Part shown: one piece after another, positions 1-64,000 of the stretch
Layout of the letters: the number at the start of each line of letters is the position of its first letter
How positions within the stretch are numbered: position 1 is the first letter of the stretch
Assembly: GCA_002269645.1 (NCBI GenBank)
Contig: NIVC01000342.1
Location: forward strand, 186,001-250,000
DNA from: Macrostomum lignano
Lineage: Eukaryota
DNA length: 64,000 nt
Direction: 5' to 3'
Position numbers and translations under genes: made by a program
The notes under the pieces: model-generated
What the model was told of the DNA's origin: nothing
Seen by the model: only the letters and a program-made list of their open reading frames with translations
The model's database searches: none

Positions 1-108
1 GCCTGATGATTAAAGTCCAGGGCCTCCTATTTCAAGGTCAGTGTAGCGAGAGTTAAGGGACAGTGTAAGAACTCTACAAATTATCAAACAAACAAAATTA
101 TTTGCATA

Positions 109-480
109 GGGGGGCCGTAGCCCAGCGGTCTAGCGCAGGCTCTGATGTGCCAGCGACCCAGGCTCGATTCCAAGTGCAGTCACATTAATTTGGGGCTGAA
201 TTGGAATGTCGGCTTGGCTCTGCTCGTGCAATTAACGGCCTTGAGAGCCAACCCCCCAAGGCGCAGTGAAGTGTACATGCCTAACGATAATATAAAGTTA
301 GGGCCGCTGTACACTCCTGTGTGAGTGTGTGCCTGCGTACGTATCCGCACGCTTGTATGCCTGCTCAGGGGAGTCGGCGGAATGGGCAGCAATGCCTCTC
401 GCCGGTTGTGTGCCTATGTCGCTTAAAGTGCGCCAGGGTGCACACAACCCCCCTGCCTCTAATAAAAAAATAAAAATAAA
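109..480 (+). mobile_element. tRNA-headed SINE, copy 1
   Basis: Pol III A-box-like TAGCCCAGCGG and B-box-like GGCTCGATTCC, ~300-bp body, A-rich tail. A degenerate TSD-like aaat(t/g)atttgcat lies on both sides. Alignable by eye to 55291-55648. Confidence 0.75.
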
Positions 481-806
481 TGATTTGCATCATTTATATA
501 TTAGCTCTAAAATCTGCCAAATAAATACAACTACTCGTAAGTAACGAAGACGGCTTTGTATTTTCGTTTTCGAGTAAATGATTGAAATCAATAGAGCGCC
601 GTTCAACAAGATCAAAACCTTCAGAACAAAAAGACGACAATTAAATCCAACGACATGCACGCAATTATTTAAACAAGTCGTGCGCGTTTAGAAAGACTTC
701 GGAATTTGATATTATCGTGTCATTGTACCAAACTCGCTAGCCCAAATTATTGATTTTTATTTTTGACACAAAATCAGCTAGAACACAGCCGTACCTGTGT
801 ATATTA

Positions 807-1380
807 CTGTGCTATCCCTCCTGTGACTTCAGGGAATTGCTGTGCTATCCCTCCTGTGACTTCAGGGAATTGCTGTGCTATCCCTCCTGTGACTTCAGGG
901 AATTGCTGTGCTATCCCTCCTGTGTCTTCAGGGAATTGCTGTGCTATCCCTCCCGTGACTTCAGGGAATTGCTGTGCTATCCCTCCTGTGACTTCAGGGA
1001 ATTGCTGTGCTATCCCTCCTGTGACTTCAGGGAATTGCTGTGCTATCCCTCCTGTGACTTCAGGGAATTGCTGTGCTATCCCTCCTGTGACTTCAGGGAA
1101 TTGCTGTGCTATCCCTCCTGTGACTTCAGGGAATTGCTGTGCTATCCCTCCCGTGACTACAGGGAATTGCTGTGCTATCCCTCCTGTGACTTCAGGGAAT
1201 TGCTGTGCTATCCCTCCTGTGACTTCAGGGAATTGCTGTGCTATCCCTCCTGTGACTTCAGGGAATTGATGTGCTATCCCTCCCGTGTCTTCAGGGAATT
1301 GCTGTGCTATCCCTCCCGTGTCTTCAGGGAATCGCTCTGCTATCCCTCGTGTCTTCAGGAAAACACAGCTATCTGCCTCC
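807..1380. repeat. 33-bp minisatellite (CTGTGCTATCCCTCCTGTGACTTCAGGGAATTG)n, about 17 copies
   Basis: Direct tandem periodicity. It explains the repetitive ORFs at 750-1436. Confidence 0.97.
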
Positions 1381-1838
1381 CCTAAGGAATGAAAACTTTG
1401 TCTATTAAAAATGAATAACCAACTACTCGAACACAAACGACTTTAGTCATAAACAAGATGATGGACATAAGCAAATCAGGGACATGATGAAATCAAATTA
1501 CATGCGATAATTGTAAATATTAGGAACCTTAGTTAGAGGATCATAAAATACCTTTATAGTTTCCAGTCGATATTTTAAGCATCGAGGGTAAAAGCTAAAC
1601 AAGAATATATATTTGAATTTATGTGCGCATATTATTATCTATAGTAGTATCTAGCCCGCTAACACTGGCAGAATACCTTACTGCACCAATACAATGAGAA
1701 TATGATCTGTATAAGCATTTGTTTTAATACAGTAATAAGACATTCACTCAGCAGCGCACAGAGTTGTAAAAGTGACATTTTCTAAGTGACTGGGAGCTCT
1801 TGTAAGCACAAGGTCAACCGGTGCGTGGGGGGGGGGAA

Positions 1839-2135
1839 GGGGCAGAGCAGCCCAGCGGTAAACGCGACTGACACTCACGCAACGACCCCTGGTTCGTTTC
1901 CGTGCGCAAACACATTAATTTGGGGCTCGTGCAAAAAAATTAGCCGGGAGCCGCTGTACACCCTGTGTGAGCGTGTGTGTGAGTGCGTGTACTGTACGCG
2001 TGCCTGCGTACAGTATTGCATGCACTCAGGAGTTAGCGGAGTGGGCAGAATTGCCGTCAGCGCTGGCTGCGTTGCGGGGTGATGTCGCCGAAGGCGTTGA
2101 GCCAGTGTATTTTTCTGGGAGTGTCTCAGATCCAG
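1839..2135 (+). mobile_element. SINE related to copy 1, different tRNA-like head, shared body
   Basis: A-box-like CAGCCCAGCGG and B-box-like GGTTCGTTTCC. It shares CACATTAATTTGGGGCT, GCCGCTGTACAC, GCCTGCGTAC and CTCAGG...TGGGCAG with 109-480. The 3' end is not defined. Confidence 0.55.
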
Positions 2136-2149
2136 GAACTGGGGATTTG

Positions 2150-2500
2150 TAGCCCAGCAACTGAGGATCTGGGAGGCTGGCCTAGCAACTGAGGATCTGG
2201 GAGGCTGGCCTAGCAACTGAGGATCTGGGAGGCTGGCCTAGCAACTGAGGATCTGGGAGGCTGGCCTAGCAACTGAAGATGTGGGAGACTGGCCTAGCAA
2301 CTGAATATGTGGGAGACTGGCCCAGCAACTGAGGATCTGGGAGGCTGGCCTAGCAACTGAGGATCTGGGAGGCTGGCCTAGCAACTGAGGATCTGGGAGG
2401 CTGGCCTAGCAACTGAAGATGTGGGAGACTGGCCTAGCAACTGAAGATCTGGGAGGCTGGCCCAGAAATTGGGATCTGGGAAGGTGGCCCAGTAATGGAG
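2150..2500. repeat. 28-bp minisatellite (GCAACTGAGGATCTGGGAGGCTGGCCTA)n
   Basis: Tandem periodicity; related to the array at 3255-3910. Confidence 0.95.
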
Positions 2501-2779
2501 GATCCGGAAGGCTGGTCGCCCAGCAACTGAGGATGTGGGTCTGGGAGGATGGCGATGGCCATATGAACTGAGAATCTGGGATCATCTATAGATTTATAAG
2601 GCCTTATAAGCCCATGATATATGAATGACATGCTAGATTGTAATCATACATAGATGAAAAAACAGCATTGCCTTCAAACTCCCTGACTCAATTGGCACAG
2701 TGCAATGCAGACATTTGCATAGATAGTGAATCAAAATCAACTATTTAAAGAAGTCTTCATGCAGTAGGCAGATTTAAAT

Positions 2780-3111
2780 TTAACCAACGCATGCACTGAC
2801 GGCATTCTTAATAGCCGTCCTAGCATAGGGGATATAGCTAATTGAATACCAGGTGAGCGCCAGGAACTCCAGAATGCAGAATAGCACAGTTAGGGCTACA
2901 TTGTTCCACAGAAGAGCAGACAGCAGAGCCAGGGTCATGAATAGCAGCATGAGCAGTGTGGCAATCAGCCGGGTTGGCGCGAACATCTTTTTCAGCTGGT
3001 TGAGAGGGCCCATCAGAAAGCAGGTAGACGTCAGCGACAGGATGTTGCCGAACGTGTAGAATATCCCGAATATGATGACCCGCGACCGGGGATGGCCAGA
3101 AAGAAGCTGCC
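2780..3111 (-). CDS. SFT2D1/2: SFT2/Got1-family vesicle transport protein, last coding exon (apparent 1-nt deletion near 3079-3081)
   Basis: Acceptor ctgcag at 3112-3117. Reads GSFFLAIPGRG / VIIFGIFYTFGNILSLTSTCFLMGPLNQLKKMF...WYSISYIPYAR, matching the SFT2D pattern FYTxGN...STCFLMGPxxQLKxMF...WYSLSYIPxAR. The exon is 332 nt, one short of 333. Confidence 0.93.
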
Positions 3112-3254
3112 CTGCAGTTGTGGGACATTTTTTGGTAAGGTTTAATTAAACACTCCGGTTTGTATCTTACACTTGATATCCAGTGTATTGATTTTGAAAT
3201 CTTATTCATTTTAACATTGTTAGAGGGCGGTTGATAAGACGGATCCAGGAGGGT

Positions 3255-3910
3255 GGCGGTGGCCAGAAACTGAGGATCTGGGAGGGTGGCGGTGGCCCAG
3301 CAACTGAGGATCTGGGAGGGTGGCGGTGGCCCAGCAACTGAGGATCTGTGAGAGTGGCCCAGCAACTGAGGATCTCGGAGGCTGGCTCAGCAACTAAGGA
3401 TCTGGGAGGGTGGCTCAGCAACTGAGGCTCTGTCAGAGTGGCCCAGCAACTGAGGATCTGGGAGAGTGGCTCAGCAACTGAGGATCTGTGAGAGTGGCCC
3501 AGCAACTGAGGATCTGGGAAGGGTGGCGGTGACCCAGCAACTGAGGATCTGGGAGGGTGGCAGTGACCCAGCAACTGAGGATCTGGGAGGGTGGCAGTGG
3601 CCCAGCAACTGAGGATCTGTGAGAGTGGGTCAGCAACTGAGGATCTGTGAGAGTGGCCCAGCAACTGAGGATCTGGGAGGGTGGCGGTGGCCCAGCAACT
3701 GAGGATCTGGGAAGGGTGGCGGTTGCCCAGCAACTGAGGATCTGGGAGGGTGGCAGTGGCCCAGCAACTGAGGATCTGGGAGGGTGGCGGTGGCCCAGCA
3801 ACTGAGGATCTGGGAAGGGTGGCGGTTGCCCAGCAACTGAGGATCTGGGAGGGTGGCAGTGGCCCAGCAACTGGAGGATCTGGGAGGGTGGTGACGGTGG
3901 CTCAGAAACT
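3255..3910. repeat. 28-35-bp minisatellite in SFT2 intron (CCCAGCAACTGAGGATCTGGGAGGGTGGCGGTGG variants)
   Basis: Tandem periodicity. Confidence 0.95.
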
Positions 3911-4028
3911 GAGATCTGTGTTGTGGGAGGGGTGATGGCTCAACATGATTGTCTAGAACTCTGAATCTGAACAAGCACACCTAGATCTCTAGACTGTAGG
4001 CATATTCGAAAATTGGAGCGCCGCCTAC

Positions 4029-4115
4029 CAGCAGAGAAAAGGCCCAGCCAATGGAGAAACAGATCAGGAAGCCTTTGATCCGAGTGCTCCAGCTGAAAGT
4101 TGCGCCCTCGTTTAT
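4029..4115 (-). CDS. SFT2D1/2: SFT2 coding exon 2 (INEGATFSWSTRIKGFLICFSIGWAFSLL)
   Basis: 87 nt with ttgcag acceptor and gtaggc donor, phase 0/0. Matches the SFT2D motif SWxTRIKGFxxCF. Confidence 0.93.
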
Positions 4116-4729
4116 CTGCAATCGAAAGAAACAGTCAAATTCTTGCTATTGTTGGGTTTTTTAGTGGTTAAAACCGCTCTACTGTACTGACAGTAGCGCA
4201 AATCTAAATGAGGTAAAAATATATGCAAAAGAAGAAAAAGACAACATTAATTAATAAATACTGTGCAGACGGAAAACAAGATAATTTTATACAACTTTGT
4301 GTCCAAGTCTAGCTGCACCAACACCACTGCATAGGCCACACTGTTACAGACACAGGAATGTAATAAGCAATTTTAGACCAATTGGTAGCAGAAAACATTA
4401 TTCAGTCAGGTAATTACACAATGTTACAAAACAATGACTAAGAAATGCATGCTAAATTAGTTAGTGCTAGATTTTTATAACAAACAATACCTATGTACTG
4501 TCATGAAGGAAATATTACAAACTGAAGGAAATGGATAAAACAGAGATTGAATACAATACCCACACTTCTGAGCAGAGGAACATCGTCTTCTTCCTAAAGT
4601 AAAGAGAAAAATCTGCACTTTAATCGCTAAATGAGAATAAAAATGATGGAAAACACTGCTAGCTGATAAGCCTAAAGACTTAATTTAATTTTAAAAAAAC
4701 ATACACAACAAAGTATATGAACTACTTAC

Positions 4730-4801
4730 ATCAGAGAAGATGCCACTTCTTGTCTCCGCTTCCTCATCATCTCCACTCAGGACTTTCTTCAGTTTGTCCA
4801 T
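4730..4801 (-). CDS. SFT2D1/2: SFT2 coding exon 1 (MDKLKKVLSGDDEEAETRSGIFSD)
   Basis: ATG at 4801-4799 and gtaagt donor. The N-terminus MDKLKKVLSG matches vertebrate SFT2D2. A tttttctag acceptor at 4827-4835 lies upstream of the ATG. Confidence 0.93.
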
Positions 4802-7739
4802 TTTATTTGCTTAGTTGCAGATATGGCTAGAAAAAATAAAAACCATTTATAATTGTTTGTCTAATACTTGTGAAATTAGGCAAACATTTATAGTATAGAA
4901 TTCACTAGATCTAAAATAGAAAATATTTAATTAAAGCATTTCATTTTATCAACAGAATTTTAATAGCATAAATATATATAACAAAGTAGTAATTTATGTT
5001 TTATCTGAATATAGATTTTTCCTATAGTCTATCTATATCACTATTTTTTCATTATTTTTTTTTCTTTTTTTCTTTAACTTTATACAACTTTCTTGCTATG
5101 GTTGCAATATACCACTAGCTAGCAACACTTGGTAAGAATATTTGTTGTTTAAATCTCCAACCTTAGGGACTTATAGCTCTTCTAACAAAAACTTTCATTG
5201 GTAACAATTCATTTATTGCTTAATAAGATTTTCTATTACCCAACCCCCACTTATCAAATTAATAGATAGATATGAGAACTAGATATGAAGAATATATGTT
5301 CTAATAATAACCATATCTATATCTATAAACATTTTGTCAAAAACCTTCTATATCTATAACTTCCTATAGCCACATCTATAGTTAGATGTTTATGTAGAAC
5401 TCTATTATACAATATTAAGGAATTATTTTATTTAAATATATAAAATAAGACTATTTTCATTATATAGAAAGGCTATAAAAAAGCAAAATTTAAGGAAAAT
5501 AACTTGAATGACTTGTTTACTTATATGTATTTGACCAAAGTTAGCATTATGAGCTTTTATCTTAATAATACCTAGGACTATAAAAAACAGAAATAATACA
5601 TTACTAATATAACTTAACCAATAATATATAAACAATACTACTGTAAATATTTTACTAGAGTCCTAAAAATCTACAGACAGTACTAGAAATAACTAATAAG
5701 CTATTTTAATATTCTTTAGAGATAAAAACACTTATGAATTAGTGGCAAAAAATATTACCATAGAAAATGAGGTCCTACTATTTTAATTTTATCCTAGATA
5801 GATAGATTTAGTAGAATTAATGGCACTATATTATTAGGCCCTTTTAATCAATGTTTTTGCTAGCATTATGATATAAAATCATATATTTATAAAGTCTAAA
5901 GATACAACTTATGACTTTTAAGTAATAAATAACTTAGCTTAGAGTTGGCTACCACTAGTCACTTTGATAAGAAAATTTTTGGCAAAACTTTTTGGCCTTT
6001 TTGGCAAAAACATTTAGGCCTATCTAGTCTAGGCCTAGAATGGCCTAGTCCTAACCCCTATTAGAAAATATGCCTTTTTTTGCAATTCGCCAATCTATAT
6101 TGTATATTATATACTTTGCTAAGGCCTAAGGGTAAGGCTAATGAACTTTAATTTGGTTTTTAAATAAACTTTATTGGCAACAAAATGTAGCAAAAGGAAG
6201 AAAAGTGGCAAGCAGCATGACTCCACTGTCCTTATGTGGCTCAAAGGGGCACTAGGAAACATCAGTTTAAAGTAGCCATCAGCCTATAACCAGAAGCCAG
6301 GTTGTAGGTTACTAGATAAAAGTGGCCTCAGCTGATTATTAGGCTAAGGCCCATAGCCATTAGCATAGCATAGATTGGAATAATAACATAGCTCACAGAA
6401 TAGCTAAGCAGCGAGTGGCAAGTATCACTAAGTACAGAAGCCAAGCAAAAATTTTAAAATAAGATATGGTGCAATGCCTTTTATTTGTGCAATATCTGTA
6501 TCTATGATACGATAAATAGTCTATCTAAAGATCCAGGGTCCTCTTCTTTTTTTAAATCCTGGTATTTTAACCAGAAATAATTTTTATAAAAAACAAAAAT
6601 AATTTTTAACATTAACCCATTCAAACAAGTAACCAAGCCAAAATAGTAGTAACTCAAGCCACACGTAAAGAAAAAATAGCTAAATCAACACGACAACAGA
6701 AGGACACTAGACATCTCAAAATATGGCTAATCGCCAAATTTTAAATTTTGTTCCAATAGGGCATGTGGCAATGGGCAATAGGTTCCAGGAAATTTCGTCA
6801 ACTGGCATTTCGTCAACCGGCATTTCGTCAACTGGTATTTTATCAACCAGACATTACGGCAACTGGACATTTAGTTCAAGCCAAAATTATTCGTCCGTCA
6901 TGTTAGCCGTCATGTTAGCCTGTTAGCCGTTCATCTGCACTAAATGACAAATTAAATCTACATGTACAATTGTATTTAGTTATCTCTCAGAACCTAGTCC
7001 ACCCACCTGCATGCATCACTTATTTAATATTTAAAGGAATGCCTTGAAGTATCGCACCAGTGTTGCAGGCACGGTGAAACCATTTCCTGCAGCTGTCGCA
7101 GTCTAGTCCGTCATCACCATCATTGACGCCCTTTCGGCAAACAGGGCATTTTGGAGCTCGCCGACGCCCGCGAGGTATTGTTCAGCTGCACGATGCAACC
7201 CCAAGGCGCGACAGACACCATTGAGGATCGAACGTTTCTACGAAAATGTACTTCCAAGAAGGGTACACGTTTTAAACAAATTTTACATCTCATTTCCACT
7301 TTTCACATACTCTGGCTGGTGCAGCTATAACAATCAGCTACAATTTGCTAATTAACTGTGCAGAACAGATGGCGGCACAGTACAGTGCTATTAATAAAGC
7401 GTTAAATGATGCGGATGTTGTCGTGGTTGCGGCCCACCCTAGACCATAGAAACCATCTGGGCGGAGCCCATGAAACTGGAGCCCTGGAGTCCAGCGAGGC
7501 AGAAGAGACAGCGCTCTCCTTCACAACTTCAAAACGACCATTCTTCATTTTTGATTGCAATCGACCTCTTGTCCCAAACCAAACATCCTATGAAAAGGAA
7601 CATCCGGAACACTGACTATGGACAGTGTTCTGGCCAAGGACCACTGTATATAGCTATATACAGTGGTCCTTGGTTCTGGCTTTCACGGAAACCCTGTAAC
7701 TGTAATTAATGCCATGCAGACAGATCAGCTAACCACGTC

Positions 7740-8525
7740 GTTCCCTTTCAGGAAGTGTATGGATGCCCTCGCAGACTTCTCTTACCTCCTGTCCTCTCAC
7801 GCCCACAAATGCCAAAAATCTGCTCCCAGTTGGCACCCGGCTCTTGGATTCCTCCGGCGCAAGGCAATGTCTCCAACGGAATGCTCGCTAGAGCAAGGAT
7901 CCGGCTGACCAGCTGGTCGCCCATCTTTCGCGACTTTAGCGTGAAATTAGGAAAGCCAAGTCCGACAAAGCTGGAGCGCGCCGTGCGCCTACGGTGAATA
8001 CGCGCTCTCGCTTTTTCTCGACATTGATGGCGCTTTCGGTAGTGGGTGCTTTTGAAGTCTTTAGACAGGCCCTGAAATCCCGGGCCACACACGAAAGCAC
8101 AGCTCACCCGCTGGATCATGTACATGGACTCCCACCGGACTGTCACCTCGCACCTCCTCGGACCTCCTCGGAGGTCTCGCGGATCTGCGGCCGCACGGCG
8201 ACCTCATGGCCTGCGAGACCTGGAAGCACCGCGGGAGGCCTGCTGAGTGCTGACCCTCTCAGACGGAATGCCGTCCACGCTCTACCCTTCTGCTAAAATT
8301 CAAAACTACGAGTAGCAATCCAGCATGCCAGGAAGCAAGGAACAACTGGCAACCTCGGAAAGTCCACAGCTGCTTCACTGATGGGTCCCAAATCAGCTCC
8401 GCCTCTGGCTATACGGCTACTGCATCGTGTCTGGAGGGAGAACTGTGGCGACTTTTCGATCCCAGCACACTGGCACCTGCTCTACCGTCTTCCTGAACGA
8501 AGTTCTCGCCATCCGAGTACCCTCA
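7740..8525 (+). mobile_element. Decayed non-LTR retrotransposon (RT plus RNase H; R1/LOA/I-type), internally deleted
   Basis: GEYALSLFLDIDGAF at 7993-8037 resembles the LINE RT motif FLDIxGAFD. CFTDGS at 8371-8388 and STVFLNEVLAI downstream resemble LINE RNase H motifs (YTDGS, TVFQAExxAI). Stops and frameshifts throughout. Confidence 0.75.
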
Positions 8526-10480
8526 ATTAAAACAGTCAAGCGACGATTCTGCTACTGATGTCACACTCAAGAATTGTAAAAGTTTTTTTTTCTCTGCGTG
8601 CGATATTCGCATCATACTCTGCATGTTGCACTACTGATGACAGTAGTAGAAATCTAGTGTGACAGTTGAATCGCTAGTCAACACATTATAAAGTTAAGAA
8701 ATCTGCTTAACGACCGACATCGAGTAAAGTGAATTGTACGGGCTATATTCCATTATAAATTTCTTAAATTCATAGCAACACGAGGATAGGATTTCTGGCT
8801 ATTTGAATTCAATGAAATTTCATGTAAATTATAGTGATATACACGCTCATAGGGTGAAACGACGATGTTTGGCAGTGGGAGATCAAAACACGTCGAAGGC
8901 CCTACGGGCAGTGATCGATATACATGCATTTATATTGATATCAATTTGTACACACAGAGCGAGATGTGCACATTTGCACCATTGAAGCTTTGTAAGTAAC
9001 ATTCAAAACCAATTCAGTCGATCGACAGAAAGGCGCATGTCAAGCATAAGATCGGTGCTTGTTTAGTTTTTTATTAATTTATTTGAAATTTGAGGTGGAA
9101 CTTTGCATGCATGCTTAAAATTTATAAATCAAGCATTATTTATACATGTACACAAATAATGAGAGAACAGGATATACGATCAGTACTTTAAAAGCATTTT
9201 GTGTACACAATACGAGTATATATGTGCAATGTGCATATATATGTTACAAAAGTAAAACTTTTCTTAGTAGTAGTCCCACTGCATGTACTTTTTACCCACA
9301 TGTAACCGCTTATAAAATGTAACTTTTTTATTTTTTGGATGCTGATATGTATCGAAAACAACATTTTAAATAGGCAGAACTATTCATACAGAGCCTGTTT
9401 GGTTCAATGTCAAGCCTACTAACTGTTTTGGAAATACATGTAAATGTAAATAGAAAAATATCCATCGTATACGCTCGAATTTTTATATCATATGTTTTAA
9501 GCATGTATACCTACATGCACATCTGTACGTACATCATCGTATGAATCGTTGTTGAACAGGAAAAGAATTGGACTCGCAACGAAAATGTTGGTAGAAGAAA
9601 TGATGAATTTAAATAAATACACATAATAAAAAATGGCGGCGTGGCAAAAGTGGGTGTCAAATTAGCCATGAGGGAATTGCCAGTTCGGACAAGTATAGTG
9701 GACCGCCCAAATTGATTGGCAAAGGTTGGAGTTGCTGTTGGCTCAACACCGTTTCCCTCAGGCCGCAGCCCACCGGTGAAAATTTATATCTATTCTGCTA
9801 TTTATGTTGTGCTTCAACTCCAAAAGGATGGTGAAATCTTTACTCTTTTCATTGTATCGTTCTCATCGTACGCACATAGCACTACTGAGTTATGAGTTGA
9901 CATTAGAAATTCCGTTTTGGCGAAAGATTTTAAAAGCAATTTCTAAATAAAGCCTAGGTTTACATTATTTAATTACTACTGAACTACTAAGTAAAATAAT
10001 CCAAATAAATAGCGACTCGTACTGGCCAAACAGCCCAAAACAGGCTGCATGTTTTGGATTGAGCCATCCTACACTTCACCACTGCTACTTTTATTAGGCT
10101 CAACTCAAACATTAACTCTGGAGGCTTTTTGCTGATGTTACATTTTTTGTGGCCAGGATAGGCATAAACTGTACGTTAGTATCCTAGACCCTTGATTATT
10201 CATGAGACATCTGTTACCATGCAGCCATCGCTAATAAGCATATGAGGAAAATGTCGCCCCGCATCGGCAAATACCCAAAATCAAATTATACTTGATGGCA
10301 AGGCTGCATCTGATGTACACATCGATTGTTAGCACGGCAGGAAGTTTGCTAGCTAAACCCTATTCTTAAAAACTTATTTTAATGTTTGATATTTTAACAG
10401 AAGGGCCTCTTACTATTCAGTTAAAATTAGTTTGTTTCAACGATAAGTTCCTAGAAAAACGGCAACCGATTAAAAAGTAG

Positions 10481-11430
10481 TGAGGTGGGGGTGGAGAAGA
10501 AAATAAAAAGAAAACTTTGAAATTGGGAGAATAAAATTTGGGTTTGTCGTCGGCACGTAAAGCCGGAAAATTGTGCAATTGATGCGTTGATTCTTCTCCT
10601 TGGTTACTCCGTCTGCCGGGTCCTCAATTCCGGGGGGAGGGTAGTCGTAATCGTAGTCGAGCGGTCTAGTAGCGGCCCGAGTCGTTCAGAATGGGTCCTC
10701 AGACACCGTAAACTCGTGATTCGTCGAGAATTGCTAGTTGTGTTACTCTCAGTAGTAAAGTAGCGCTGCCACCACCGTAAATGTCGTTTTACGGAACGTT
10801 TAGGGTCTCAGAGCTTTCTTTGAGATGAGACTGATTGGTTATTTTACGCCCCGCGGGCAAATGACTCAATAGAAACTAAAGGCTTCGATTCTGAACAACT
10901 GTATGAATAATATTAATATTGGCGAACTTATTAATTAGGATTGCGTGGTTATTATTATTGTTACTTATTTATTACTACGCGAGATGAAACGATCAGAAAC
11001 AGAAAAGGAGAACTAGAATTAAAACTAAAACTAACTAAACTAACACACACAAAACTAAAACTAACGAACAAAAGAAAAAAAAACTAAAAGGGGGGGGGGG
11101 CAAAAAAATGTCTCCAGAGAAAACTCATATAAATAACATTTTGGCGGGAAGGATCCCAGGGGTGGGACGGAGGATGGGACAAGGGAAGGGACAACGAAGG
11201 GAAAAAGGAAAACCCGGCCGCTGGAAACATTAAAACAACAGGGGCCAAGGGAGGGAACAGAAAAGGGAACAGACGAGGGAGCAAGGGCGGGAACAACCGG
11301 GGGAACAAACCAGGGAACAAAAATTGAAAAAAATGACGTCAATCCGTCCGTGGAACTGGGTGGAATGTCCCGCCGGTGTTCGCGCTAGAGGCCTGCCGTC
11401 GTTCTCCCAGTGGTAGACCGGCCTACCACA
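10481..11430 (-). repeat. 3' LTR (950 bp)
   Basis: Starts TGTGGTAGG and ends CCACCTCA on the minus strand. Direct repeat of 19394-20341. Confidence 0.97.
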
Positions 11431-11482
11431 GGCGCGGGGGCGCCGGGGCGAACGGCAGCAGACAGACGAACTCCCGGACGTC

Positions 11483-12050
11483 TCAGTGGCGGCGATCCTG
11501 CTTCGCCGGCCGGCCTCGGCGGGCAGGGGCGTTCGGATCTGACGGCGGCGAGCTTGCGACGCGTGCCTGATGGCTCAGCTGGAGATTGAGCAGCTGCAGG
11601 CGCTGCCCGTCAAAAAAAGAGCCGCTCCGGGCGCCTCTCGATGGCGACCTCCCAGAAGTGGCGAACTTCGGGCAGCCATCCGCTCTGGAGGTGGCCCGCC
11701 TCCCAGTACGCCAGAACAATGAATAAGGCGAGGGCAGGCCGAGGCCGTCCGCCTTCGCGGAAGCAGGTATCAGCGCGCCGCAGCGTTTCATCGAGAAGCT
11801 CCCGCGTGGTCGTGGGCGGCATCTCGCGGCAGAGTGTCCGCCATGGGGCGTCCACTTGAACGCGGCCCTTGTCGGCCGCCTGGTGGTAGGCCTCGTTGAG
11901 CGCGCGGCGAAGCTGTTCACGGGCCGGGGCCGCGCCGCTCGGGGCATAAGACAAGGCTCGCAAGGTGTCTGACTCGCTCGACGATAGCCAGGGCGCTTGA
12001 AAAAGGAGGTCCGGCGAGGCACCAGCGCTGTCGGTCCCGTTGTTTGCCAT
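11483..12050 (-). CDS. Orphan ORF3 of the LTR element (146 aa; ~188 aa if the A7 run at 11612-11618 is really A6)
   Basis: ATG start and GC-rich coding-like composition between an AT-rich linker and the 3' LTR. Removing one base joins LFF to DGQRLQLL...ARRGRPAKQDRRH. No family recognised. Confidence 0.6.
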
Positions 12051-12939
12051 ATTCGAAGCGGCGGAGCGTGATGCGACAGTCCGAAATATTCAGTTGGCAG
12101 GTCGGATCAACAGAATTGGAGAAAATAAAATTGAAGATGGCTCCTTAAATAGGGCGCAAAATATTCCAACTGGTGGAATTCCAAACCAACCAGAGGAAAT
12201 AAAATTCAACCACTGGAATTGAGCCATCACCCCCGTGCACTCTAAGGTGGCACACAGAGTTGGGGTGGGCGCATGAATCAAGGAGTCATAAAATAGATAA
12301 CCGCGCGGCAGGGGTCCAAAATCAGAATGAATGAATGGGGGCGCCTCACACGGCTCACAAAACAGGTTGGCGGTTAGAGAGAGAGGGGCCGAACACTCGA
12401 ATAAACAGTAGTTTAGAAAATAGTAAGAACATAGGTAGTTCCTAAAAATTAGAATAGCAGATAGATACAGGCATAGTGACCGAGTTAGAATTTGGATCTC
12501 CATAAGGAGTTACACAAAACGGCAAAAGGCACTGGGAAGGGGCTGGACAGGCGCCCTTACAAATTTTCCAGGCTCGGCTCGGTCAGAACAAAGAAAATGG
12601 GGGCCGTTCACCTCAGATGCCCTCCGCTGAGGACAAGGCCTAGAGCCAGGGTGGCTAGACCTGAGCGGGGCAAACGACTGGGACACCAGAGCAACATTGG
12701 CTTGCAAAAATTAAAAGATACCTTCAGCCACAAGCAAGGACTGCAAGGTTACAACTGAAATAAAACTTCGCAAAGTTAATGACACGCAATTGAGCAAATT
12801 AATGAATCGCATGCGGATAAATAATTGTCGCGTAGGTGCTGGCTTTTCTCATCAAGCCTAAGGCTAAATATCAGAACGCAGAAGTGCGGGTCGCGTTGAA
12901 TAAATATGACACCAATTGAGCATGAGCACAATGTACAAA

Positions 12940-13237
12940 GGCTTTTGACCGGAAAGCGTAAGGAGCAGAAATTAAAAAAAAGTTGCTTTTGCCCTCAAGC
13001 ATAAGGAAAGTACAGAAAACGAGTTGCTTTTACCCTCAAGCATAAGGAAAGTACATTGAGAAACACTGCTTTTGCCATCAAGCATAAGGAAACGGACAGA
13101 AAAATTAGTTGCTTTTATCCCTCAAGCATAAGGAAACGGACAGAAAATTGTTGCTTTTATCCCTCAAGCATAAGGAAACGGACAGAAATAGCGAAATTGA
13201 CACCTGCTTTTATCCCGAAAGCATAAGGAGAACAAAA
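12940..13237. repeat. Seven ~41-54-bp repeats (core TGCTTTTATCCCTCAAGCATAAGGAAA) downstream of pol
   Basis: Units start near 12940, 12982, 13021, 13064, 13108, 13150 and 13204. Confidence 0.9.
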
Positions 13238-13397
13238 TTTGAAGGAAAATTGAAAGTTGCTTTCAGCACAGAAAAGGTGCAGAGAAAGCTTACAGCGAAA
13301 TTTAATTCAGAACGCGTTCACAAGCTTAACTACTCCTAGTAATGCGCAACGGTAATTTAGCTATTAGGCGCAATAGTAAATCGCTGGTAATTACCTT

Positions 13398-16300
13398 TTA
13401 GAGCTCCATCTCCATGCCGATGTCAGGCAAGTCCGGGTCGCCTTCGGCGAGCACCTCCGGGTGGCGCAAGCTGGGCTCGAACAGCTGACTGCCTCGCAGG
13501 TCAGGCTGAACTGTGGCCGGCTGCTCTGGCGCGGGCTGATCGGCTGGGTCGACTTCGCTGTCTTCGCTCGACTCATAGGGCAGCATTGGCCGCTCTGTTT
13601 GGCGCGGCGGCTCCTGTGGTCGATCTGCCATCATCTGCGGCACCTTGATGATGTTGTTACGATGAACTAGCATTTCAGCTGGGCGTCCTCGGCGGGCTGT
13701 CGCTGGTTTGATCCAATACGCCACTTCTCCGACTTTCCTGACGACCTTGTACATACTCTTGTACGGCCGGTGGAACTTGGGTAGCTCTCCCAGTTCGAGC
13801 TTCGGGTTGGCCAGGCAGACCAAGTCTCCGGGCTGCAGCTCCACGGGCTTCGGCCGGTTCTCGTAGTACTCCTCTCGGCGCTGGATCTCGGTCCTCAGTC
13901 GCTGTCGCACAATTCGTTCTGTCTCGGCCAGTCTGCGCTGATGTTTAGCAATGTACTCCGGGAGATCAGCTGATACATCCAGTCGGTCTAGGGTGTTATC
14001 GATCGGATACCGGTAGGGCACTCCGTAGATGACATAATGCGGCGAGAACCCGGTTGTACGATTGACTGCTGATCTTAAAGCTGTTAAAGCAGCTGGCAAC
14101 ATCTTGTCCCATTGCTGATGGTCTTCTAGGAGACAGGTGAGCACCTTCTTGATGTTCTTATTGCACGACTCAGCTTGTCCATTGGCCCATGGCGAATACG
14201 GCGGCGTCGTGGTCTGCCGGATGCCGTAAACTTCGCAGAAGTGCCGGAACTCGTGTCCTGTGAACTGTTTCCCTTGATCGGAGTGAATCCATGCCGGGAT
14301 TCCGGTGATCGGAAACACTTGTTCCTGCAGGAGCGTTATAATGGTCTTGGCCCGCTGATTCTTCATGGCGAAAGCGAAGGGGTATTTCGACGTAGTGTCG
14401 ACGTAGGTCAAGATGTACTTGTTTCCTCGGTCCGTCGGGTCTCCAGTGGGGCCCAGGATGTCGATCGCACATCGCCCATAGATTTCACAGACCGGAAACG
14501 ATTGTACATGCGCCGGAATTCGTCGCCGTCCTTTGCTCTGAGTGCAGGTCTGGCAGGAAGCGACATAGTCGGACACTGCCTTGGCCAGAGCAGGTCGCCA
14601 GAACCTTTCTCGCACCTTCGCGATGGTGAGGTCTCGGCCCATGTGTCCGCAGTAGGGTGAACCGTGGAGGTCGGCGAACACCGTGGCGTCGAGGCTCTTC
14701 GGCAGGACGATCCGCGCCGTTTCCTCCTCGCCAAGATCGTCGAAATGAATTACCAGTAGTCCATCATCTCGGACTTCGAGCTGCTCGTAGAACGCTAATA
14801 AGTTTCGTTCGTCTCGTGTCATATTCAAACGCTGATTCAGCGGCGGCTTCGGCTGTCGGCTTTCCAAAAGATTGATCATCATGGCGATGGCAGAGTCAGC
14901 ACGCTGATGAGTCTGGAGCTCCTCACGAGTGACTGGCCTCGGGATGTGATCAGTTAGATTCAATGTTGAACGTCGATTAGTCAAATTAGTCGGCGCGGCT
15001 TCGGCTGTGGCGGCATGGTTCGGGGTCTGGAGCTCCCTCCGCACGATCGCTACTCTGGCCGGTTGCCGGGTCGTTGATGTGCCCGAAGGTCGATCCTCGT
15101 CGGTAGCTTCGGCGTCACTGTTGTCGGATTCAGATCGGTCAGCAGTTGATGATGAGTCAGCAGAGCTGTCCGCGTCGCTGCTGAATCTCACCTTCTTCTC
15201 AAACTTCGGGCAGCGAGCGAGTTGGCAGCTGTCCTCTCTGGCTGCGCTGTGGTCGCTGTCCGTGCCGTCTCCAGCTAGTAGTCGGCGGCTCCTTGACGGG
15301 CAACATGTCGTGCTACTAAAACTGGTAGGCGACCTCTGCGAGTCATCGTAACGGCTGGCTGATGGCCTCGGCTTCGTCGCCGGCGGGTGCAGCTCTGTCA
15401 GCGGCTTGCTGTCGGCTGTCGGTGTTGCTGGCGGCGTAGCCTCGCCGTTGGACTCCTTAGGCTTAGTCGGCGGTTTCCGTCGCTTACGGTGGGTCGACGG
15501 CTTCTTGCACGGTGGGGGACTAGGGTGGCTGCTGTCGTGGACCTTCGGCGCCGCTGCGCCAGTTATCGCGGCTGGCTGCTTACTTTGGTCCTCATCAGCT
15601 GCCTCGCGCTGAGCCTCCTCCAAGCATTCGGCGTCGTCCTCCGGCCGTCTCGAGAGACCGTCGGCGTTTTGGTGCTGACTCGATTTGCGATGCTGGATCT
15701 CGAACTCAAATTCACTTAGCCGCTGTAGCCATCGTCCGAAGATGCCTACTTGTTGAGTTCGCCGGAGAATCCAGGTCAACGCTGCATGGTCGGTTCGACA
15801 AATGAACTTCTTGGCCAGCAGGTAGAAACGGAAATGTCTCATGCCATCTACGACTGCCAAGAGTTCTTGCTTAGTAATTGGATATCGGGCTTCAGCCGGT
15901 TTAAGTCGCCGGGAGAAATAGCCAATTGGGCGCTCGATCCCGTCAGCTTGGCGTTGGCTCAGGCAGGCTCCGATTCTGGTCGCAGAAGCATCCGTGTCCA
16001 GGATAAACATTACTTCCGGATCCTCGCTGAACTGCGGATACGCGAGCACTGATGTCGAAGTCATGGCTGCTTTGAGCTGGTCGAACGCGTCTTGCTGGGC
16101 TTTTCCCCATAGACAATTGAAATTGCGGATTTTCTTCTCTTTGATTATATCGTGGAGCGGAGCTGCAAGTTCTGCATAGCCAGGTACAAATTTTGCATAG
16201 TAAGCGCACGTGCAGACAAAACTTTTAAGTTGTCGAGCTGTTCTTGGTCTTGGCCAGGTCTGAATAGCCTCGATCTTCGCCGGATCGGTCTTGATGCCGT

Positions 16301-17342
16301 CCTTAGTAACTACATGTCCCAGATAGTTTAGGCTTGCCCGAAATAAATGGCACTTCCTGCCTTTGAACTTTAAGTTGGCCTCTTGAATTCGCTTAAATAC
16401 TTCCTCCATATGCTGTAGATGGTCATTAAATTTCTTAGAATAGACGATTACGTCATCCAGATAGGCTATTGCACTTTTATAGGCGATTCCGTTGAGCACA
16501 GCGTTCATGAGGCGCATGAAGCTGGCTGGCGCCGAACTTAATCCCATAGGCATCACATTGTAGGCGAATTGTCCGCGGTGCAGCGTGGCGAAGGCCGTCA
16601 GATCTTGATCCTCTGGGCGCAGTGGAATCTGATAGTAGCCGCTGTTCAAGTCGAACGTGCTGAATAGCTGGCTTCCTTCGAGGCTAGCGAACGCTTCCTG
16701 GATGTTTGGTATCGGGTACGGAAAGTACTCGCACTTTTGGTTCAGACTCCTGAAGTCTTGTACAATTCTCAGGCTGCCGTCCTTCTTCGGGATGATCACC
16801 AGCGGGGTGTTGTAGCTGGAGAAACTCGGTCTAATCACGCCTTTGGCAAGCAGATCGTCAAGCAGCTGGTCCACCTTGGGCAGCAAATGCGGCGGAATCC
16901 TTCGGGTCGGCAGATGTACAGGATTCTTGTCCTTCAACACGGTGTTGTGGGTGACCAGGTGAGTTCGGCCGAGATCGTGTGGCCCCTGCGAGAAGATGGT
17001 CTTGTATTTCTTCAATAGCTCGATGACTTGAGCGCGCTGGTCATTGGACAAGTCCTCGCCGATGTCGATCTCTTTGATCCAAGCGTCAGGATCTTCGTCT
17101 TGAACTTGATTGACTGAAGCTTCTGGCTTCGGCAGCGGAAAGAATTGTAACTCGGGCAGTCTGATTGGTCTAGCAATCCCAACTAGGGCATTCGCTCGCA
17201 CTTTGATGGAAGTAGTGCCTCGATTGATCATTTCAATAGCGCCTTCTCCGTTGGCCATAGATATTAGGGCAGGCGCGGCGTCCAGTTGCTGCACATCTTC
17301 TTCCCGCCGAGCCGGTTTTAGCGGCTCGATCACAGCGGTGTG
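13398..17342 (-). CDS. pol: Gypsy Pol: RT, RNase H, long linker, integrase
   Basis: RT: LRIVQDFRSLN, DLNSGYYQIPL, YLDD. RNase H: LDTDAS, KQELLAV, TDHAAL, ADGLSR. Integrase: H-x6-H...CQTC zinc finger plus IDILGP, HSDQG, NGQAE. Confidence 0.97.
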   Translation of the reverse strand, partial: HTAVIEPLKPARREEDVQQLDAAPALISMANGEGAIEMINRGTTSIKVRANALVGIARPIRLPELQFFPLPKPEASVNQVQDEDPDAWIKEIDIGEDLSNDQRAQVIELLKKYKTIFSQGPHDLGRTHLVTHNTVLKDKNPVHLPTRRIPPHLLPKVDQLLDDLLAKGVIRPSFSSYNTPLVIIPKKDGSLRIVQDFRSLNQKCEYFPYPIPNIQEAFASLEGSQLFSTFDLNSGYYQIPLRPEDQDLTAFATLHRGQFAYNVMPMGLSSAPASFMRLMNAVLNGIAYKSAIAYLDDVIVYSKKFNDHLQHMEEVFKRIQEANLKFKGRKCHLFRASLNYLGHVVTKDGIKTDPAKIEAIQTWPRPRTARQLKSFVCTCAYYAKFVPGYAELAAPLHDIIKEKKIRNFNCLWGKAQQDAFDQLKAAMTSTSVLAYPQFSEDPEVMFILDTDASATRIGACLSQRQADGIERPIGYFSRRLKPAEARYPITKQELLAVVDGMRHFRFYLLAKKFICRTDHAALTWILRRTQQVGIFGRWLQRLSEFEFEIQHRKSSQHQNADGLSRRPEDDAECLEEAQREAADEDQSKQPAAITGAAAPKVHDSSHPSPPPCKKPSTHRKRRKPPTKPKESNGEATPPATPTADSKPLTELHPPATKPRPSASRYDDSQRSPTSFSSTTCCPSRSRRLLAGDGTDSDHSAAREDSCQLARCPKFEKKVRFSSDADSSADSSSTADRSESDNSDAEATDEDRPSGTSTTRQPARVAIVRRELQTPNHAATAEAAPTNLTNRRSTLNLTDHIPRPVTREELQTHQRADSAIAMMINLLESRQPKPPLNQRLNMTRDERNLLAFYEQLEVRDDGLLVIHFDDLGEEETARIVLPKSLDATVFADLHGSPYCGHMGRDLTIAKVRERFWRPALAKAVSDYVASCQTCTQSKGRRRIPAHVQSFPVCEIYGRCAIDILGPTGDPTDRGNKYILTYVDTTSKYPFAFAMKNQRAKTIITLLQEQVFPITGIPAWIHSDQGKQFTGHEFRHFCEVYGIRQTTTPPYSPWANGQAESCNKNIKKVLTCLLEDHQQWDKMLPAALTALRSAVNRTTGFSPHYVIYGVPYRYPIDNTLDRLDVSADLPEYIAKHQRRLAETERIVRQRLRTEIQRREEYYENRPKPVELQPGDLVCLANPKLELGELPKFHRPYKSMYKVVRKVGEVAYWIKPATARRGRPAEMLVHRNNIIKVPQMMADRPQEPPRQTERPMLPYESSEDSEVDPADQPAPEQPATVQPDLRGSQLFEPSLRHPEVLAEGDPDLPDIGMEMEL

Positions 17343-17986
17343 CCCTGGTTTTCTTCTCGTCCTTTTGCTAGTTTAATCTTGATTCGGGCTGATGATAACG
17401 GCGGCACGGTTGTGCTCTCAGCCGTGTAAATTCTGCACGTGGTAGCTTCGGTTCGCGTATAGCGCAGTGGTGCGGCAGTGCCATCCTTGAAAAACAGCAT
17501 CCCGGCGGCGAGATCCAGTGATGTACTGTACTTCTCCAGGAACTCGAAGCCCAGGATGTTGTCATGAGATCCCTTCGCTAGCAGGAACTTGACTGTAGGC
17601 TCGAAACTCCCAATTTTAACTTTGATTGATAGTTGGCCTGCCATTTGAATAGGCTCTTCATTGTAGGTCACAATGCGTTGCAGGCAGGGCTCGATTTGGC
17701 CACGCAGGGTCGGGTCATCGGTACATAGTCGGTGCCAGGTGCTGAATCCTAGGACTTCGCACTTGGAGCCGGTGTCAAGCAGAAAAGCAAAATAACGACC
17801 CTGAATCTCACCAGTTAGAAACGGATCCCTTCGGGGTCGCTTGGGTGCAGAGTTATGTACAGGTGCAGCGGAGGCGGTCTCAGCAGTGGCCTGCTGAGCG
17901 ACTAAAGTCCTCGGCGGGGACCTTAGTACTGGCTCGGCTGCTGGATGGCGCTGCCCCCGTTGGCGCGTCCAGCCGTCCCGTTTCCC
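17330..17986 (-). CDS. Gypsy aspartic protease in the -1 frame relative to gag; separated from RT by an apparent 1-nt deletion at 17343-17345
   Basis: FLLDTGS catalytic motif and ILGFEFL flap-adjacent motif. Confidence 0.92.
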   Translation of the reverse strand, partial: GKRDGWTRQRGQRHPAAEPVLRSPPRTLVAQQATAETASAAPVHNSAPKRPRRDPFLTGEIQGRYFAFLLDTGSKCEVLGFSTWHRLCTDDPTLRGQIEPCLQRIVTYNEEPIQMAGQLSIKVKIGSFEPTVKFLLAKGSHDNILGFEFLEKYSTSLDLAAGMLFFKDGTAAPLRYTRTEATTCRIYTAESTTVPPLSSARIKIKLAKGREENQGTPL

Positions 17987-19326
17987 GAGCTGCCGTTGCG
18001 CTGGGGCGCGGTGCTGGCCGACCGCCGGTGCGGGCACTCATCGGCGCGGTGCTCGCGATTGCACCTGTAACACATAGCGCTCTGTCGCCGCAGCTGATAG
18101 GGCGGCGGGCGTGAACCCGACTGTTGCTGCCGCTGCGGCTGCTGCTGCTGCTGCTGTCGACGTTGACCTCCTGCTGGCGGCGTCCTTGGCGGCGGGTTGC
18201 TGCCGTCTCGTGGTTGCTGAAGTCGATGGAACTGCTCGTGCTGCACAATCCGTGTGCCGGGTGTCTTGAATTGGGCGCTCTCATCGGCGCTGCGGCGAGG
18301 AGTCGAGAGCACCGAACATCTGTTGCGTTGGCCCCAAGAGTCCTGCGGCTGGTGGCGAGCAGATTCCCAATGCTCCTGGGTGTCGTTATTGCGCGATCCC
18401 AGCGAGTGGAACTCTCGCAGCTCATTACTCAAAGCTTCTAGTAGACGTCGCTGCTCTTGCAGTGTCTCAGTTTGCTGTTCCATCACTTCACGCAACCAAT
18501 TCTCCTCGGGCCGAGATGACCTGTCGTGTTGCACTCCAGTTGGTGACTGACTGTCGTCATCTTCGAGAACCCGGACATGTCTCGCTGATGGCGGCGGTGC
18601 TACCCTCTGAGCCAGGCTAGCTGCTGTCTCCAGGCGTAGCACAGCCCTTCTCGCTGCGGTCAGATTCTGCGGTCGCACCAGGATTAGCTGTTCTCTGGCT
18701 GACTGGGCGATTCGCACTCCCACGGTGAACTGGTCCACTAGCTCGGCCTGCTTCTGAACCGGGGTGAAGTGCGGGAACGCTCTATCGGCCAGAGCAATTA
18801 ATCGATCGCCGTAGTCATCCACACTCTCATTCTTGCCTTGCTGGCAGCACCGGAATTGCTCACGGTACTCCAGCGTGTCGGCCACGTGCGTGAAGCGCTC
18901 GGACAGTCTTTGCTTGAATTCGCCAAACGTCAGATTGTCCGGCAGTTCCATCCTGACGACTGCGGGATAGGTTGTGGCGATGTCCAAATTCACTAGGACT
19001 TCCGCCTTCTTACGTCTGTCGTCCACGATCCCGTTGAGTTCGCAACGCTCCTCGAGAGCCTGGATCCAGACGTCAAAGTCCTGGTTCGGGGTGTACCGCT
19101 GAATCTTGACCGGTTTCGGCGCTGGAGCGCGGTCAGGCTGTTGGGGCGGCTGATACACGTGGTGATGGTGCTGCGGCTGTCCCAAGTTGGCCTGCTCCAG
19201 TCGCCGTCTCACCTCTTCGGTTACTGCTCGAATCATCTCGTCGTAGGTCGGCCTAGTAGTTGAGTTGTCGGGGCCCGCGGCGTCGGCTGTCGAATCCGCG
19301 GCCGTTGAGTTAGTTGTCGAAGCCAT
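17923..19326 (-). CDS. gag: Gypsy Gag (467 aa from MASTTN)
   Basis: Capsid-like FDVWIQALEERCELNG...YGDRLIALADRAFP and a zinc knuckle with CX2CX3HX4C spacing (CYRCNREHRADEC). Confidence 0.93.
   Translation of the reverse strand: MASTTNSTAADSTADAAGPDNSTTRPTYDEMIRAVTEEVRRRLEQANLGQPQHHHHVYQPPQQPDRAPAPKPVKIQRYTPNQDFDVWIQALEERCELNGIVDDRRKKAEVLVNLDIATTYPAVVRMELPDNLTFGEFKQRLSERFTHVADTLEYREQFRCCQQGKNESVDDYGDRLIALADRAFPHFTPVQKQAELVDQFTVGVRIAQSAREQLILVRPQNLTAARRAVLRLETAASLAQRVAPPPSARHVRVLEDDDSQSPTGVQHDRSSRPEENWLREVMEQQTETLQEQRRLLEALSNELREFHSLGSRNNDTQEHWESARHQPQDSWGQRNRCSVLSTPRRSADESAQFKTPGTRIVQHEQFHRLQQPRDGSNPPPRTPPAGGQRRQQQQQQPQRQQQSGSRPPPYQLRRQSAMCYRCNREHRADECPHRRSASTAPQRNGSSGNGTAGRANGGSAIQQPSQY
17940..17986 (-). 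promoter_or_regulatory. -1 programmed ribosomal frameshift signal (G_GGA_AAC, 6-nt spacer, stem-loop)
   Basis: Heptamer at 17986-17980 is in gag phase, and a -1 slip enters the protease frame (GKRDGW). The downstream hairpin GCUGGA/UCCAGC has an inner GCGC/GCGC stem. Confidence 0.8.
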
Positions 19327-19372
19327 GACGTAAATTTTGAACGACTCGTTGAAAGGATTTCGGCGTTTCGTT

Positions 19373-19392
19373 ATCCCACTTAGCTGACACCA
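19373..19392 (-). promoter_or_regulatory. Primer binding site, tRNA-Leu-like
   Basis: TGGTGTCAG(CT)AAGTGGGAT lies 1 nt after the 5' LTR. It equals the complement of a tRNA-Leu 3' end (TGGTGTCAGAAGTGGGAT) plus a 2-nt insertion. Confidence 0.8.
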
Positions 19393-19393
19393 A

Positions 19394-20341
19394 TGAGGTG
19401 GGGGTGGAGAAGAAAACAAAAAGAAAACTTTGAAATTGGGAGAATAAAATTTGGGTTTGTCGTCGGCACGTAAAGCCGGAAAATTGTGCAATTGATGCGT
19501 TGATTCTTCTCCTTGGTTACTCCGTCTGCCGGGTCCTCAATTCCGGGGGGAGGGTAGTCGTAATCGTAGTCGAGCGGTCTAGTAGCGGCCCGAGTCGTTC
19601 AGAATGGGTCCTCAGACACCGTAAACTCGTGATTCGTCGAGAATTGCTAGTTGTGTTACTCTCAGTAGTAAAGTAGCGCTGCCACCACCGTAAATGTCGT
19701 TTTACGGAACGTTTAGGGTCTCAGAGCTTTCTTTGAGATGAGACTGATTGGTTATTTTACGCCCCGCGGGCAAATGACTCAATAGAAACTAAAGGCTTCG
19801 ATTCTGAACAACTGTATGAATAATATTAATATTGGCGAACTTATTAATTAGGATTGCGTGGTTATTATTATTGTTACTTATTTATTACTACGCGAGATGA
19901 AACGATCAGAAACAGAAAAGGAGAACTAGAATTAAAACTAAAACTAACTAAACTAACACACACAAAACTAAAACTAACGAACAAAAGAAAAAAAACTAAA
20001 AGGGGGGGGGCAAAAAAATGTCTCCAGAGAAAACTCATATAAATAACATTTTGGCGGGAAGGATCCCAGGGGTGGGACGGAGGATGGGACAAGGGAAGGG
20101 ACAACGAAGGGAAAAAGGAAAACCCGGCCGCTGGAAACATTAAAACAACAGGGGCCAAGGGAGGGAACAGAAAAGGGAACAGACGAGGGAGCAAGGGCGG
20201 GAACAACCGGGGGAACAAACCAGGGAACAAAAATTGAAAAAAATGACGTCAATCCGTCCGTGGAACTGGGTGGAATGTCCCGCCGGTGTTCGCGCTAGAG
20301 GCCTGCCGTCGTTCTCCCCAGTGGTAGACCGGCCTACCACA
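19394..20341 (-). repeat. 5' LTR (948 bp)
   Basis: Differs from the 3' LTR, as far as I could see, by one substitution and three homopolymer length changes. Confidence 0.97.
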
Positions 20342-21153
20342 GTAGGTTATTTTTTCTGGTGTAATTTTCAGCATGCATGTCGCATGATCTCCATGAGTGT
20401 TGGTGGTGGAGTAGAGAAGGAAGAGATCTAAAATGTTCATTGTGATGTGACATTGATTGCCATCAGCAGGAAGTTTATGTCAACAGTGTATAATATAGAT
20501 AAATAAAATCTAATTTAAATATTACTACTAGGCATAGGCTGAGCTTCTTTATCTTTGGTTTGGGTTTGGGGCATGTACAGTACAGGAGTACTGATGTGAT
20601 GTAGGCCTGAATTTGTAGGCTGTAAGTGCTACATAGTATTATCCTAAAAATTATTAGAATGTTTTGACCATAAAAATTACTGTCTCACTATTAATATGGT
20701 CATTGAAAAAATAGGCCTAACAACTGCCTATAGTATAGGCTATATTATAGTTTACAACTTTGCAAAAAATCATGTTTTCTTAAAATAAAGACTCTTAAGA
20801 ATGAGCTAATATAGGCCCCTAAGTAGTTAAATAGTAAATTATTAGACTTGTGTCACTAGTAATAATACAATAATTAATATAGTACAAAACAAATGCCATC
20901 AAAATTAAGTAATGATCTTAATTTTGAAATGCAAATAAAAAGGTAGTTAAATTTAATAAAATAAACTCAAAGCATAAGCATGTTATTGTTATTAATAAGG
21001 CAGTGGTTATTTGCCCACTCACTAGACAAATAGTGATATGGTTATTCCTCTGACTATTGGATAGGCCTAAATAACAATGTTTCACTATTCATCTATTTAA
21101 TACCAAACAAATAGGCATTTTTTTATCTATCTAGGGCCTAGTTAACTTAAAGT

Positions 21154-22533
21154 AGGCAATTGTGAAGTTTTGTTTATTAAATTTTTTTGACTCCAGAAAA
21201 ATAATCTACAAACTATTTTAAGTACAAATAAATATTTTTAAGAGACTTAAACTTGATTAAGCACTAATTCTATGCTTTAAAACTTGTTATAATGTATTTG
21301 ACACTAGAAAGCTACAATAGTCTATGCCTATGGCCAGAATTTTAGAACATTTTTTGACTTGAAAAGAAGTCTATGGTATTTGAAACATACTCAAAGTAAT
21401 TGTGGCATCAACTGAATGGCAATCCTTCAGTTTACAATCACCATCTATTTTGCCAGTTTTGGTTTATAATCATCTTTTTTGTTTACTGCAGTGCAAAAAT
21501 GGCATGTTGAAAACTAAGACATAAAAAATGGAAAGAAAGCAAAAGTTGGCTGATCAACTAACTTGATAGATTATATATCAGTTCACTAGTAGCTTATTTA
21601 TATTTCAAAAGAAAGTTTATTTCAAACAATGATAAGATTGTCATAGCACCTTATATTTCACCTTTGGTTTACAATCACCCAAACGTATGTTTCCCATTGA
21701 AATGATTGTAAACCAAAGCTAGCTGTAGGAAAAGCATGTCAACCCTAGCTTAGTATAATTAATCTTTAGTGTTGCACCCTCCTCATTTTCAGTTTACGAT
21801 CACTACCATACATACACTTTGTTGAAATGATTGTGAACCAAAGCTGGCTATAGGAAAGCATGTCAACCTTTAATACACTTTCTTATGGCTAGCTTTGGTT
21901 GACAATTATTTTAATAGGCAACATATGTTTTGGTGATCATAAACTAAAGGTGAAATAGGCCTATACAGGCTACTATAGCTCAAACTTGCAACTTAATAGT
22001 TGCCAGCTTTAGTTCACAATCATTTCAATAAGCAACATACATTTGGGGGATTTTAAACCAAAGGTGAAATATAAGGTGCTACAACAATATTACTATCTTT
22101 TGAAATAAACAAAGTTAGTTCACCAACATTTGATTTTGTTTCATTGGAAACTATGGATTTTATGCCTTACAACTGTTTTTGTGGTGATTGTCATTTTTAA
22201 AGTGATTGTCATTGTTTGGGATGATCATAAACTGAAGGAATGCCAACTAAACCCAATGAAGCAATTTGGAAATATCCTATTATTGGATTTCCTACTACTA
22301 TAGTGTATAAAGCTTTTGTTGTTCATTGGCAATTTGACCATAGACAGTAATACTTTTTATTTATTTCTATTAAGACTTGTTTACTTGTTAACATTTTAAT
22401 GCTTAGTGCTTAAGTGCTATTAGTGCTTAATCAGGCTTAAGTCTCTTAAAAGTATTTATTTATACTTAAAATAGTTTCTAGATTACTTTTCTGGAGTCAA
22501 AATAATTTAACAAATGAAACTTGAGAATTGCCT
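21154..22533. mobile_element. Degenerate foldback/MITE-like long inverted-repeat element, ~1.4 kb
   Basis: 21154-21290 is the reverse complement of ~22410-22533, and 21644-21723 of 22002-22081. Further nested arms occur around a centre near 21870. No ORF. Confidence 0.7.
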
Positions 22534-23763
22534 TAAAGAAATAATATTTGCAAACAATACTAATTAATTATATCTATAATATATTTACAATGAGCATTTT
22601 TAGACTTTAAAGACTTCTTACTCAAATCTTGATTATTATAATATTATAGTATTAGTATATATCTTGCATTGCATTTAGTTTTTCACTTAATTTTTTATAA
22701 AAGTTGATACAATATATTAGGGAGGAGAAAGGGGGAATGTCAAGGAGGGAATTGCTAAGATGTCAAGGCTTACAAGGGATTGCTAAGGTTATTGCAAAAA
22801 ATGCTATATTGTTTATTAAAAAACTGGCAGTCAAAATGGCTCTTTATGAATATTATAGTGATGGATTGAATTTCAATTTTAATATTCAAAATTTTGAACC
22901 CAATTTTGTATCAAAAAATTTCACTTTCAATTTTGAATTTCCACACCATTCATTAAAAATCATATTGAAATTTTAGTTATATTTAAAAAATTAGACATTG
23001 TTGATCATGCTATACAAATAAGAAAATCTAGGAAATGAAAGGAAGCATAGTTCAAAGACTCAGCAAGAGGCAAGAATTGCCTTTTCTATAAGAAAAGATT
23101 GTACAGGGCACACATTGTTCTAGGCCTTGTGCTGCACCCACCTTAACCTCCATAGAAGCCCATTGGCTGAACTCATTGGTGTGTATTTTAATTGGCTAAA
23201 GATTTTTAAAGCCTTAATGAAATTGATATATCTAGATCTCTAGTTTAAACAGCAATAAAGTATAATACACTTTCTATTCTAAGTACAAGCATATAATATA
23301 TAATATACAGCATTTTCTATTTCATATTTTTTGAGTAATTTCAAGTATTCTGGTTCAAATACCAAAGATATTTTTAAAAAAAACATGTAAGCTCATACAT
23401 GCAGATGCAATGTGTTAAACTTTTTTGCATGATTAGCAAAAATATAGAAATTTGTTAAGCTCAAAAAATTTTGGTTTCAATTTCAATTTTGATTTTGTTC
23501 TAAAGATCTGAAAATTTTGATTTCAATTTTGATACAAAAAATATTTTTATTCCATCACTAAAATATTGGCAAACAAAAAGGTGGCAGACAAAATATAGCA
23601 AATAAAATCAATATCAACTTAGCATCAGTTAAACCATGGGGAAAGGAACGAGGCAAGACAAGGGATGGCGCGAAACAGAACCTCCACTGGTCAAAAAAAA
23701 ATGGCAGCCGATGAATTATTTATTTCTTGCAAAAGATTTAATAGCGAATGAGAAAAAAAAGCT

Positions 23764-23998
23764 AAAAAAAATCTGAGCAAACACGAACGCACGGCGAACA
23801 AGCAGAGGACCGGACTAAATATGAAATCAAGCTAGCACCCCCGCGACCCCCCGGCCCCTGCAGCACACGCAACCCCGCATGCACCCGCCCTAGCCAAGCG
23901 AGCCCCTCCCCCCGCAGTTTAAACGCCCTTACCACCAACACAGTGGCAAGGGTAACATTAAACCGCGGGGAAAGGAACGAGGCAAGACAAGGAATGGC
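23764..23998 (-). repeat. Split direct repeat A2 of the YR element
   Basis: Near-identical to 28062-28294. Confidence 0.92.
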
Positions 23999-24129
23999 AC
24001 AAAACGGAACCTCCAAACCCAAACCGGAGAACGGACAGAAACGGAGACAGGAGTAAAAGAAAATACACCGGGAAACTAAAAGAGCGGAGAAGCTAACGCC
24101 AGCACAGACACAGTTAGACAGCTAAACAG

Positions 24130-25194
24130 TTAGAACGCAGCCTGCACCGCTGCCCCAATGCGACAAACAGCCCAGCTGGCCACCTGCGGCTGCTGGCCCG
24201 CATAGAGATGCACCGCATCGCTCTTCCAGTCGCCAATGGCTTTGATATCCTCGATCGCGATGCCTGAACGCCTGGCGAAGGTGGCGCCGCCTCGGCGCAG
24301 GCTGTGCATTGAAAAGCGGTTTCTCGGAAGGCCAGCCTGGTGAAAAAGCTGGGACAACTCGCGCTGGACATGCGCTGCAGTTAAGCTCATCCAGCTTCCT
24401 GCTGACTGCAGGGTCGAGAACAGAGGCTGCGAAGGAGGTGCAATGTCCAGTGAATTCCGGCTGAAATGATGATGGAGCGCACAAAGCGGACACAGCGGAG
24501 CAGTCGCACTCTTGCAGATGCAGGGCAGAAGAACGACATGACGGCGCTCGCCGAATTGATTCGTCTTGGACAGGCGAACAGAAATCCAAGCCTCCTTGAG
24601 GCCCAGGCGAAGATCGCTGATTAGCACCGCCGTGCCGACGTTTGCCTGGCTGAGAGAGCAAAGATTGGCCGCCCGCAGCATGGCCCACCAGCCGGCTAAG
24701 ATGAGACTCCACAGAGCAGCTCCAAGGCCGGTCTGCAGCTGTAGGCAGCGCCGCAGTCGCAGAAGATGACTCGGCCCCAGCGCAGCCTTGCGGCGAACGG
24801 GAATTGCGGCCAGCAGCCGCTTCGCACCTCGAAGAGCCAAGCGCACGAGTCCAGAGTCTATCGTAACCGGAGAGTCGCTGAGTCGCAAAAGAGTGGCGAT
24901 CGAGCTGATGTATGCCTGCAGGTTCGATTGTCGCGACAGGCGATGGTGCATGAGGAAGTTTATGAATTGGCAAATCTGAGTTGGAGTCGGCTTCAGAGCT
25001 TTGATCTTTGCCTCACTGCAGAAAGCGAGCCACGTCCTCCATTTGCTTTCCAGCGACCGCAGCGTCGCCGCTGCGAAGGCGGCGCGAACTAGAGGGAGCA
25101 GCTCGGTTGGCAGCCCAAAGGAGACGGCACCTGAAAAACAGGGTGGAGGCGGAAGCAGGACCCAGCGCATGCGAAGCAAATTCAGAGGGATCAA
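24130..25194 (-). CDS. Tyrosine recombinase of DIRS/Ngaro type
   Basis: AMLRAANL (Arg), SKTNQFG, HSLRRGGAT and GDWKSDAVHLY catalytic motifs, with an N-terminal SAM-like helical domain. Confidence 0.95.
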   Translation of the reverse strand: MIPLNLLRMRWVLLPPPPCFSGAVSFGLPTELLPLVRAAFAAATLRSLESKWRTWLAFCSEAKIKALKPTPTQICQFINFLMHHRLSRQSNLQAYISSIATLLRLSDSPVTIDSGLVRLALRGAKRLLAAIPVRRKAALGPSHLLRLRRCLQLQTGLGAALWSLILAGWWAMLRAANLCSLSQANVGTAVLISDLRLGLKEAWISVRLSKTNQFGERRHVVLLPCICKSATAPLCPLCALHHHFSRNSLDIAPPSQPLFSTLQSAGSWMSLTAAHVQRELSQLFHQAGLPRNRFSMHSLRRGGATFARRSGIAIEDIKAIGDWKSDAVHLYAGQQPQVASWAVCRIGAAVQAAF

Positions 25195-26587
25195 TCAACA
25201 AATGACCGTAGAAACGAGAGGCAAAATCAATCAGAGCAGCGCCGCCCGTCAGGAGACGAGAGGCGGGGTCAGCGAGGAACTGGCGGCAACCGGGCATGTA
25301 AAAGACCTTGAAAGTGATCTGCTGCTGCATGCAGACAAGCCCAGCCTGCATCAGAAGGTCATTCACGACACGATGGGACACTTAGCAGAGCCACGGTTGA
25401 GCATGCCGACAGCTGCTTGGTTGTCGCTGTAGAAGACCACCTGGGCCTGATGAAGCTGGTCACGAAACCGCAGCAGAGTGAGAGGAGCGATAGCCGCCTC
25501 CTTGTAATTGATGTGCAGATCGGCCAAACGGCCGTCCAAGTCCGAGGAAAAATCAACGAAAAACCAATCGCGGAAGCAGCAACTGCTGAGAATAGCGGCG
25601 CCGCCACTGATGCAGACGTCAGTTTCCACGGCCAAGGCGTCGGAGAAGTTGGGCCAGATGAGACGATCGTGGTAACACCTGACGGCCGATTCCCACCATT
25701 GAAGAAGATGCCGCAAACTCTCGCAAATGCGCACTCGACGATTTTCACGACTAAGACTCTCGGTAAACTCGATGATGGGGCGAAGGAACATGCGAATTTG
25801 TCTTTGCACCTGGCAAAACCAGCTCAACTTTCCGGTGAGGCGACGCAAGAAGGAAGCAGAGACTTGTCTAGCGGCAAGACAGTCAGTGAGCAACTGACGC
25901 AGCTCATGCAGCTTTTCTGGAGGCAGAGACATGACTCCGATGTCTGTCTGGATACGAACACCGAGGAAGACCATGTCCTGACAAGGCGGGGTGCACTTTT
26001 TGCGGTTGATCTCGAAGCCAAGATGCTCCAGAAGACTTAGCAGGTGATCATAGGCCTTGAAGCAATCTCTGTAGGTAGCGGCAGTGACAGCAAAGTCATC
26101 CAGATAGTTCACAACAGCGGTATAGCCGTCCTTGACCATGAAGCGATGAATGGCTTGAGAGACACGGTGAAAGCTAGGAACAGAGCCGGCAGCACCCATG
26201 GGAAGGCGTCGGTCTTCCATGTAAGTAACGTGATCGTCGCCGGAAAACTTTAACTTCAGACCAAGAAGAGGCCAGCAGCTGGGGTGGCAGGCAATGGACC
26301 AATACGCCGAGGAAATATCAACTTTGGCCATGAAGTGACCTGGCCGAAGAAGACGCACGAAATCCTCGACAGACGCAAAACGCAGCTTGCGGTCGGCGGT
26401 GAAACAGTCGTTGAGAGACGCATTATGCGGGACGGAGCAGTCGTGAATGAGTCTGACGCCACCAGAAGATTTGCGAATAGCCCCAAGCGGGCTCACCAAG
26501 CTTGGCGGATCTGGCACAACCACGACTCTACCCCTGCGAATTTCTTCAAGCAGCAGGCATTCGACCTCCTGCCTGAACTCCTCCACC
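25013..26587 (-). pseudogene. DIRS-type RT/RNase H, frameshifted by a 5-bp duplication at 25364-25373 and 5'-truncated at the Penelope junction
   Basis: SPLGAIRKSSGGVRLIHDCS, KVDISSAY, YLDDF, ETDVC, INYKE and YSDNQA; continues as ...YMPGCRQFLADPASR in another frame. Confidence 0.92.
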
Positions 26588-26669
26588 GACGCTCTGGTCC
26601 ACAGAGCAGTTAAATTGGTAGACAACACCTGCACGCAGAGTACAAGGAACACGCGACTTTAATCTGCTA

Positions 26670-27029
26670 AAGATTGGGAACTTTGTTAGCAGATTAAAGT
26701 CGCGTGTTCCTTGTACTCTGCGTGCAGGTGTTGTCTACCAATTTAACTGCTCTGTGGACCAGAGCGTCTCCTACGTGGGGAAAACCAAAAGACACCTACA
26801 CACGAGGATCAGGGAACACTGGCTCAAACCATCTGCTATACAAACTCACCTCCTTGAATGCACTAACTGCAATGACTGCAAACCAGAAGAACACTTTAAA
26901 ATCATTGACCAAAGCCATACTGACGCCAAACTTAGAATTCTCGAGGCCCTGCACATAAAAGCTCAGACCCCGAATCTCAACACCCAATTACAACATAGTG
27001 GTGCAGGTCACGTTCTCCGCGTTTTCTGA
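26670..27029 (+). CDS. Penelope GIY-YIG endonuclease domain (partial)
   Basis: KIGNF...AGVVYQFNC...SYVGKTKRHLHTRIREH...FKII...LRILEALHIK...PNLNTQ. Confidence 0.92.
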   Translation, partial: KIGNFVSRLKSRVPCTLRAGVVYQFNCSVDQSVSYVGKTKRHLHTRIREHWLKPSAIQTHLLECTNCNDCKPEEHFKIIDQSHTDAKLRILEALHIKAQTPNLNTQLQHSGAGHVLRVF

Positions 27030-27299
27030 ACAGTGAGTGACACAGTCGTGCACGCTGTGTACACTTAGCTTGACGTTCAATTACCTAAGCTAGCTACCGC
27101 CCCTGATTCTGCCTTTTGACCACTGGACAAGAATTGTGCACATTTGGTTTAACTTTAATTCTCTCTCCTACCTACTATACCTATGTATGTTGTTAAAGCC
27201 AAGTTGTAATCAATTGTTTTCAATCTTACCCTCCTTACCTGTGTACGTTGCAAAAACCAATATTTAATCAATCGCTTTCAATCTCAATTTCTCAAATCG

Positions 27300-27357
27300 T
27301 TCTAATAAAATCCTGACGATGCACCATGGCGTGCGAAACGCGTTGAAGTTGTTAGAA
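27300..27357 (+). ncRNA. Minimal type I hammerhead ribozyme
   Basis: CUGACGA at 27313-27319, stem II GCAC/GUGC, GAAA at 27335-27338, palindromic helix III ACGCGU, and predicted cleavage after GUU at 27344. Stem I has 2 bp, a 2x2 internal loop and 9 bp. Confidence 0.85.
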
Positions 27358-27370
27358 ATTGTAATTATAT

Positions 27371-28045
27371 TCAAATGTTGATATTAAGCTTTCTATACAT
27401 GATTTTAGCATTGGCAGAAATCCATTGGCCGACTGTCACAGAGTCTACAGATTTTGGTCTACCGCTCTTGAGATTCTGCTTAGCTGTCTCACCCTGCGAA
27501 AGAAGCTCGTCAGCCTGGCCAGGGGCATCAATGAAGTTGCAAATATGGAGCAGCCGCCCGGAAGTAACTCTAGCGTTGCTTGGAGCAAAAATAGCAGCAT
27601 CAAGTTCACCATCATTGGACCACCTATCAGACTCAGCGCAAGCAGACTGGCTCAAAAATTCTGGTAGCTTACCGCGATTATCTGGTGCCTTATCCACCGA
27701 CCGTCGCAGCTCCGCCTCTTCTTTCTGCAGCCTTAGCAGTTCAATGCGCCGTCGGGTGAGCTCGATCTCTTCATCCAGAGCCGCGCCACCCAAAGAGGTG
27801 CCACCCCCCTTGGACCGCCGGCTGCTCCCTCCATCGGACGAGCCGTCAGAATCCCTCGGTGGCTCCCTGTGGGAAGTCCTGTTCGCGGCGTCAGCAGCTA
27901 GACGCTCGTTGAGAATCGCGTCGCACAGACGAGTACGTAGGGCAGCCTTGCTACCTTTTGTTGGCAATTTGCGCGCTTGCAATGCCATCTTTAGTTGAGG
28001 CACGCTCAGATTGGTGACTGATTGCAGCTGACTAGAGGTGGCCAT
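27371..28045 (-). CDS. DIRS/Ngaro Gag-like protein with N-terminal SAP domain; C-terminus lost at the Penelope junction
   Basis: LSVPQLKMALQARKLPTKGSKAALRTRL fits the SAP consensus. LHICNFI and VTVGQWISANAKIM resemble DIRS gag motifs. Confidence 0.8.
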   Translation of the reverse strand: MATSSQLQSVTNLSVPQLKMALQARKLPTKGSKAALRTRLCDAILNERLAADAANRTSHREPPRDSDGSSDGGSSRRSKGGGTSLGGAALDEEIELTRRRIELLRLQKEEAELRRSVDKAPDNRGKLPEFLSQSACAESDRWSNDGELDAAIFAPSNARVTSGRLLHICNFIDAPGQADELLSQGETAKQNLKSGRPKSVDSVTVGQWISANAKIMYRKLNINI

Positions 28046-28061
28046 ATTGATTGTGGCTGAG

Positions 28062-28294
28062 AAAAAAAATCTGAGCAAACACGAACGCACGGCGAACAAG
28101 CGGAGGACCGGACTAAATATGAAATCAAGCTAGCACCCCCGCGACCCCCGCCCCCCGCAGCACACGCAACCCGCACGCACCCGCCCCAGCCAAGCGAGCC
28201 CCTCCCCCCGCAGTTTAAACGCCCTTACCACCAACACAGTGGCAAGGGTAACATTAAACCGCGGGGAAAGGAACGAGGCAAGACAAGGAATGGC
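28062..28294 (-). repeat. Split direct repeat A1 (5' end) of the YR element
   Basis: Near-identical to 23764-23998; ends just upstream of the gag ATG. Confidence 0.92.
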
Positions 28295-28696
28295 TTGACA
28301 GCTTGAAAACTTATTATTTGAAAAGTATTTGCAGTTACAGGAGCCAAAGATTGCAGGTCTGACTTGATTAATAAATTGACCAAATTCCAATATAGAAGAG
28401 AGAAGACTTTGAACTTCATCAAGAGTTGACTGCTTTTAATTGAGGCAAGAATTTCGAATTCAGGAAGCGTATTTGTTAAAATTAAAGATCGAAATTTAAC
28501 TTTATCCACAGCCACAGATTCCGTTTCTTGATTTAATTAATTTTAAAAAACCGTTGGATGAGAAAATAATGGATAAGATTTTGGAATGAGAAACTTCCAA
28601 GTCCAGACTTTTGGGGTATCTAGAGGTTCTATGAAAACTCCTTTTATCGCTAGGTTTACTACTGGAAACGAGTGTTCATGTAAGGTGCAGAAGTTC

Positions 28697-29925
28697 TGTC
28701 ATAAGTTGACCGTGTCATAAGCTGGCAGGCAGTGTCATAAGCTAGCAGTGTCATAAGCTGGCAGTGTCATAAGCTGGCAGTGCCATAAGCTGGCAGTGTC
28801 ATAAGTTGACCGTGTCATAAGCTGGCAGTGTCATAAGCTGGCAGTGCCATAAGCTGGCAGTGTCATAAGTTGACCGTGTCATAAGCTAGCAGTGTCAATG
28901 TGTCATAAGCCAGCAGTGTCATAAGCTGGCAGTGTCATAGGCTGACCGTGTCATAAGCTAGCAGTGTCAATGTGTCATAAGCTAGCAGTGTCATAAGCTG
29001 GCAGTGTCATAAGCTGACCGTGTCATAAGCTAGCAGTGTCATAAGCTGGCAGTGTCATAAGCTGGCAGTGTCATAAGCTGACCGTGTCATAAGCTAGCAG
29101 TGTCATAAGCTAGCAGTGTCATAAGCTAGCAGTGTCATAAGTTGACCGTGTCATAAGCTGGCAGTGTCATAAGCTGGCAGTGCCATAAGCTGGCAGTGTC
29201 ATCAGCTGGCAGTGCCATAAGCTGGCAGTGTCAATGTGTCATAAGCTAGCAGTGTCAATGTGTCATAAGCTGGCAGTGTCATAAGCTAGCAGTGTCATAA
29301 GCTGGCAGTGTCATAAGCTAGCAGTGTCAATGTGTCATAAGCTAGCAGTGTCATAAGCTGGCAGTGTCATAAGCTAGCAGTGTCATAAGCTGGCAGTGTC
29401 ATAAGCTGACCGTGTCATAAGCTAGCAGTGTCAATGTGTCATAAGCTAGCATTGTCATAAGCTAGCAGTGTCAATGTGTCATAAGCTGGCAGTGTCATAA
29501 GCTAGCAGTGTCATAAGCTAGCAGTGTCATAAGCTGGCAGTGTCATAAGCTGGCAGTGTCATAAGCTAGCAGTGTCATAAGCTAGCAGTGTCATAAGCTG
29601 GCAGTGTCATAAGCTGACCGTGTCATAAGCTAGCAGTGTCATAAGCTGGCAGTGTCATAAGCTGACCGTGTCATAAGCTAGCAGTGTCAATGTGTCATAA
29701 GCTAGCATTGTCATAAGCTAGCAGTGTCAATGTGTCATAAGCTGGCAGTGTCATAAGCTAGCAGTGTCATAAGCTAGCAGTGTCATAAGCTAGCAGTGTC
29801 ATAAGCTGGCAGTGTCATAAGCTGACCGTGTCATAAGCTAGCAGTGTCAATGTGTCATAAGCTAGCAGTGTCATAAGCTGGCAGTGTCATAGGCTGACCG
29901 TGTCATAAGCTGACCGTGTCATAAG
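28697..29925. repeat. 16-bp minisatellite (GTGTCATAAGCTGGCA)n with variants
   Basis: Tandem periodicity. Confidence 0.97.
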
Positions 29926-30040
29926 CGGACAGTCTCATGAACGCAGTTTCATAAGCGCGTAGTGTCCTTTTTTAATTTATCCTACTCAGAAGTAGTCACA
30001 CAGGAATTATAAGTACAATTTATTCTATTCGTGCTTGCAG

Positions 30041-30583
30041 GACTCTTTGCAAGCGGAGCCGGGCAGTTCGCTGTCAGCCTCCGCTGCGGCCGATTCGTCG
30101 CGCTATCACCGGCTGACGCCGATATCCCCGATCTCACCTGACGACAACAACGATGAAGCCAATGACGCTGCCACTGACGTGGCTGTAGTAGGAGGCGACT
30201 CTACAATTGAGCATGAGCAGCTTGATCGTCAACTGAGCAGCAGCGGCGGCGGAGTCGATTCCAGCGACGTCGCGCATCCGGAGTACCGCGCCCTGCCGCC
30301 GTCCTTGGCGGAGCGGAGCACAGTTCTAGCCGACAAGGAGGTGTCGTTTTATAATCGGACTGACGCTGCCGCTACCGCCGCCCCAGCCAAATGTAACGCG
30401 GACGAGTTGGCAAGCGAATTGTCGACTCGAGCTCGGGACCTACTGGACGCGACCGCCTATGCCGAGCAAAACGAAGCGGCTAATAATGATAATAACAAAT
30501 CGTTAGATAGCCGCGGTGCCAATGCTGACGCCAGTGCATCGTTTGACTACGATAGTCTGCGCCGGGATCTGGCCAGCATTCAG
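30041..30583 (+). CDS. ALMS1-like centriolar protein, internal exon (upstream exons not located)
   Basis: ttgcag acceptor and CAG|gttaac donor, 543 nt, phase 0/0, open and GC-rich. No Met in frame. Confidence 0.7.
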
Positions 30584-30625
30584 GTTAACTCAGCGGTTTG
30601 AGCCTGTATTTTGACAGGGTTTTGG

Positions 30626-32015
30626 TTGAGTCATAGAGTAGTTGAGTCATAAAGTAGTTGAATCATAGAGTAGTTGAGTCATAGAGTAGTTGAGGCATAA
30701 GTAGTTGGGTCAATGGATAGCTAAGTCATAAAGTAGTTAGGTCATAGGGTAGCAGAGTTATAGAGTAGTTCGATCATATGGTAGCTGAGTCATAGAGTAG
30801 TTGGGTTATAGGGTAGCTGAGTCATAGAGTAGTTGGATCATATGGTAGCTGAGTCATAGAGTAGTGGGGTCATAGGGTAGCTGAGTCATAGAGTAGTTGG
30901 GTTATAGGGTAGCTGAGTCATAGAGTAGTTGGATCATATGGTAGCTGAGTCATAGAGTAGTTGAGTTATAGGGTAGCTGAGTTATAGAGTAGTTGGAGTT
31001 ATAGATAGCTGAGTCATAGAGTAGTTGGGTTAAGGGTAGCTGAGTCATAGAGTAGTTGGATCATATGGTAGCTGAGTCATAGAGTAGTTGAGTTATAGGG
31101 TAGCTGAGTTATAGAGTAGTTGGAGTTATAGATAGCTGAGTCATAGAGTAGTTGGGTTATAGGGTAGCTGAGTCATAGAGTAGTTGGATCATATGGTAGC
31201 TGAGTCATAGAGTAGTTGGATCATATGGTAGCTGAGTCATAGAGTAGTGGGGTCATAGGGTAGCTGAGTCATAGAGTAGTTGGGTTATAGGGTAGCTGAG
31301 TTATAGACTAGTTCGATCATATGGTAGCTGAGTCATAGAGTAGTTGGGTTATAGGGTAGCTGAGTCATAGAGTAGTTGGATCATATGGTAGCTGAGTCAT
31401 AGAGTAGTGGGGTCATAGGGTAGCTGAGTCATAGAGTAGTTGGGTTATAGGGTAGCTGAGTCATAGAGTAGTTGGATCATATGGTAGCTGAGTCATAGAG
31501 TAGTTGGGTTATAGGGTAGCTGAGTTATAGAGTAGTTGGAGTTATAGATAGCTGAGTCATAGAGTAGTTGGGTTATAGGGTAGCTGAGTCATAGAGTAGT
31601 TGGGTTATAGGGTAGCTGAGTCATAGAGTAGTTGGATCATATGGTAGCTGAGTCATAGAGTAGTTGGGTTATAGGGTAGCTGAGTTATAGAGTAGTTGGA
31701 TCATATGGTAGCTGAGTCATAGAGTAGTTGGATCATATGGTAGCTGAGTCATAGAGTAGTTGAGTTATAGGGTAGCTGAGTTATAGAGTAGTTGGAGTTA
31801 TAGATAGCTGAGTCATAGAGTAGTTGGGTTAAGGGTAGCTGAGTCATAGAGTAGTTGGATCATATGGTAGCTGAGTCATAGAGTAGTGGGGTCATAGGGT
31901 AGCTGAGTCATAGAGTAGTTGGGTTATAGGGTAGCTGAGTTATAAGTTAGTTGGATCATATGGTAGCTGAGTCATAGATTAGTTGGGTCATAGGATAGCT
32001 GAGTCATAGATTAGT
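30626..32015. repeat. ~32-bp (2x16) minisatellite (GGTAGCTGAGTCATAGAGTAGTTGGATCATAT)n, intronic
   Basis: Tandem periodicity. Confidence 0.96.
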
Positions 32016-32199
32016 TTATTTATTCCTCATCACGGTGTGATACCAATCCTGTCATGCACGAATTCAGGTGAACCAGGTTGTGATTGGTTTCATTCTAACC
32101 GATAAATAAAAAATTGTTGAAATCTAAATATACTAAATCTATAAGGTTTGTTTTTATGCTTGTAATATTGCTAAAAGTGCAATATAATTAACGTTGCAG

Positions 32200-32488
32200 G
32201 CTAGACTAGCTAATCACGGATATCGGCTGCCATTAAGGCAGCATCAGCAGCCATTGTTGCAGTTGGATTTGCAGCAGCAGCTGCAGCATTTGAACTGGGG
32301 TGAATCTACTCAGCCTCGGCGACTCAAATGGGACTACGGCGCCGATTTGGGCGGTCGGCGGCCCGTTAGCGCCGCATTGGCGCCTCCGCCTAGGACAACG
32401 ACGGCTGGTCCGGGATCGGGATTCCTGAGCAGTCCGAGTCCCGAATATGAGGGTGCTCGCAACTTAGCTGCTGCTGGCAGAACTTCCG
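32200..32488 (+). CDS. ALMS1-like protein, internal exon (contains RRLKWDYGADLG)
   Basis: ttgcag acceptor and G|gtgcgt donor, 289 nt, phase 0/1, consistent with both neighbouring exons. Confidence 0.72.
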
Positions 32489-32529
32489 GTGCGTGCCTGT
32501 GTCGGTTTAAGGGCTCGATTATGTTTTTG

Positions 32530-33065
32530 CTGCTAGGGTATTTCCCATGACGCTTTAGTTGCTAGGGTATTTCCCATGACGCTTTAGTTGCTAGGGTATT
32601 TCCATGACACTTTAGTTGCTAGGGTATTTCCATGACACTTTAGTTGCTAGGGTATTTCCCATGACGCTTTAGTTGCTAGGGTATTTCCCATGACGCTTTA
32701 GTTGCTAGGGTATTTCCCATGACACTTTAGTTGCTAGGGTATTTCCCATGACGCTTTAGTTGCTAGGGTATTTCCCATGACGCTTTAGTTGCTAGGGTAT
32801 TTCCCATGACGCTTTAGTTGCTAGGGTATTTCCCATGACACTTTAGTTGCTAGGGTATTTCCCATGACGCTTTAGTTGCTAGGGTATTTCCCATGACGCT
32901 TTAGTTGCTAGGGTATTTCCCATGACGCTTTAGTTGCTAGGGTATTTCCCATGACGCTTTAGTTGCTAGGGTATTTCCATGACGCTTTAGTTGCTAGGGT
33001 ATTTCCCATGACGCTTTAGTTGCTAGGGTATTTCCCATGACGCTTTAGTTGCTAGGGCATTTCCT
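32530..33065. repeat. 29-bp minisatellite (GACGCTTTAGTTGCTAGGGTATTTCCCAT)n, intronic
   Basis: Tandem periodicity. Confidence 0.97.
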
Positions 33066-33234
33066 ATGAGGCTATGAAGGTATTTTTCTTGATGCTGAAG
33101 TTACTTAATACTCGTAGATTTCCTAACACGCTTCATTTGCTTTCGGTTGATTGTGACTTAGAGATATCTGGAGATATCAGAGATGACGAGGAATAAGTGG
33201 AACTAAAGTACACCGCGCACTGTAAACTCTGCAG

Positions 33235-34607
33235 CCGGCTGGAGGAAACTCGGCGATGCAGAGCCGGATTCGGCCAGATGGGAGGAGGACGCAGTGGCAG
33301 CAGCGGCGGCGCCGGACTCGGCCAGGTCGCAGGACACCAGCGCCGACACTCGTGAGTCGACGCATCCGGGCTCGGACGACGCTCGGCCGCCGGGCTTCCC
33401 GGCCGAAGCTTTCGGTAGTCGCCGCTCGCCGCGAGGCAAATCCGCCACTGGCGCAGCCTCCGCTACTACAGCCAGAGCCAAAAGCTTGTTGTACGCCCGG
33501 AGTCCCCGCGATCCGCCGCCGCCTGAAGGCCTTCAAGCGGCCTGGGAACGGTTCCATCGGCAGGGCAGGCGGTCGGAGCTGCGCCGCCTTCGCCGCGTGC
33601 TGGCCGACCCTGTGCAGGCGCTGCTGCTGGACGTCCCCGATCGAGCAGTCGACTGGCCGCCGCAGGATTCGGCTGTCGCAGGCTTCGACGTTGACGACGA
33701 CTCAGAGGTCGAAGTCGGCAGCTGCGGCGGCGGTGGTAGCGGCGTCGACGCGACGACAGCCGAGCTGCAGGCTGCGCTGCTCCGCCAGCGGGCTCGACTG
33801 CTGGAGGCGGTGGCCGCCGAACGGCGTCGCCGGGAACGAGTCGAAATTCTGCGCCGACTAATTCAACAGAGGCGTCTGGCCCAGTCTGTAGTTGCTATGG
33901 AAAGGACAGATTCGGAAGACGATCGCGAGGACACAACCGTTATTGATGACGCTTTGTCTACCGATCGCACAGACGCTACGCAGTCTCTCGACGAAATGAC
34001 GCTTCCGCACTGCGCTGCCAGGGCCGCCGCTGCCATTGATAAAACCGTCGCTAAGGACGCTGTTGCTAAGGCAAAAGCAATCGACGGCGTCAGCTATAAG
34101 CTGAACGGTTCGAGAAGCCAAGCTAAGAAAGAGACTGCTAGTAACGGATCCTCCAAAGTGAAAAAGGTCTCGGTTGCTAAGGACGCTAATCTGGCTTCTA
34201 CGGTTGCCGATGACAACGCTGTTGCTGCCAAGCCGCTTAGCTGGTTTCTGCCGCTGTCTAACAGCGCCGACGCGGCCGAGAACTCGGCGGCTTGTCGACG
34301 TCAACAGCGGGCAGCGGTGCTGGCCGCCAGAAGCCGCTCCCGCCGCGATCGACTGCAGTCGGCGGCCGCAGCTCGGCAGGCCGTCGCCGATGCCGAGCTT
34401 CGCCTTCCGACGCCGCCGCTGACGCAGCCGCAACCGCCGCCGCGAACTGGGTCAGGCCGAGCGCATACGTCGTCGGTGTCGGCCACTGTCGCCGCCCGCC
34501 TGGAGCGGGAGCGCAGAGAAGCCGTCAAGAGGACCAACCGGTTGCGGAAGCAGATCTACGGCGAACGGCTGCTCCGGTCAGTGCTCAGCCGAGCCGCTGA
34601 GCATTGA
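33235..34607 (+). CDS. ALMS1: ALMS1-like protein, last exon with ALMS-motif-like C-terminus
   Basis: ctgcag acceptor in phase 1. WERF...LRRLRRVLADPVQALL resembles ALMS1 LDRLAKILQNPITHSL; SWFLPL resembles SWFVPV; RREAVKRTNRLRKQIYGERLLRSVLSR resembles KRKSEYKSYRLRAQLYKKRVTNQLLGR. Recognised from memory, not searched. Confidence 0.7.
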
Positions 34608-34907
34608 AGTTCTTTTTTAGATAGCAAGAGACTTTATAAACTACTCGTATAAGTAGTAGAACACGCTGCTTGCTGTTTTATTAGTGATATTAGATCTTTG
34701 GAAAAATCAACCGCAGCTCAAAGGCTTATCATAATAGATTTCTAGTATTATGGATTAAAATTGAGTTTAATATAGGCATTTTGCTTGAACTTTTTTGCCG
34801 AAATTTACACCTGTATTTTTGTTATATTATCGATTTTTCTGGTGCACTGTAGCATAAAAAATTATTTTTACTCTTTAGAAGTGCTCTCTGTGTGATTCTA
34901 GATTTAC

Positions 34908-37750
34908 TGGGTGTGTGGAACAGGTGTGAGATTGTTGAGTACTGGTGTGTGTGGAACAGGTGTGAGATTGTTGAGTACTGGTGTGTGGAACAGGTGTGAG
35001 ATTGTTGAGTACTGGTGTGTGGAACAGGTGTGAGATTGTTGAGTACTTGTGTGTGTAGAACAGGTGTGAGATTGTTGAGTACTGGTGTGTGTGGAACAGG
35101 TGTGAGATTGTTGAGTACTGGTGTGTGGAACAGGTGTGAGATTGTTGAGTACTGGTGTGTGTGGAACAGGTGTGAGATTGTTGAGTACTGGTGTGTGGAA
35201 CAGGTGTGAGATTGTTGAGTACTGGTGTGTGTGGAACAGGTGTGAGATTGTTGAGTACTGGTGTGTGGAACAGGTGTGAGATTGTTGAGTACTGGTGTGT
35301 GTGGAACAGGTGTGAGATTGTTGAGTACTGGTGTGTGTGGAACAGGTGTGAGATTGTTGAGTACTGGTGTGTGGAACAGGTGTGAGATTGTTGAGTACTG
35401 GTGTGTGTGGAACAGGTGTGAGATTGTTGAGTACTGGTGTGTGTGGAACAGGTGTGAGATTGTTGAGTACTGGTGTGTGTGGAATAGGTGTGAGATTGTT
35501 GAGTACTGGTGTGTAGAACAGGTGTGAGATTGTTGAGTACTGGTGTGTGGAACAGGTGTGAGATTGTTGAGTACTGGTGTGTAGAACAGGTGTGAGATTG
35601 TTGAGTACTGGTGTGTGGAACAGGTGTGAGATTGTTGAGTACTGGTGTGTGGAACAGGTGTGAGATTGTTGAGTACTGGTGTGTGGAACAGGTGTGAGAT
35701 TGTTGAGTACTGGTGTGTGGAACAGGTGTGAGATTGTTGAGTACTTGTGTGTGTGGAACAGGTGTGAGATTGTTGAGTACTGGTGTGTGGAACAGGTGTG
35801 AGATTGTTGAGTACTGGTGTGTGTGGAATAGGTGTGAGATTGTTGAGTACTTGTGTGTGTGGAACAGGTGTGAGATTGTTGAGTACTGGTGTGTGTGGAA
35901 CAGGTGTGAGATTGTTGAGTACTGGTGTGTGGAACAGGTGTGAGATTGTTGAGTACTTGTGTGTGTGGAACAGGTGTGAGATTGTTGAGTACTGGTGTGT
36001 AGAACAGGTGTGAGATTGTTGAGTACTGGTGTGTAGAACAGGTGTGAGATTGTTGAGTACTGGTGTGTGGAACAGGTGTGAGATTGTTGAGTACTGGTGT
36101 GTGGAACAGGTGTGAGATTGTTGAGTACTGGTGTGTAGAACAGGTGTGAGATTGTTGAGTACTTGTGTGTGTGGAACAGGTGTGAGATTGTTGAGTACTG
36201 GTGTGTGTGGAACAGGTGTGAGATTGTTGAGTACTGGTGTGTGGAACAGGTGTGAGATTGTTGAGTACTTGTGTGTGTGGAACAGGTGTGAGATTGTTGA
36301 GTACTGGTGTGTGTGGAACAGGTGTGAGATTGTTGAGTACTGGTGTGTGTGGAACAGGTGTGAGATTGTTGAGTACTGGTGTGTGTGGAACAGGTGTGAG
36401 ATTGTTGAGTACTGGTGTGTGGAACAGGTGTGAGATTGTTGAGTACTGGTGTGTGTGGAACAGGTGTGAGATTGTTGAGTACTGGTGTGTGTGGAACAGG
36501 TGTGAGATTGTTGAGTACTGGTGTGTGGAACAGGTGTGAGATTGTTGAGTACTTGTGTGTGTGGAACAGGTGTGAGATTGTTGAGTACTTGTGTGTGTGG
36601 AACAGGTGTGAGATTGTTGAGTACTTGTGTGTGTGGAACAGGTGTGAGATTGTTGAGTACTGGTGTGTGGAACAGGTGTGAGATTGTTGAGTACTGGTGT
36701 GTGGAACAGGTGTGAGATTGTTGAGTACTTGTGTGTGTGGAACAGGTGTGAGATTGTTGAGTACTGGTGTGTGGAACAGGTGTGAGATTGTTGAGTACTG
36801 GTGTGTGTGGAACAGGTGTGAGATTGTTGAGTACTGGTGTGTGGAACAGGTGTGAGATTGTTGAGTACTGTGTGTGGAACAGGTGTGAGATTGTTGAGTA
36901 CTGGTGTGTGGAACAGGTTTGAGATTGTTGAGTACTTGTGTGTGTGGAACAGGTGTGAGATTGTTGAGTACTGGTGTGTGGAACAGGTGTGAGATTGTTG
37001 AGTACTTGTGTGTGTGGAACAGGTGTGAGATTGTTGAGTACACTTGTGTGGAACAGGTGTGAGATTGTTGAGTACTTGTGTGTGTGGAACAGGTGTGAGA
37101 TTGTTGAGTACTGGTGTGTGGAACAGGTGTGAGATTGTTGAGTACTTGTGTGTGTGGAACAGGTGTGAGATTGTTGAGTACTGGTGTGTGTGGAACAGGT
37201 GTGAGATTGTTGAGTACTGGTGTGTGGAACAGGTGTGAGATTGTTGAGTACTGGTGTGTGTGGAACAGGTGTGAGATTGTTGAGTACTGGTGTGTGTGGA
37301 ACAGGTTTGAGATTGTTGAGTACTTGTGTGTGTGGAACAGGTGTGAGATTGTTGAGTACTGGTGTGTGGAACAGGTGTGAGATTGTTGAGTACTTGTGTG
37401 TGTGGAACAGGTGTGAGATTGTTGAGTACACTTGTGTGGAACAGGTGTGAGATTGTTGAGTACTTGTGTGTGTGGAACAGGTGTGAGATTGTTGAGTACT
37501 GGTGTGTGGAACAGGTGTGAGATTGTTGAGTACTTGTGTGTGTGGAACAGGTGTGAGATTGTTGAGTACTGGTGTGTGTGGAACAGGTGTGAGATTGTTG
37601 AGTACTGGTGTGTGTGGAACAGGTGTGAGATTGTTGAGTACTGGTGTGTGTGGAACAGGTGTGAGATTGTTGAGTACTGGTGTGTGTGGAACAGGTGTGA
37701 GATTGTTGAGTACTGGTGTGTGTGGAACAGGTGTGAGATTGTTGAGTACT
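34908..37750. repeat. 34/36-bp satellite (GGTGTGTG[TG]GAACAGGTGTGAGATTGTTGAGTACT)n, ~2.85 kb
   Basis: Tandem periodicity with GT dinucleotide length polymorphism. It explains all ORFs at 34822-37782. Confidence 0.98.
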
Positions 37751-38209
37751 TGAGTGTAAAAAATCAGGCATTTTGAGTACAATGAATATACATCATTTCT
37801 GTACTTACTATTTTAATTTGCAATAACTAAACTACTATATATATTTTTCTCTTATTCCTGGCGCTCCATAGTTTTGAAACCCAAGCCATTCTTAACCAAC
37901 ACTGCGTTACCCTTCCAGAATGCGAAATAGGCTAACACTGCAGGGCAGATTTTACAAGTCGTTATAAATTTACATCGCTACATACGAGTATATTTATTAG
38001 TTATATTTGTACACTCGAACATTCGCACAAGCATTCACAATCATTAGTTTCCTTACAAGAACAAGAGTGAGCAACGTTATTCTTTTAACAAATTTAACAA
38101 ATGTTATCATTTCTGTATACCTGTTATTTTTCCTAATTATAAATAGTGCTTTCTTTGTTGCTTTATTTAATAGATGTGCTTTATTATCTTCTGTTGTGAG
38201 AGAATCCCA

Positions 38210-38947
38210 CTCCTTGACAATCTCCTTCCCTGACAATCTCCTTCCCTGACAATCTCCTTCCCTGACAATCTACCTTACCTGACAATCTCCCTACCTGACA
38301 GTCTCCCTGTCTGATAATCTCCCTGTCTGATAATCTCCCTCCTTGACAACCCCTCCACTTGAGAATCGCCCCACCTGAGAATCGCGCCTTGACTCACAAT
38401 CTCTCCGAGAATCCCCATATTTTTGAGAATCGCCTTGCCTAACATTCCGTATCTGAGAATGGCAGCCCCCGAGAATCGCTCTACCTGAGAATGGCCCCAC
38501 CTGAGAATCGCCCCACCTGAGAATCGCCCACCCACCTAAGAATCGCCCCATCTGAGAATCGCCCACCCCATCTAAGAATCGCCCCATCTGAGAATCGCCC
38601 CCCCCATCTAAGAATCGCCCACCCACCTGAGAATCGCCCCATCTGAGAATCGCCCACCCACCTGAGAATCGCCCACCCACCTGAGAATCGCCCACCCACC
38701 TGAGAATCGCCCACCCACCTGAGAATCGCCCACCCACCTGAGAATCGCCCCATCTGAGAATCGCCCACCCACCTGAGAATCGCCCACCCACCTGAGAATC
38801 GCCCCATCTGAGAATCGCCCACCCCATCTGAGAATCGCGCCTTGACTCACAATCTCCCCAAGAATCGCCATATTTTTGAGAATCGCCTTGCCTAACACTT
38901 CGTATCTGAGAATGGCAGCCCCCGAGAATCGCTCTACCTGAGAATGG
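38210..38947. repeat. 16-20-bp repeat (CTGAGAATCGCCCCAC variants) bracketed by a duplicated ~125-bp block
   Basis: Tandem periodicity; ~38365-38490 is repeated at ~38825-38947. Confidence 0.88.
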
Positions 38948-40807
38948 CCCTGATGCAGCGCAAGGAAGCGCCTTTAAATATTGAAGTCAATTTGCGTTTT
39001 TTGGAATTGCAGCCTCTGTCTACTCTAAAGCACTGTGCTTGGCGCACCTCGCTTTTTAAAAATCTAATTGAGTTGCTCAGCCCGCAGGGTGCAAGGTCTC
39101 AGCTCGCTCGTATGCAAGAGCAACACAACACGAATAGTATTTTGCTTGCATTTTCCGTCACGTTTCCTACCTAAACTTCTGCTTATAACCGTCCTTTATA
39201 CTTTATTTCTTTCTACCTTTATAATTATAAATACGCTAATTTTCTTGTATAGCTACAATTTTATGTGCATATATTTCTCCTGTAAGCTTTTAATTATTCA
39301 TAGGTCGTGCAATTGGCGGCAAATTTACTTTTAATCTCAGTGTACATTTAAACATCTAAATATAACTGTGATTTGAAAGAAAATAACCCTCGTGTTTTTA
39401 TTTGGGGCTTGCTTGAGTTGGGCTATCAGCCTGATGCAATTTGGCATGCATGACAGGTCCGCCAGTGTTTGGTTATTTATTATAATGGAGTCTGCCTTAA
39501 TGAGCTATTTCATCGATGAAATTACTTGTCGATTGGGCAATGCTTATGCTTAGTTTACGTTAGTAACCTTTCGTTCTACGAGTGCGACAGTGTCTAGGAA
39601 TATTATTTGATTTTCTGCATTCAACATGCGCAGATTTTGCAACTTGTTTTGCGTAGGCAAACAATTAAAAATTAACAGAATCTCGGTTTCAATTTGGTTT
39701 GATACAAGAGAAATTAGTACATTTACAAGTTGCCAGAATTTTTAGAAAATTCCATTTTAAAACTTGTTTTAAGTGTAACTCGTGCGCACTGCGCAGCTAA
39801 AGTAGCTCGTAATACTTCTTTTGAATTGAATTCAACGCAAATGGCTTTTATATATTACTAGCTACAGTACTACACTGCTGCTTGATTGGCTGTGCTCATC
39901 AAGTATTAAATATATTTAGTCGGCACGGTCTTTTCTTGGCCATTTGCATTTTTGGCTACAGCCTGTGAAGCACGAGCTGCTGGCTACTTTAACAGCAGCA
40001 TGCAGCAGTAGAGGTAGAGAAAGAGATAGAGAAGGCATTACTCGGAGTCCTCGGACCCATTGGCGTGGTGTGGAGGTGAGTCACTGAGTCGAGAAAGGTG
40101 CACCGTACCGTCTCCCTCCCTCCCTGTCCATACCATACCATTGCTTTAACATAAAACTACTATATTCACCCCTAACATTTAAATTGAAAGGGCCCTACAC
40201 CTACAAGCCAACCCCCTACGGGCCACGGCGCCGTCGTAAAGTGAACAGGTTTTATTGATCGTCGCAGCACACTGCTACTTGCCCTAAAAAACAGTACGGG
40301 GGCGCCTATGGGGGGTAGGTGGGGGTTTGGAGGGTTTCATCACCGCTTGGCGGGGTTGTCTGTCTGTCCCACCCGCTCTTATCTTCTCTCCAAAGAACAG
40401 CCGGCCCGCGTACATTCAAACCCCCACCCCTTTCAACTCTCCGCGATTGCAAATGTGGGGGGCGTGCGGGCTGCCTAATAAAATTTGTTTTGCCCTGGGT
40501 GGAGTGAGGAATATCGGACTTAGCTCTACGGAGAGAGCAAGAAAGAGCTTCTCTTTTCTTCACCCGATTGCTTTAGTAGTTTTTTGCCACCACCCTGTCG
40601 CGGCCGTCCGTCTTCTCAGTTTGTTTGTTGTTTGGCCAGTCTCTTCCTGCCCTTGACAGGAAAGCAACCTGTATACGAGCCGTATATATAGTCTACTAGA
40701 CTAGACCAAAGAATAAGACAAATCTACCCCATCCTGGCCATCCACGGTGCTCGATTTCCACAATATACGGCTGCACAGCGGAATCGTCTAATTTTAAAGC
40801 CTAGATC

Positions 40808-41131
40808 ATGTCACGCCCCCAGTTCACTCAGTCCGTACTGCTTGACGCCGACGAAAACATAGCCGACTTGCTTAGGAAATTCCCCGACCTGGGCAAAGAT
40901 GGCGGCACAGTTAGCAAGGATGAACTGCGCGACGCTCTCGACGCTATGGGCGCCAAAGTGTCCGGTTTCCAGCTGCGAGACCTGCTGAACGATCTAATGC
41001 CAACCAAGACTTCGTTCGATAAGGATGCGCTGGTCACGCTGTATTGCCAGGTGAAAATGAAGCAGCCCGATCGAGATGTCAAAGATTCTATGAAGAAGCT
41101 GCATAATCCCGAGGATAAACAGTCAATGAAG
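40808..41131 (+). CDS. PLS: Plastin/fimbrin exon 1 (EF-hand headpiece)
   Basis: ATG start, EF-hand-like DLGKDGGTVSKDEL, AAG|gtgagc donor in phase 0. Confidence 0.85.
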
Positions 41132-41624
41132 GTGAGCTTCAGCTACAAATATATTTTGTTAAAAATTAAAACCTTTTTTCTTTCGTTTTTAATTTTAGTA
41201 CTTTTTAGCACTAATATGCAAAAATGTACTCTCTCTTTTTTGCTAATGATCATAATTTAATAATTAAGCAGTTAAATTTCAAACAAATTTCAGTTGATAT
41301 TTAGATGATCATGATCATATCTTAGATTGATTTTGTTAAGTCAAAAGAAAAGATTTGATCATTAAATAGAAAATATTTTCTATTTTATACTACTAAAAGT
41401 AGAGTAATTCATTAGAAAAGAAAGTATAGTTTTAATGATTTTTATCTGTTAATTTTATATATTACCTATACCTATTAGGCCATGGTAAAGCTAATTGTTT
41501 ATAATATATAAACCATCATTAATTTAAATGTTGACAAAATTAAGTTTAAATGTTGATATGTTGCTTATCTTATACATTACCTCACTCTTATTTTATGATC
41601 TTGTTCCTAGTGTCATTTACCAGA

Positions 41625-42457
41625 AGGACCTGGGGTAGTGACCAAGGACCTGTGGTAGTGACCAAGGACCTGTGGTAGTGACCATGACCAAGGACATGAG
41701 GTAGCAGCCAGAGGACCTAGGGTAGTGACTAAGGACCTGGGGACCTGAGGTAGTGGCCAAACAACCTGGGGTAGTGTCCAAGGACCTGGGATATTGATAA
41801 ACGACCTGGGGTAGTGACCTAGGACCTGGGATAGTGATAAAGGACCTTGGGTAGTGGGGTAGTTACAAGGACCTGAGGTAGCAGCCAGAGGACCTGGGGT
41901 AGTGGCAAGGACCTGAGGTAGCAGCCAGAGGACCTGGGGTAGTGGCAAGGACCTAGGAAGTGACCAAGGACCCGGGGTAGCAGCCAGAGGACCTGGGTAG
42001 TGACCAAGGACCTGAGGTAGCAGCCAGAGGACCTGGGGTAGTGGCAAGGACCTAGGAAGTGACCAAGGACCCGGGGTAGCAGCCAGAGGACCTGGGTAGT
42101 GACCAAGGACCTGGGGTAGCAGCCAGAGGACCTGGGTAGTGACCAAGGACCCGGGGTAGCAGCCAGAGGACCTGGGTAGTGACCAAGGACCTGAGGTAGC
42201 AGCCAGAGGACCTGGGGTAGTGGCAAGGACCTGAGGTAGCAGCCAGAGGACCTGGGGTAGTGGCAAGGACCTAGGAAGTGACCAAGGACCCGGGGTAGCA
42301 GCCAGAGGACCTGGGTAGTGACCAAGGACCTGGGGTAGCAGCCAGAGGACCTGGGTAGTGACCAAGGACCTGGGGTAGTGACCAAGGACCTGGGGTAGTG
42401 ACCAAGGACCTGGGGTAGTGACCAAGGACCTGAGGTAGCAGCCAGAGGACCTGGGAT
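41625..42457. repeat. 20/21-bp minisatellite (GGACCTGGGGTAGTGACCAA / GGACCTGAGGTAGCAGCCAGA), intronic
   Basis: Tandem periodicity with higher-order alternation. Confidence 0.95.
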
Positions 42458-43529
42458 AGCTAAAGCTTAGCACTGAATGCTGCATGTAAAATAGCGACTA
42501 GTTGCATCTTCCAAGTCGAAAGCTGAAGACTCAAAAAGTCCTTTTTTAATTGTTTTATTCGAATAATGCAAAAGATCGACGCCACGCATTCCAATTCAAA
42601 ATTGGGTATCTGAGAAACAAAAGCAAAGCGGTTAAAGCATGCTTTGAGAAGGGGCCAACAATAAATTGCGCACCTAAGAGCTGTTCTGATTCGGCTCGGA
42701 ATTCGAACAACAGAGAACGAGCTCTCTGCTCAACTCGCCAATGCACATACGTTGAGATCGTTTTCACTTTCGAGTCTTGAGTCACTCCTTTCCAAATACT
42801 ATCATACATGAGTATGTCATAATCTCCGCTTACTAAGATTGATATTCGCAAATGCGATGAAGGGTAACTTAATTGTGCGCGTACTCTTTATAGCCTCGAT
42901 ATATACTCTCGTAATTGGCGTGAAATTTTTATTAATCTTACAGAGAAATCTCTTTCTCTCTATAGCTACAGCTATACTCGTACAGCGCATGGGTGGACTG
43001 CAGCCTGCAGGCACTGAATGCAATGCCAGCTTATACATAGTATAAATAATAAGAGCTAGAATTCAACAACTGAGGCTACACAGGGCTTGTTCCCCGTGTG
43101 TGTGTGTGTGTATATATATATACGAGGTAATATCTTATCGCTGCGCGAAGTTCATCGCTCATTAATAAGAGGCAGGCAAGGCATCAAGCAAGTCAAGCCA
43201 GCTAGTAACTAAATAGTATTATACAAATCGGACTGAAATGACCTCTGTGCAGGACTATTTGCAGGCTCATGGTCGAAGGCGATCGTCTTTTAATCATGGC
43301 GATTTGCAGGTAACCATATGAAACTCTGAGCTCTACTAGGTATACTACGAGTATTATTAGACTTATTTTGGTATTCAATAGCTTTAATGCTGTTATTAAA
43401 ATTATCTGCAATAACAAACAATATTCAGTTAGAATTTAATATGTTTGATCTCTATAGTTTCTTTTCTATGATGCGTTTTACACCTTTACCCTTCAATACT
43501 TTTCTGTAGTATTGGACTTAGACATTCGG

Positions 43530-44160
43530 AGACACGAACCTCAGGGCCTCAGGGATGTGCTATCAGGCCTTTGGAGACACGAACCTCAGAGCCTCAGGGG
43601 TGCGCTATCAGCCCTTCAGAGACACGAACCTCAGAGCCTCAGGGATGCGCTATCAGCCCTTCAGAGACACGAACCTCAGAGCCTCAGGGATGCGCTATCA
43701 GCCCTTCAGAGACACGAACCTCGGAGCCTCAGGGATGCGCTATCAGCCCTCAGAGACACGAACCTCAGAGCCTCAGGGATGCGCTATCAGGCCTTCAGAG
43801 ACACGAACCTCAGGGCCTCAGGGATGCGCTATCAGCCCTTCAGAGACACGAACCTCAGGGCCTCAGGGATGCGCTATCAGCCCTTCAGAGACACGAACCT
43901 CAGGGCCTCAGGGATGCGCTATCAGCCCTTCAGAGACACGAACCTCAGGGCCTCAGGGATGCGCTATCAGTCATTTAGAGACTCTAACCCCAAGGCCTCA
44001 GGGATGCGCTATCAGTCATTTAGAGACTCTAACCCCAAGGCCTCAGGGATGCGCTATCAGTCATTTAGAGACTCTAACCCCAAGGCCTCAGGGATGCTCT
44101 ATCAGTCATTCAGAGACTAACCCCAAGTCCTCAGGGATGCGCTATAAGCCCTTAAGAGGC
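43530..44160. repeat. 45-bp minisatellite (GAGACACGAACCTCAGAGCCTCAGGGATGCGCTATCAGCCCTTCA)n, intronic
   Basis: Tandem periodicity. Confidence 0.95.
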
Positions 44161-44721
44161 AAACCCTAGCATTGAATGCAGTTTGGATTGAAGCAATCTG
44201 AAGAGAAAATTGCAACAGATAGGCTTGGCTATAGTTCCTACAGTGGGTTCACGTGTTTGTAATTGTGCGAGCGTTAGTGCTAAACAGACTTGGCTCATTC
44301 CTGTCCCTCAGTCTAAAGCTGCAGTGGTGCTAAACACACAGGAAATGCAGTCAAGTAAGCATTCGCTCGCATCGAATTATAAAGTTTTAATTTGCAACTT
44401 TCATTTTAAGATTAATAACACAGTTACAATGCAATGCATGCCGGTATTTTATTTTGTTGCGCGTCCTCCGCTTGACCTGAAACACGTGCATGGTCAGTTA
44501 GTCACGTGCGGATTATAAGGCGCTTCGGCTTGGAGTTTTAACTAGAGCGGGATTTTATCAAGTTGAATAAAGCTAAATAAATAAATATTGCAATTGCATG
44601 CCACAGTAACAAACATTTTGAATGCTTGTCCCATACGAAGTTATGTTATGTTTTGCTGAGTTTTCAGTACATTTTTATATTGCTTTAGTCATGCAAACTT
44701 TGACTTTGTGGGAATCGGTAT

Positions 44722-45270
44722 CAGAATTGTGGAATTCAGCATTAGAATTGCGGAGTTCAGAATTAGAATTGTGGAATTCAGCATTAGAATTGCGGAGTTC
44801 AGAATTGGAATTGTGGAATTCAGCATTAGAATTGCGGAGTTCAGAATTAGAATTGTGGAATTCAGCATTAGAATTGCGGAGTTCAGAATTAGAATTGTGG
44901 AATTCAGCATTAGAATTGCGGAGTTCAGAATTAGAATTGTGGAATTCAGCATTAGAATTGCGGAGTTCAGAATTAGAATTGTGGAATTCAGCATTAGAAT
45001 TGCGGAGTTCAGAATTGGAATTGTGGAATTCAGCATTAGAATTGCGGAGTTCAGAATTAGAATTGTGGAATTCAGCATTAGAATTGCGGACTTCAGAATT
45101 AGAATTGTGGAATTCAGCATTAGAATTGCGGAGTTCAGAATTAGAATTGTGGAGTTCAGAATTAGAATTGTGGAATTCAGCATTAGAATTGCGGAGTTCA
45201 GAATTAGAATTGTGGAATTCAGCATTAGAATTGCGGAGTTCAGCATTAGAATTGTGGAATTCAGCATTTC
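44722..45270. repeat. 42-bp (2x21) minisatellite (AGAATTGTGGAATTCAGCATTAGAATTGCGGAGTTCAGAATT)n, intronic
   Basis: Tandem periodicity. Confidence 0.96.
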
Positions 45271-45321
45271 ATTAGAATTGCAAACACTAATAAAACTGAA
45301 ACACTCTAATAATGCGCACAG

Positions 45322-46653
45322 AAAATCAGCGGCACCGGCAATGAGTGGACGCTGCACACCATCGGCGACTCGGAGCGACGCGGCTACGCCGGCTGGATCA
45401 ACAAGATGCTGGAGAAGGACCCGGACCTCTCCCACCTGCTGCCCGTGGATGGCAACACTGACGAGCTGTACGAGAAACTGGGCGACGGCCTGGTGCTGTG
45501 CAAGCTGATCAACAGCGCCGTGCCGGGCACCATCCACGAGAAGGCCATGAACAAGCTGGCCCAGCTGAAGGGCGGCTCTGCCGGATTCCGGATGCACGAG
45601 AATCTGGTGCTTGCAGTGAACTCGGCCGAGTCAATCGGCTGCTGCATTGTCAATATTGGCGCCAACGACATCAAAGAGTGCCGGCCGCACATTATCCTGG
45701 GCCTAATCTGGCAGATCATTCGCATCGGCCTAATGAAGGACATCACCCTGTCGCAGCACAAGGAGCTGGCGGCCCTGCTGCTGCCAGGCGAGACTCTCGA
45801 GGATCTGAAACAGCTGAGTCCCGAGGAGCTGCTGCTGCGCTGGGTAAACTACCAGCTAGCCAAGGCCGGCACGGACAAGCGGGTGCACAACTTCAAGGAT
45901 GACATCATGGACTCGGAGGCGTACGCGCATCTGTTGTCGCAGATCGCCCCGGTTGACAAGCGCTCCGAGATGCGCAGCCCGCAGGAGGTCCTGGCCAGCG
46001 CGGACCGGCTGAAACGGGCCGACGGTGTCCTGTCCAACGCCGACAAGCTGGACGCCGCGGTCTTTGTGGTGTCGGAGGACATCGCCTTCGCCAACGAGCC
46101 CGGACGAAATCGGGAGAAGCTGAACATGGCCTTTGTGGCCAACCTGTTCAATAACTACCCAGCCATGGAGGCCGTCCAGGACGTGGAAGTGGAAGTAATC
46201 GAGGAGACGCTCGAAGAGAAGACTTTCCGCAACTGGATGAACAGTCTGGGCGTGTCGCCGTTTGTGAAGGACCTGTACTCTGACCTGCGCAACGGCCTCA
46301 TCCTGCTGACGCTGATGGACCACATCAAGCCTGGCGTGGTGCCCTGGTCAAAGGTGTGCAAAACCTTCGTGCCTAATAAGAAGCTGTTCCAGTGGCAGGC
46401 CAACTGCAACTACGTTATCGAGTGCGGCCGCAAGATCGGCCTGCCCATGACCAACATCGGCGCCGAGGACATTCGCGACGGCGACAGGAAGCTCACCCTC
46501 GGCCTGGTGTTCCAGATGATGCGCGCCTACACCCTGTCACTGCTCATGCAGCTCACCGGCGGCACCAGGAAGATTGACGATGACGAGATTATCCAGTGGG
46601 CCAATCAGAAACTGGAGGCCGCCGGCAAGGCCGCCCGGGTGAAGAGCTTCAAG
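45322..46653 (+). CDS. PLS: Plastin/fimbrin exon 2 (CH1-CH3 and start of CH4)
   Basis: cacag acceptor; WINKMLEKDPDL, GDGLVLCKLIN, PHIILGLIWQII, LSPEELLLRWVNYQL, EEKTFRNWMNSLG and KLTLGLVFQMMRAY; AAG|gtgaga donor. Confidence 0.97.
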
Positions 46654-46689
46654 GTGAGACTGGCTGTGCCTGCCCGTGTCTGCTTGTCT

Positions 46690-46749
46690 GTCGTGTCTGT
46701 CTGTCTGTCTTAGTGTCTTAGTGTGTGTCTGTCTGTCTGTCTGTCTTAG

Positions 46750-46842
<93 letters not shown>

Positions 46843-46865
46843 TAATGTCTGTCTGTCTGTCTGCC
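46690..46865. repeat. (CTGT)n microsatellite
   Basis: Visible tetranucleotide run. Confidence 0.97.
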
Positions 46866-47624
46866 TTCGTATGGCTGTGCTTGTCTGTATTCGCCTTTAT
46901 CTGTCTGCTGCCCGCTTTTTTCTGTCTGTCTGTATCTAAACCCCTAGGTCTGCAGTAGTGATAGCTTGCAAGGAAATGATATACGAACTATTTTTGTGCT
47001 TCCTTATTGATGCTTGAAAGTTTCGCCTAGCAGACGCAAGTTCGGCATCCTTGAGTTTGCTGCTTCTGTGCGAGTACAGCAGCCACCCCTCTCCTCTACT
47101 ACCGCCCCTCCCTCCAGCGGCGGCCCCTTGGAAACTTCTGCAGTCAGAATAGTTTTTTTTGTTAGTCTGCTTGTTGAGTGAAGGCTCCGTCTTGACCTGT
47201 GCCGCACTATTTTTAGCCATTGTTTACGGGGAATGTGAGTCTGAGAGGGGGGGGGGGTGACAGTTAAAAAATGCAACAGCTAAAAACTCGCCAAGTTTCC
47301 ATATTTAGAAAATTGTTTGCTCTCTTCAAAAACATTTCACCCCTGCGCAATTTGATTGCCATGTTTGGAGATGCTAATTTTATTCTATCGCTTCTTTGAA
47401 CAGCAGTTTTCTGCTTCTTAGCGGCATTGGTAATTAAAACCTACCATTTTAGGCTTAGAAAATTCTGTGGCAAAATCGAAACTTGAAAATTTCGTCATTT
47501 CCATTTGCTGTCCCAATGATGTCTATTTTGTAGATTTTGCCTTATCACCCTACTATTAGTAGGCTAATGTTAATTTACTGGGACTATTTTTGGGCGTTTT
47601 ATAAAAATTTAGAAGTGTTCATTA

Positions 47625-47900
47625 TGAGCAACAGGATTAGAAGTGCTCATTATCAGCAACAGGATTAGGGGTGTTCATTATTAGCAACAGGATTAGGGGT
47701 GTTCATTATGAGTAACAGGATTAGGGGTGTTCATTATCAGCAACAGGATTAGGGGTGTTCATTATTAGCAACAGGATTAGAGGGTGTTCATTATCAGCAA
47801 CAGGATTAGGAGTGTTCATTATGAGTAACAGGATTAGGGGTGTTCATTATCAGCAACAGGATTAGGAGAATTCATTATCAGCAACAGGATTAGGAGAATT
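47625..47900. repeat. 28-bp minisatellite (GTGTTCATTATCAGCAACAGGATTAGGG)n, intronic
   Basis: Tandem periodicity. Confidence 0.92.
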
Positions 47901-48020
47901 CAGTATTATTTAAGATTCATCCAGGACCATAGCTGATTGGGATCGAGTGCCCCTCAGATCCCCAGATTCTGAGACTACTAAACAAAGCACTGAACGCTGG
48001 ACAACTCCCACCCCTGCCAG

Positions 48021-48278
48021 GACCCGTCCCTGGCTGACGGCATGGTGATCCTTGAGCTGGCTGACGCCATCAAGCCAAAGACAGTGGACACCTCAATCGC
48101 AGCCGGCATGAAAGATCAGCTGGACAGGGCCCGGTTCATTCTCAGCAAGAGTCGCATGATTGGCGGCCGGATCTACGCTCTGCCAGAGCATGTGGTGCAG
48201 GTGAACAAGAACATGATCATGACCGTGTTCGCCTGTCTCATGATCCTCGACTTCCAGATCAACAAGCCCAGCGCTTGA
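48021..48278 (+). CDS. PLS: Plastin/fimbrin last exon (CH4); total protein ~637 aa
   Basis: ccctgccag acceptor; DPSLADG...SKSRMIGGRIYALPEHVVQVNKNMIMTVFACLM, then stop. Confidence 0.96.
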   Translation, partial: DPSLADGMVILELADAIKPKTVDTSIAAGMKDQLDRARFILSKSRMIGGRIYALPEHVVQVNKNMIMTVFACLMILDFQINKPSA

Positions 48279-48557
48279 TTGCTTAGCTTACCGCCTGCTA
48301 CCTATGCACAACACTAACTCTGCTTTAACCAGATTGTGTTTGCCTCTGTAAAAAACTAATACAAATGTGAAACGATATTTGCGTATCTATTTTTTTTGTT
48401 TGTACGGTGACATTATATTAATTAATGATTCAATTATCGAATTGTGATAAATCTCTATTGCCCTTGAGATTCGATAAAATTATAATTGTACTGATGCCAA
48501 TAATGCGAATTTTTTTATTTGAATAGTTCAAGCCCCAAATTGGAGCCATAGACTATT

Positions 48558-48624
48558 CTAATTAGCTGACGAGGAACTTTGGTAACTCATTCATAACTTA
48601 AATGAGTTACTCCCGCCGTTTACC
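48558..48624 (-). other. 28S rRNA H69-H71-derived fragment with rearranged centre
   Basis: The minus strand reads GGTAAACGGCGGGAGTAACT and CCAAAgttCCTCGTCAgCTAATTAG, matching conserved eukaryotic LSU GGTAAACGGCGGGAGTAACT...CCAAATGCCTCGTCATCTAATTAG. Confidence 0.75.
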
Positions 48625-49329
48625 TCCAGTATATATAATTATAGACAATTGGCTCCAATTGGGAATTCGGCTAAATAATTTTATTCCATTTGTTTTTTGT
48701 AGCCATTGTGTTCCTTTGTTTAATTGTACTCGACATTGCCAAATGTTAATTGCTAATTATTGAAACCATTAATATTTATTAGCGTACAATAGAAAATTAA
48801 TTCGCCCTGAATCAGAGGTACAGTAACAGTAGTTTATACCTATTAATTCATATTTACTCGGCAACGCGACGGCTTCTGTCTAAATTCAGTTAATTAATTC
48901 GTTTTGATCCGATTGTGCGCTCGCCTCAATTAATCACCTTCGTAACCTGTCACAGACATCTCGGCACATCGTGTTCTCTTATCCTGTGCCCATTTTTATT
49001 ACTCTAGTTCCGCGATGTCATTCCCTGCTTGGCAACTGTTGCTCGCTTCCGAATTTCTTCCTGGCTTCCAGTTCGATTAATGAATTAGCAACCGTGTGCT
49101 CTTAGTTGTAGTTCAAACACATTTGGCCTTTGCATACAACTTTATTATTCTACTATATTCTATGCTTTTTACAAAACAATACAAGGCACTATCTATAACC
49201 AGTTTTGCTGTTAATTATAAGTATCTTCTAGAAGACAACAGGGATTTGCTGGGTTCCTAGGATCATCACGCCAATGACACTTAGAGGCTGAAAGCGTATT
49301 GACTTCTAGGAATATTAATGGGACCATGA

Positions 49330-49930
49330 AGGCGATTCCTGAGGGGGGCAGTGAATGGCGATTCCGGAGGGGGGCAGTGAAGGGCGATTCCGGAGGGGGG
49401 CAGTGAATGGCGATTCCGGAGGGGGGCAGTGAAGGGCGATTCCGGAGGGGGGCAGTGAAGGGCGATTCCTGAGGGGGGGCAGTGAAGGGCGATTCCTGAG
49501 GGGGGCAGAGAAGGGCGATTCCTGTGGGGGCAGTGAAGGGCGATTCCTGAGGGGGGGCAGTGAAGGGCGATTCCTGTGAGGGCAGTGAAGGGCGATTCCT
49601 GAGGGGGGCAGTGAAGGGCGATTCCTGAGGGGGGCAGTGAAGGGCGATTCCTGTGGGGGCAGTGAAGGGCGATTCCTGTGGGGGGCAGTGAAGGGCGATT
49701 CCTGAGGGGGGCAGTGAAGGGCGATTCCTGTGGGGGCAGTGAAGGGCGATTCCTGAGGGGGCAGTGAAGGGCGATTCCAGAGGGGCAGTGAAGGGCGATT
49801 TCTGAGGGGGACAGTGAAGGGCGATTCCTGAGGGGGGCAGTGAAGGGCGATTTCTGAGGGGGCAGTGAAGGGCGGTTCCTGAGGGGGCAGTGAAGGGCGA
49901 TTCCTGAAGGGGGCAGTGAAGGGCGATTTT
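49330..49930. repeat. 26-28-bp G-rich minisatellite (GGCAGTGAAGGGCGATTCCTGAGGGG)n
   Basis: Tandem periodicity. Confidence 0.95.
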
Positions 49931-51050
49931 TTGGGGAGAGGGGTTTGGTGAGGGGCGATTCCCAGAGACACTGAAGGGTGATTCCTGTGAACAGTTAATG
50001 TCGATTTTGGGGACAATAGATGAAGATGAAACTCTTTAAAAACACTGTAGGGGGGTTAAGGATAGCTTTGATGCAACGACTTTGATCAAGCCATTTTGGT
50101 AGACCATTGTTTAAGCTCGATTCTTCAGTGAAGCGAAGTTCCAAGCGATAGCAAGAACAACAAACTTCGAATTCGTCGAAATCGTCGGTTGTTTAGCAAT
50201 GAAAAGAATTGCGCGCTAATCTCCGATTGAATAGGCGTTTGAAGTTATTGTTTATTTATTTCATTATATATTGAATCGAATTTGTCGAGTAAAAATCAAA
50301 CAGTTAGCCGGAATATGTGTGCATGCGCAGGCCTGCATTGGGAGGTTATAATGTGCCAAAATACACTATATTCAATTATTTGAAAACCCCTTGCAGTCAG
50401 GTAGCGATTGTTGTAAGGGCAGTTGAGGAGGCTGCATCAAGATTGAATATAATTGTAAACCCCAACAGATTGCTATGCCTATAAGGGGGGCATTCGCAAC
50501 AGCCTACTTGTAAGTAGTGCGGCAAACATTAAAAAAGCAGCGAAAAAACATTAATATATACGAAGCAAGCGGGATAATTTGAACAAAGACAAAAATAACA
50601 CAAGCCGGCATTGCACTTCAGGGCAATCACTTCCTTACTTTGAATTTGATTCCTCAATAAAATTTTTAACCAAGCCAGCACAAGTACACCACACAACGAT
50701 GCATTGCCGATGGAGAATAGGCCTAGAGAGAAGCGCACATACAGCTAATAATAGTAATGATTATAATAGAACATTTAACTTTCACAATTCATCATTAAAT
50801 CTAAATTCTCAACCTGTCTGTGTGTCACCCCAGCTGCTAATTATTACTTTTTAGGGACGCTTGGCAGTAAACATTATGGCTTCTTTCTAAGAAAATCTAC
50901 CATACCATAGCGCCCTTCTACAACAGTTGTCCGCGATTTGTACCATAGACAAACTCATCCAACTGACGAACTTTATCTTCTAAGTCCTCCAGGCCCAAGA
51001 GTCAATCAGTTAATCAACGTTAAGCTCCGTTAATTTTTACCCTCAAAAAA

Positions 51051-51341
51051 TTATCGAGCTCGCGACTTCAGCGTGTTGCTAAGCCAGTCGAGGCCCTCGT
51101 AGAGACCCTCGCCGTTAGTGGCGCAGGTGGACTGGATGTACCAGGTGCGATTGCGCAGCGAGTGCAGGCCCAACTTATCCGTGAGCTCGGCAGCTGTCAT
51201 GGCATTGGGGAGGTCCTGCTTGTTGGCGAACAGCAGCAGTACAGCGTCGCGCAGCTCGTCCTCGTTCAGCATCCGCATCAGCTCTTCGCGGGCCTCGCCG
51301 ACTCGCTCGCGATCGTTGCTGTCTACCACGAAGATCAGGCC
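51051..51341 (-). CDS. ARF1: ADP-ribosylation factor (class I), exon 2
   Basis: [13 protein letters not shown]...[11 protein letters not shown]...[24 protein letters not shown] acceptor, phase 0. Confidence 0.97.
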
Positions 51342-51427
51342 CTTGACGACAGCGGCGGGGACAAGTCACTCTTAGATTTTAATCAGCTATTCCTCCTGAG
51401 CTCAAATGTTTTACTAAATTGTGTAAG

Positions 51428-52380
51428 CACACAGATCCGAAATGCATGACCCCACACCCGGACCTCATGACCACAGATCCGAAATGCATGACCCCACACC
51501 CGGACCTCATGACCACAGATCCCAAATGCATGACCCCACACCCGGACCTCATGACCACAGATCCCAAATGCATGACCCCACACCCGGACCTCATGACCAC
51601 AGATCCCAAATGCATGACCCCACACCCGGACCTCATGACCACAGATCCGAAATGCATGACCCCACACCCGGACCTCATGACCACAGATCCGAAATGCATG
51701 ACCCCACACTCGGACCTCATGACCACAGATCCGAAATGCATGACCCCCACACTCGGACCTCATGACCACAGATCCGAAATGCATGACCCCCACACCCGGA
51801 TCTCATGACCACAGATCCCAAATGCATGACCCCCCACACCCGGATCTCATGACCACAGATCCCAAATGCATGACCCCCACACCCGGATCTCATGACCACA
51901 GATCCCAAATGCATGACCCCCACACCCGGATCTCATGACCACAGATCATAAATGCATGACCCCACACTCGGACCTCATGACCACAGATCCCAGATGCATG
52001 ATCCCCACACCCGGATCTCATGACCACAGATCCCAAATGCATGACCCCCACACCCGGATCTCATGACCACAGATCATAAATGCATGACCCCTTATCACAG
52101 ATCGCATGACCACAAATCATAAATGCATGACCCCTCATCACAGATCGCATGACCACAAATCATAAATGCATGACCCCTCATCACAGATCGCATGACCACA
52201 AATCATAAATGCATGACCCTCATCACAGATCGCATGACCACAAATCATAAATGCATGACCCCCACACCCGTATCTCATGACCACAAATCATAAATGCATG
52301 ACCCCCACACCCGTATCTCATGACCACAGATCATAAATGCATGACCCCACATCACAGATCGCATGACCACAGATCCATAT
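51428..52380. repeat. 42-bp minisatellite (CATGACCACAGATCCGAAATGCATGACCCCACACCCGGACCT)n filling the ARF intron
   Basis: Tandem periodicity. Confidence 0.96.
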
Positions 52381-52569
52381 GAAACTGCATTTAATAACTC
52401 ACACAACCAAGTTACCAAACATACTGACACGCTCGTACATGGATTTCAATTTAAAGAACAGAGATGCAAAATTATTTATTTACTGTTCGATCTTGAACCT
52501 CACAAAATAAAAACCATACAATAGTATCAATACTACTACAAGTACTTTATTCTCTATTTCGGAATGTCA

Positions 52570-52881
<312 letters not shown>

Positions 52882-53100
52882 TTAGGGGAATTCAATAGTT
52901 TAACACAAAATATAAAACTCTATGAGCATCTTAAACTTCAACAATTGGAGAGTTTTCCAACTCTCCATAGTCAAGAGTTCCTTCTCACAATATTCTATCA
53001 TCATTGTAATACAAGCACTTTAGTCTAGAAGTCTTTGACCTTTGCTCATTAATATTTCATTTAGTTAATTAGAATAATAAGGTAAAGCCAAGTCTGACAA

Positions 53101-53249
53101 AAATGTTGTTACTAGCTCTAGGATCAATCAATCAGTAAATATGAAAAGATCCTCTTAATATAGTAACCAAGACTGGTATGCCCAATTTGTGCACACCTTG
53201 CAATTATTTCAAACAATAAATTTGCAAAGCCGGCTTGCTAATTGGGCTA
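53101..53249 (-). ncRNA. H/ACA box snoRNA, paralogue 1
   Basis: Hairpin, H box AUACCA (53179-53174), hairpin, then ACA (53106-53104) plus 3 nt. Stems covary with paralogues 2 and 3. Confidence 0.82.
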
Positions 53250-53477
53250 TTCATTAGTTTATTAGCCATAAATACTGAGCTAGAGCAGAGATTAGAGAAC
53301 ATAGTTGAAAAAAGCCATTGAAAAATGAATTCTATTTGTTTCTCTAAAGAACTAACGAATGTTGTGAGGGTCCAGAATAATCTTTTTTATAATTAGATTA
53401 TAAAAATTTATCTTCTTTATTGTTTTAAATGCCTTTTCAATTTGAGAAGAATAATAAGATGTACTAAAAAAATGTTT

Positions 53478-53619
53478 AAATGTTGTTACCAGCTCTAGGA
53501 TCAATCAATTACTAAAAAATGAAAGATCCTCTTAATATGGCAACTAGGTTGGTATGCCCAGTTTGTGCACACCTTGCAAACAATAGAATATTTGCAAAGC
53601 CGGCTTACTCCCTGGGCTA
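53478..53619 (-). ncRNA. H/ACA box snoRNA, paralogue 2
   Basis: Same architecture. The G.U pair in stem GUUGCCA/UGGUAAC forms only on the minus strand. Confidence 0.82.
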
Positions 53620-53777
53620 ATTAGTTTGTTTATTAGTCCTAAAAATTAATACTGATAAGATACATATATATAAAATGATATATATTGATACATTTATACT
53701 GAGTTCATATAATATGCTGTTGTAATTTTTATACATAGTCAAAGTAATTGTATGGATTCTATTTTTTATATTAATAG

Positions 53778-53926
53778 TAGTGTTGTTGCCAGCTCTTGGA
53801 TTAATTTTTGAAACAATTATAAAAAAATCCTCTTAATATGGCAACTAGGGTTGGTATGCCCAATTTGTGCACACTTTGCAAATATAAAAACAATAGATTT
53901 GCAAAGCCGGCTTACTTGTTGGGCTA
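53778..53926 (-). ncRNA. H/ACA box snoRNA, paralogue 3
   Basis: Same architecture, with compensatory GGAUU/AAUCC versus GGAUC/GAUCC. Confidence 0.82.
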
Positions 53927-55290
53927 TTTGATAAGTATGAACATTTATAATTTCAATGGCTTTCATTATTGAAAGAAAACTGATAGAAAACTGAAATTAT
54001 CCATTTCTAAAAATCCAATTAATTAAAAAATCTTTATATGTTTAAGAAAATTATTTCTGCTGACTATCTCATTTTATTTATATTCTAACAATGAGAATTA
54101 TACTTAGAATAAAAAATTATTTTTGTTTAAATATACTTTAAATGTCTATAACAACCTTTCAAATTAAAGTTGCACCCTATTGGAATTAATGTTGAAAACT
54201 TGCGGATGTGCACTTTAGAAAGAGTCAAATTATTTTATTGCACTTTTGGATTATTAGAAATCATTTTTTGTCAAAATCAAAATTTGCTAACTTTCCAAAA
54301 TCATAATTGAATTTTTTGAAATCAAAATTCAGAAAAACAAAGTTTAGTATGACCAAAACTCACTTTTTTACTCTTGATTTACTGCTTATCCAAAACTAAA
54401 TACATAAATAGCACAAATTAGTTTTTATTTTAGCTACTCTTTTACACATTTCCAAAATTTTGATTTCTGAATTTTTTCAAAATCAAAATTCACTCTTAAA
54501 AATTCCAAATTTTTGGAAAATCAAAATCAAAATTTTGAAATAACTCTAAGCATTATATGAGAAATTACAAGTGTATAAGTCCCTTCCACAAAGGTATTAG
54601 ACCCTCTTTGATGTATATTTAATTGCTAGAGCAGCAGCCAGCAGGAAAGGGCAGCATGCTTGCACTGCGCTTAAGAAAAATTTCAAAAGTACGCCAGATG
54701 CCATCTGCAATTTTACAACTTTTTTCCTATAGGGTAGTTGCATAATCAATATAAATACTCATGCAAAACTCTTGTACTTCTAATTAATTTTTTTAATATC
54801 ATTTTAATATCTAGTTTAGATAGTAGTCTAGCTTATATTGTACTAAGTACAAGTAGAATTGTACTTGTACTTGTAGAACTTATAGATTATACTTGTACTA
54901 GAAAGAAAATCCATCTTTGGTTATGGTATGCCATTAAAATGTAAATTTTTTATGTTTTGAAATGGTCATTAACTTATTTAACCCAAAGCGATTATTCAAA
55001 AAAGTTTTTAAAGATACCAAATTACATAATACAAGTACATTAGTATTTAATATAAATAATAAAACTTAATTGAGAATCTGCTAAATTATGCATAGTCCTT
55101 ACATATATATATATATATATATTAACATGTACATGGACTTGATTAACCATCTGTTAGTGCAAAAAATCTGGGAAAGATAGTAAAGATCACTGGGAAAGGT
55201 CCAACTAAAATGCTTATACAAAGACCAAATTGGCAGCCAAAATGACTTTTGCACAAATATTAGTAGACAATGTAGCAGATAGCAGATGAA

Positions 55291-55648
55291 GGGGGCTGTA
55301 ACCTTGCGGTAGCGAAGCTGCTTTGGTATGCCAGCAAGCCAGGCTCGATTCCAAATGCAGTCACATTCATTTGGGGCTGAATTGGAATCTTGGCTTGGCT
55401 ATGCTTGTGCAATTAATGGCCTTGAGAGCCAACCCCCCAAGGCGCAGTGAAGTGAAGTGTATATGCCTAACAATAATATAAAGTTAGAGCCGCTGTACAC
55501 TCCTGTGTGTGCCTGCGTATGTATCCGCATGCTTGTATGCCTGCTCAGGGGAGTTGGCAGAATGGGCAGTAATGCCTTTTGCCAGTGTGTGCCAATGTTG
55601 CTTAAAGTGTGCCAGGGTGCATACAACCCGCCTGCCTCTAAAAAAAAA
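55291..55648 (+). mobile_element. tRNA-headed SINE, same family as 109-480
   Basis: Co-linear similarity to 109-480, including GGCTCGATTCC and a poly-A tail; A box degraded. Confidence 0.75.
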
Positions 55649-57744
55649 GTTTCAGATAAAATGACTATGAACTTATTATATATTATATATGTTTTATAAA
55701 TAATTTATAATTTGAAGTTTGTTTAAATTATAATGATTAGGAATAAAGCCTGACATTTATTATATGCACTTAATCTATTATATAAGTAGTTATAATGTTT
55801 TACAGTTTTGGCACTTTGCTATATAAAACAAAAGATAATATAAATTTGAATTTAGCATACGAGGGGTGTCCCAAAAGTTCCCGGAATGTCTAACGTAGCT
55901 CTTCAACAGAGCCATGAAATTTCACGCCCATGGTGTCAAATGAAAGGAAATTTTGTCACAAAGAATACAAAGTTAAAATCATGTTGATATCTTTTTTTAT
56001 TCAAGAGCTACAGCAAGAAACGTGCGCAAAGGTCAGGGGTAGTGTTACACAACCTCAACAATCTATGGCAATAATTTTTTCATCTTAAAAATAAAAGTGC
56101 TATATGAATCAATATAATATAATTATTAGCTTGTTATTGTTTGCAACATTAATATCAATCATAGAGTTGAGAGAATGAATTTCTGCTTTTCAAATCCTGA
56201 AGAATTTGGCTAGTTACCAATGGGCAACCAAAAATAGCAATTGGCTACTAGATTTTGAGCCTCAATTATAGTCCAGATCATGCTAGGTGCATGCCTAAAC
56301 AAAAATTGAATAATTATAAATGCACACCAAAAAATTGAGTGCAGGCCCATTCTCAAAACTACATTGGTGTTGCAACAATAAAGGACCTTTTTTACATTGT
56401 GACAATAAATAGGGGCCTAACCTTTTTTTAATTGTGTAATGGAACTTTTTTGGTAAATAAAATAATAAGGTTAATTTTTATGCAATTTTTTAGCAATACT
56501 ATTTACACCAAAAATTTATACATGCAAAGATTTGTTTAAATGCTTTATTACAAGCTTAAAAACATAGAAAGCTTAAAATTTATGCTTAAAATGAACTTTT
56601 TTCGATTTTACAATAACTTTGTATGATTCTATAAAGTGTACACTAGGTGTACATGCATACTATTTTCTTAGGAGTAATATAGGCCAACTATGCATGTTTA
56701 CTTTTGGTGTATAGGGTCAATGCATGCCTGAATTTTTGGGTATATACTATATGATCTAGAGTGTAGAGCCCTAAGGGCTAGTTGGCAACTAGATTTTTAA
56801 CCTTAAAAGACCTAGACTTAGAATCATATTTGTAATTATTTAATTTTTATTCTGGCGTATACCTAGCATGATATAGTCTATGGATTCTATAGTACATTTT
56901 GGCAATTTTAAATAAGTAAAGATTTTTTTATAAAAATATTAATATTTTTTATTTTTAAACCAAATAATTAGGCCTTAATAAGGTAAGCACTTTTAATGTT
57001 TATAATAACATAGTATATCTATTTTGTTATGAACAAAACTGAATTAAAAGTTTTCAAAATCTCATTGAAGTCCCTACTTTTAGATTTTGCTATATAGGCC
57101 CTATCTTAACTTGTTATATGCATGTTATATGCATGCCTATGGCGAAATCCAAAAGGTGGGATAAAATGGTAAAACAAATTTACAGACATTCAATGGAAAG
57201 TAATGTATCTAAAAAATGTTTTTGAAAGATAGATAGGTCTTTAGAAAATAGTTCTAGATAAAAACTATTGTTTTCATGCTTTATATTGTTGAATAAATAA
57301 GGAAAAAAACACAAAAAAGCATTTTAAAAGTCCGAGTTGACCAATTTGCAATTTTTTATTTTACTTTTTCATTATTAAACAATTAATTTTAAGACTTGTA
57401 GGCCTTAGAGAAGGCTAATTTTTTTACTACTTACAAAACAGAAAGTAATCTCTGTTTTACTTTTTATTCAATTCAAAAAGATGAAGTATTTCTAAGGATT
57501 TCAAAGTTTTTCTAAAACCATATAAACTCGCGAAAATTCATACTAATATAAAGTGCAAAGTTTGCCAGCAAACATCTTTCTCTTAAAGTAAATATATCGC
57601 TAATTCCTTGTTGCAAAATAATATTTAAGTTGTTTTCTTTCATTTAAATATCAACTTGCATAGTATTAGTATTTGTAATATGCCTATATTTAGACTTCAA
57701 AATTTTGGGCAAAAAATGGTACCACAAAATGTGAATCCAGCATC

Positions 57745-58255
57745 CAAATCAGATGCTTACTGTATGCTCATTAAGTGACGAAGAACAATGAAATTACACT
57801 AAAACATGTATCATCGGGGCGTGTATGCAGGAAAAAAAGAATTTTCCAAATTGCTTTAGTAGAAGCTGAGTAAAATGCAATTTTCCAATCCTTATGGGAA
57901 TTCCAATGTGTTACCCGGCTTCCAAATCAGATGCTTACTATATGCTCATTAAGCGACGAAGAACAATGAAATTACACTAAAACATGTATCATTGCGGCAT
58001 GTATGCAGGAAATAAAGAATTTTCCAAATTGCTTTAGTAGAAGCTGAGTAAAATGCAATTTTCCAATCCTTATGGGAATTCCAATGTGTTACCCGGCTTC
58101 CAAATCAGATGCTTACTGTATGCTCATTAAGCGACGAAGAACAATGAAATTATACTAAAACATGTATCATTGCGGCGTGTATGCAGGAAAAAAAGAATTT
58201 TCCAAATCACTTTAGTAGAAGCTGAGTAAAATGCAATTTTCCGATTCTTACAGGA
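57745..58255. repeat. ~178-bp tandem repeat, about 3 copies
   Basis: CCAAATCAGATGCTTACT recurs at about 57745, 57922 and 58100. Confidence 0.92.
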
Positions 58256-61200
58256 ATTTGTATATTTAAATAATAAACTTACGTTGAATACAATTTATTG
58301 CAAACGAACTCTACAAAATACACGTTGTCAAGAGTAACAAAAGTGATAAACAAATAAACCCTTGAAAATAATGTTAAATATGTTGTAGAATTATAGAGTG
58401 TAACATTATAAGATAGTTAAAGTTAATAAAATACATTATTATAGCTTTTCTAGCATTTCATTCGACTCATTTTAGGTCATAATTAAACTTACTGTTTCAA
58501 CAAATCATTTTATTAAAAATAAAGCTATACAAAAATAATTTGTGCTTTAATAGACTTTTTTACCTTTTAAAAACTTGAATAAATTTATTTTATAGCTTTA
58601 TTGCTTTCAAATTGCCAAAAAACGAATTTTCATAAAACTTGCCCCCGATTTTTGGATTTCACCCTATGTATTTATCGCATCATATCTTGTTTTTTGCTAA
58701 TGATAGGCCTATGATGCAAAATTGCATCCAAGGTCTAATTTTAGATACAATTTAGAAAGTAAAGATGCTAACTATATTTTAATAGCATAAAACACATTGG
58801 TCATATCATATTATAGCATAGGCCTATGGCTATAGGTATAGCATGCAAAATTAGCTTGCTATCCATATATTCTAGTAATATGCCTAACCCTAAAGGCACA
58901 AAAAACTAGGGCCTAGTTAAAACCAATGCAAATAGTGATACTGACTAGGCTTATTATTATAAGAAGCTGACTTATTTTTGTATTGACTATTGACTAGACT
59001 AGTCTCATGTATTTGGTAAATTTTAAAGTTTAGGCTAAACGTGGGTTCATAAAAAATCATTTGAAAGTTACAAAAAGTCAATATTTTTTCAATGTGACTG
59101 TAAAGAAGACTTACAATTATCCTTTTTAGATACGAAATTGAATATTAGTAAGAAATATTAAATAGTAAATAGGCCTACAAGTGAAGAAAAAATAAGTAGT
59201 GGCGACGTGTTCTTCCTTCGACGCCCTATTTTTTTCATAAGTGGGAATTTTGTTAAAAAACAAAATAAAACAAATTTCTCAGACATTTGCAAAAAATAGT
59301 TTATTACTACTTTATGTAAACTGAAGAAAATGTGTTAATTTATTTTTACGGCAAGATAACAGCGGTCTGTCTCGCACAAATATTCTTAGGAAGTTTGTGC
59401 CAATATCCATATTCCGGTTCAATAAAATCAACTGTACATATTTTTCAATTTTCTAGTAGTACTAAAGTCTGAAGCAGGTACTACGGATCCAGAAAATTTG
59501 GAACGGGGATGCGCAGATTACTAAGGTACACGAATATGTATATGATGTATACGTATATGTGCACGATAAGTGTATCCCTACCTATAAAAATCTAAATTTT
59601 TTCCATATAAAAAGAAAAAATTCTAACTCGACGGGGGGTGCGCGCCCTGTTCGCCCCGCCGGCCGCCCCCATAAATCTGCCACTGGTCTGAAGTTGTATC
59701 TTAGGGAGAAAAACAAGTATTTCGAAGACATGCACCTCAGAATGTTCACAGATTAAGGTACTGTACGTGTACGCACCTATAAATAAATTACATGCAGAGT
59801 TGCGCCTGCCTTCAGAGCTTTCTAATGCATGCACGCAAAGTCTGGTGTTGGCCCCTCTGTAAATTATTTTAGAAATAATATTGAATTGGAAATCACATGG
59901 AATTACGCTTCAAATCTAAGTAAAATTTATTATTTTTTGCTTGAAACTTGTATATTGTACACGCGTGTAAAATCTGTAAGACTGGTAAAATTAAGCACTC
60001 AGCATCTTAAGTTGCATTTTTCTGATCAGTGATCACAAGTGCGATCGTTGCGATAAGCGCTAGAAGCACTTGGGTGCATTTGGATTGGTAGCTGAGCCAA
60101 TTCATATAGTGGGTTCTGCGAGTCGCACGCCCAAAGGTCCTGTGGGCCATGGCCGGCCTTCAATCATTTTTCTTTCTTTTCATCGATCATGCACGCCATC
60201 TCTGAAATTTCAAACGAAGAATGAGATTGTTCATTCAACCTCATCCAGCCAGACCCTTCCCGTCCCCCGTCACAATATTTGACTGTATGAGCGCATGAGC
60301 ATTGCAGCTTCGGCTGAGCAGCAAGGACTGAGCGGCAGCAGAACAGCGTGTGCTCCGCAGGAAGTCAAATCTTTCCGCTTAAATGGACGACGTCACACAG
60401 CCAAGGACTCATTTCAGAGCTGAGGAGAGACCGTCAAGGTTTTTTGGATTTAAACATTGAAAGACTCAGCCAGGAGTTTACGTGCGTAGCGAGCTCTCAC
60501 CTGCCAGACCTCGGCCATCTTGAGTCCTTCAGCAGCTGCTTCCGTCTTTCAATCTGCTCCTATCCTATAATAATATTAACCGCGCTCTCAGCTTCTGGCC
60601 TGGAGCTACCCTCAATCATTGCTTAGTCTTCACTCACTATACGAATGGCGTGAGCCTGGCGGTTTCAAACTGGGAGTTAGATATTTCATTGAAAACGGTC
60701 ACAAAAGCTCGAAAATTCTCTGAATTCACAAATCCGCCCCGGATGACGGATGACAGGCGTCACCTTGGAGCGATGGAATCAGAAACTTTGATACAGCAAT
60801 AATCATAATCGATTAAGCCCACTGGTTCTCAATTGCACGCACTTTGGATTTATCCGTTTTTGTTATTATTCGATTGGAAGCTTCGAGTGCAAACTTGACT
60901 GTTAGTTTTTTGTCAGCCAGCGAATTGCAGAAATGCGGGATTCTAATGAGCATGCATGCAGGCAGCAGCAGCAGCAGCAATTCTAGCTGATGGCAGAAGA
61001 GAGAGTTGGGACCATGCATGCAGGACAGTTCAATCAATAAAAAGCGATCCAGTATGCTGAATCGTTCACTGCCATGCAGTATGGTGCGGCCGAGAGGCAA
61101 ACCCAGCACCACACCCCTCTTTTTCTCCCTCATCCTGCACGCTTCACATCCGCAATTAGCCTCGCGAAAGGGACTCAGAAATAGCAGCGGCAGCAGTAGC

Positions 61201-63169
61201 AACGCCAGCAGCAGCAGCAGCAATATAGCGGCCAGCCAAATTCTAAGCGTTTCCCTCAGTCAGCTGCACAAATGCTCTCCTTGATGACCAGCTAACCCTC
61301 AAAAACATCCATCTCTAAGCTAGTACCCCCCCCCCTGCGTTGGGCGGCTGAATAGCCTCAACCCACTAAACAGACTCTTCACTCCTGCAGCGCCGTCTCA
61401 TTCTCTCGTTTCTACCCCCGATAATTCCTGACGAATAGTTTAGTTTATATGCCGCTTTCAGGCCCCTCCAACGCTTTGAGAGACCACGACGCGGAAGGAT
61501 TGAGAGGTACGAGGCAGCTGTGTCATTAGGCTTGATCAAATTACTCATAATATATGGCTCTCCCCCCAGATGAAGCATAGGAGATGCTGCCCGCTTGAGC
61601 TGGTTACTGGCTTTCTGAGTCCTGGTATTAGCCGTCGCGGTATCCATATAGAAACGGAGTCCTGGAGACTGCCAGCCCTTACCCGCGTTTCTGATTTGAG
61701 CACAGAATTTTGTCAGCGAAGCCTCACGGAAACAACGTTGAAGAGCCTGCCTGATTAATCTCGTAGACACCTGATTTGATTATAGGCTGTCAGTCTTATA
61801 GCTAGCGTGTATTTGAAACACTTTTAATCATATTGTTACCTAGCAATAGCTTGTATGACTTCCATACGTCCATTGTTAACCTTGTCTGCGTGTCTGTCTA
61901 CCAAGCACAGTCCAGACAGCGCCTCCTCAGACTTCCTGGCCATGATAGCCAACCTAGAAACCGCACAGTACTCACCGCATCAATTGGACCCACTTCAGGT
62001 TTGGCGATCAATTAATTGTATACAAGAGCCAAGAGAAGGAGAGAAAGTAGACAAAGAGGGCAAATAGCGAATGCACACATGGACTATGAAGAGAACCCGA
62101 CGGGGTGATGACGGATAACTTGGCTTGCATAAGAGCGAAGCGTTGGCAATCAGCAGCCCCTCAACAGACGCAACTGTCCCCACACGCAAAGAATACGATC
62201 TCAAATGATTACAAAGCCTCATCTCTCAATCCAGCCCGCAGCTGCCGGCCCTGTTGTTGTTGCTTGCTGTCAAAAATTAACGGTTTCGGTTGAGTTGTCG
62301 TTTAAAAAACTGGGGGGGGGAGGGGCGCTGCTCAAACACGCCCGCACCCGATGTGCAGCTGGGTAGAATAGCTGCAGACCGCATGCACAGCACGCCACCT
62401 TGCCAATGGTGCGGAGGAGGGGGTCTGGCGGTAGCCAAGCCCAACGGGTCCGACAGCTAATATAGCCCCGAGCGATTACGTAATAACTCGATGTTGCGAG
62501 GCCTGCATGCAGTGGCGGGGTGGCTGTCTTTGCATGCTGTTTTGGCGCTTTGGCGTTTGGTGCGGGCTCGGAGCGATCCGGGCGGCATGGCGTCCGCGCT
62601 TGAATTCCCTTTGCCACATGGCCCTCCTCGAGTCCCCGCCCTCACGCATGAGTGACGGGCTTGTGACTGAACTAAAAGAAGAAGCCTGCCAGCCAGAAGC
62701 AATTTGCAGGCCGGAGCAAGACTTTAGAACCGAATTTCAATTCTTTCGAAGCGGCGCGAGAAAACCCAGCCAATTTCCGCGGCGATCCCGCCACTGCCGG
62801 CAACAAACAAATCAACGCGCTCGATTGGATATTGCAGTAGCCGCTGTGACAGCTGCTCTGACGGCTTAATAACCAATTTAAAAGCCATTGAGCAGCGCCG
62901 GAATGGTGATGTAACCGAGTGAAGACCAGCCTATTATTTCATTTGGTGTCTGTTGACCGACAGATCGCTCCTAATAAACACAGAAACAGCAAAGACCGGA
63001 TAATTCCGTTATTTTCAGTTCAACCCCTGTTTGCTCAGTAGCTTCAGCTATGCTGGTATTTATCGATCTGGAATGTGAAAAATCAATATTATCCTGCATC
63101 AATTTGATAATTGAAAATTGTATCAGAAAATTCATCAGAAACATGAATTCTCATTCCACCCTTCCTACG

Positions 63170-64000
63170 TGCTTCAGGCTGCCTCATTCCACCTCCACCC
63201 CATACTTCAGACTGAATCATTCCGCCTCCACCCCATGCTTCAGGCTGAATCATTCCACCTCCACCCCATGCTTCAGACTGAATCATTCCGCCTCCACCCC
63301 ATGCTTCAGACTGAATCATTCCACCTCCACCCCATGCTTCAGGCTGCCTCATTCCGCCTCCGCCCCATGCTTCAGGCTGCCTCATTCCACCTCCACCCCA
63401 TGCTTCAGACTGAATCATTCCACCTCCACCCCATGCTTCAGACTGAATCATTCCGCCTCCACCCCATGCTTCAGACTGAATCATTCCACCTCCACCCCAT
63501 GCTTCAGGCTGCCTCATTCCGCCTCCAACCCATGCTTCAGGCTGCCTCATTCCGCCTCCAACCCATGCTTCAGGCTGCCTCATTCCGCCTCCACCACATG
63601 CTTCAGACTGAATCATTCCGCCTCCGCCCCATGCCTCAGACTGAATCATTCCGCCTCCACCACATGCTTCAGACTGAATCATTCCGCCTCCGCCCCATGC
63701 CTCAGACTGAATCATTCCGCCTCCGCCCCATACTTCAGACTGAATCATTCCGCCTCCGCCCCATGCCTCAGACTGAATCATTCCGCCTCCGCCCCATGCC
63801 TCAGACTGAATCATTCCGCCTCCGCCCCATGCTTCAGACTGAATCATTCCGCCTCCGCCCCATGCCTCAGACTGAATCATTCCGCCTCCAACCCATGCTT
63901 CAGACTGAATCATTCCGCCTCCACCCCCATGCTTCAGGCTGCCTCATTCCGCCTCCAACCCATGCTTCAGACTGAATCATTCCGCCTCCGCCCCATGCCT
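63170..64000. repeat. 33-bp minisatellite (CCCCATGCTTCAGACTGAATCATTCCGCCTCCA)n, runs off the window end
   Basis: Tandem periodicity; explains the ORFs at 63089-63975. Confidence 0.97.

Follow-up and report, generated by a model that had tools for sequence, protein, structure and literature searches.

A dimorphic accessory gene slot between pol and the 3′ LTR of Gypsy retrotransposons in Macrostomum lignano

The window analysed here, a stretch of 64,000 nucleotides from Macrostomum lignano, carries on its minus strand a 9.9 kb Gypsy element in which the gene under study, ORF3, is located; all features of this element are given below in window coordinates and lie on the minus strand. The characters of a Ty3/Gypsy element are present, namely TG...CA LTRs, a target duplication, a primer binding site and gag followed by PR-RT-RH-IN. 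The 5′ LTR (19394–20341) is 99.5% identical to the 3′ LTR, which lies at 10481–11430, the target duplication is the 4-bp sequence CTAC, and the primer-binding-site-like sequence (19374–19392) starts with TGG one base past the LTR. The gag gene (17923–19326) has a match to Pfam Retrotrans_gag with an E value of 4e-4, under the curated cut-off, while pol, recognized by its Pfam domains, extends over 13398–18037 and has in this copy a frame break near 17338, which is a one-base indel in comparison with all three sisters (3/3). A GGGAAAC slippery heptamer at 17986–17980, in the gag/pol overlap, is a likely −1 frameshift site, and the linker between RNase H and integrase (14800–15600) is long, of low complexity, rich in Ser, Pro, Thr and Arg, and retained in the sisters. 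The Ty3/Gypsy clades given for M. lignano are Mag, CsRN1, Gmr1/Osvaldo and Mdg3 (PMC12801592).

At the usual position of the polypurine tract, the window element has a C-rich stretch (11431–11445, as judged from its purine fraction). No polypurine tract was found before the 3′ LTR in any subfamily, the purine fraction being 0.33–0.47 in 17/17 distinct pre-LTR stretches. Since the copies are young and yet have no polypurine tract, the plus-strand priming site of the ORF3 elements appears to be atypical. A conserved hairpin replacing the tract was unsupported, z being below −2 in 1 of 17 stretches. A C/G-rich stretch is found immediately 5′ of the 3′ LTR in the window element and 16 others.

The initial annotation had reported a sense-strand ORF of 146 aa between pol and the 3′ LTR, and this ORF is indeed present at 12050–11610. 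It had also predicted a form of 188 aa upon loss of one base from an A7 run at 11612–11618 (T7 in the sense of the ORF), and sisters with six bases that naturally read 188 aa do exist. Among the four closest copies, the frame ends at residue 146 in the window element and L031, which have seven T, whereas L032 and L033, with six T, encode 188 aa. Both lengths also occur in short-read contigs, seven bases in runs X1 and X3 and six in X11, X12 and X13, which excludes T7 as an assembly error and makes the window form a real truncated allele. The 146-aa ORF, defined by the ORF call, genome search, copy alignment and dN/dS, is thus a truncated allele of a 188-aa gene, hereafter cassette A; according to the copy alignment, what remains of ORF3 lies in another frame at 11483–11611 and comprises the end of the folded domain, then an Arg/Gly-rich tail. 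More distant relatives have no run at all, with TAC TTC, CAT TTT, CTG TAC or other codons at its place, and read in frame into a homologous stretch (DGQRLQLL, DGQVQLVGWP or DGRVKIQGWPP). It had been suggested that recoding at the U-run gives two isoforms; comparison of the run length across copies left this unsupported, as a shift-prone run is not conserved among active copies and the 7- and 6-base forms are genomic alleles of different copies. An upstream ORF of 139 aa (12509–12090) was rejected as a gene, being frameshifted or stopped in most sisters.

A first DNA search with this region returned sisters that match both flanks and not the ORF, their slot being filled by a different ORF, cassette B, of 243–249 aa in L011–L026, for which two genome searches gave 56 and 72 matches. 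L064, a B carrier, agrees with the window element at 97–100% identity over gag and pol, over the nearer intergenic region and over the promoter and the start of the LTR, with 91% in the repeat array and 93% in the tail, which the window element has in common with its B-type sisters. The exchanged segment begins with the start codon and closes where the folded domain ends: in the pairs f1, f1b, f3 and f4, an identity of mostly 90–100% falls to background at the ATG or shortly ahead of it and is restored at the tail, whereas a fifth aligned A/B pair is more divergent throughout. The A/B junctions are found in short-read contigs as well, with loose ends at 12040 and 11584, and the contig depths of the two junction branches are alike, at 48 and 42 in one run and 28 and 26 in another, depth being a weak measure. 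Moreover, cassette B has a conserved N-terminal region of its own that is missing from A. The accessory slot between pol and the 3′ LTR is therefore dimorphic, holding either A or B. The idea that A and B mark two parental subgenomes was discarded, since matched partners are 98.6–100% identical in RT in five pairs.

Searching the genome with the ORF3-A protein gave at least 106 matches, a lower bound, of which 47 have no stop inside the match. Values of dN/dS were estimated by the Nei-Gojobori method on a selected set of 18 A and 13 B stop-free ORFs. For cassette A, moderately diverged pairs gave about 0.07–0.12 (L060/L063: dS 0.56, dN 0.069; L091/L069: dS 0.81, dN 0.061), the 111 pairs out of 153 that were unsaturated had a median of 0.26, a single one of them reaching 1 or more, and very close, decaying pairs gave 0.5–1.1. 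For cassette B cores, the moderately diverged pairs gave 0.11 and 0.18 and the median over 63 of 78 pairs, all of them below 1, was 0.37, while RT and integrase were at 0.02. ORF3 is thus a real gene under purifying selection, with a dN/dS of around 0.1 between active lineages. In addition, its synonymous sites are near-saturated between elements whose RT dS is 0.04–1.0, so the ORF3 variants are far older than the pol that accompanies them. Two ORF3 loci are annotated genes, in a gene set that derives from RNA-seq (PMC5730564). The earlier view of an orphan, non-env and selectively maintained accessory protein is therefore supported, by this selection and by the homology searches described below. 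Some copies (L077, L091, L069, L061 and L081) have internal deletions, retained ORF3 and near-identical LTRs; in L077, ORF3 directly follows pol and the promoter region is missing.

Comparison of upstream windows pointed to a promoter of its own. A TATA-like box, TATTTAA in the window element (12145–12151), lies 60–240 bases 5′ of ORF3 in 19 of the 21 windows compared, leaving aside two copies deleted in this region, against 2 of 63 control windows. A second conserved motif, AGAGTGCAYGGGGG (12230–12243), recurs with at most 2 mismatches in 14 of 23 ORF3 upstream regions. Judging from these motifs, ORF3 is probably transcribed from this internal TATA-like promoter. The canonical three-unit heat-shock element was absent from the 260 bases upstream of 23 ORF3s and from the window LTR.

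Between pol and ORF3 there is also an array of eight short inverted repeats (GCTT-N6-10-AAGC; 12840–13224), predicted to form RNA hairpins. By repeat counts, 2–12 copies are found at this place in 20/20 elements, compared to 0–1 in their gag-pol. The outer pair of bases, which lies outside the search pattern, can pair in 36 of 46 distinct units against a shuffle mean of 25, the units being related to one another. The array tracks pol more than ORF3, and it is a candidate export or packaging signal. Its loop sets differ among subfamilies.

The tail had been read as an AT-hook, with a long form ending in PARRGRPAK. This motif is present; however, it is not the end of the protein, which continues with QDRRH before the stop. 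As had been noticed, ARRGRPA is common to the ORF3 tail frame (11524–11504) and the integrase (13697–13677), where Pfam and motif comparison place it in the C-terminal domain, within Integrase_p58_C (residues 1208–1240, E 0.047), and where it is conserved as part of pol. A 7-mer in common with the integrase arose in 2 of 5000 tail shuffles (post hoc and uncorrected), and the underlying DNA agrees at 17/21 bases, with 3/7 third positions alike; the likeness may represent a convergent basic motif or chance. The AT-hook consensus, TPKRPRGRPKK, has a GRP core with basic flanks (PMC11354804), and a looser definition asks for “GRP flanked by basic residues” (PMC4615771). In RRGRPAK the core is present, but Ala follows the Pro, and the 188-aa sister had no Pfam match. 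As a trait of the family the AT-hook does not hold, RGRP occurring in 5/31 intact tails and 4/43 flank clusters. The ORF3 tails are of low complexity, Arg making up 19% and Gly 14% of their last 30 residues, and many of them resemble RPANRGGR. RGRP is a local variant of this composition, and the common feature is the richness of the tail in Arg and Gly.

In agreement with the claim of a mostly helical protein, the helices in the predicted model of A (pLDDT 75, core 89–96) form a bundle, accompanied by a short beta hairpin and a disordered tail. The model of the B core has the same series of helices, one long, one short, one long and two more, and both models match the same residue ranges in Munc13, RZZ, SMG5-SMG7 and cobalamin-binding domains (Z 6–8.5). 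The best structural matches of A are Munc13-4 (Z 7.7, rmsd 3.3, 102 aligned) and the CID of Seb1 (Z 7.1, rmsd 3.0, 89 aligned), and the best of B reaches Z 9.4 (rmsd 3.5, 106 aligned), CID/VHS and MUN/CATCHR helical domains being the fold types with which A and B were compared. The fold matches that the two models have in common, all at Z<10, appear to be in the background range for helical bundles. A profile comparison of A and B with their tails gave a probability of 92%, largely from the common tail, while the cores alone gave 0.4% (E 0.14), like a reversed control. We lean towards A and B being ancient paralogs. To a similar degree the models favour soluble bundles of five helices whose disordered, Arg/Gly-rich tail would bind nucleic acids.

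The reported lack of a signal peptide or TM anchor was borne out in the 188-aa sister, which has no hydrophobic N-terminus and a best 19-residue Kyte-Doolittle mean of 1.05. By hydropathy, the 31 intact ORFs show no env-like segments, their best 19-residue values being 0.63–1.73 (two above 1.6) and their N-terminal 10-mers at most 1.1. Moreover, Foldseek searches of the PDB and viral libraries gave no match at E<=0.001, whether to a viral fusogen or to another fold, and no capsid fold was among the listed structural matches. The 146-aa ORF matches no Pfam family, and among 17 A members three had one weak match each; a sequence search of the PDB gave nothing under E 0.4, and the ESM Atlas gave no usable match. 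The ORF3-A profile found only M. lignano hypothetical proteins, one of them identical to the ORF of L046. A search for a cellular homolog among 1.84 billion representatives returned two M. lignano clusters alone, both of the ORF3 family, and a word-indexed search found no homolog of B outside the elements. In these searches, neither A nor B had relatives beyond M. lignano or a clear fold match.

The dimorphism is not confined to the window subfamily. Clustering 110 distinct cores (63 A and 47 B) by their downstream flank gave 47 clusters, 10 of which include both A and B, each cluster with its own variants; one further cluster is the B half of a fusion described below, and 37 are single-type in the sample, with 19 singletons. 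For 14 pairs picked by the likeness of their flanks, the fusion being one of them, the A and B trees have 6 of 11 splits in common, including all five A splits with support >=93. The A and B distances in this set are correlated (Mantel r 0.35–0.47, p<0.001), with weaker support once the close pairs f1b and f2 and the fusion are removed (r 0.37, p 0.018). A cores have a median identity of 51% to one another, and B cores one of 37%. Judged by RT, no element is closer than the B partner in 6 of 10 pairs, and judged by integrase this holds in 7 of 9; the exceptions are f1b and f2, and by RT also f5 and f8, which would reflect further shuffling of pol. The LTR pairs are 99–100% identical, over 199–1063 bases, in 16 of the 17 A and B copies examined, hence both types include young copies, and many A-only and B-only copies are young with RT and integrase free of stops.

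A search with the window promoter gave 40 rows at 39 places, of which 20 hold A, 18 hold B and one is interrupted by another insertion, redundant haplotypes being included so that assembly redundancy inflates these counts; none of the 39 places has an empty slot. Other promoters differ, the L071 type being found with three A copies and zero B, and a third A-type promoter with broken B relatives at 74% identity. No unfused element with both A and B was found in 291 loci (overlapping loci counted, the searches being lower bounds), where A and B co-occur only as an in-frame A-B fusion. This fusion represents a single old locus, present in three copies; its gag-pol is ruined, its 291 codons are open in 3/3, and its host co-option is possible. 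The copies (L045, L046 and L048, in G000 C616, C1020 and C2108) are intact and annotated. A second, A-type locus (L051–L053, in G000 C4115, C292 and C1863) is intact and annotated with no nearby gag-pol or LTR match, has a promoter with no B partner, and is possibly a domesticated gene. Tandem A-A arrangements, about 1.4 kb apart, are found at two places (L090 and L078/L245), and the tandem cassettes of L245 are from different subfamilies.

Template switching between co-packaged genomes is an established part of retroelement biology. The observed pattern requires recombination between A and B elements outside the cassette, together with selection that keeps both types, and co-packaging with template switching would probably have homogenised everything except the cassette. 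As for the selection, we put forward, with a little less than even confidence, that A- and B-carriers supply complementary halves of one accessory function, the slot holding one half or the other and each type doing best where the other is expressed. Mutual dependence of this kind could retain both types by negative frequency-dependent selection, a step that we hold as tentatively as the first. The target is a guess that we consider rather unlikely to be right: by analogy with Rev or CERV, the two proteins might act on the element's own RNA, for example on the hairpin array, at an export or packaging step. Mutual dependence is favoured over its rivals by the common promoter and LTR of the partners, their near-equal numbers and the existence of a fusion. 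Against it, the fusion sits in a dead element and hence is not a self-sufficient replicating form. In addition, with the protein made from a separate mRNA, action in trans should favour copies without ORF3, and such copies were not seen; this absence of empty elements is the weak point of the proposal. In its fullest form, which we regard as doubtful, every replicating subfamily would be a bipartite, mating-type-like retrotransposon of interdependent A and B genomes that differ in the cassette only and recombine freely elsewhere, the dimorphism would predate the split of the subfamilies, and the fusion would have been co-opted by the host.

Perhaps A and B work independently, against different host barriers or in different cell types such as testis, ovary or neoblasts, and balancing selection keeps both with no mutual dependence. 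We judge this somewhat less probable than mutual dependence; it covers purifying selection on both types, their coexistence and the scarcity of empty slots without any interaction, and the conserved N-terminal region that B alone has would suit it. Yet the common promoter and LTR of matched A and B elements lead one to expect expression in the same cell, and near 1:1 numbers are not predicted. The latter, together with the idiomorph-like edges, the homogenised pol and, weakly, the similar depths of the junction branches in two runs, would follow if A and B each marked their own genomic RNA and favoured co-packaging of one A with one B genome, which would give about equal A and B progeny with the rest of the element outcrossed. 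This needs action in cis, which an internal promoter does not readily give, and we consider it improbable. Slightly more improbable still is a progenitor of each subfamily that carried A and B in tandem, the A-only and B-only elements being deletions produced by template switching between repeated flanks. It would directly account for co-divergence and common flanks, and tandem A-A arrangements do exist at two places; however, an unfused A+B element was not seen in the 291 loci, the searches giving lower bounds, and many single-type copies are young and have an RT and integrase free of stops.

Two further readings have, in our opinion, very little chance each. One is the original proposal of a chromatin-targeting AT-hook protein, or of two recoded isoforms. 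RR-GRP-AK fits the loose definition of the hook (PMC4615771), the 7-mer common with the integrase is rare in shuffles and RGRP recurs in four flank clusters, but RGRP is missing from 26 of 31 intact tails, and the run is unconserved with both of its lengths being genomic alleles. The other, to which we give equally little credence, is a self-limiting restriction factor like p22 of Ty1, by which ORF3 would curb its own element, and for which the host would have retained two old loci. In fact, the two annotated ORF3 loci are open despite a ruined or absent gag-pol; nonetheless, two stable types are left unaccounted for, and the listed structural matches include no capsid fold.

The fungal mating-type idiomorphs are dissimilar cassettes that occupy one locus between common flanks, coexist for long periods and occasionally fuse. 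The layout of A and B is the same, although here the carrier is a retrotransposon and the likeness is one of cassette arrangement alone.

Non-env third ORFs are already known (PMC5408684, PMC7264820), and the dimorphic A/B slot is the unexpected part. In the LTR retrotransposons of bdelloid rotifers, the third ORF likewise follows pol in animal LTR elements, with several types and modular sharing; those ORF3s are env or captured enzymes (GDSL esterase, DEDDy exonuclease), recognisable and spread over distant lineages, whereas here two orphan cassettes alternate in near-identical backbones and co-diverge (PMC5408684). CERV of the C. elegans element Cer1 is, like ORF3, an orphan accessory protein of an animal LTR retrotransposon and serves as a model for action on the element's own RNA; as described, it is set apart by its large size, spliced mRNA and G-like and cysteine-loop domains, ORF3 being small, with its own TATA-like box and two forms (PMC10309623). 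In plant LTR retrotransposons, the interval from pol to the 3′ LTR also contains sense ORFs, conserved in most copies and of unknown origin; unlike ORF3, these are mostly env-like with TM segments, and the accessible text describes no two-form system (PMC7264820). The VANC anti-silencing proteins of Arabidopsis VANDAL elements resemble ORF3 as subfamily-specific accessory proteins beside noncoding short repeats, but VANDALs are DNA transposons with one gene type, while ORF3 belongs to a retrotransposon and has two (PMC5735166, PMC10398659). In the accessible portions of the literature consulted, we found neither this ORF3 nor an accessory slot with two forms described; an earlier classification paper behind PMC12801592 and the bioRxiv supplements lie outside this scope and may bear on novelty. 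The term “ORF” is absent from the accessible text of PMC12801592, and three motifs of the element are missing from its five supplements.

The extra ORFs of LTR retrotransposons, known and mostly unexplained, have been regarded as a single gene in each family. A polymorphism of two forms that has long persisted in a selfish element, separately in at least 10 subfamilies, points to balancing selection or to cooperation between element types, comparable to what is seen in multipartite viruses or mating types. Two orphan families of helical proteins and two possibly domesticated genes are added as well. With transgenesis established in M. lignano (PMC5730564) and young natural copies of both types at hand, the question can be addressed on endogenous elements.

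Finally, the integrase C-termini and ORF3s of older copies show many changes of Arg to Cys, His, Gln or stop, as well as TAG changes, and this pattern suggests decay of the CpG type. Elsewhere in the window (21154–22533, 26588–26768, 28700–52400 and 63038–63997), nested MITE-like inverted repeats, a perfect palindrome of 83 bp and many minisatellite arrays are found.

What the first reader, a model, noticed from the sequence alone, without database searches (positions are those of the whole stretch)
53101..53926. Cluster of three unannotated H/ACA snoRNA paralogues upstream of ARF, supported by covariation
Seen on the minus strand (the ARF strand): three ~145-nt copies with hairpin, AUACCA (H box, ANANNA), hairpin, ACA plus 3 nt. 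Apical loops vary freely while stems are preserved: GUUACUA/UAGUAAC, GUUGCCA/UGGUAAC and GUUGCCA/UGGCAAC; GGAUC/GAUCC versus GGAUU/AAUCC; GCCCAA/UUGGGC versus GCCCAG/CUGGGC. G.U wobbles work only on this strand, and pocket sequences are nearly invariant. Inference: the 3' pocket (AUUAAG ... AGAGC, about 14 nt from ACA) fits the conserved 18S segment GCUCU-UU-CUUGAU as I recall it from yeast and invertebrates. The 5' pocket (AAGCCG ... GUGCAC) predicts roughly GUGCAC-UN-CGGCUU, which I cannot assign, so it may be an orphan or snRNA guide. The cluster probably lies in ARF 5' UTR intron(s) or a polycistronic unit.
Basis: partly seen in the sequence, partly recalled or inferred. Interest (0 to 1): 0.8.

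Follow-up and report, generated by a model that had tools for sequence, protein, structure and literature searches.

The report
Three flatworm H/ACA snoRNA gene copies
Just upstream of an ARF gene in the flatworm Macrostomum lignano lie three tandem copies of a previously undescribed but otherwise ordinary box H/ACA small nucleolar RNA, whose two guide pockets point at two conserved uridines of 18S ribosomal RNA.

Summary
Three 140–147-nt paralogues lie on the minus strand at 53924–53778, 53617–53478 and 53247–53101. Each folds as hairpin, H box (AUACCA), hairpin, ACA.

Four stem pairs carry compensatory double changes. The loops vary freely, the pockets are nearly invariant, and similarity between copies stops at the predicted RNA ends.

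The window is Macrostomum lignano contig NIVC01000342.1. A second, nearly identical ARF locus carries the same three copies. Nothing similar occurs in the other ~150 kb of M. lignano sequence I could search. No Rfam family reaches threshold.

The 3' pocket (AUUAAG/AGAGC) has one clear canonical site in eukaryotic rRNA: 18S GCUCU-UU-CUUGAU, the equivalent of human U1307. This position is not modified in human.

Its 5' strand (UAAGCCG) pairs with 18S CGGCUUA and places the equivalent of human Ψ1232 at the pocket top. This is the geometry of the SNORA70 5' pocket, the published predicted guide for Ψ1232. The other arm has no canonical partner, so this assignment is tentative.

How the cluster is expressed (intron, outron or own promoters) is untested.

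Verdict: real, new members of a known kind, of moderate interest.

The parts
53778..53924 (-). H/ACA snoRNA copy A (147 nt, from first stem G to ACA+3). It is the most divergent copy: 3' upper stem GGAUU/AAUCC with an A.A at its base, and tail ACA-CUA.
   Evidence: (174.8 bits)
53478..53617 (-). H/ACA snoRNA copy B (140 nt), the most stable fold (-50 kcal/mol, z -5.2)
   Evidence: (167.7 bits)
53101..53247 (-). H/ACA snoRNA copy C (147 nt), nearest to ARF. Its 3' lower stem carries two compensatory changes.
   Evidence: (185.5 bits)
53852..53857 (-). H box AUACCA of copy A (also 53550-53555 in B and 53174-53179 in C). It is invariant and fits ANANNA.
53781..53783 (-). ACA box of copy A (also 53481-53483 in B and 53104-53106 in C), one nucleotide after the 3' lower stem
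53601..53611 (-). 5' pocket, 5' strand GGAGUAAGCCG of copy B (A: 53908-53918; C: 53231-53241). The core AAGCCG is invariant. It is complementary to 18S CGGCUU(A).
53562..53570 (-). 5' pocket, 3' strand GUGCACAAA of copy B (A: 53864-53872; C: 53186-53194). It is invariant, lies 15 nt from the H box, and has no canonical rRNA partner.
53531..53537 (-). 3' pocket, 5' strand UAUUAAG of copy B (A: 53832-53838; C: 53154-53160). It is invariant and pairs with 18S CUUGAU.
53492..53496 (-). 3' pocket, 3' strand AGAGC of copy B (A: 53792-53796; C: 53115-53119). It is invariant, pairs with 18S GCUCU, and lies 13-14 nt from ACA.
52863..52873 (-). Pyrimidine-rich tract ending in CAGCAG, 5 nt upstream of the ARF ATG. 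It is a candidate cis- or SL trans-splice acceptor, which would place the cluster in an intron or outron.
   Evidence: sequence only; acceptor motif in PMC8629364
52600..52857 (-). ARF coding exon 1 (86 codons). Context, not part of the snoRNAs.
   Evidence: spliced product = PAA85185.1
51051..51341 (-). ARF coding exon 2, including the stop codon. Context.

Best explanation
The region holds three tandemly duplicated genes for one box H/ACA small nucleolar RNA of Macrostomum lignano. They are transcribed from the minus strand, the same strand as the downstream ARF gene.

Each RNA would assemble with the dyskerin/Cbf5-Nop10-Nhp2-Gar1 proteins. It would then use the internal loops of its two hairpins to position uridines of 18S rRNA for conversion to pseudouridine.

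3' pocket: AGAGC pairs with 18S GCUCU and AUUAAG pairs with CUUGAU. This leaves UU unpaired 13-14 nt from ACA, so the target is the uridine equivalent to human 18S U1307.

5' pocket: it is of the SNORA70 type. UAAGCCG, directly under the upper stem, pairs with 18S CGGCUUA. This puts the uridine equivalent to human psi1232 at the pocket top, 15 nt from the H box.

Shown here: the repeats, folds, boxes, covariation, pocket invariance, pocket-to-box distances and complementarity to conserved 18S segments. Inferred: expression, protein binding, the modifications themselves, and the mode of transcription and processing.
For: Architecture and boxes are in all copies. There are four compensatory pairs and 97% pairing, against 26-41% in slid-register controls. 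Pockets vary in 9% of columns against 59% for loops. Paralogue similarity ends at the predicted RNA termini.

The same three copies lie upstream of the near-identical second ARF locus on NIVC01000917/918. A covariance model finds no other copy in 152 kb of M. lignano DNA.

3' pocket: one 5+6-bp site per rRNA set, always the same 18S segment, in 6 of 7 SSU rRNAs. Nothing equal occurs in LSU, 5.8S, 5S, U1, U2, U4 or U5. Only 1.3-3% of shuffled guides find any such site. The cofold gives the canonical arrangement with UU unpaired for copies B and C. The segment is conserved in about 22 of 25 sampled 18S sequences that cover it.

5' pocket: CGGCUUA occurs once in every 18S, in GGAGCC-UG-CGGCUUAAUUUGAC, 16 of 16. 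The U two nucleotides upstream is human psi1232, 98% modified, and was detected in all vertebrates tested. The published predicted guide for psi1232 is the SNORA70 5' stem. Rfam's only match to this region is SNORA70 positions 10-49, exactly that pocket.
Against: No expression, protein-binding or modification data exist for any of this.

The 5' pocket has only 6-7 bp on one arm and one canonical pair on the other. A one-arm match of that quality is found by 30-47% of shuffled guides. The Rfam SNORA70 hit is not significant (16 bits, E = 2.6, copy B only). The invariant GUGCAC strand can instead pair inside the pocket.

The U1307-equivalent is not a known pseudouridine in human. With one mismatch allowed, a weaker second 18S site (GUUCU-UA-GUUGG) appears for the 3' pocket.

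Copy A has a weaker 3' hairpin. In the other locus it is split by an insertion, so not all copies need be functional.
Confidence: 0.8

Rival explanations
1. It is a genuine H/ACA snoRNA, but only the 3' pocket guides a modification. The 5' hairpin is then an orphan or purely structural domain, or it guides a host-specific target I could not see, such as a variable rRNA region or an snRNA.
For: The left arm GUGCACAAA has no canonical partner next to U1232 in any of 7 SSU rRNAs. No site conserved across rDNA sets pairs with both arms, even with one mismatch allowed. The right-arm match alone is not significant. RNAalifold pairs GU..GC of the 5' strand with GC..AC of the 3' strand inside the pocket, which could explain the invariance.
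Against: The pocket geometry and the sequence of both strands next to the upper stem (UAAGCCG | stem | G) equal the SNORA70 consensus. That pocket is the published predicted guide for a real, highly modified and conserved pseudouridine at exactly the implied position. One intra-pocket pair is broken in copy C.
Confidence: 0.35
2. The copies are decaying tandem duplicates or pseudogenes of a snoRNA whose functional gene lies elsewhere. The cluster itself is not expressed.
For: Copy A is split by a retroposon-like insertion in the other locus and has an A.A at the base of its 3' upper stem. No promoter or host exon could be identified.
Against: Substitutions between paralogues are compensatory in stems and concentrated in loops. 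Boxes and pockets are invariant while the flanks are randomised. That is the signature of continued selection on each copy since the duplication.
Confidence: 0.08
3. The unit is a short dispersed repeat (MITE or SINE) or a cluster of microRNA precursor hairpins that only resembles an H/ACA RNA by chance.
For: The genome is very repeat-rich: many minisatellites and retroelements lie in the window. The whole genome could not be searched.
Against: The unit has no terminal inverted repeats (5' GCCCAA versus 3' GUAACAACA) and no target-site duplications. No copy occurs outside the cluster in 152 kb. Two boxes sit at the correct places with correct pocket distances. The strand-specific G.U pairs and rRNA-complementary pockets are not expected of a transposon or a miRNA cluster.
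Confidence: 0.04

Closest known systems
SNORA70 (U70; Rfam RF00156), vertebrate box H/ACA snoRNA
   Same: The 5' pocket has the same layout. Its 5' strand ends in UAAGCCG directly under the upper stem, the first unpaired 3'-strand base is G, and the pocket lies about 15 nt from the H box. The SNORA70 5' stem is the published predicted guide for 18S psi1232 (PMC4914119), the same uridine this pocket selects.
   Different: The Rfam score is 16 bits against a threshold of 40, for one copy only. The right arm is shorter, 6-7 bp against at least 9 in the SNORA70 consensus. The stems are unrelated in sequence. The 3' pocket is different: SNORA70 is assigned to 18S psi1692, and this RNA's 3' pocket has no complementarity to that site. 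The family is described as vertebrate-restricted.
Multi-copy H/ACA snoRNA clusters of invertebrates (Drosophila Psi18S/Psi28S isoform clusters; from my own knowledge, not tested here)
   Same: Several sequence-variant isoforms of one pseudouridylation guide are arranged in tandem within a few hundred bases of each other, next to or inside a housekeeping host gene.
   Different: In Drosophila each isoform sits in its own intron of a host gene. Here no exons between the copies could be identified, and the downstream gene may be SL trans-spliced.
snR30/U17-type non-modifying H/ACA pocket (from my own knowledge)
   Same: That pocket binds two 18S segments that are not adjacent. Here both strands of the 5' pocket have complements in 18S separated by 18 nt: GCAC within GGGCAC, then CACCAGGAGUGGAGCCUG, then CGGCUUA.
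   Different: The left complement is only 4 bp, well within chance. There is no evidence of a processing role.

Membership tests
box H/ACA snoRNA (class) | Hairpin-hinge-hairpin-tail secondary structure | tested here: met
   Single-sequence folds of all three copies, RNAalifold consensus and pair counts
box H/ACA snoRNA (class) | H box ANANNA in the hinge, immediately after the 5' hairpin | tested here: met
   AUACCA is invariant in all copies in the window and in L003/L004
box H/ACA snoRNA (class) | ACA triplet 3 nt from the mature 3' end | tested here: inconclusive
   ACA is invariant one nucleotide after the 3' hairpin, and paralogue similarity ends about 3 nt later. The mature 3' end itself cannot be mapped without RNA data.
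box H/ACA snoRNA (class) | Internal-loop pocket whose top lies 14-16 nt upstream of the H or ACA box | tested here: met
   15 nt for the 5' pocket and 13-14 nt for the 3' pocket
box H/ACA snoRNA (class) | Bipartite complementarity of the pocket strands to a target RNA, flanking an unpaired U-N | tested here: met
   Met for the 3' pocket: 5+6 bp around UU in conserved 18S. For the 5' pocket only one arm pairs, which is inconclusive.
box H/ACA snoRNA (class) | Stable ~130-150-nt RNA bound by dyskerin/Cbf5, Nop10, Nhp2 and Gar1; target uridine actually isomerised | not testable with these tools
   No expression, immunoprecipitation or modification data were accessible
SNORA70 (RF00156) | Score at or above the Rfam gathering threshold (40 bits) | tested here: not met
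   No hit at gathering. 16.1 bits, E = 2.6, model positions 10-49, copy B only. No hit for copy A alone.
SNORA70 (RF00156) | 5' pocket guide for 18S psi1232 (AUUAAGCCG under the upper stem) | tested here: met
   UAAGCCG is in the same position and selects the U1232-equivalent. The arm is shorter than in the consensus.
SNORA70 (RF00156) | 3' pocket guide for 18S psi1692 | tested here: not met
   The 3' pocket AUUAAG/AGAGC pairs with GCUCU-UU-CUUGAU, the U1307-equivalent. That the 1692 assignment belongs to SNORA70 is from my own knowledge.
scaRNA (Cajal-body H/ACA) | CAB box UGAG in the apical loops | tested here: not met
   None of the six loop sequences contains UGAG
MITE / dispersed repeat | Terminal inverted repeats, target-site duplication and many dispersed copies | tested here: not met
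   The termini are not inverse-complementary. No copy lies outside the cluster in 152 kb. The whole genome was not searchable.

The most novel reading that the evidence does not exclude
The RNA combines an ancient SNORA70-type guide with a flatworm-specific guide. The first would push psi1232 and its guide back from vertebrates to the bilaterian ancestor. The second would create a pseudouridine at a universally conserved 18S position (the human U1307-equivalent) that is unmodified in human. In addition, the three genes may be released from the outron of an SL trans-spliced ARF pre-mRNA, a mode of snoRNA biogenesis I do not know to have been described in flatworms.
Probability: 0.25. Interest if true: 0.55.

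Novelty: new member of a known kind. Interest (0 to 1): 0.35.

Why it matters
I found no published snoRNA annotation for Macrostomum lignano, a regeneration and stem-cell model. Rfam recognises nothing in this window.

These three genes give two concrete, testable predictions for pseudouridines in the head domain of flatworm 18S rRNA. One coincides with a conserved vertebrate site whose guide is so far only predicted. The other lies at a universally conserved position that is unmodified in human.

If confirmed, the SNORA70-type pocket in a platyhelminth would show that the guide for psi1232 is much older than its current "vertebrate" classification.

The paralogues also provide a seed covariance model for annotating this family in other flatworm genomes. 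Beyond that, the finding is a routine addition to a well-understood RNA class.

Tried and rejected
- Rfam at gathering threshold found nothing, on the whole window and on four other M. lignano loci. Relaxed scans gave only a non-significant SNORA70 hit and chance hits.
- The ARF paralogue loci L001/L002 (Mlig028163) carry no copy within 10 kb upstream.
- I compared the window with the second Mlig023625 locus to look for selective conservation of the RNA bodies. This was uninformative: the whole locus is 96-99.6% identical, including the ARF intron and 1.5 kb downstream.
- I searched for a two-armed target of the 5' pocket in 18S, 5.8S, 28S, 5S, U1, U2, U4 and U5 of several eukaryotes. I used exact arms, one mismatch per arm and an opened stem base. 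No site recurs across rDNA sets. The 6-mer complement GUGCAU in 18S is within chance.
- The M. lignano SL exon plus donor (sequence from PMC8629364) has no complementarity to the 5' pocket.
- I tried to read the published SNORA70-psi1232 pairing. The figure is not held as text and no supplement is held for PMC4914119. A sequence search for human SNORA70 gave only primer fragments. My recollection that the human 3' strand reads GUGCAAU therefore remains unverified.
- The sigma-70 promoter and terminator scan is irrelevant to a eukaryote and was at background.
- A C box-like AUGAUGA between copy C and ARF has no downstream CUGA, so it was rejected as a C/D snoRNA (sequence inspection).
- Host 18S, 28S and snRNAs could not be obtained with the collections on hand.

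Full report
**What is there.** On the minus strand of 53101-53926 lie three direct repeats of 140-147 nt: copy A 53924-53778, B 53617-53478 and C 53247-53101. Each copy, folded alone, gives two hairpins separated by a single-stranded hinge and followed by a short tail. The energies are -38.2, -50.0 and -41.7 kcal/mol, with z-scores of -3.2, -5.2 and -3.5 against dinucleotide shuffles. The plus strand folds less well: -37.7, -33.2 and -33.6 kcal/mol, z = -2.5, -1.3 and -2.1. The hinge begins with AUACCA (ANANNA) in every copy. The 3' hairpin is followed by A-ACA and three more bases. Each hairpin has a large internal loop. The loop top is 15 nt from the H box in the 5' hairpin and 13-14 nt from ACA in the 3' hairpin.

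**Is it more than chance?** I counted pairs on an alignment of the four distinct full-length sequences: A, B, C and the C copy of a second locus. Of the cells in 29 pairs, 97.4% form standard pairs, against 26-41% when every 3' partner is slid by 1-3 columns. Four pairs change on both sides and stay paired:
- A-U to G-C in the 5' lower stem;
- G-C / G.U / A-U and C-G to U-A in the 3' lower stem;
- C-G to U-A in the 3' upper stem.

The covariation score exceeds all 500 shuffles. RNAalifold, given only the alignment, recovers the same four helices and the same four compensatory pairs. Variable columns among A, B and C make up 59% of the loops, 19% of the stems and 9% of the pockets. The three variable pocket columns all lie at the distal end of one strand. 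The RNA bodies are 78-80% identical between paralogues, whereas 100 nt on either side are no more alike than shuffled sequence. Similarity therefore starts and stops at the predicted RNA ends. Only B and C share short flanking motifs, about 30 nt upstream and CTTATTATTCT about 20 nt downstream. The sample is small and comes from one genome, so these numbers show consistency rather than strong statistics.

**Where it comes from.** The downstream gene has two coding exons (52857-52600 and 51341-51051, minus strand). Its spliced product is identical to PAA85185.1, an ARF of Macrostomum lignano (BOX15_Mlig023625g1). The window is part of contig NIVC01000342.1 of assembly GCA_002269645.1. A second locus, encoding Mlig023625g2 on NIVC01000917/918, also carries three copies in the same order upstream of ARF. 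That locus is 96-99.6% identical to the window across the ARF exons, the intron and 1.5 kb downstream. It is therefore a recent duplicate or allele, and its agreement says nothing about selection. Two more distant ARF paralogue loci have no copy. A covariance model built from the copies finds only the cluster members in 152 kb of M. lignano sequence.

**Known families.** No Rfam family reaches its gathering score anywhere in the window. The only H/ACA family seen in a relaxed scan is SNORA70: 16 bits, E = 2.6, model positions 10-49, aligned to the 5' pocket and upper stem of copy B. It does not reappear when copy A is scanned alone. A full-text search found no published snoRNA annotation for Macrostomum.

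**Target of the 3' pocket.** I fetched complete rDNA units of several eukaryotes from metagenome contigs and annotated them with Rfam. I then scanned 18S, 5.8S, 28S, 5S, U1, U2, U4 and U5 for a uridine flanked by sequences complementary to the two pocket strands. The register in which the A-U pair closes the upper stem gives pocket strands AUUAAG and AGAGC. In that register there is exactly one site per rRNA set, always the same: 18S GCUCU-UU-CUUGAU, with 5+6 bp, in 6 of 7 SSU rRNAs. One of them reads CUUAAU, which is fully Watson-Crick. Only 1.3-3% of shuffled guides find any site of that quality in a full rRNA set. Cofolding gives the canonical three-way arrangement with UU unpaired for copies B and C. 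The segment is conserved in about 22 of the 25 18S fragments that cover it. The RNase fragments tabulated by Taoka et al. fix the human numbering as G1302-C-U-C-U1306, U1307-U1308, C1309-U-C-G-A-U1314. The predicted target is thus the equivalent of human U1307, which is absent from the complete human modification list. From memory it is also not a yeast or Drosophila site. With one mismatch allowed, a second conserved 18S candidate appears (GUUCU-UA-GUUGG). It has a mismatch at the pocket top and four G.U pairs, so it is clearly weaker.

**Target of the 5' pocket.** The right half does match. CGGCUUA occurs once in every 18S, in the invariant GGAGCC-UG-CGGCUUAAUUUGACUCAAC, 16 of 16. UAAGCCG lies directly under the upper stem, so the uridine placed in the pocket is the U two bases upstream. 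Taoka's fragments (CC-psi-G = 1230-1233; C-psi-UAAUU-psi-G = 1237-1245) show this U is human psi1232, 98% modified. It was found in all vertebrates tested. Jorjani et al. list the 5' stem of SNORA70 as the predicted guide for 18S-1232. The Rfam SNORA70 consensus has AUUAAGCCG in exactly this position. The flatworm 5' hairpin therefore looks like a SNORA70-type guide.

The weaknesses of this assignment are real:
- The arm is 7 bp in A and B, and 6 bp in window copy C.
- The other strand forms only one canonical pair next to U1232.
- A one-arm match of this quality is found by 30-47% of shuffled guides.
- The invariant GUGCAC can pair with GU..GC inside the pocket.

The M. lignano spliced-leader exon plus its donor (PMC8629364) is not a target. 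I put the U1232 assignment at roughly even odds.

**Expression context.** The cluster ends 235 nt upstream of a pyrimidine-rich tract ending in CAGCAG, which lies 5 nt before the ARF ATG. About 30% of M. lignano genes are SL trans-spliced at [T/C]TNCAG-type acceptors. The snoRNAs could therefore be excised from a 5'UTR intron or from the outron of the ARF pre-mRNA. TATA-like motifs lie 17-26 nt upstream of each copy (TATAAAT at 53949-53943 for A), but such motifs are common in this AT-rich DNA. None of this can be decided without RNA data.

**Copy status.** Copy A is the most divergent, with an A.A at the base of its 3' upper stem. In the second locus its 3' hairpin is split by a ~126-bp insert that ends in (GTT)n and is flanked by a 12-bp duplication of GTTGCCATATTA. 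This is the mark of a retroposon insertion. The copies are thus at least partly redundant.

**Verdict.** The observation and the main interpretation are correct. These are three paralogous, previously undescribed box H/ACA snoRNA genes: a new member of a known kind. What this stage adds is the organism, the second locus, a tested 18S target for the 3' pocket with its human numbering, and a tentative SNORA70-type assignment of the 5' pocket to the psi1232 site. Interest is moderate (0.35).

Noticed in passing
L003 8587-8712 (also L004 about 3371-3496): In the second ARF locus, the 3' hairpin of snoRNA copy A is interrupted by a ~126-bp GC-rich insert. The insert ends in a (GTT)n tail and is flanked by a 12-bp direct duplication of GTTGCCATATTA, so it looks like a SINE or retroposon insertion. 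The window's copy A is intact.
   Followed up: partly
window 54560-56100: The window has a ~1.5-kb insertion relative to the second locus, just upstream of the cluster. Part of it (about 55293-55420) is 87% identical to sequence upstream of an unrelated ARF paralogue (L001 364-589), so it is a dispersed repeat.
   Followed up: partly
window 52947-52966 (minus strand): A perfect 8-bp hairpin, GGAGAGUU-GGAA-AACUCUCC, lies about 90 nt upstream of the ARF start codon, between the snoRNA cluster and the putative splice acceptor. Its function is unknown.
   Followed up: no
window 51430-52376: The single ARF intron is almost entirely a 43-bp minisatellite (22 copies, 94% matches).
   Followed up: no
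window 13398-19491 (minus strand): A Ty3/Gypsy-type LTR retrotransposon: a 1311-aa pol ORF with RT, RNase H, integrase zinc-binding and integrase core domains, preceded by a gag-like ORF.
   Followed up: partly
window 24130-26652 (minus strand): A second retroelement: an RT-containing ORF (25363-26652), followed by a 354-aa ORF with no Pfam hit that overlaps another long ORF. It may be a DIRS-like element; I did not test for a tyrosine recombinase.
   Followed up: no
window 41051-48278 (plus strand): A fimbrin/plastin-like gene with multiple calponin-homology domains, convergent with ARF. It has a 435-aa exon at 45406-46713 and several minisatellites in its introns.
   Followed up: partly
window 34905-37757: A very large minisatellite (35-36-bp unit, about 81 copies, 95% matches) that creates spurious ORFs of up to 986 aa in three frames. 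Further arrays of 16-45-bp units lie across 28.7-33.1 kb, 38.5, 41.6-45.3, 47.6, 49.3 and 63.2 kb.
   Followed up: no
L061 2810-4181: One metagenome rDNA contig fetched for the target scan carries U2, U1, U3, U4, U5 and 5S genes packed in the spacer between rRNA units, an unusual linked arrangement in some protist.
   Followed up: no
window 53071-53081 and 53448-53458 (minus strand): Copies B and C share an 11-nt motif, CTTATTATTCT, about 20 nt downstream of ACA+3. They also share about 30 nt upstream (CAGTATT...CTAATAAAC). These may be remnants of the duplication unit or processing or promoter signals.
   Followed up: no
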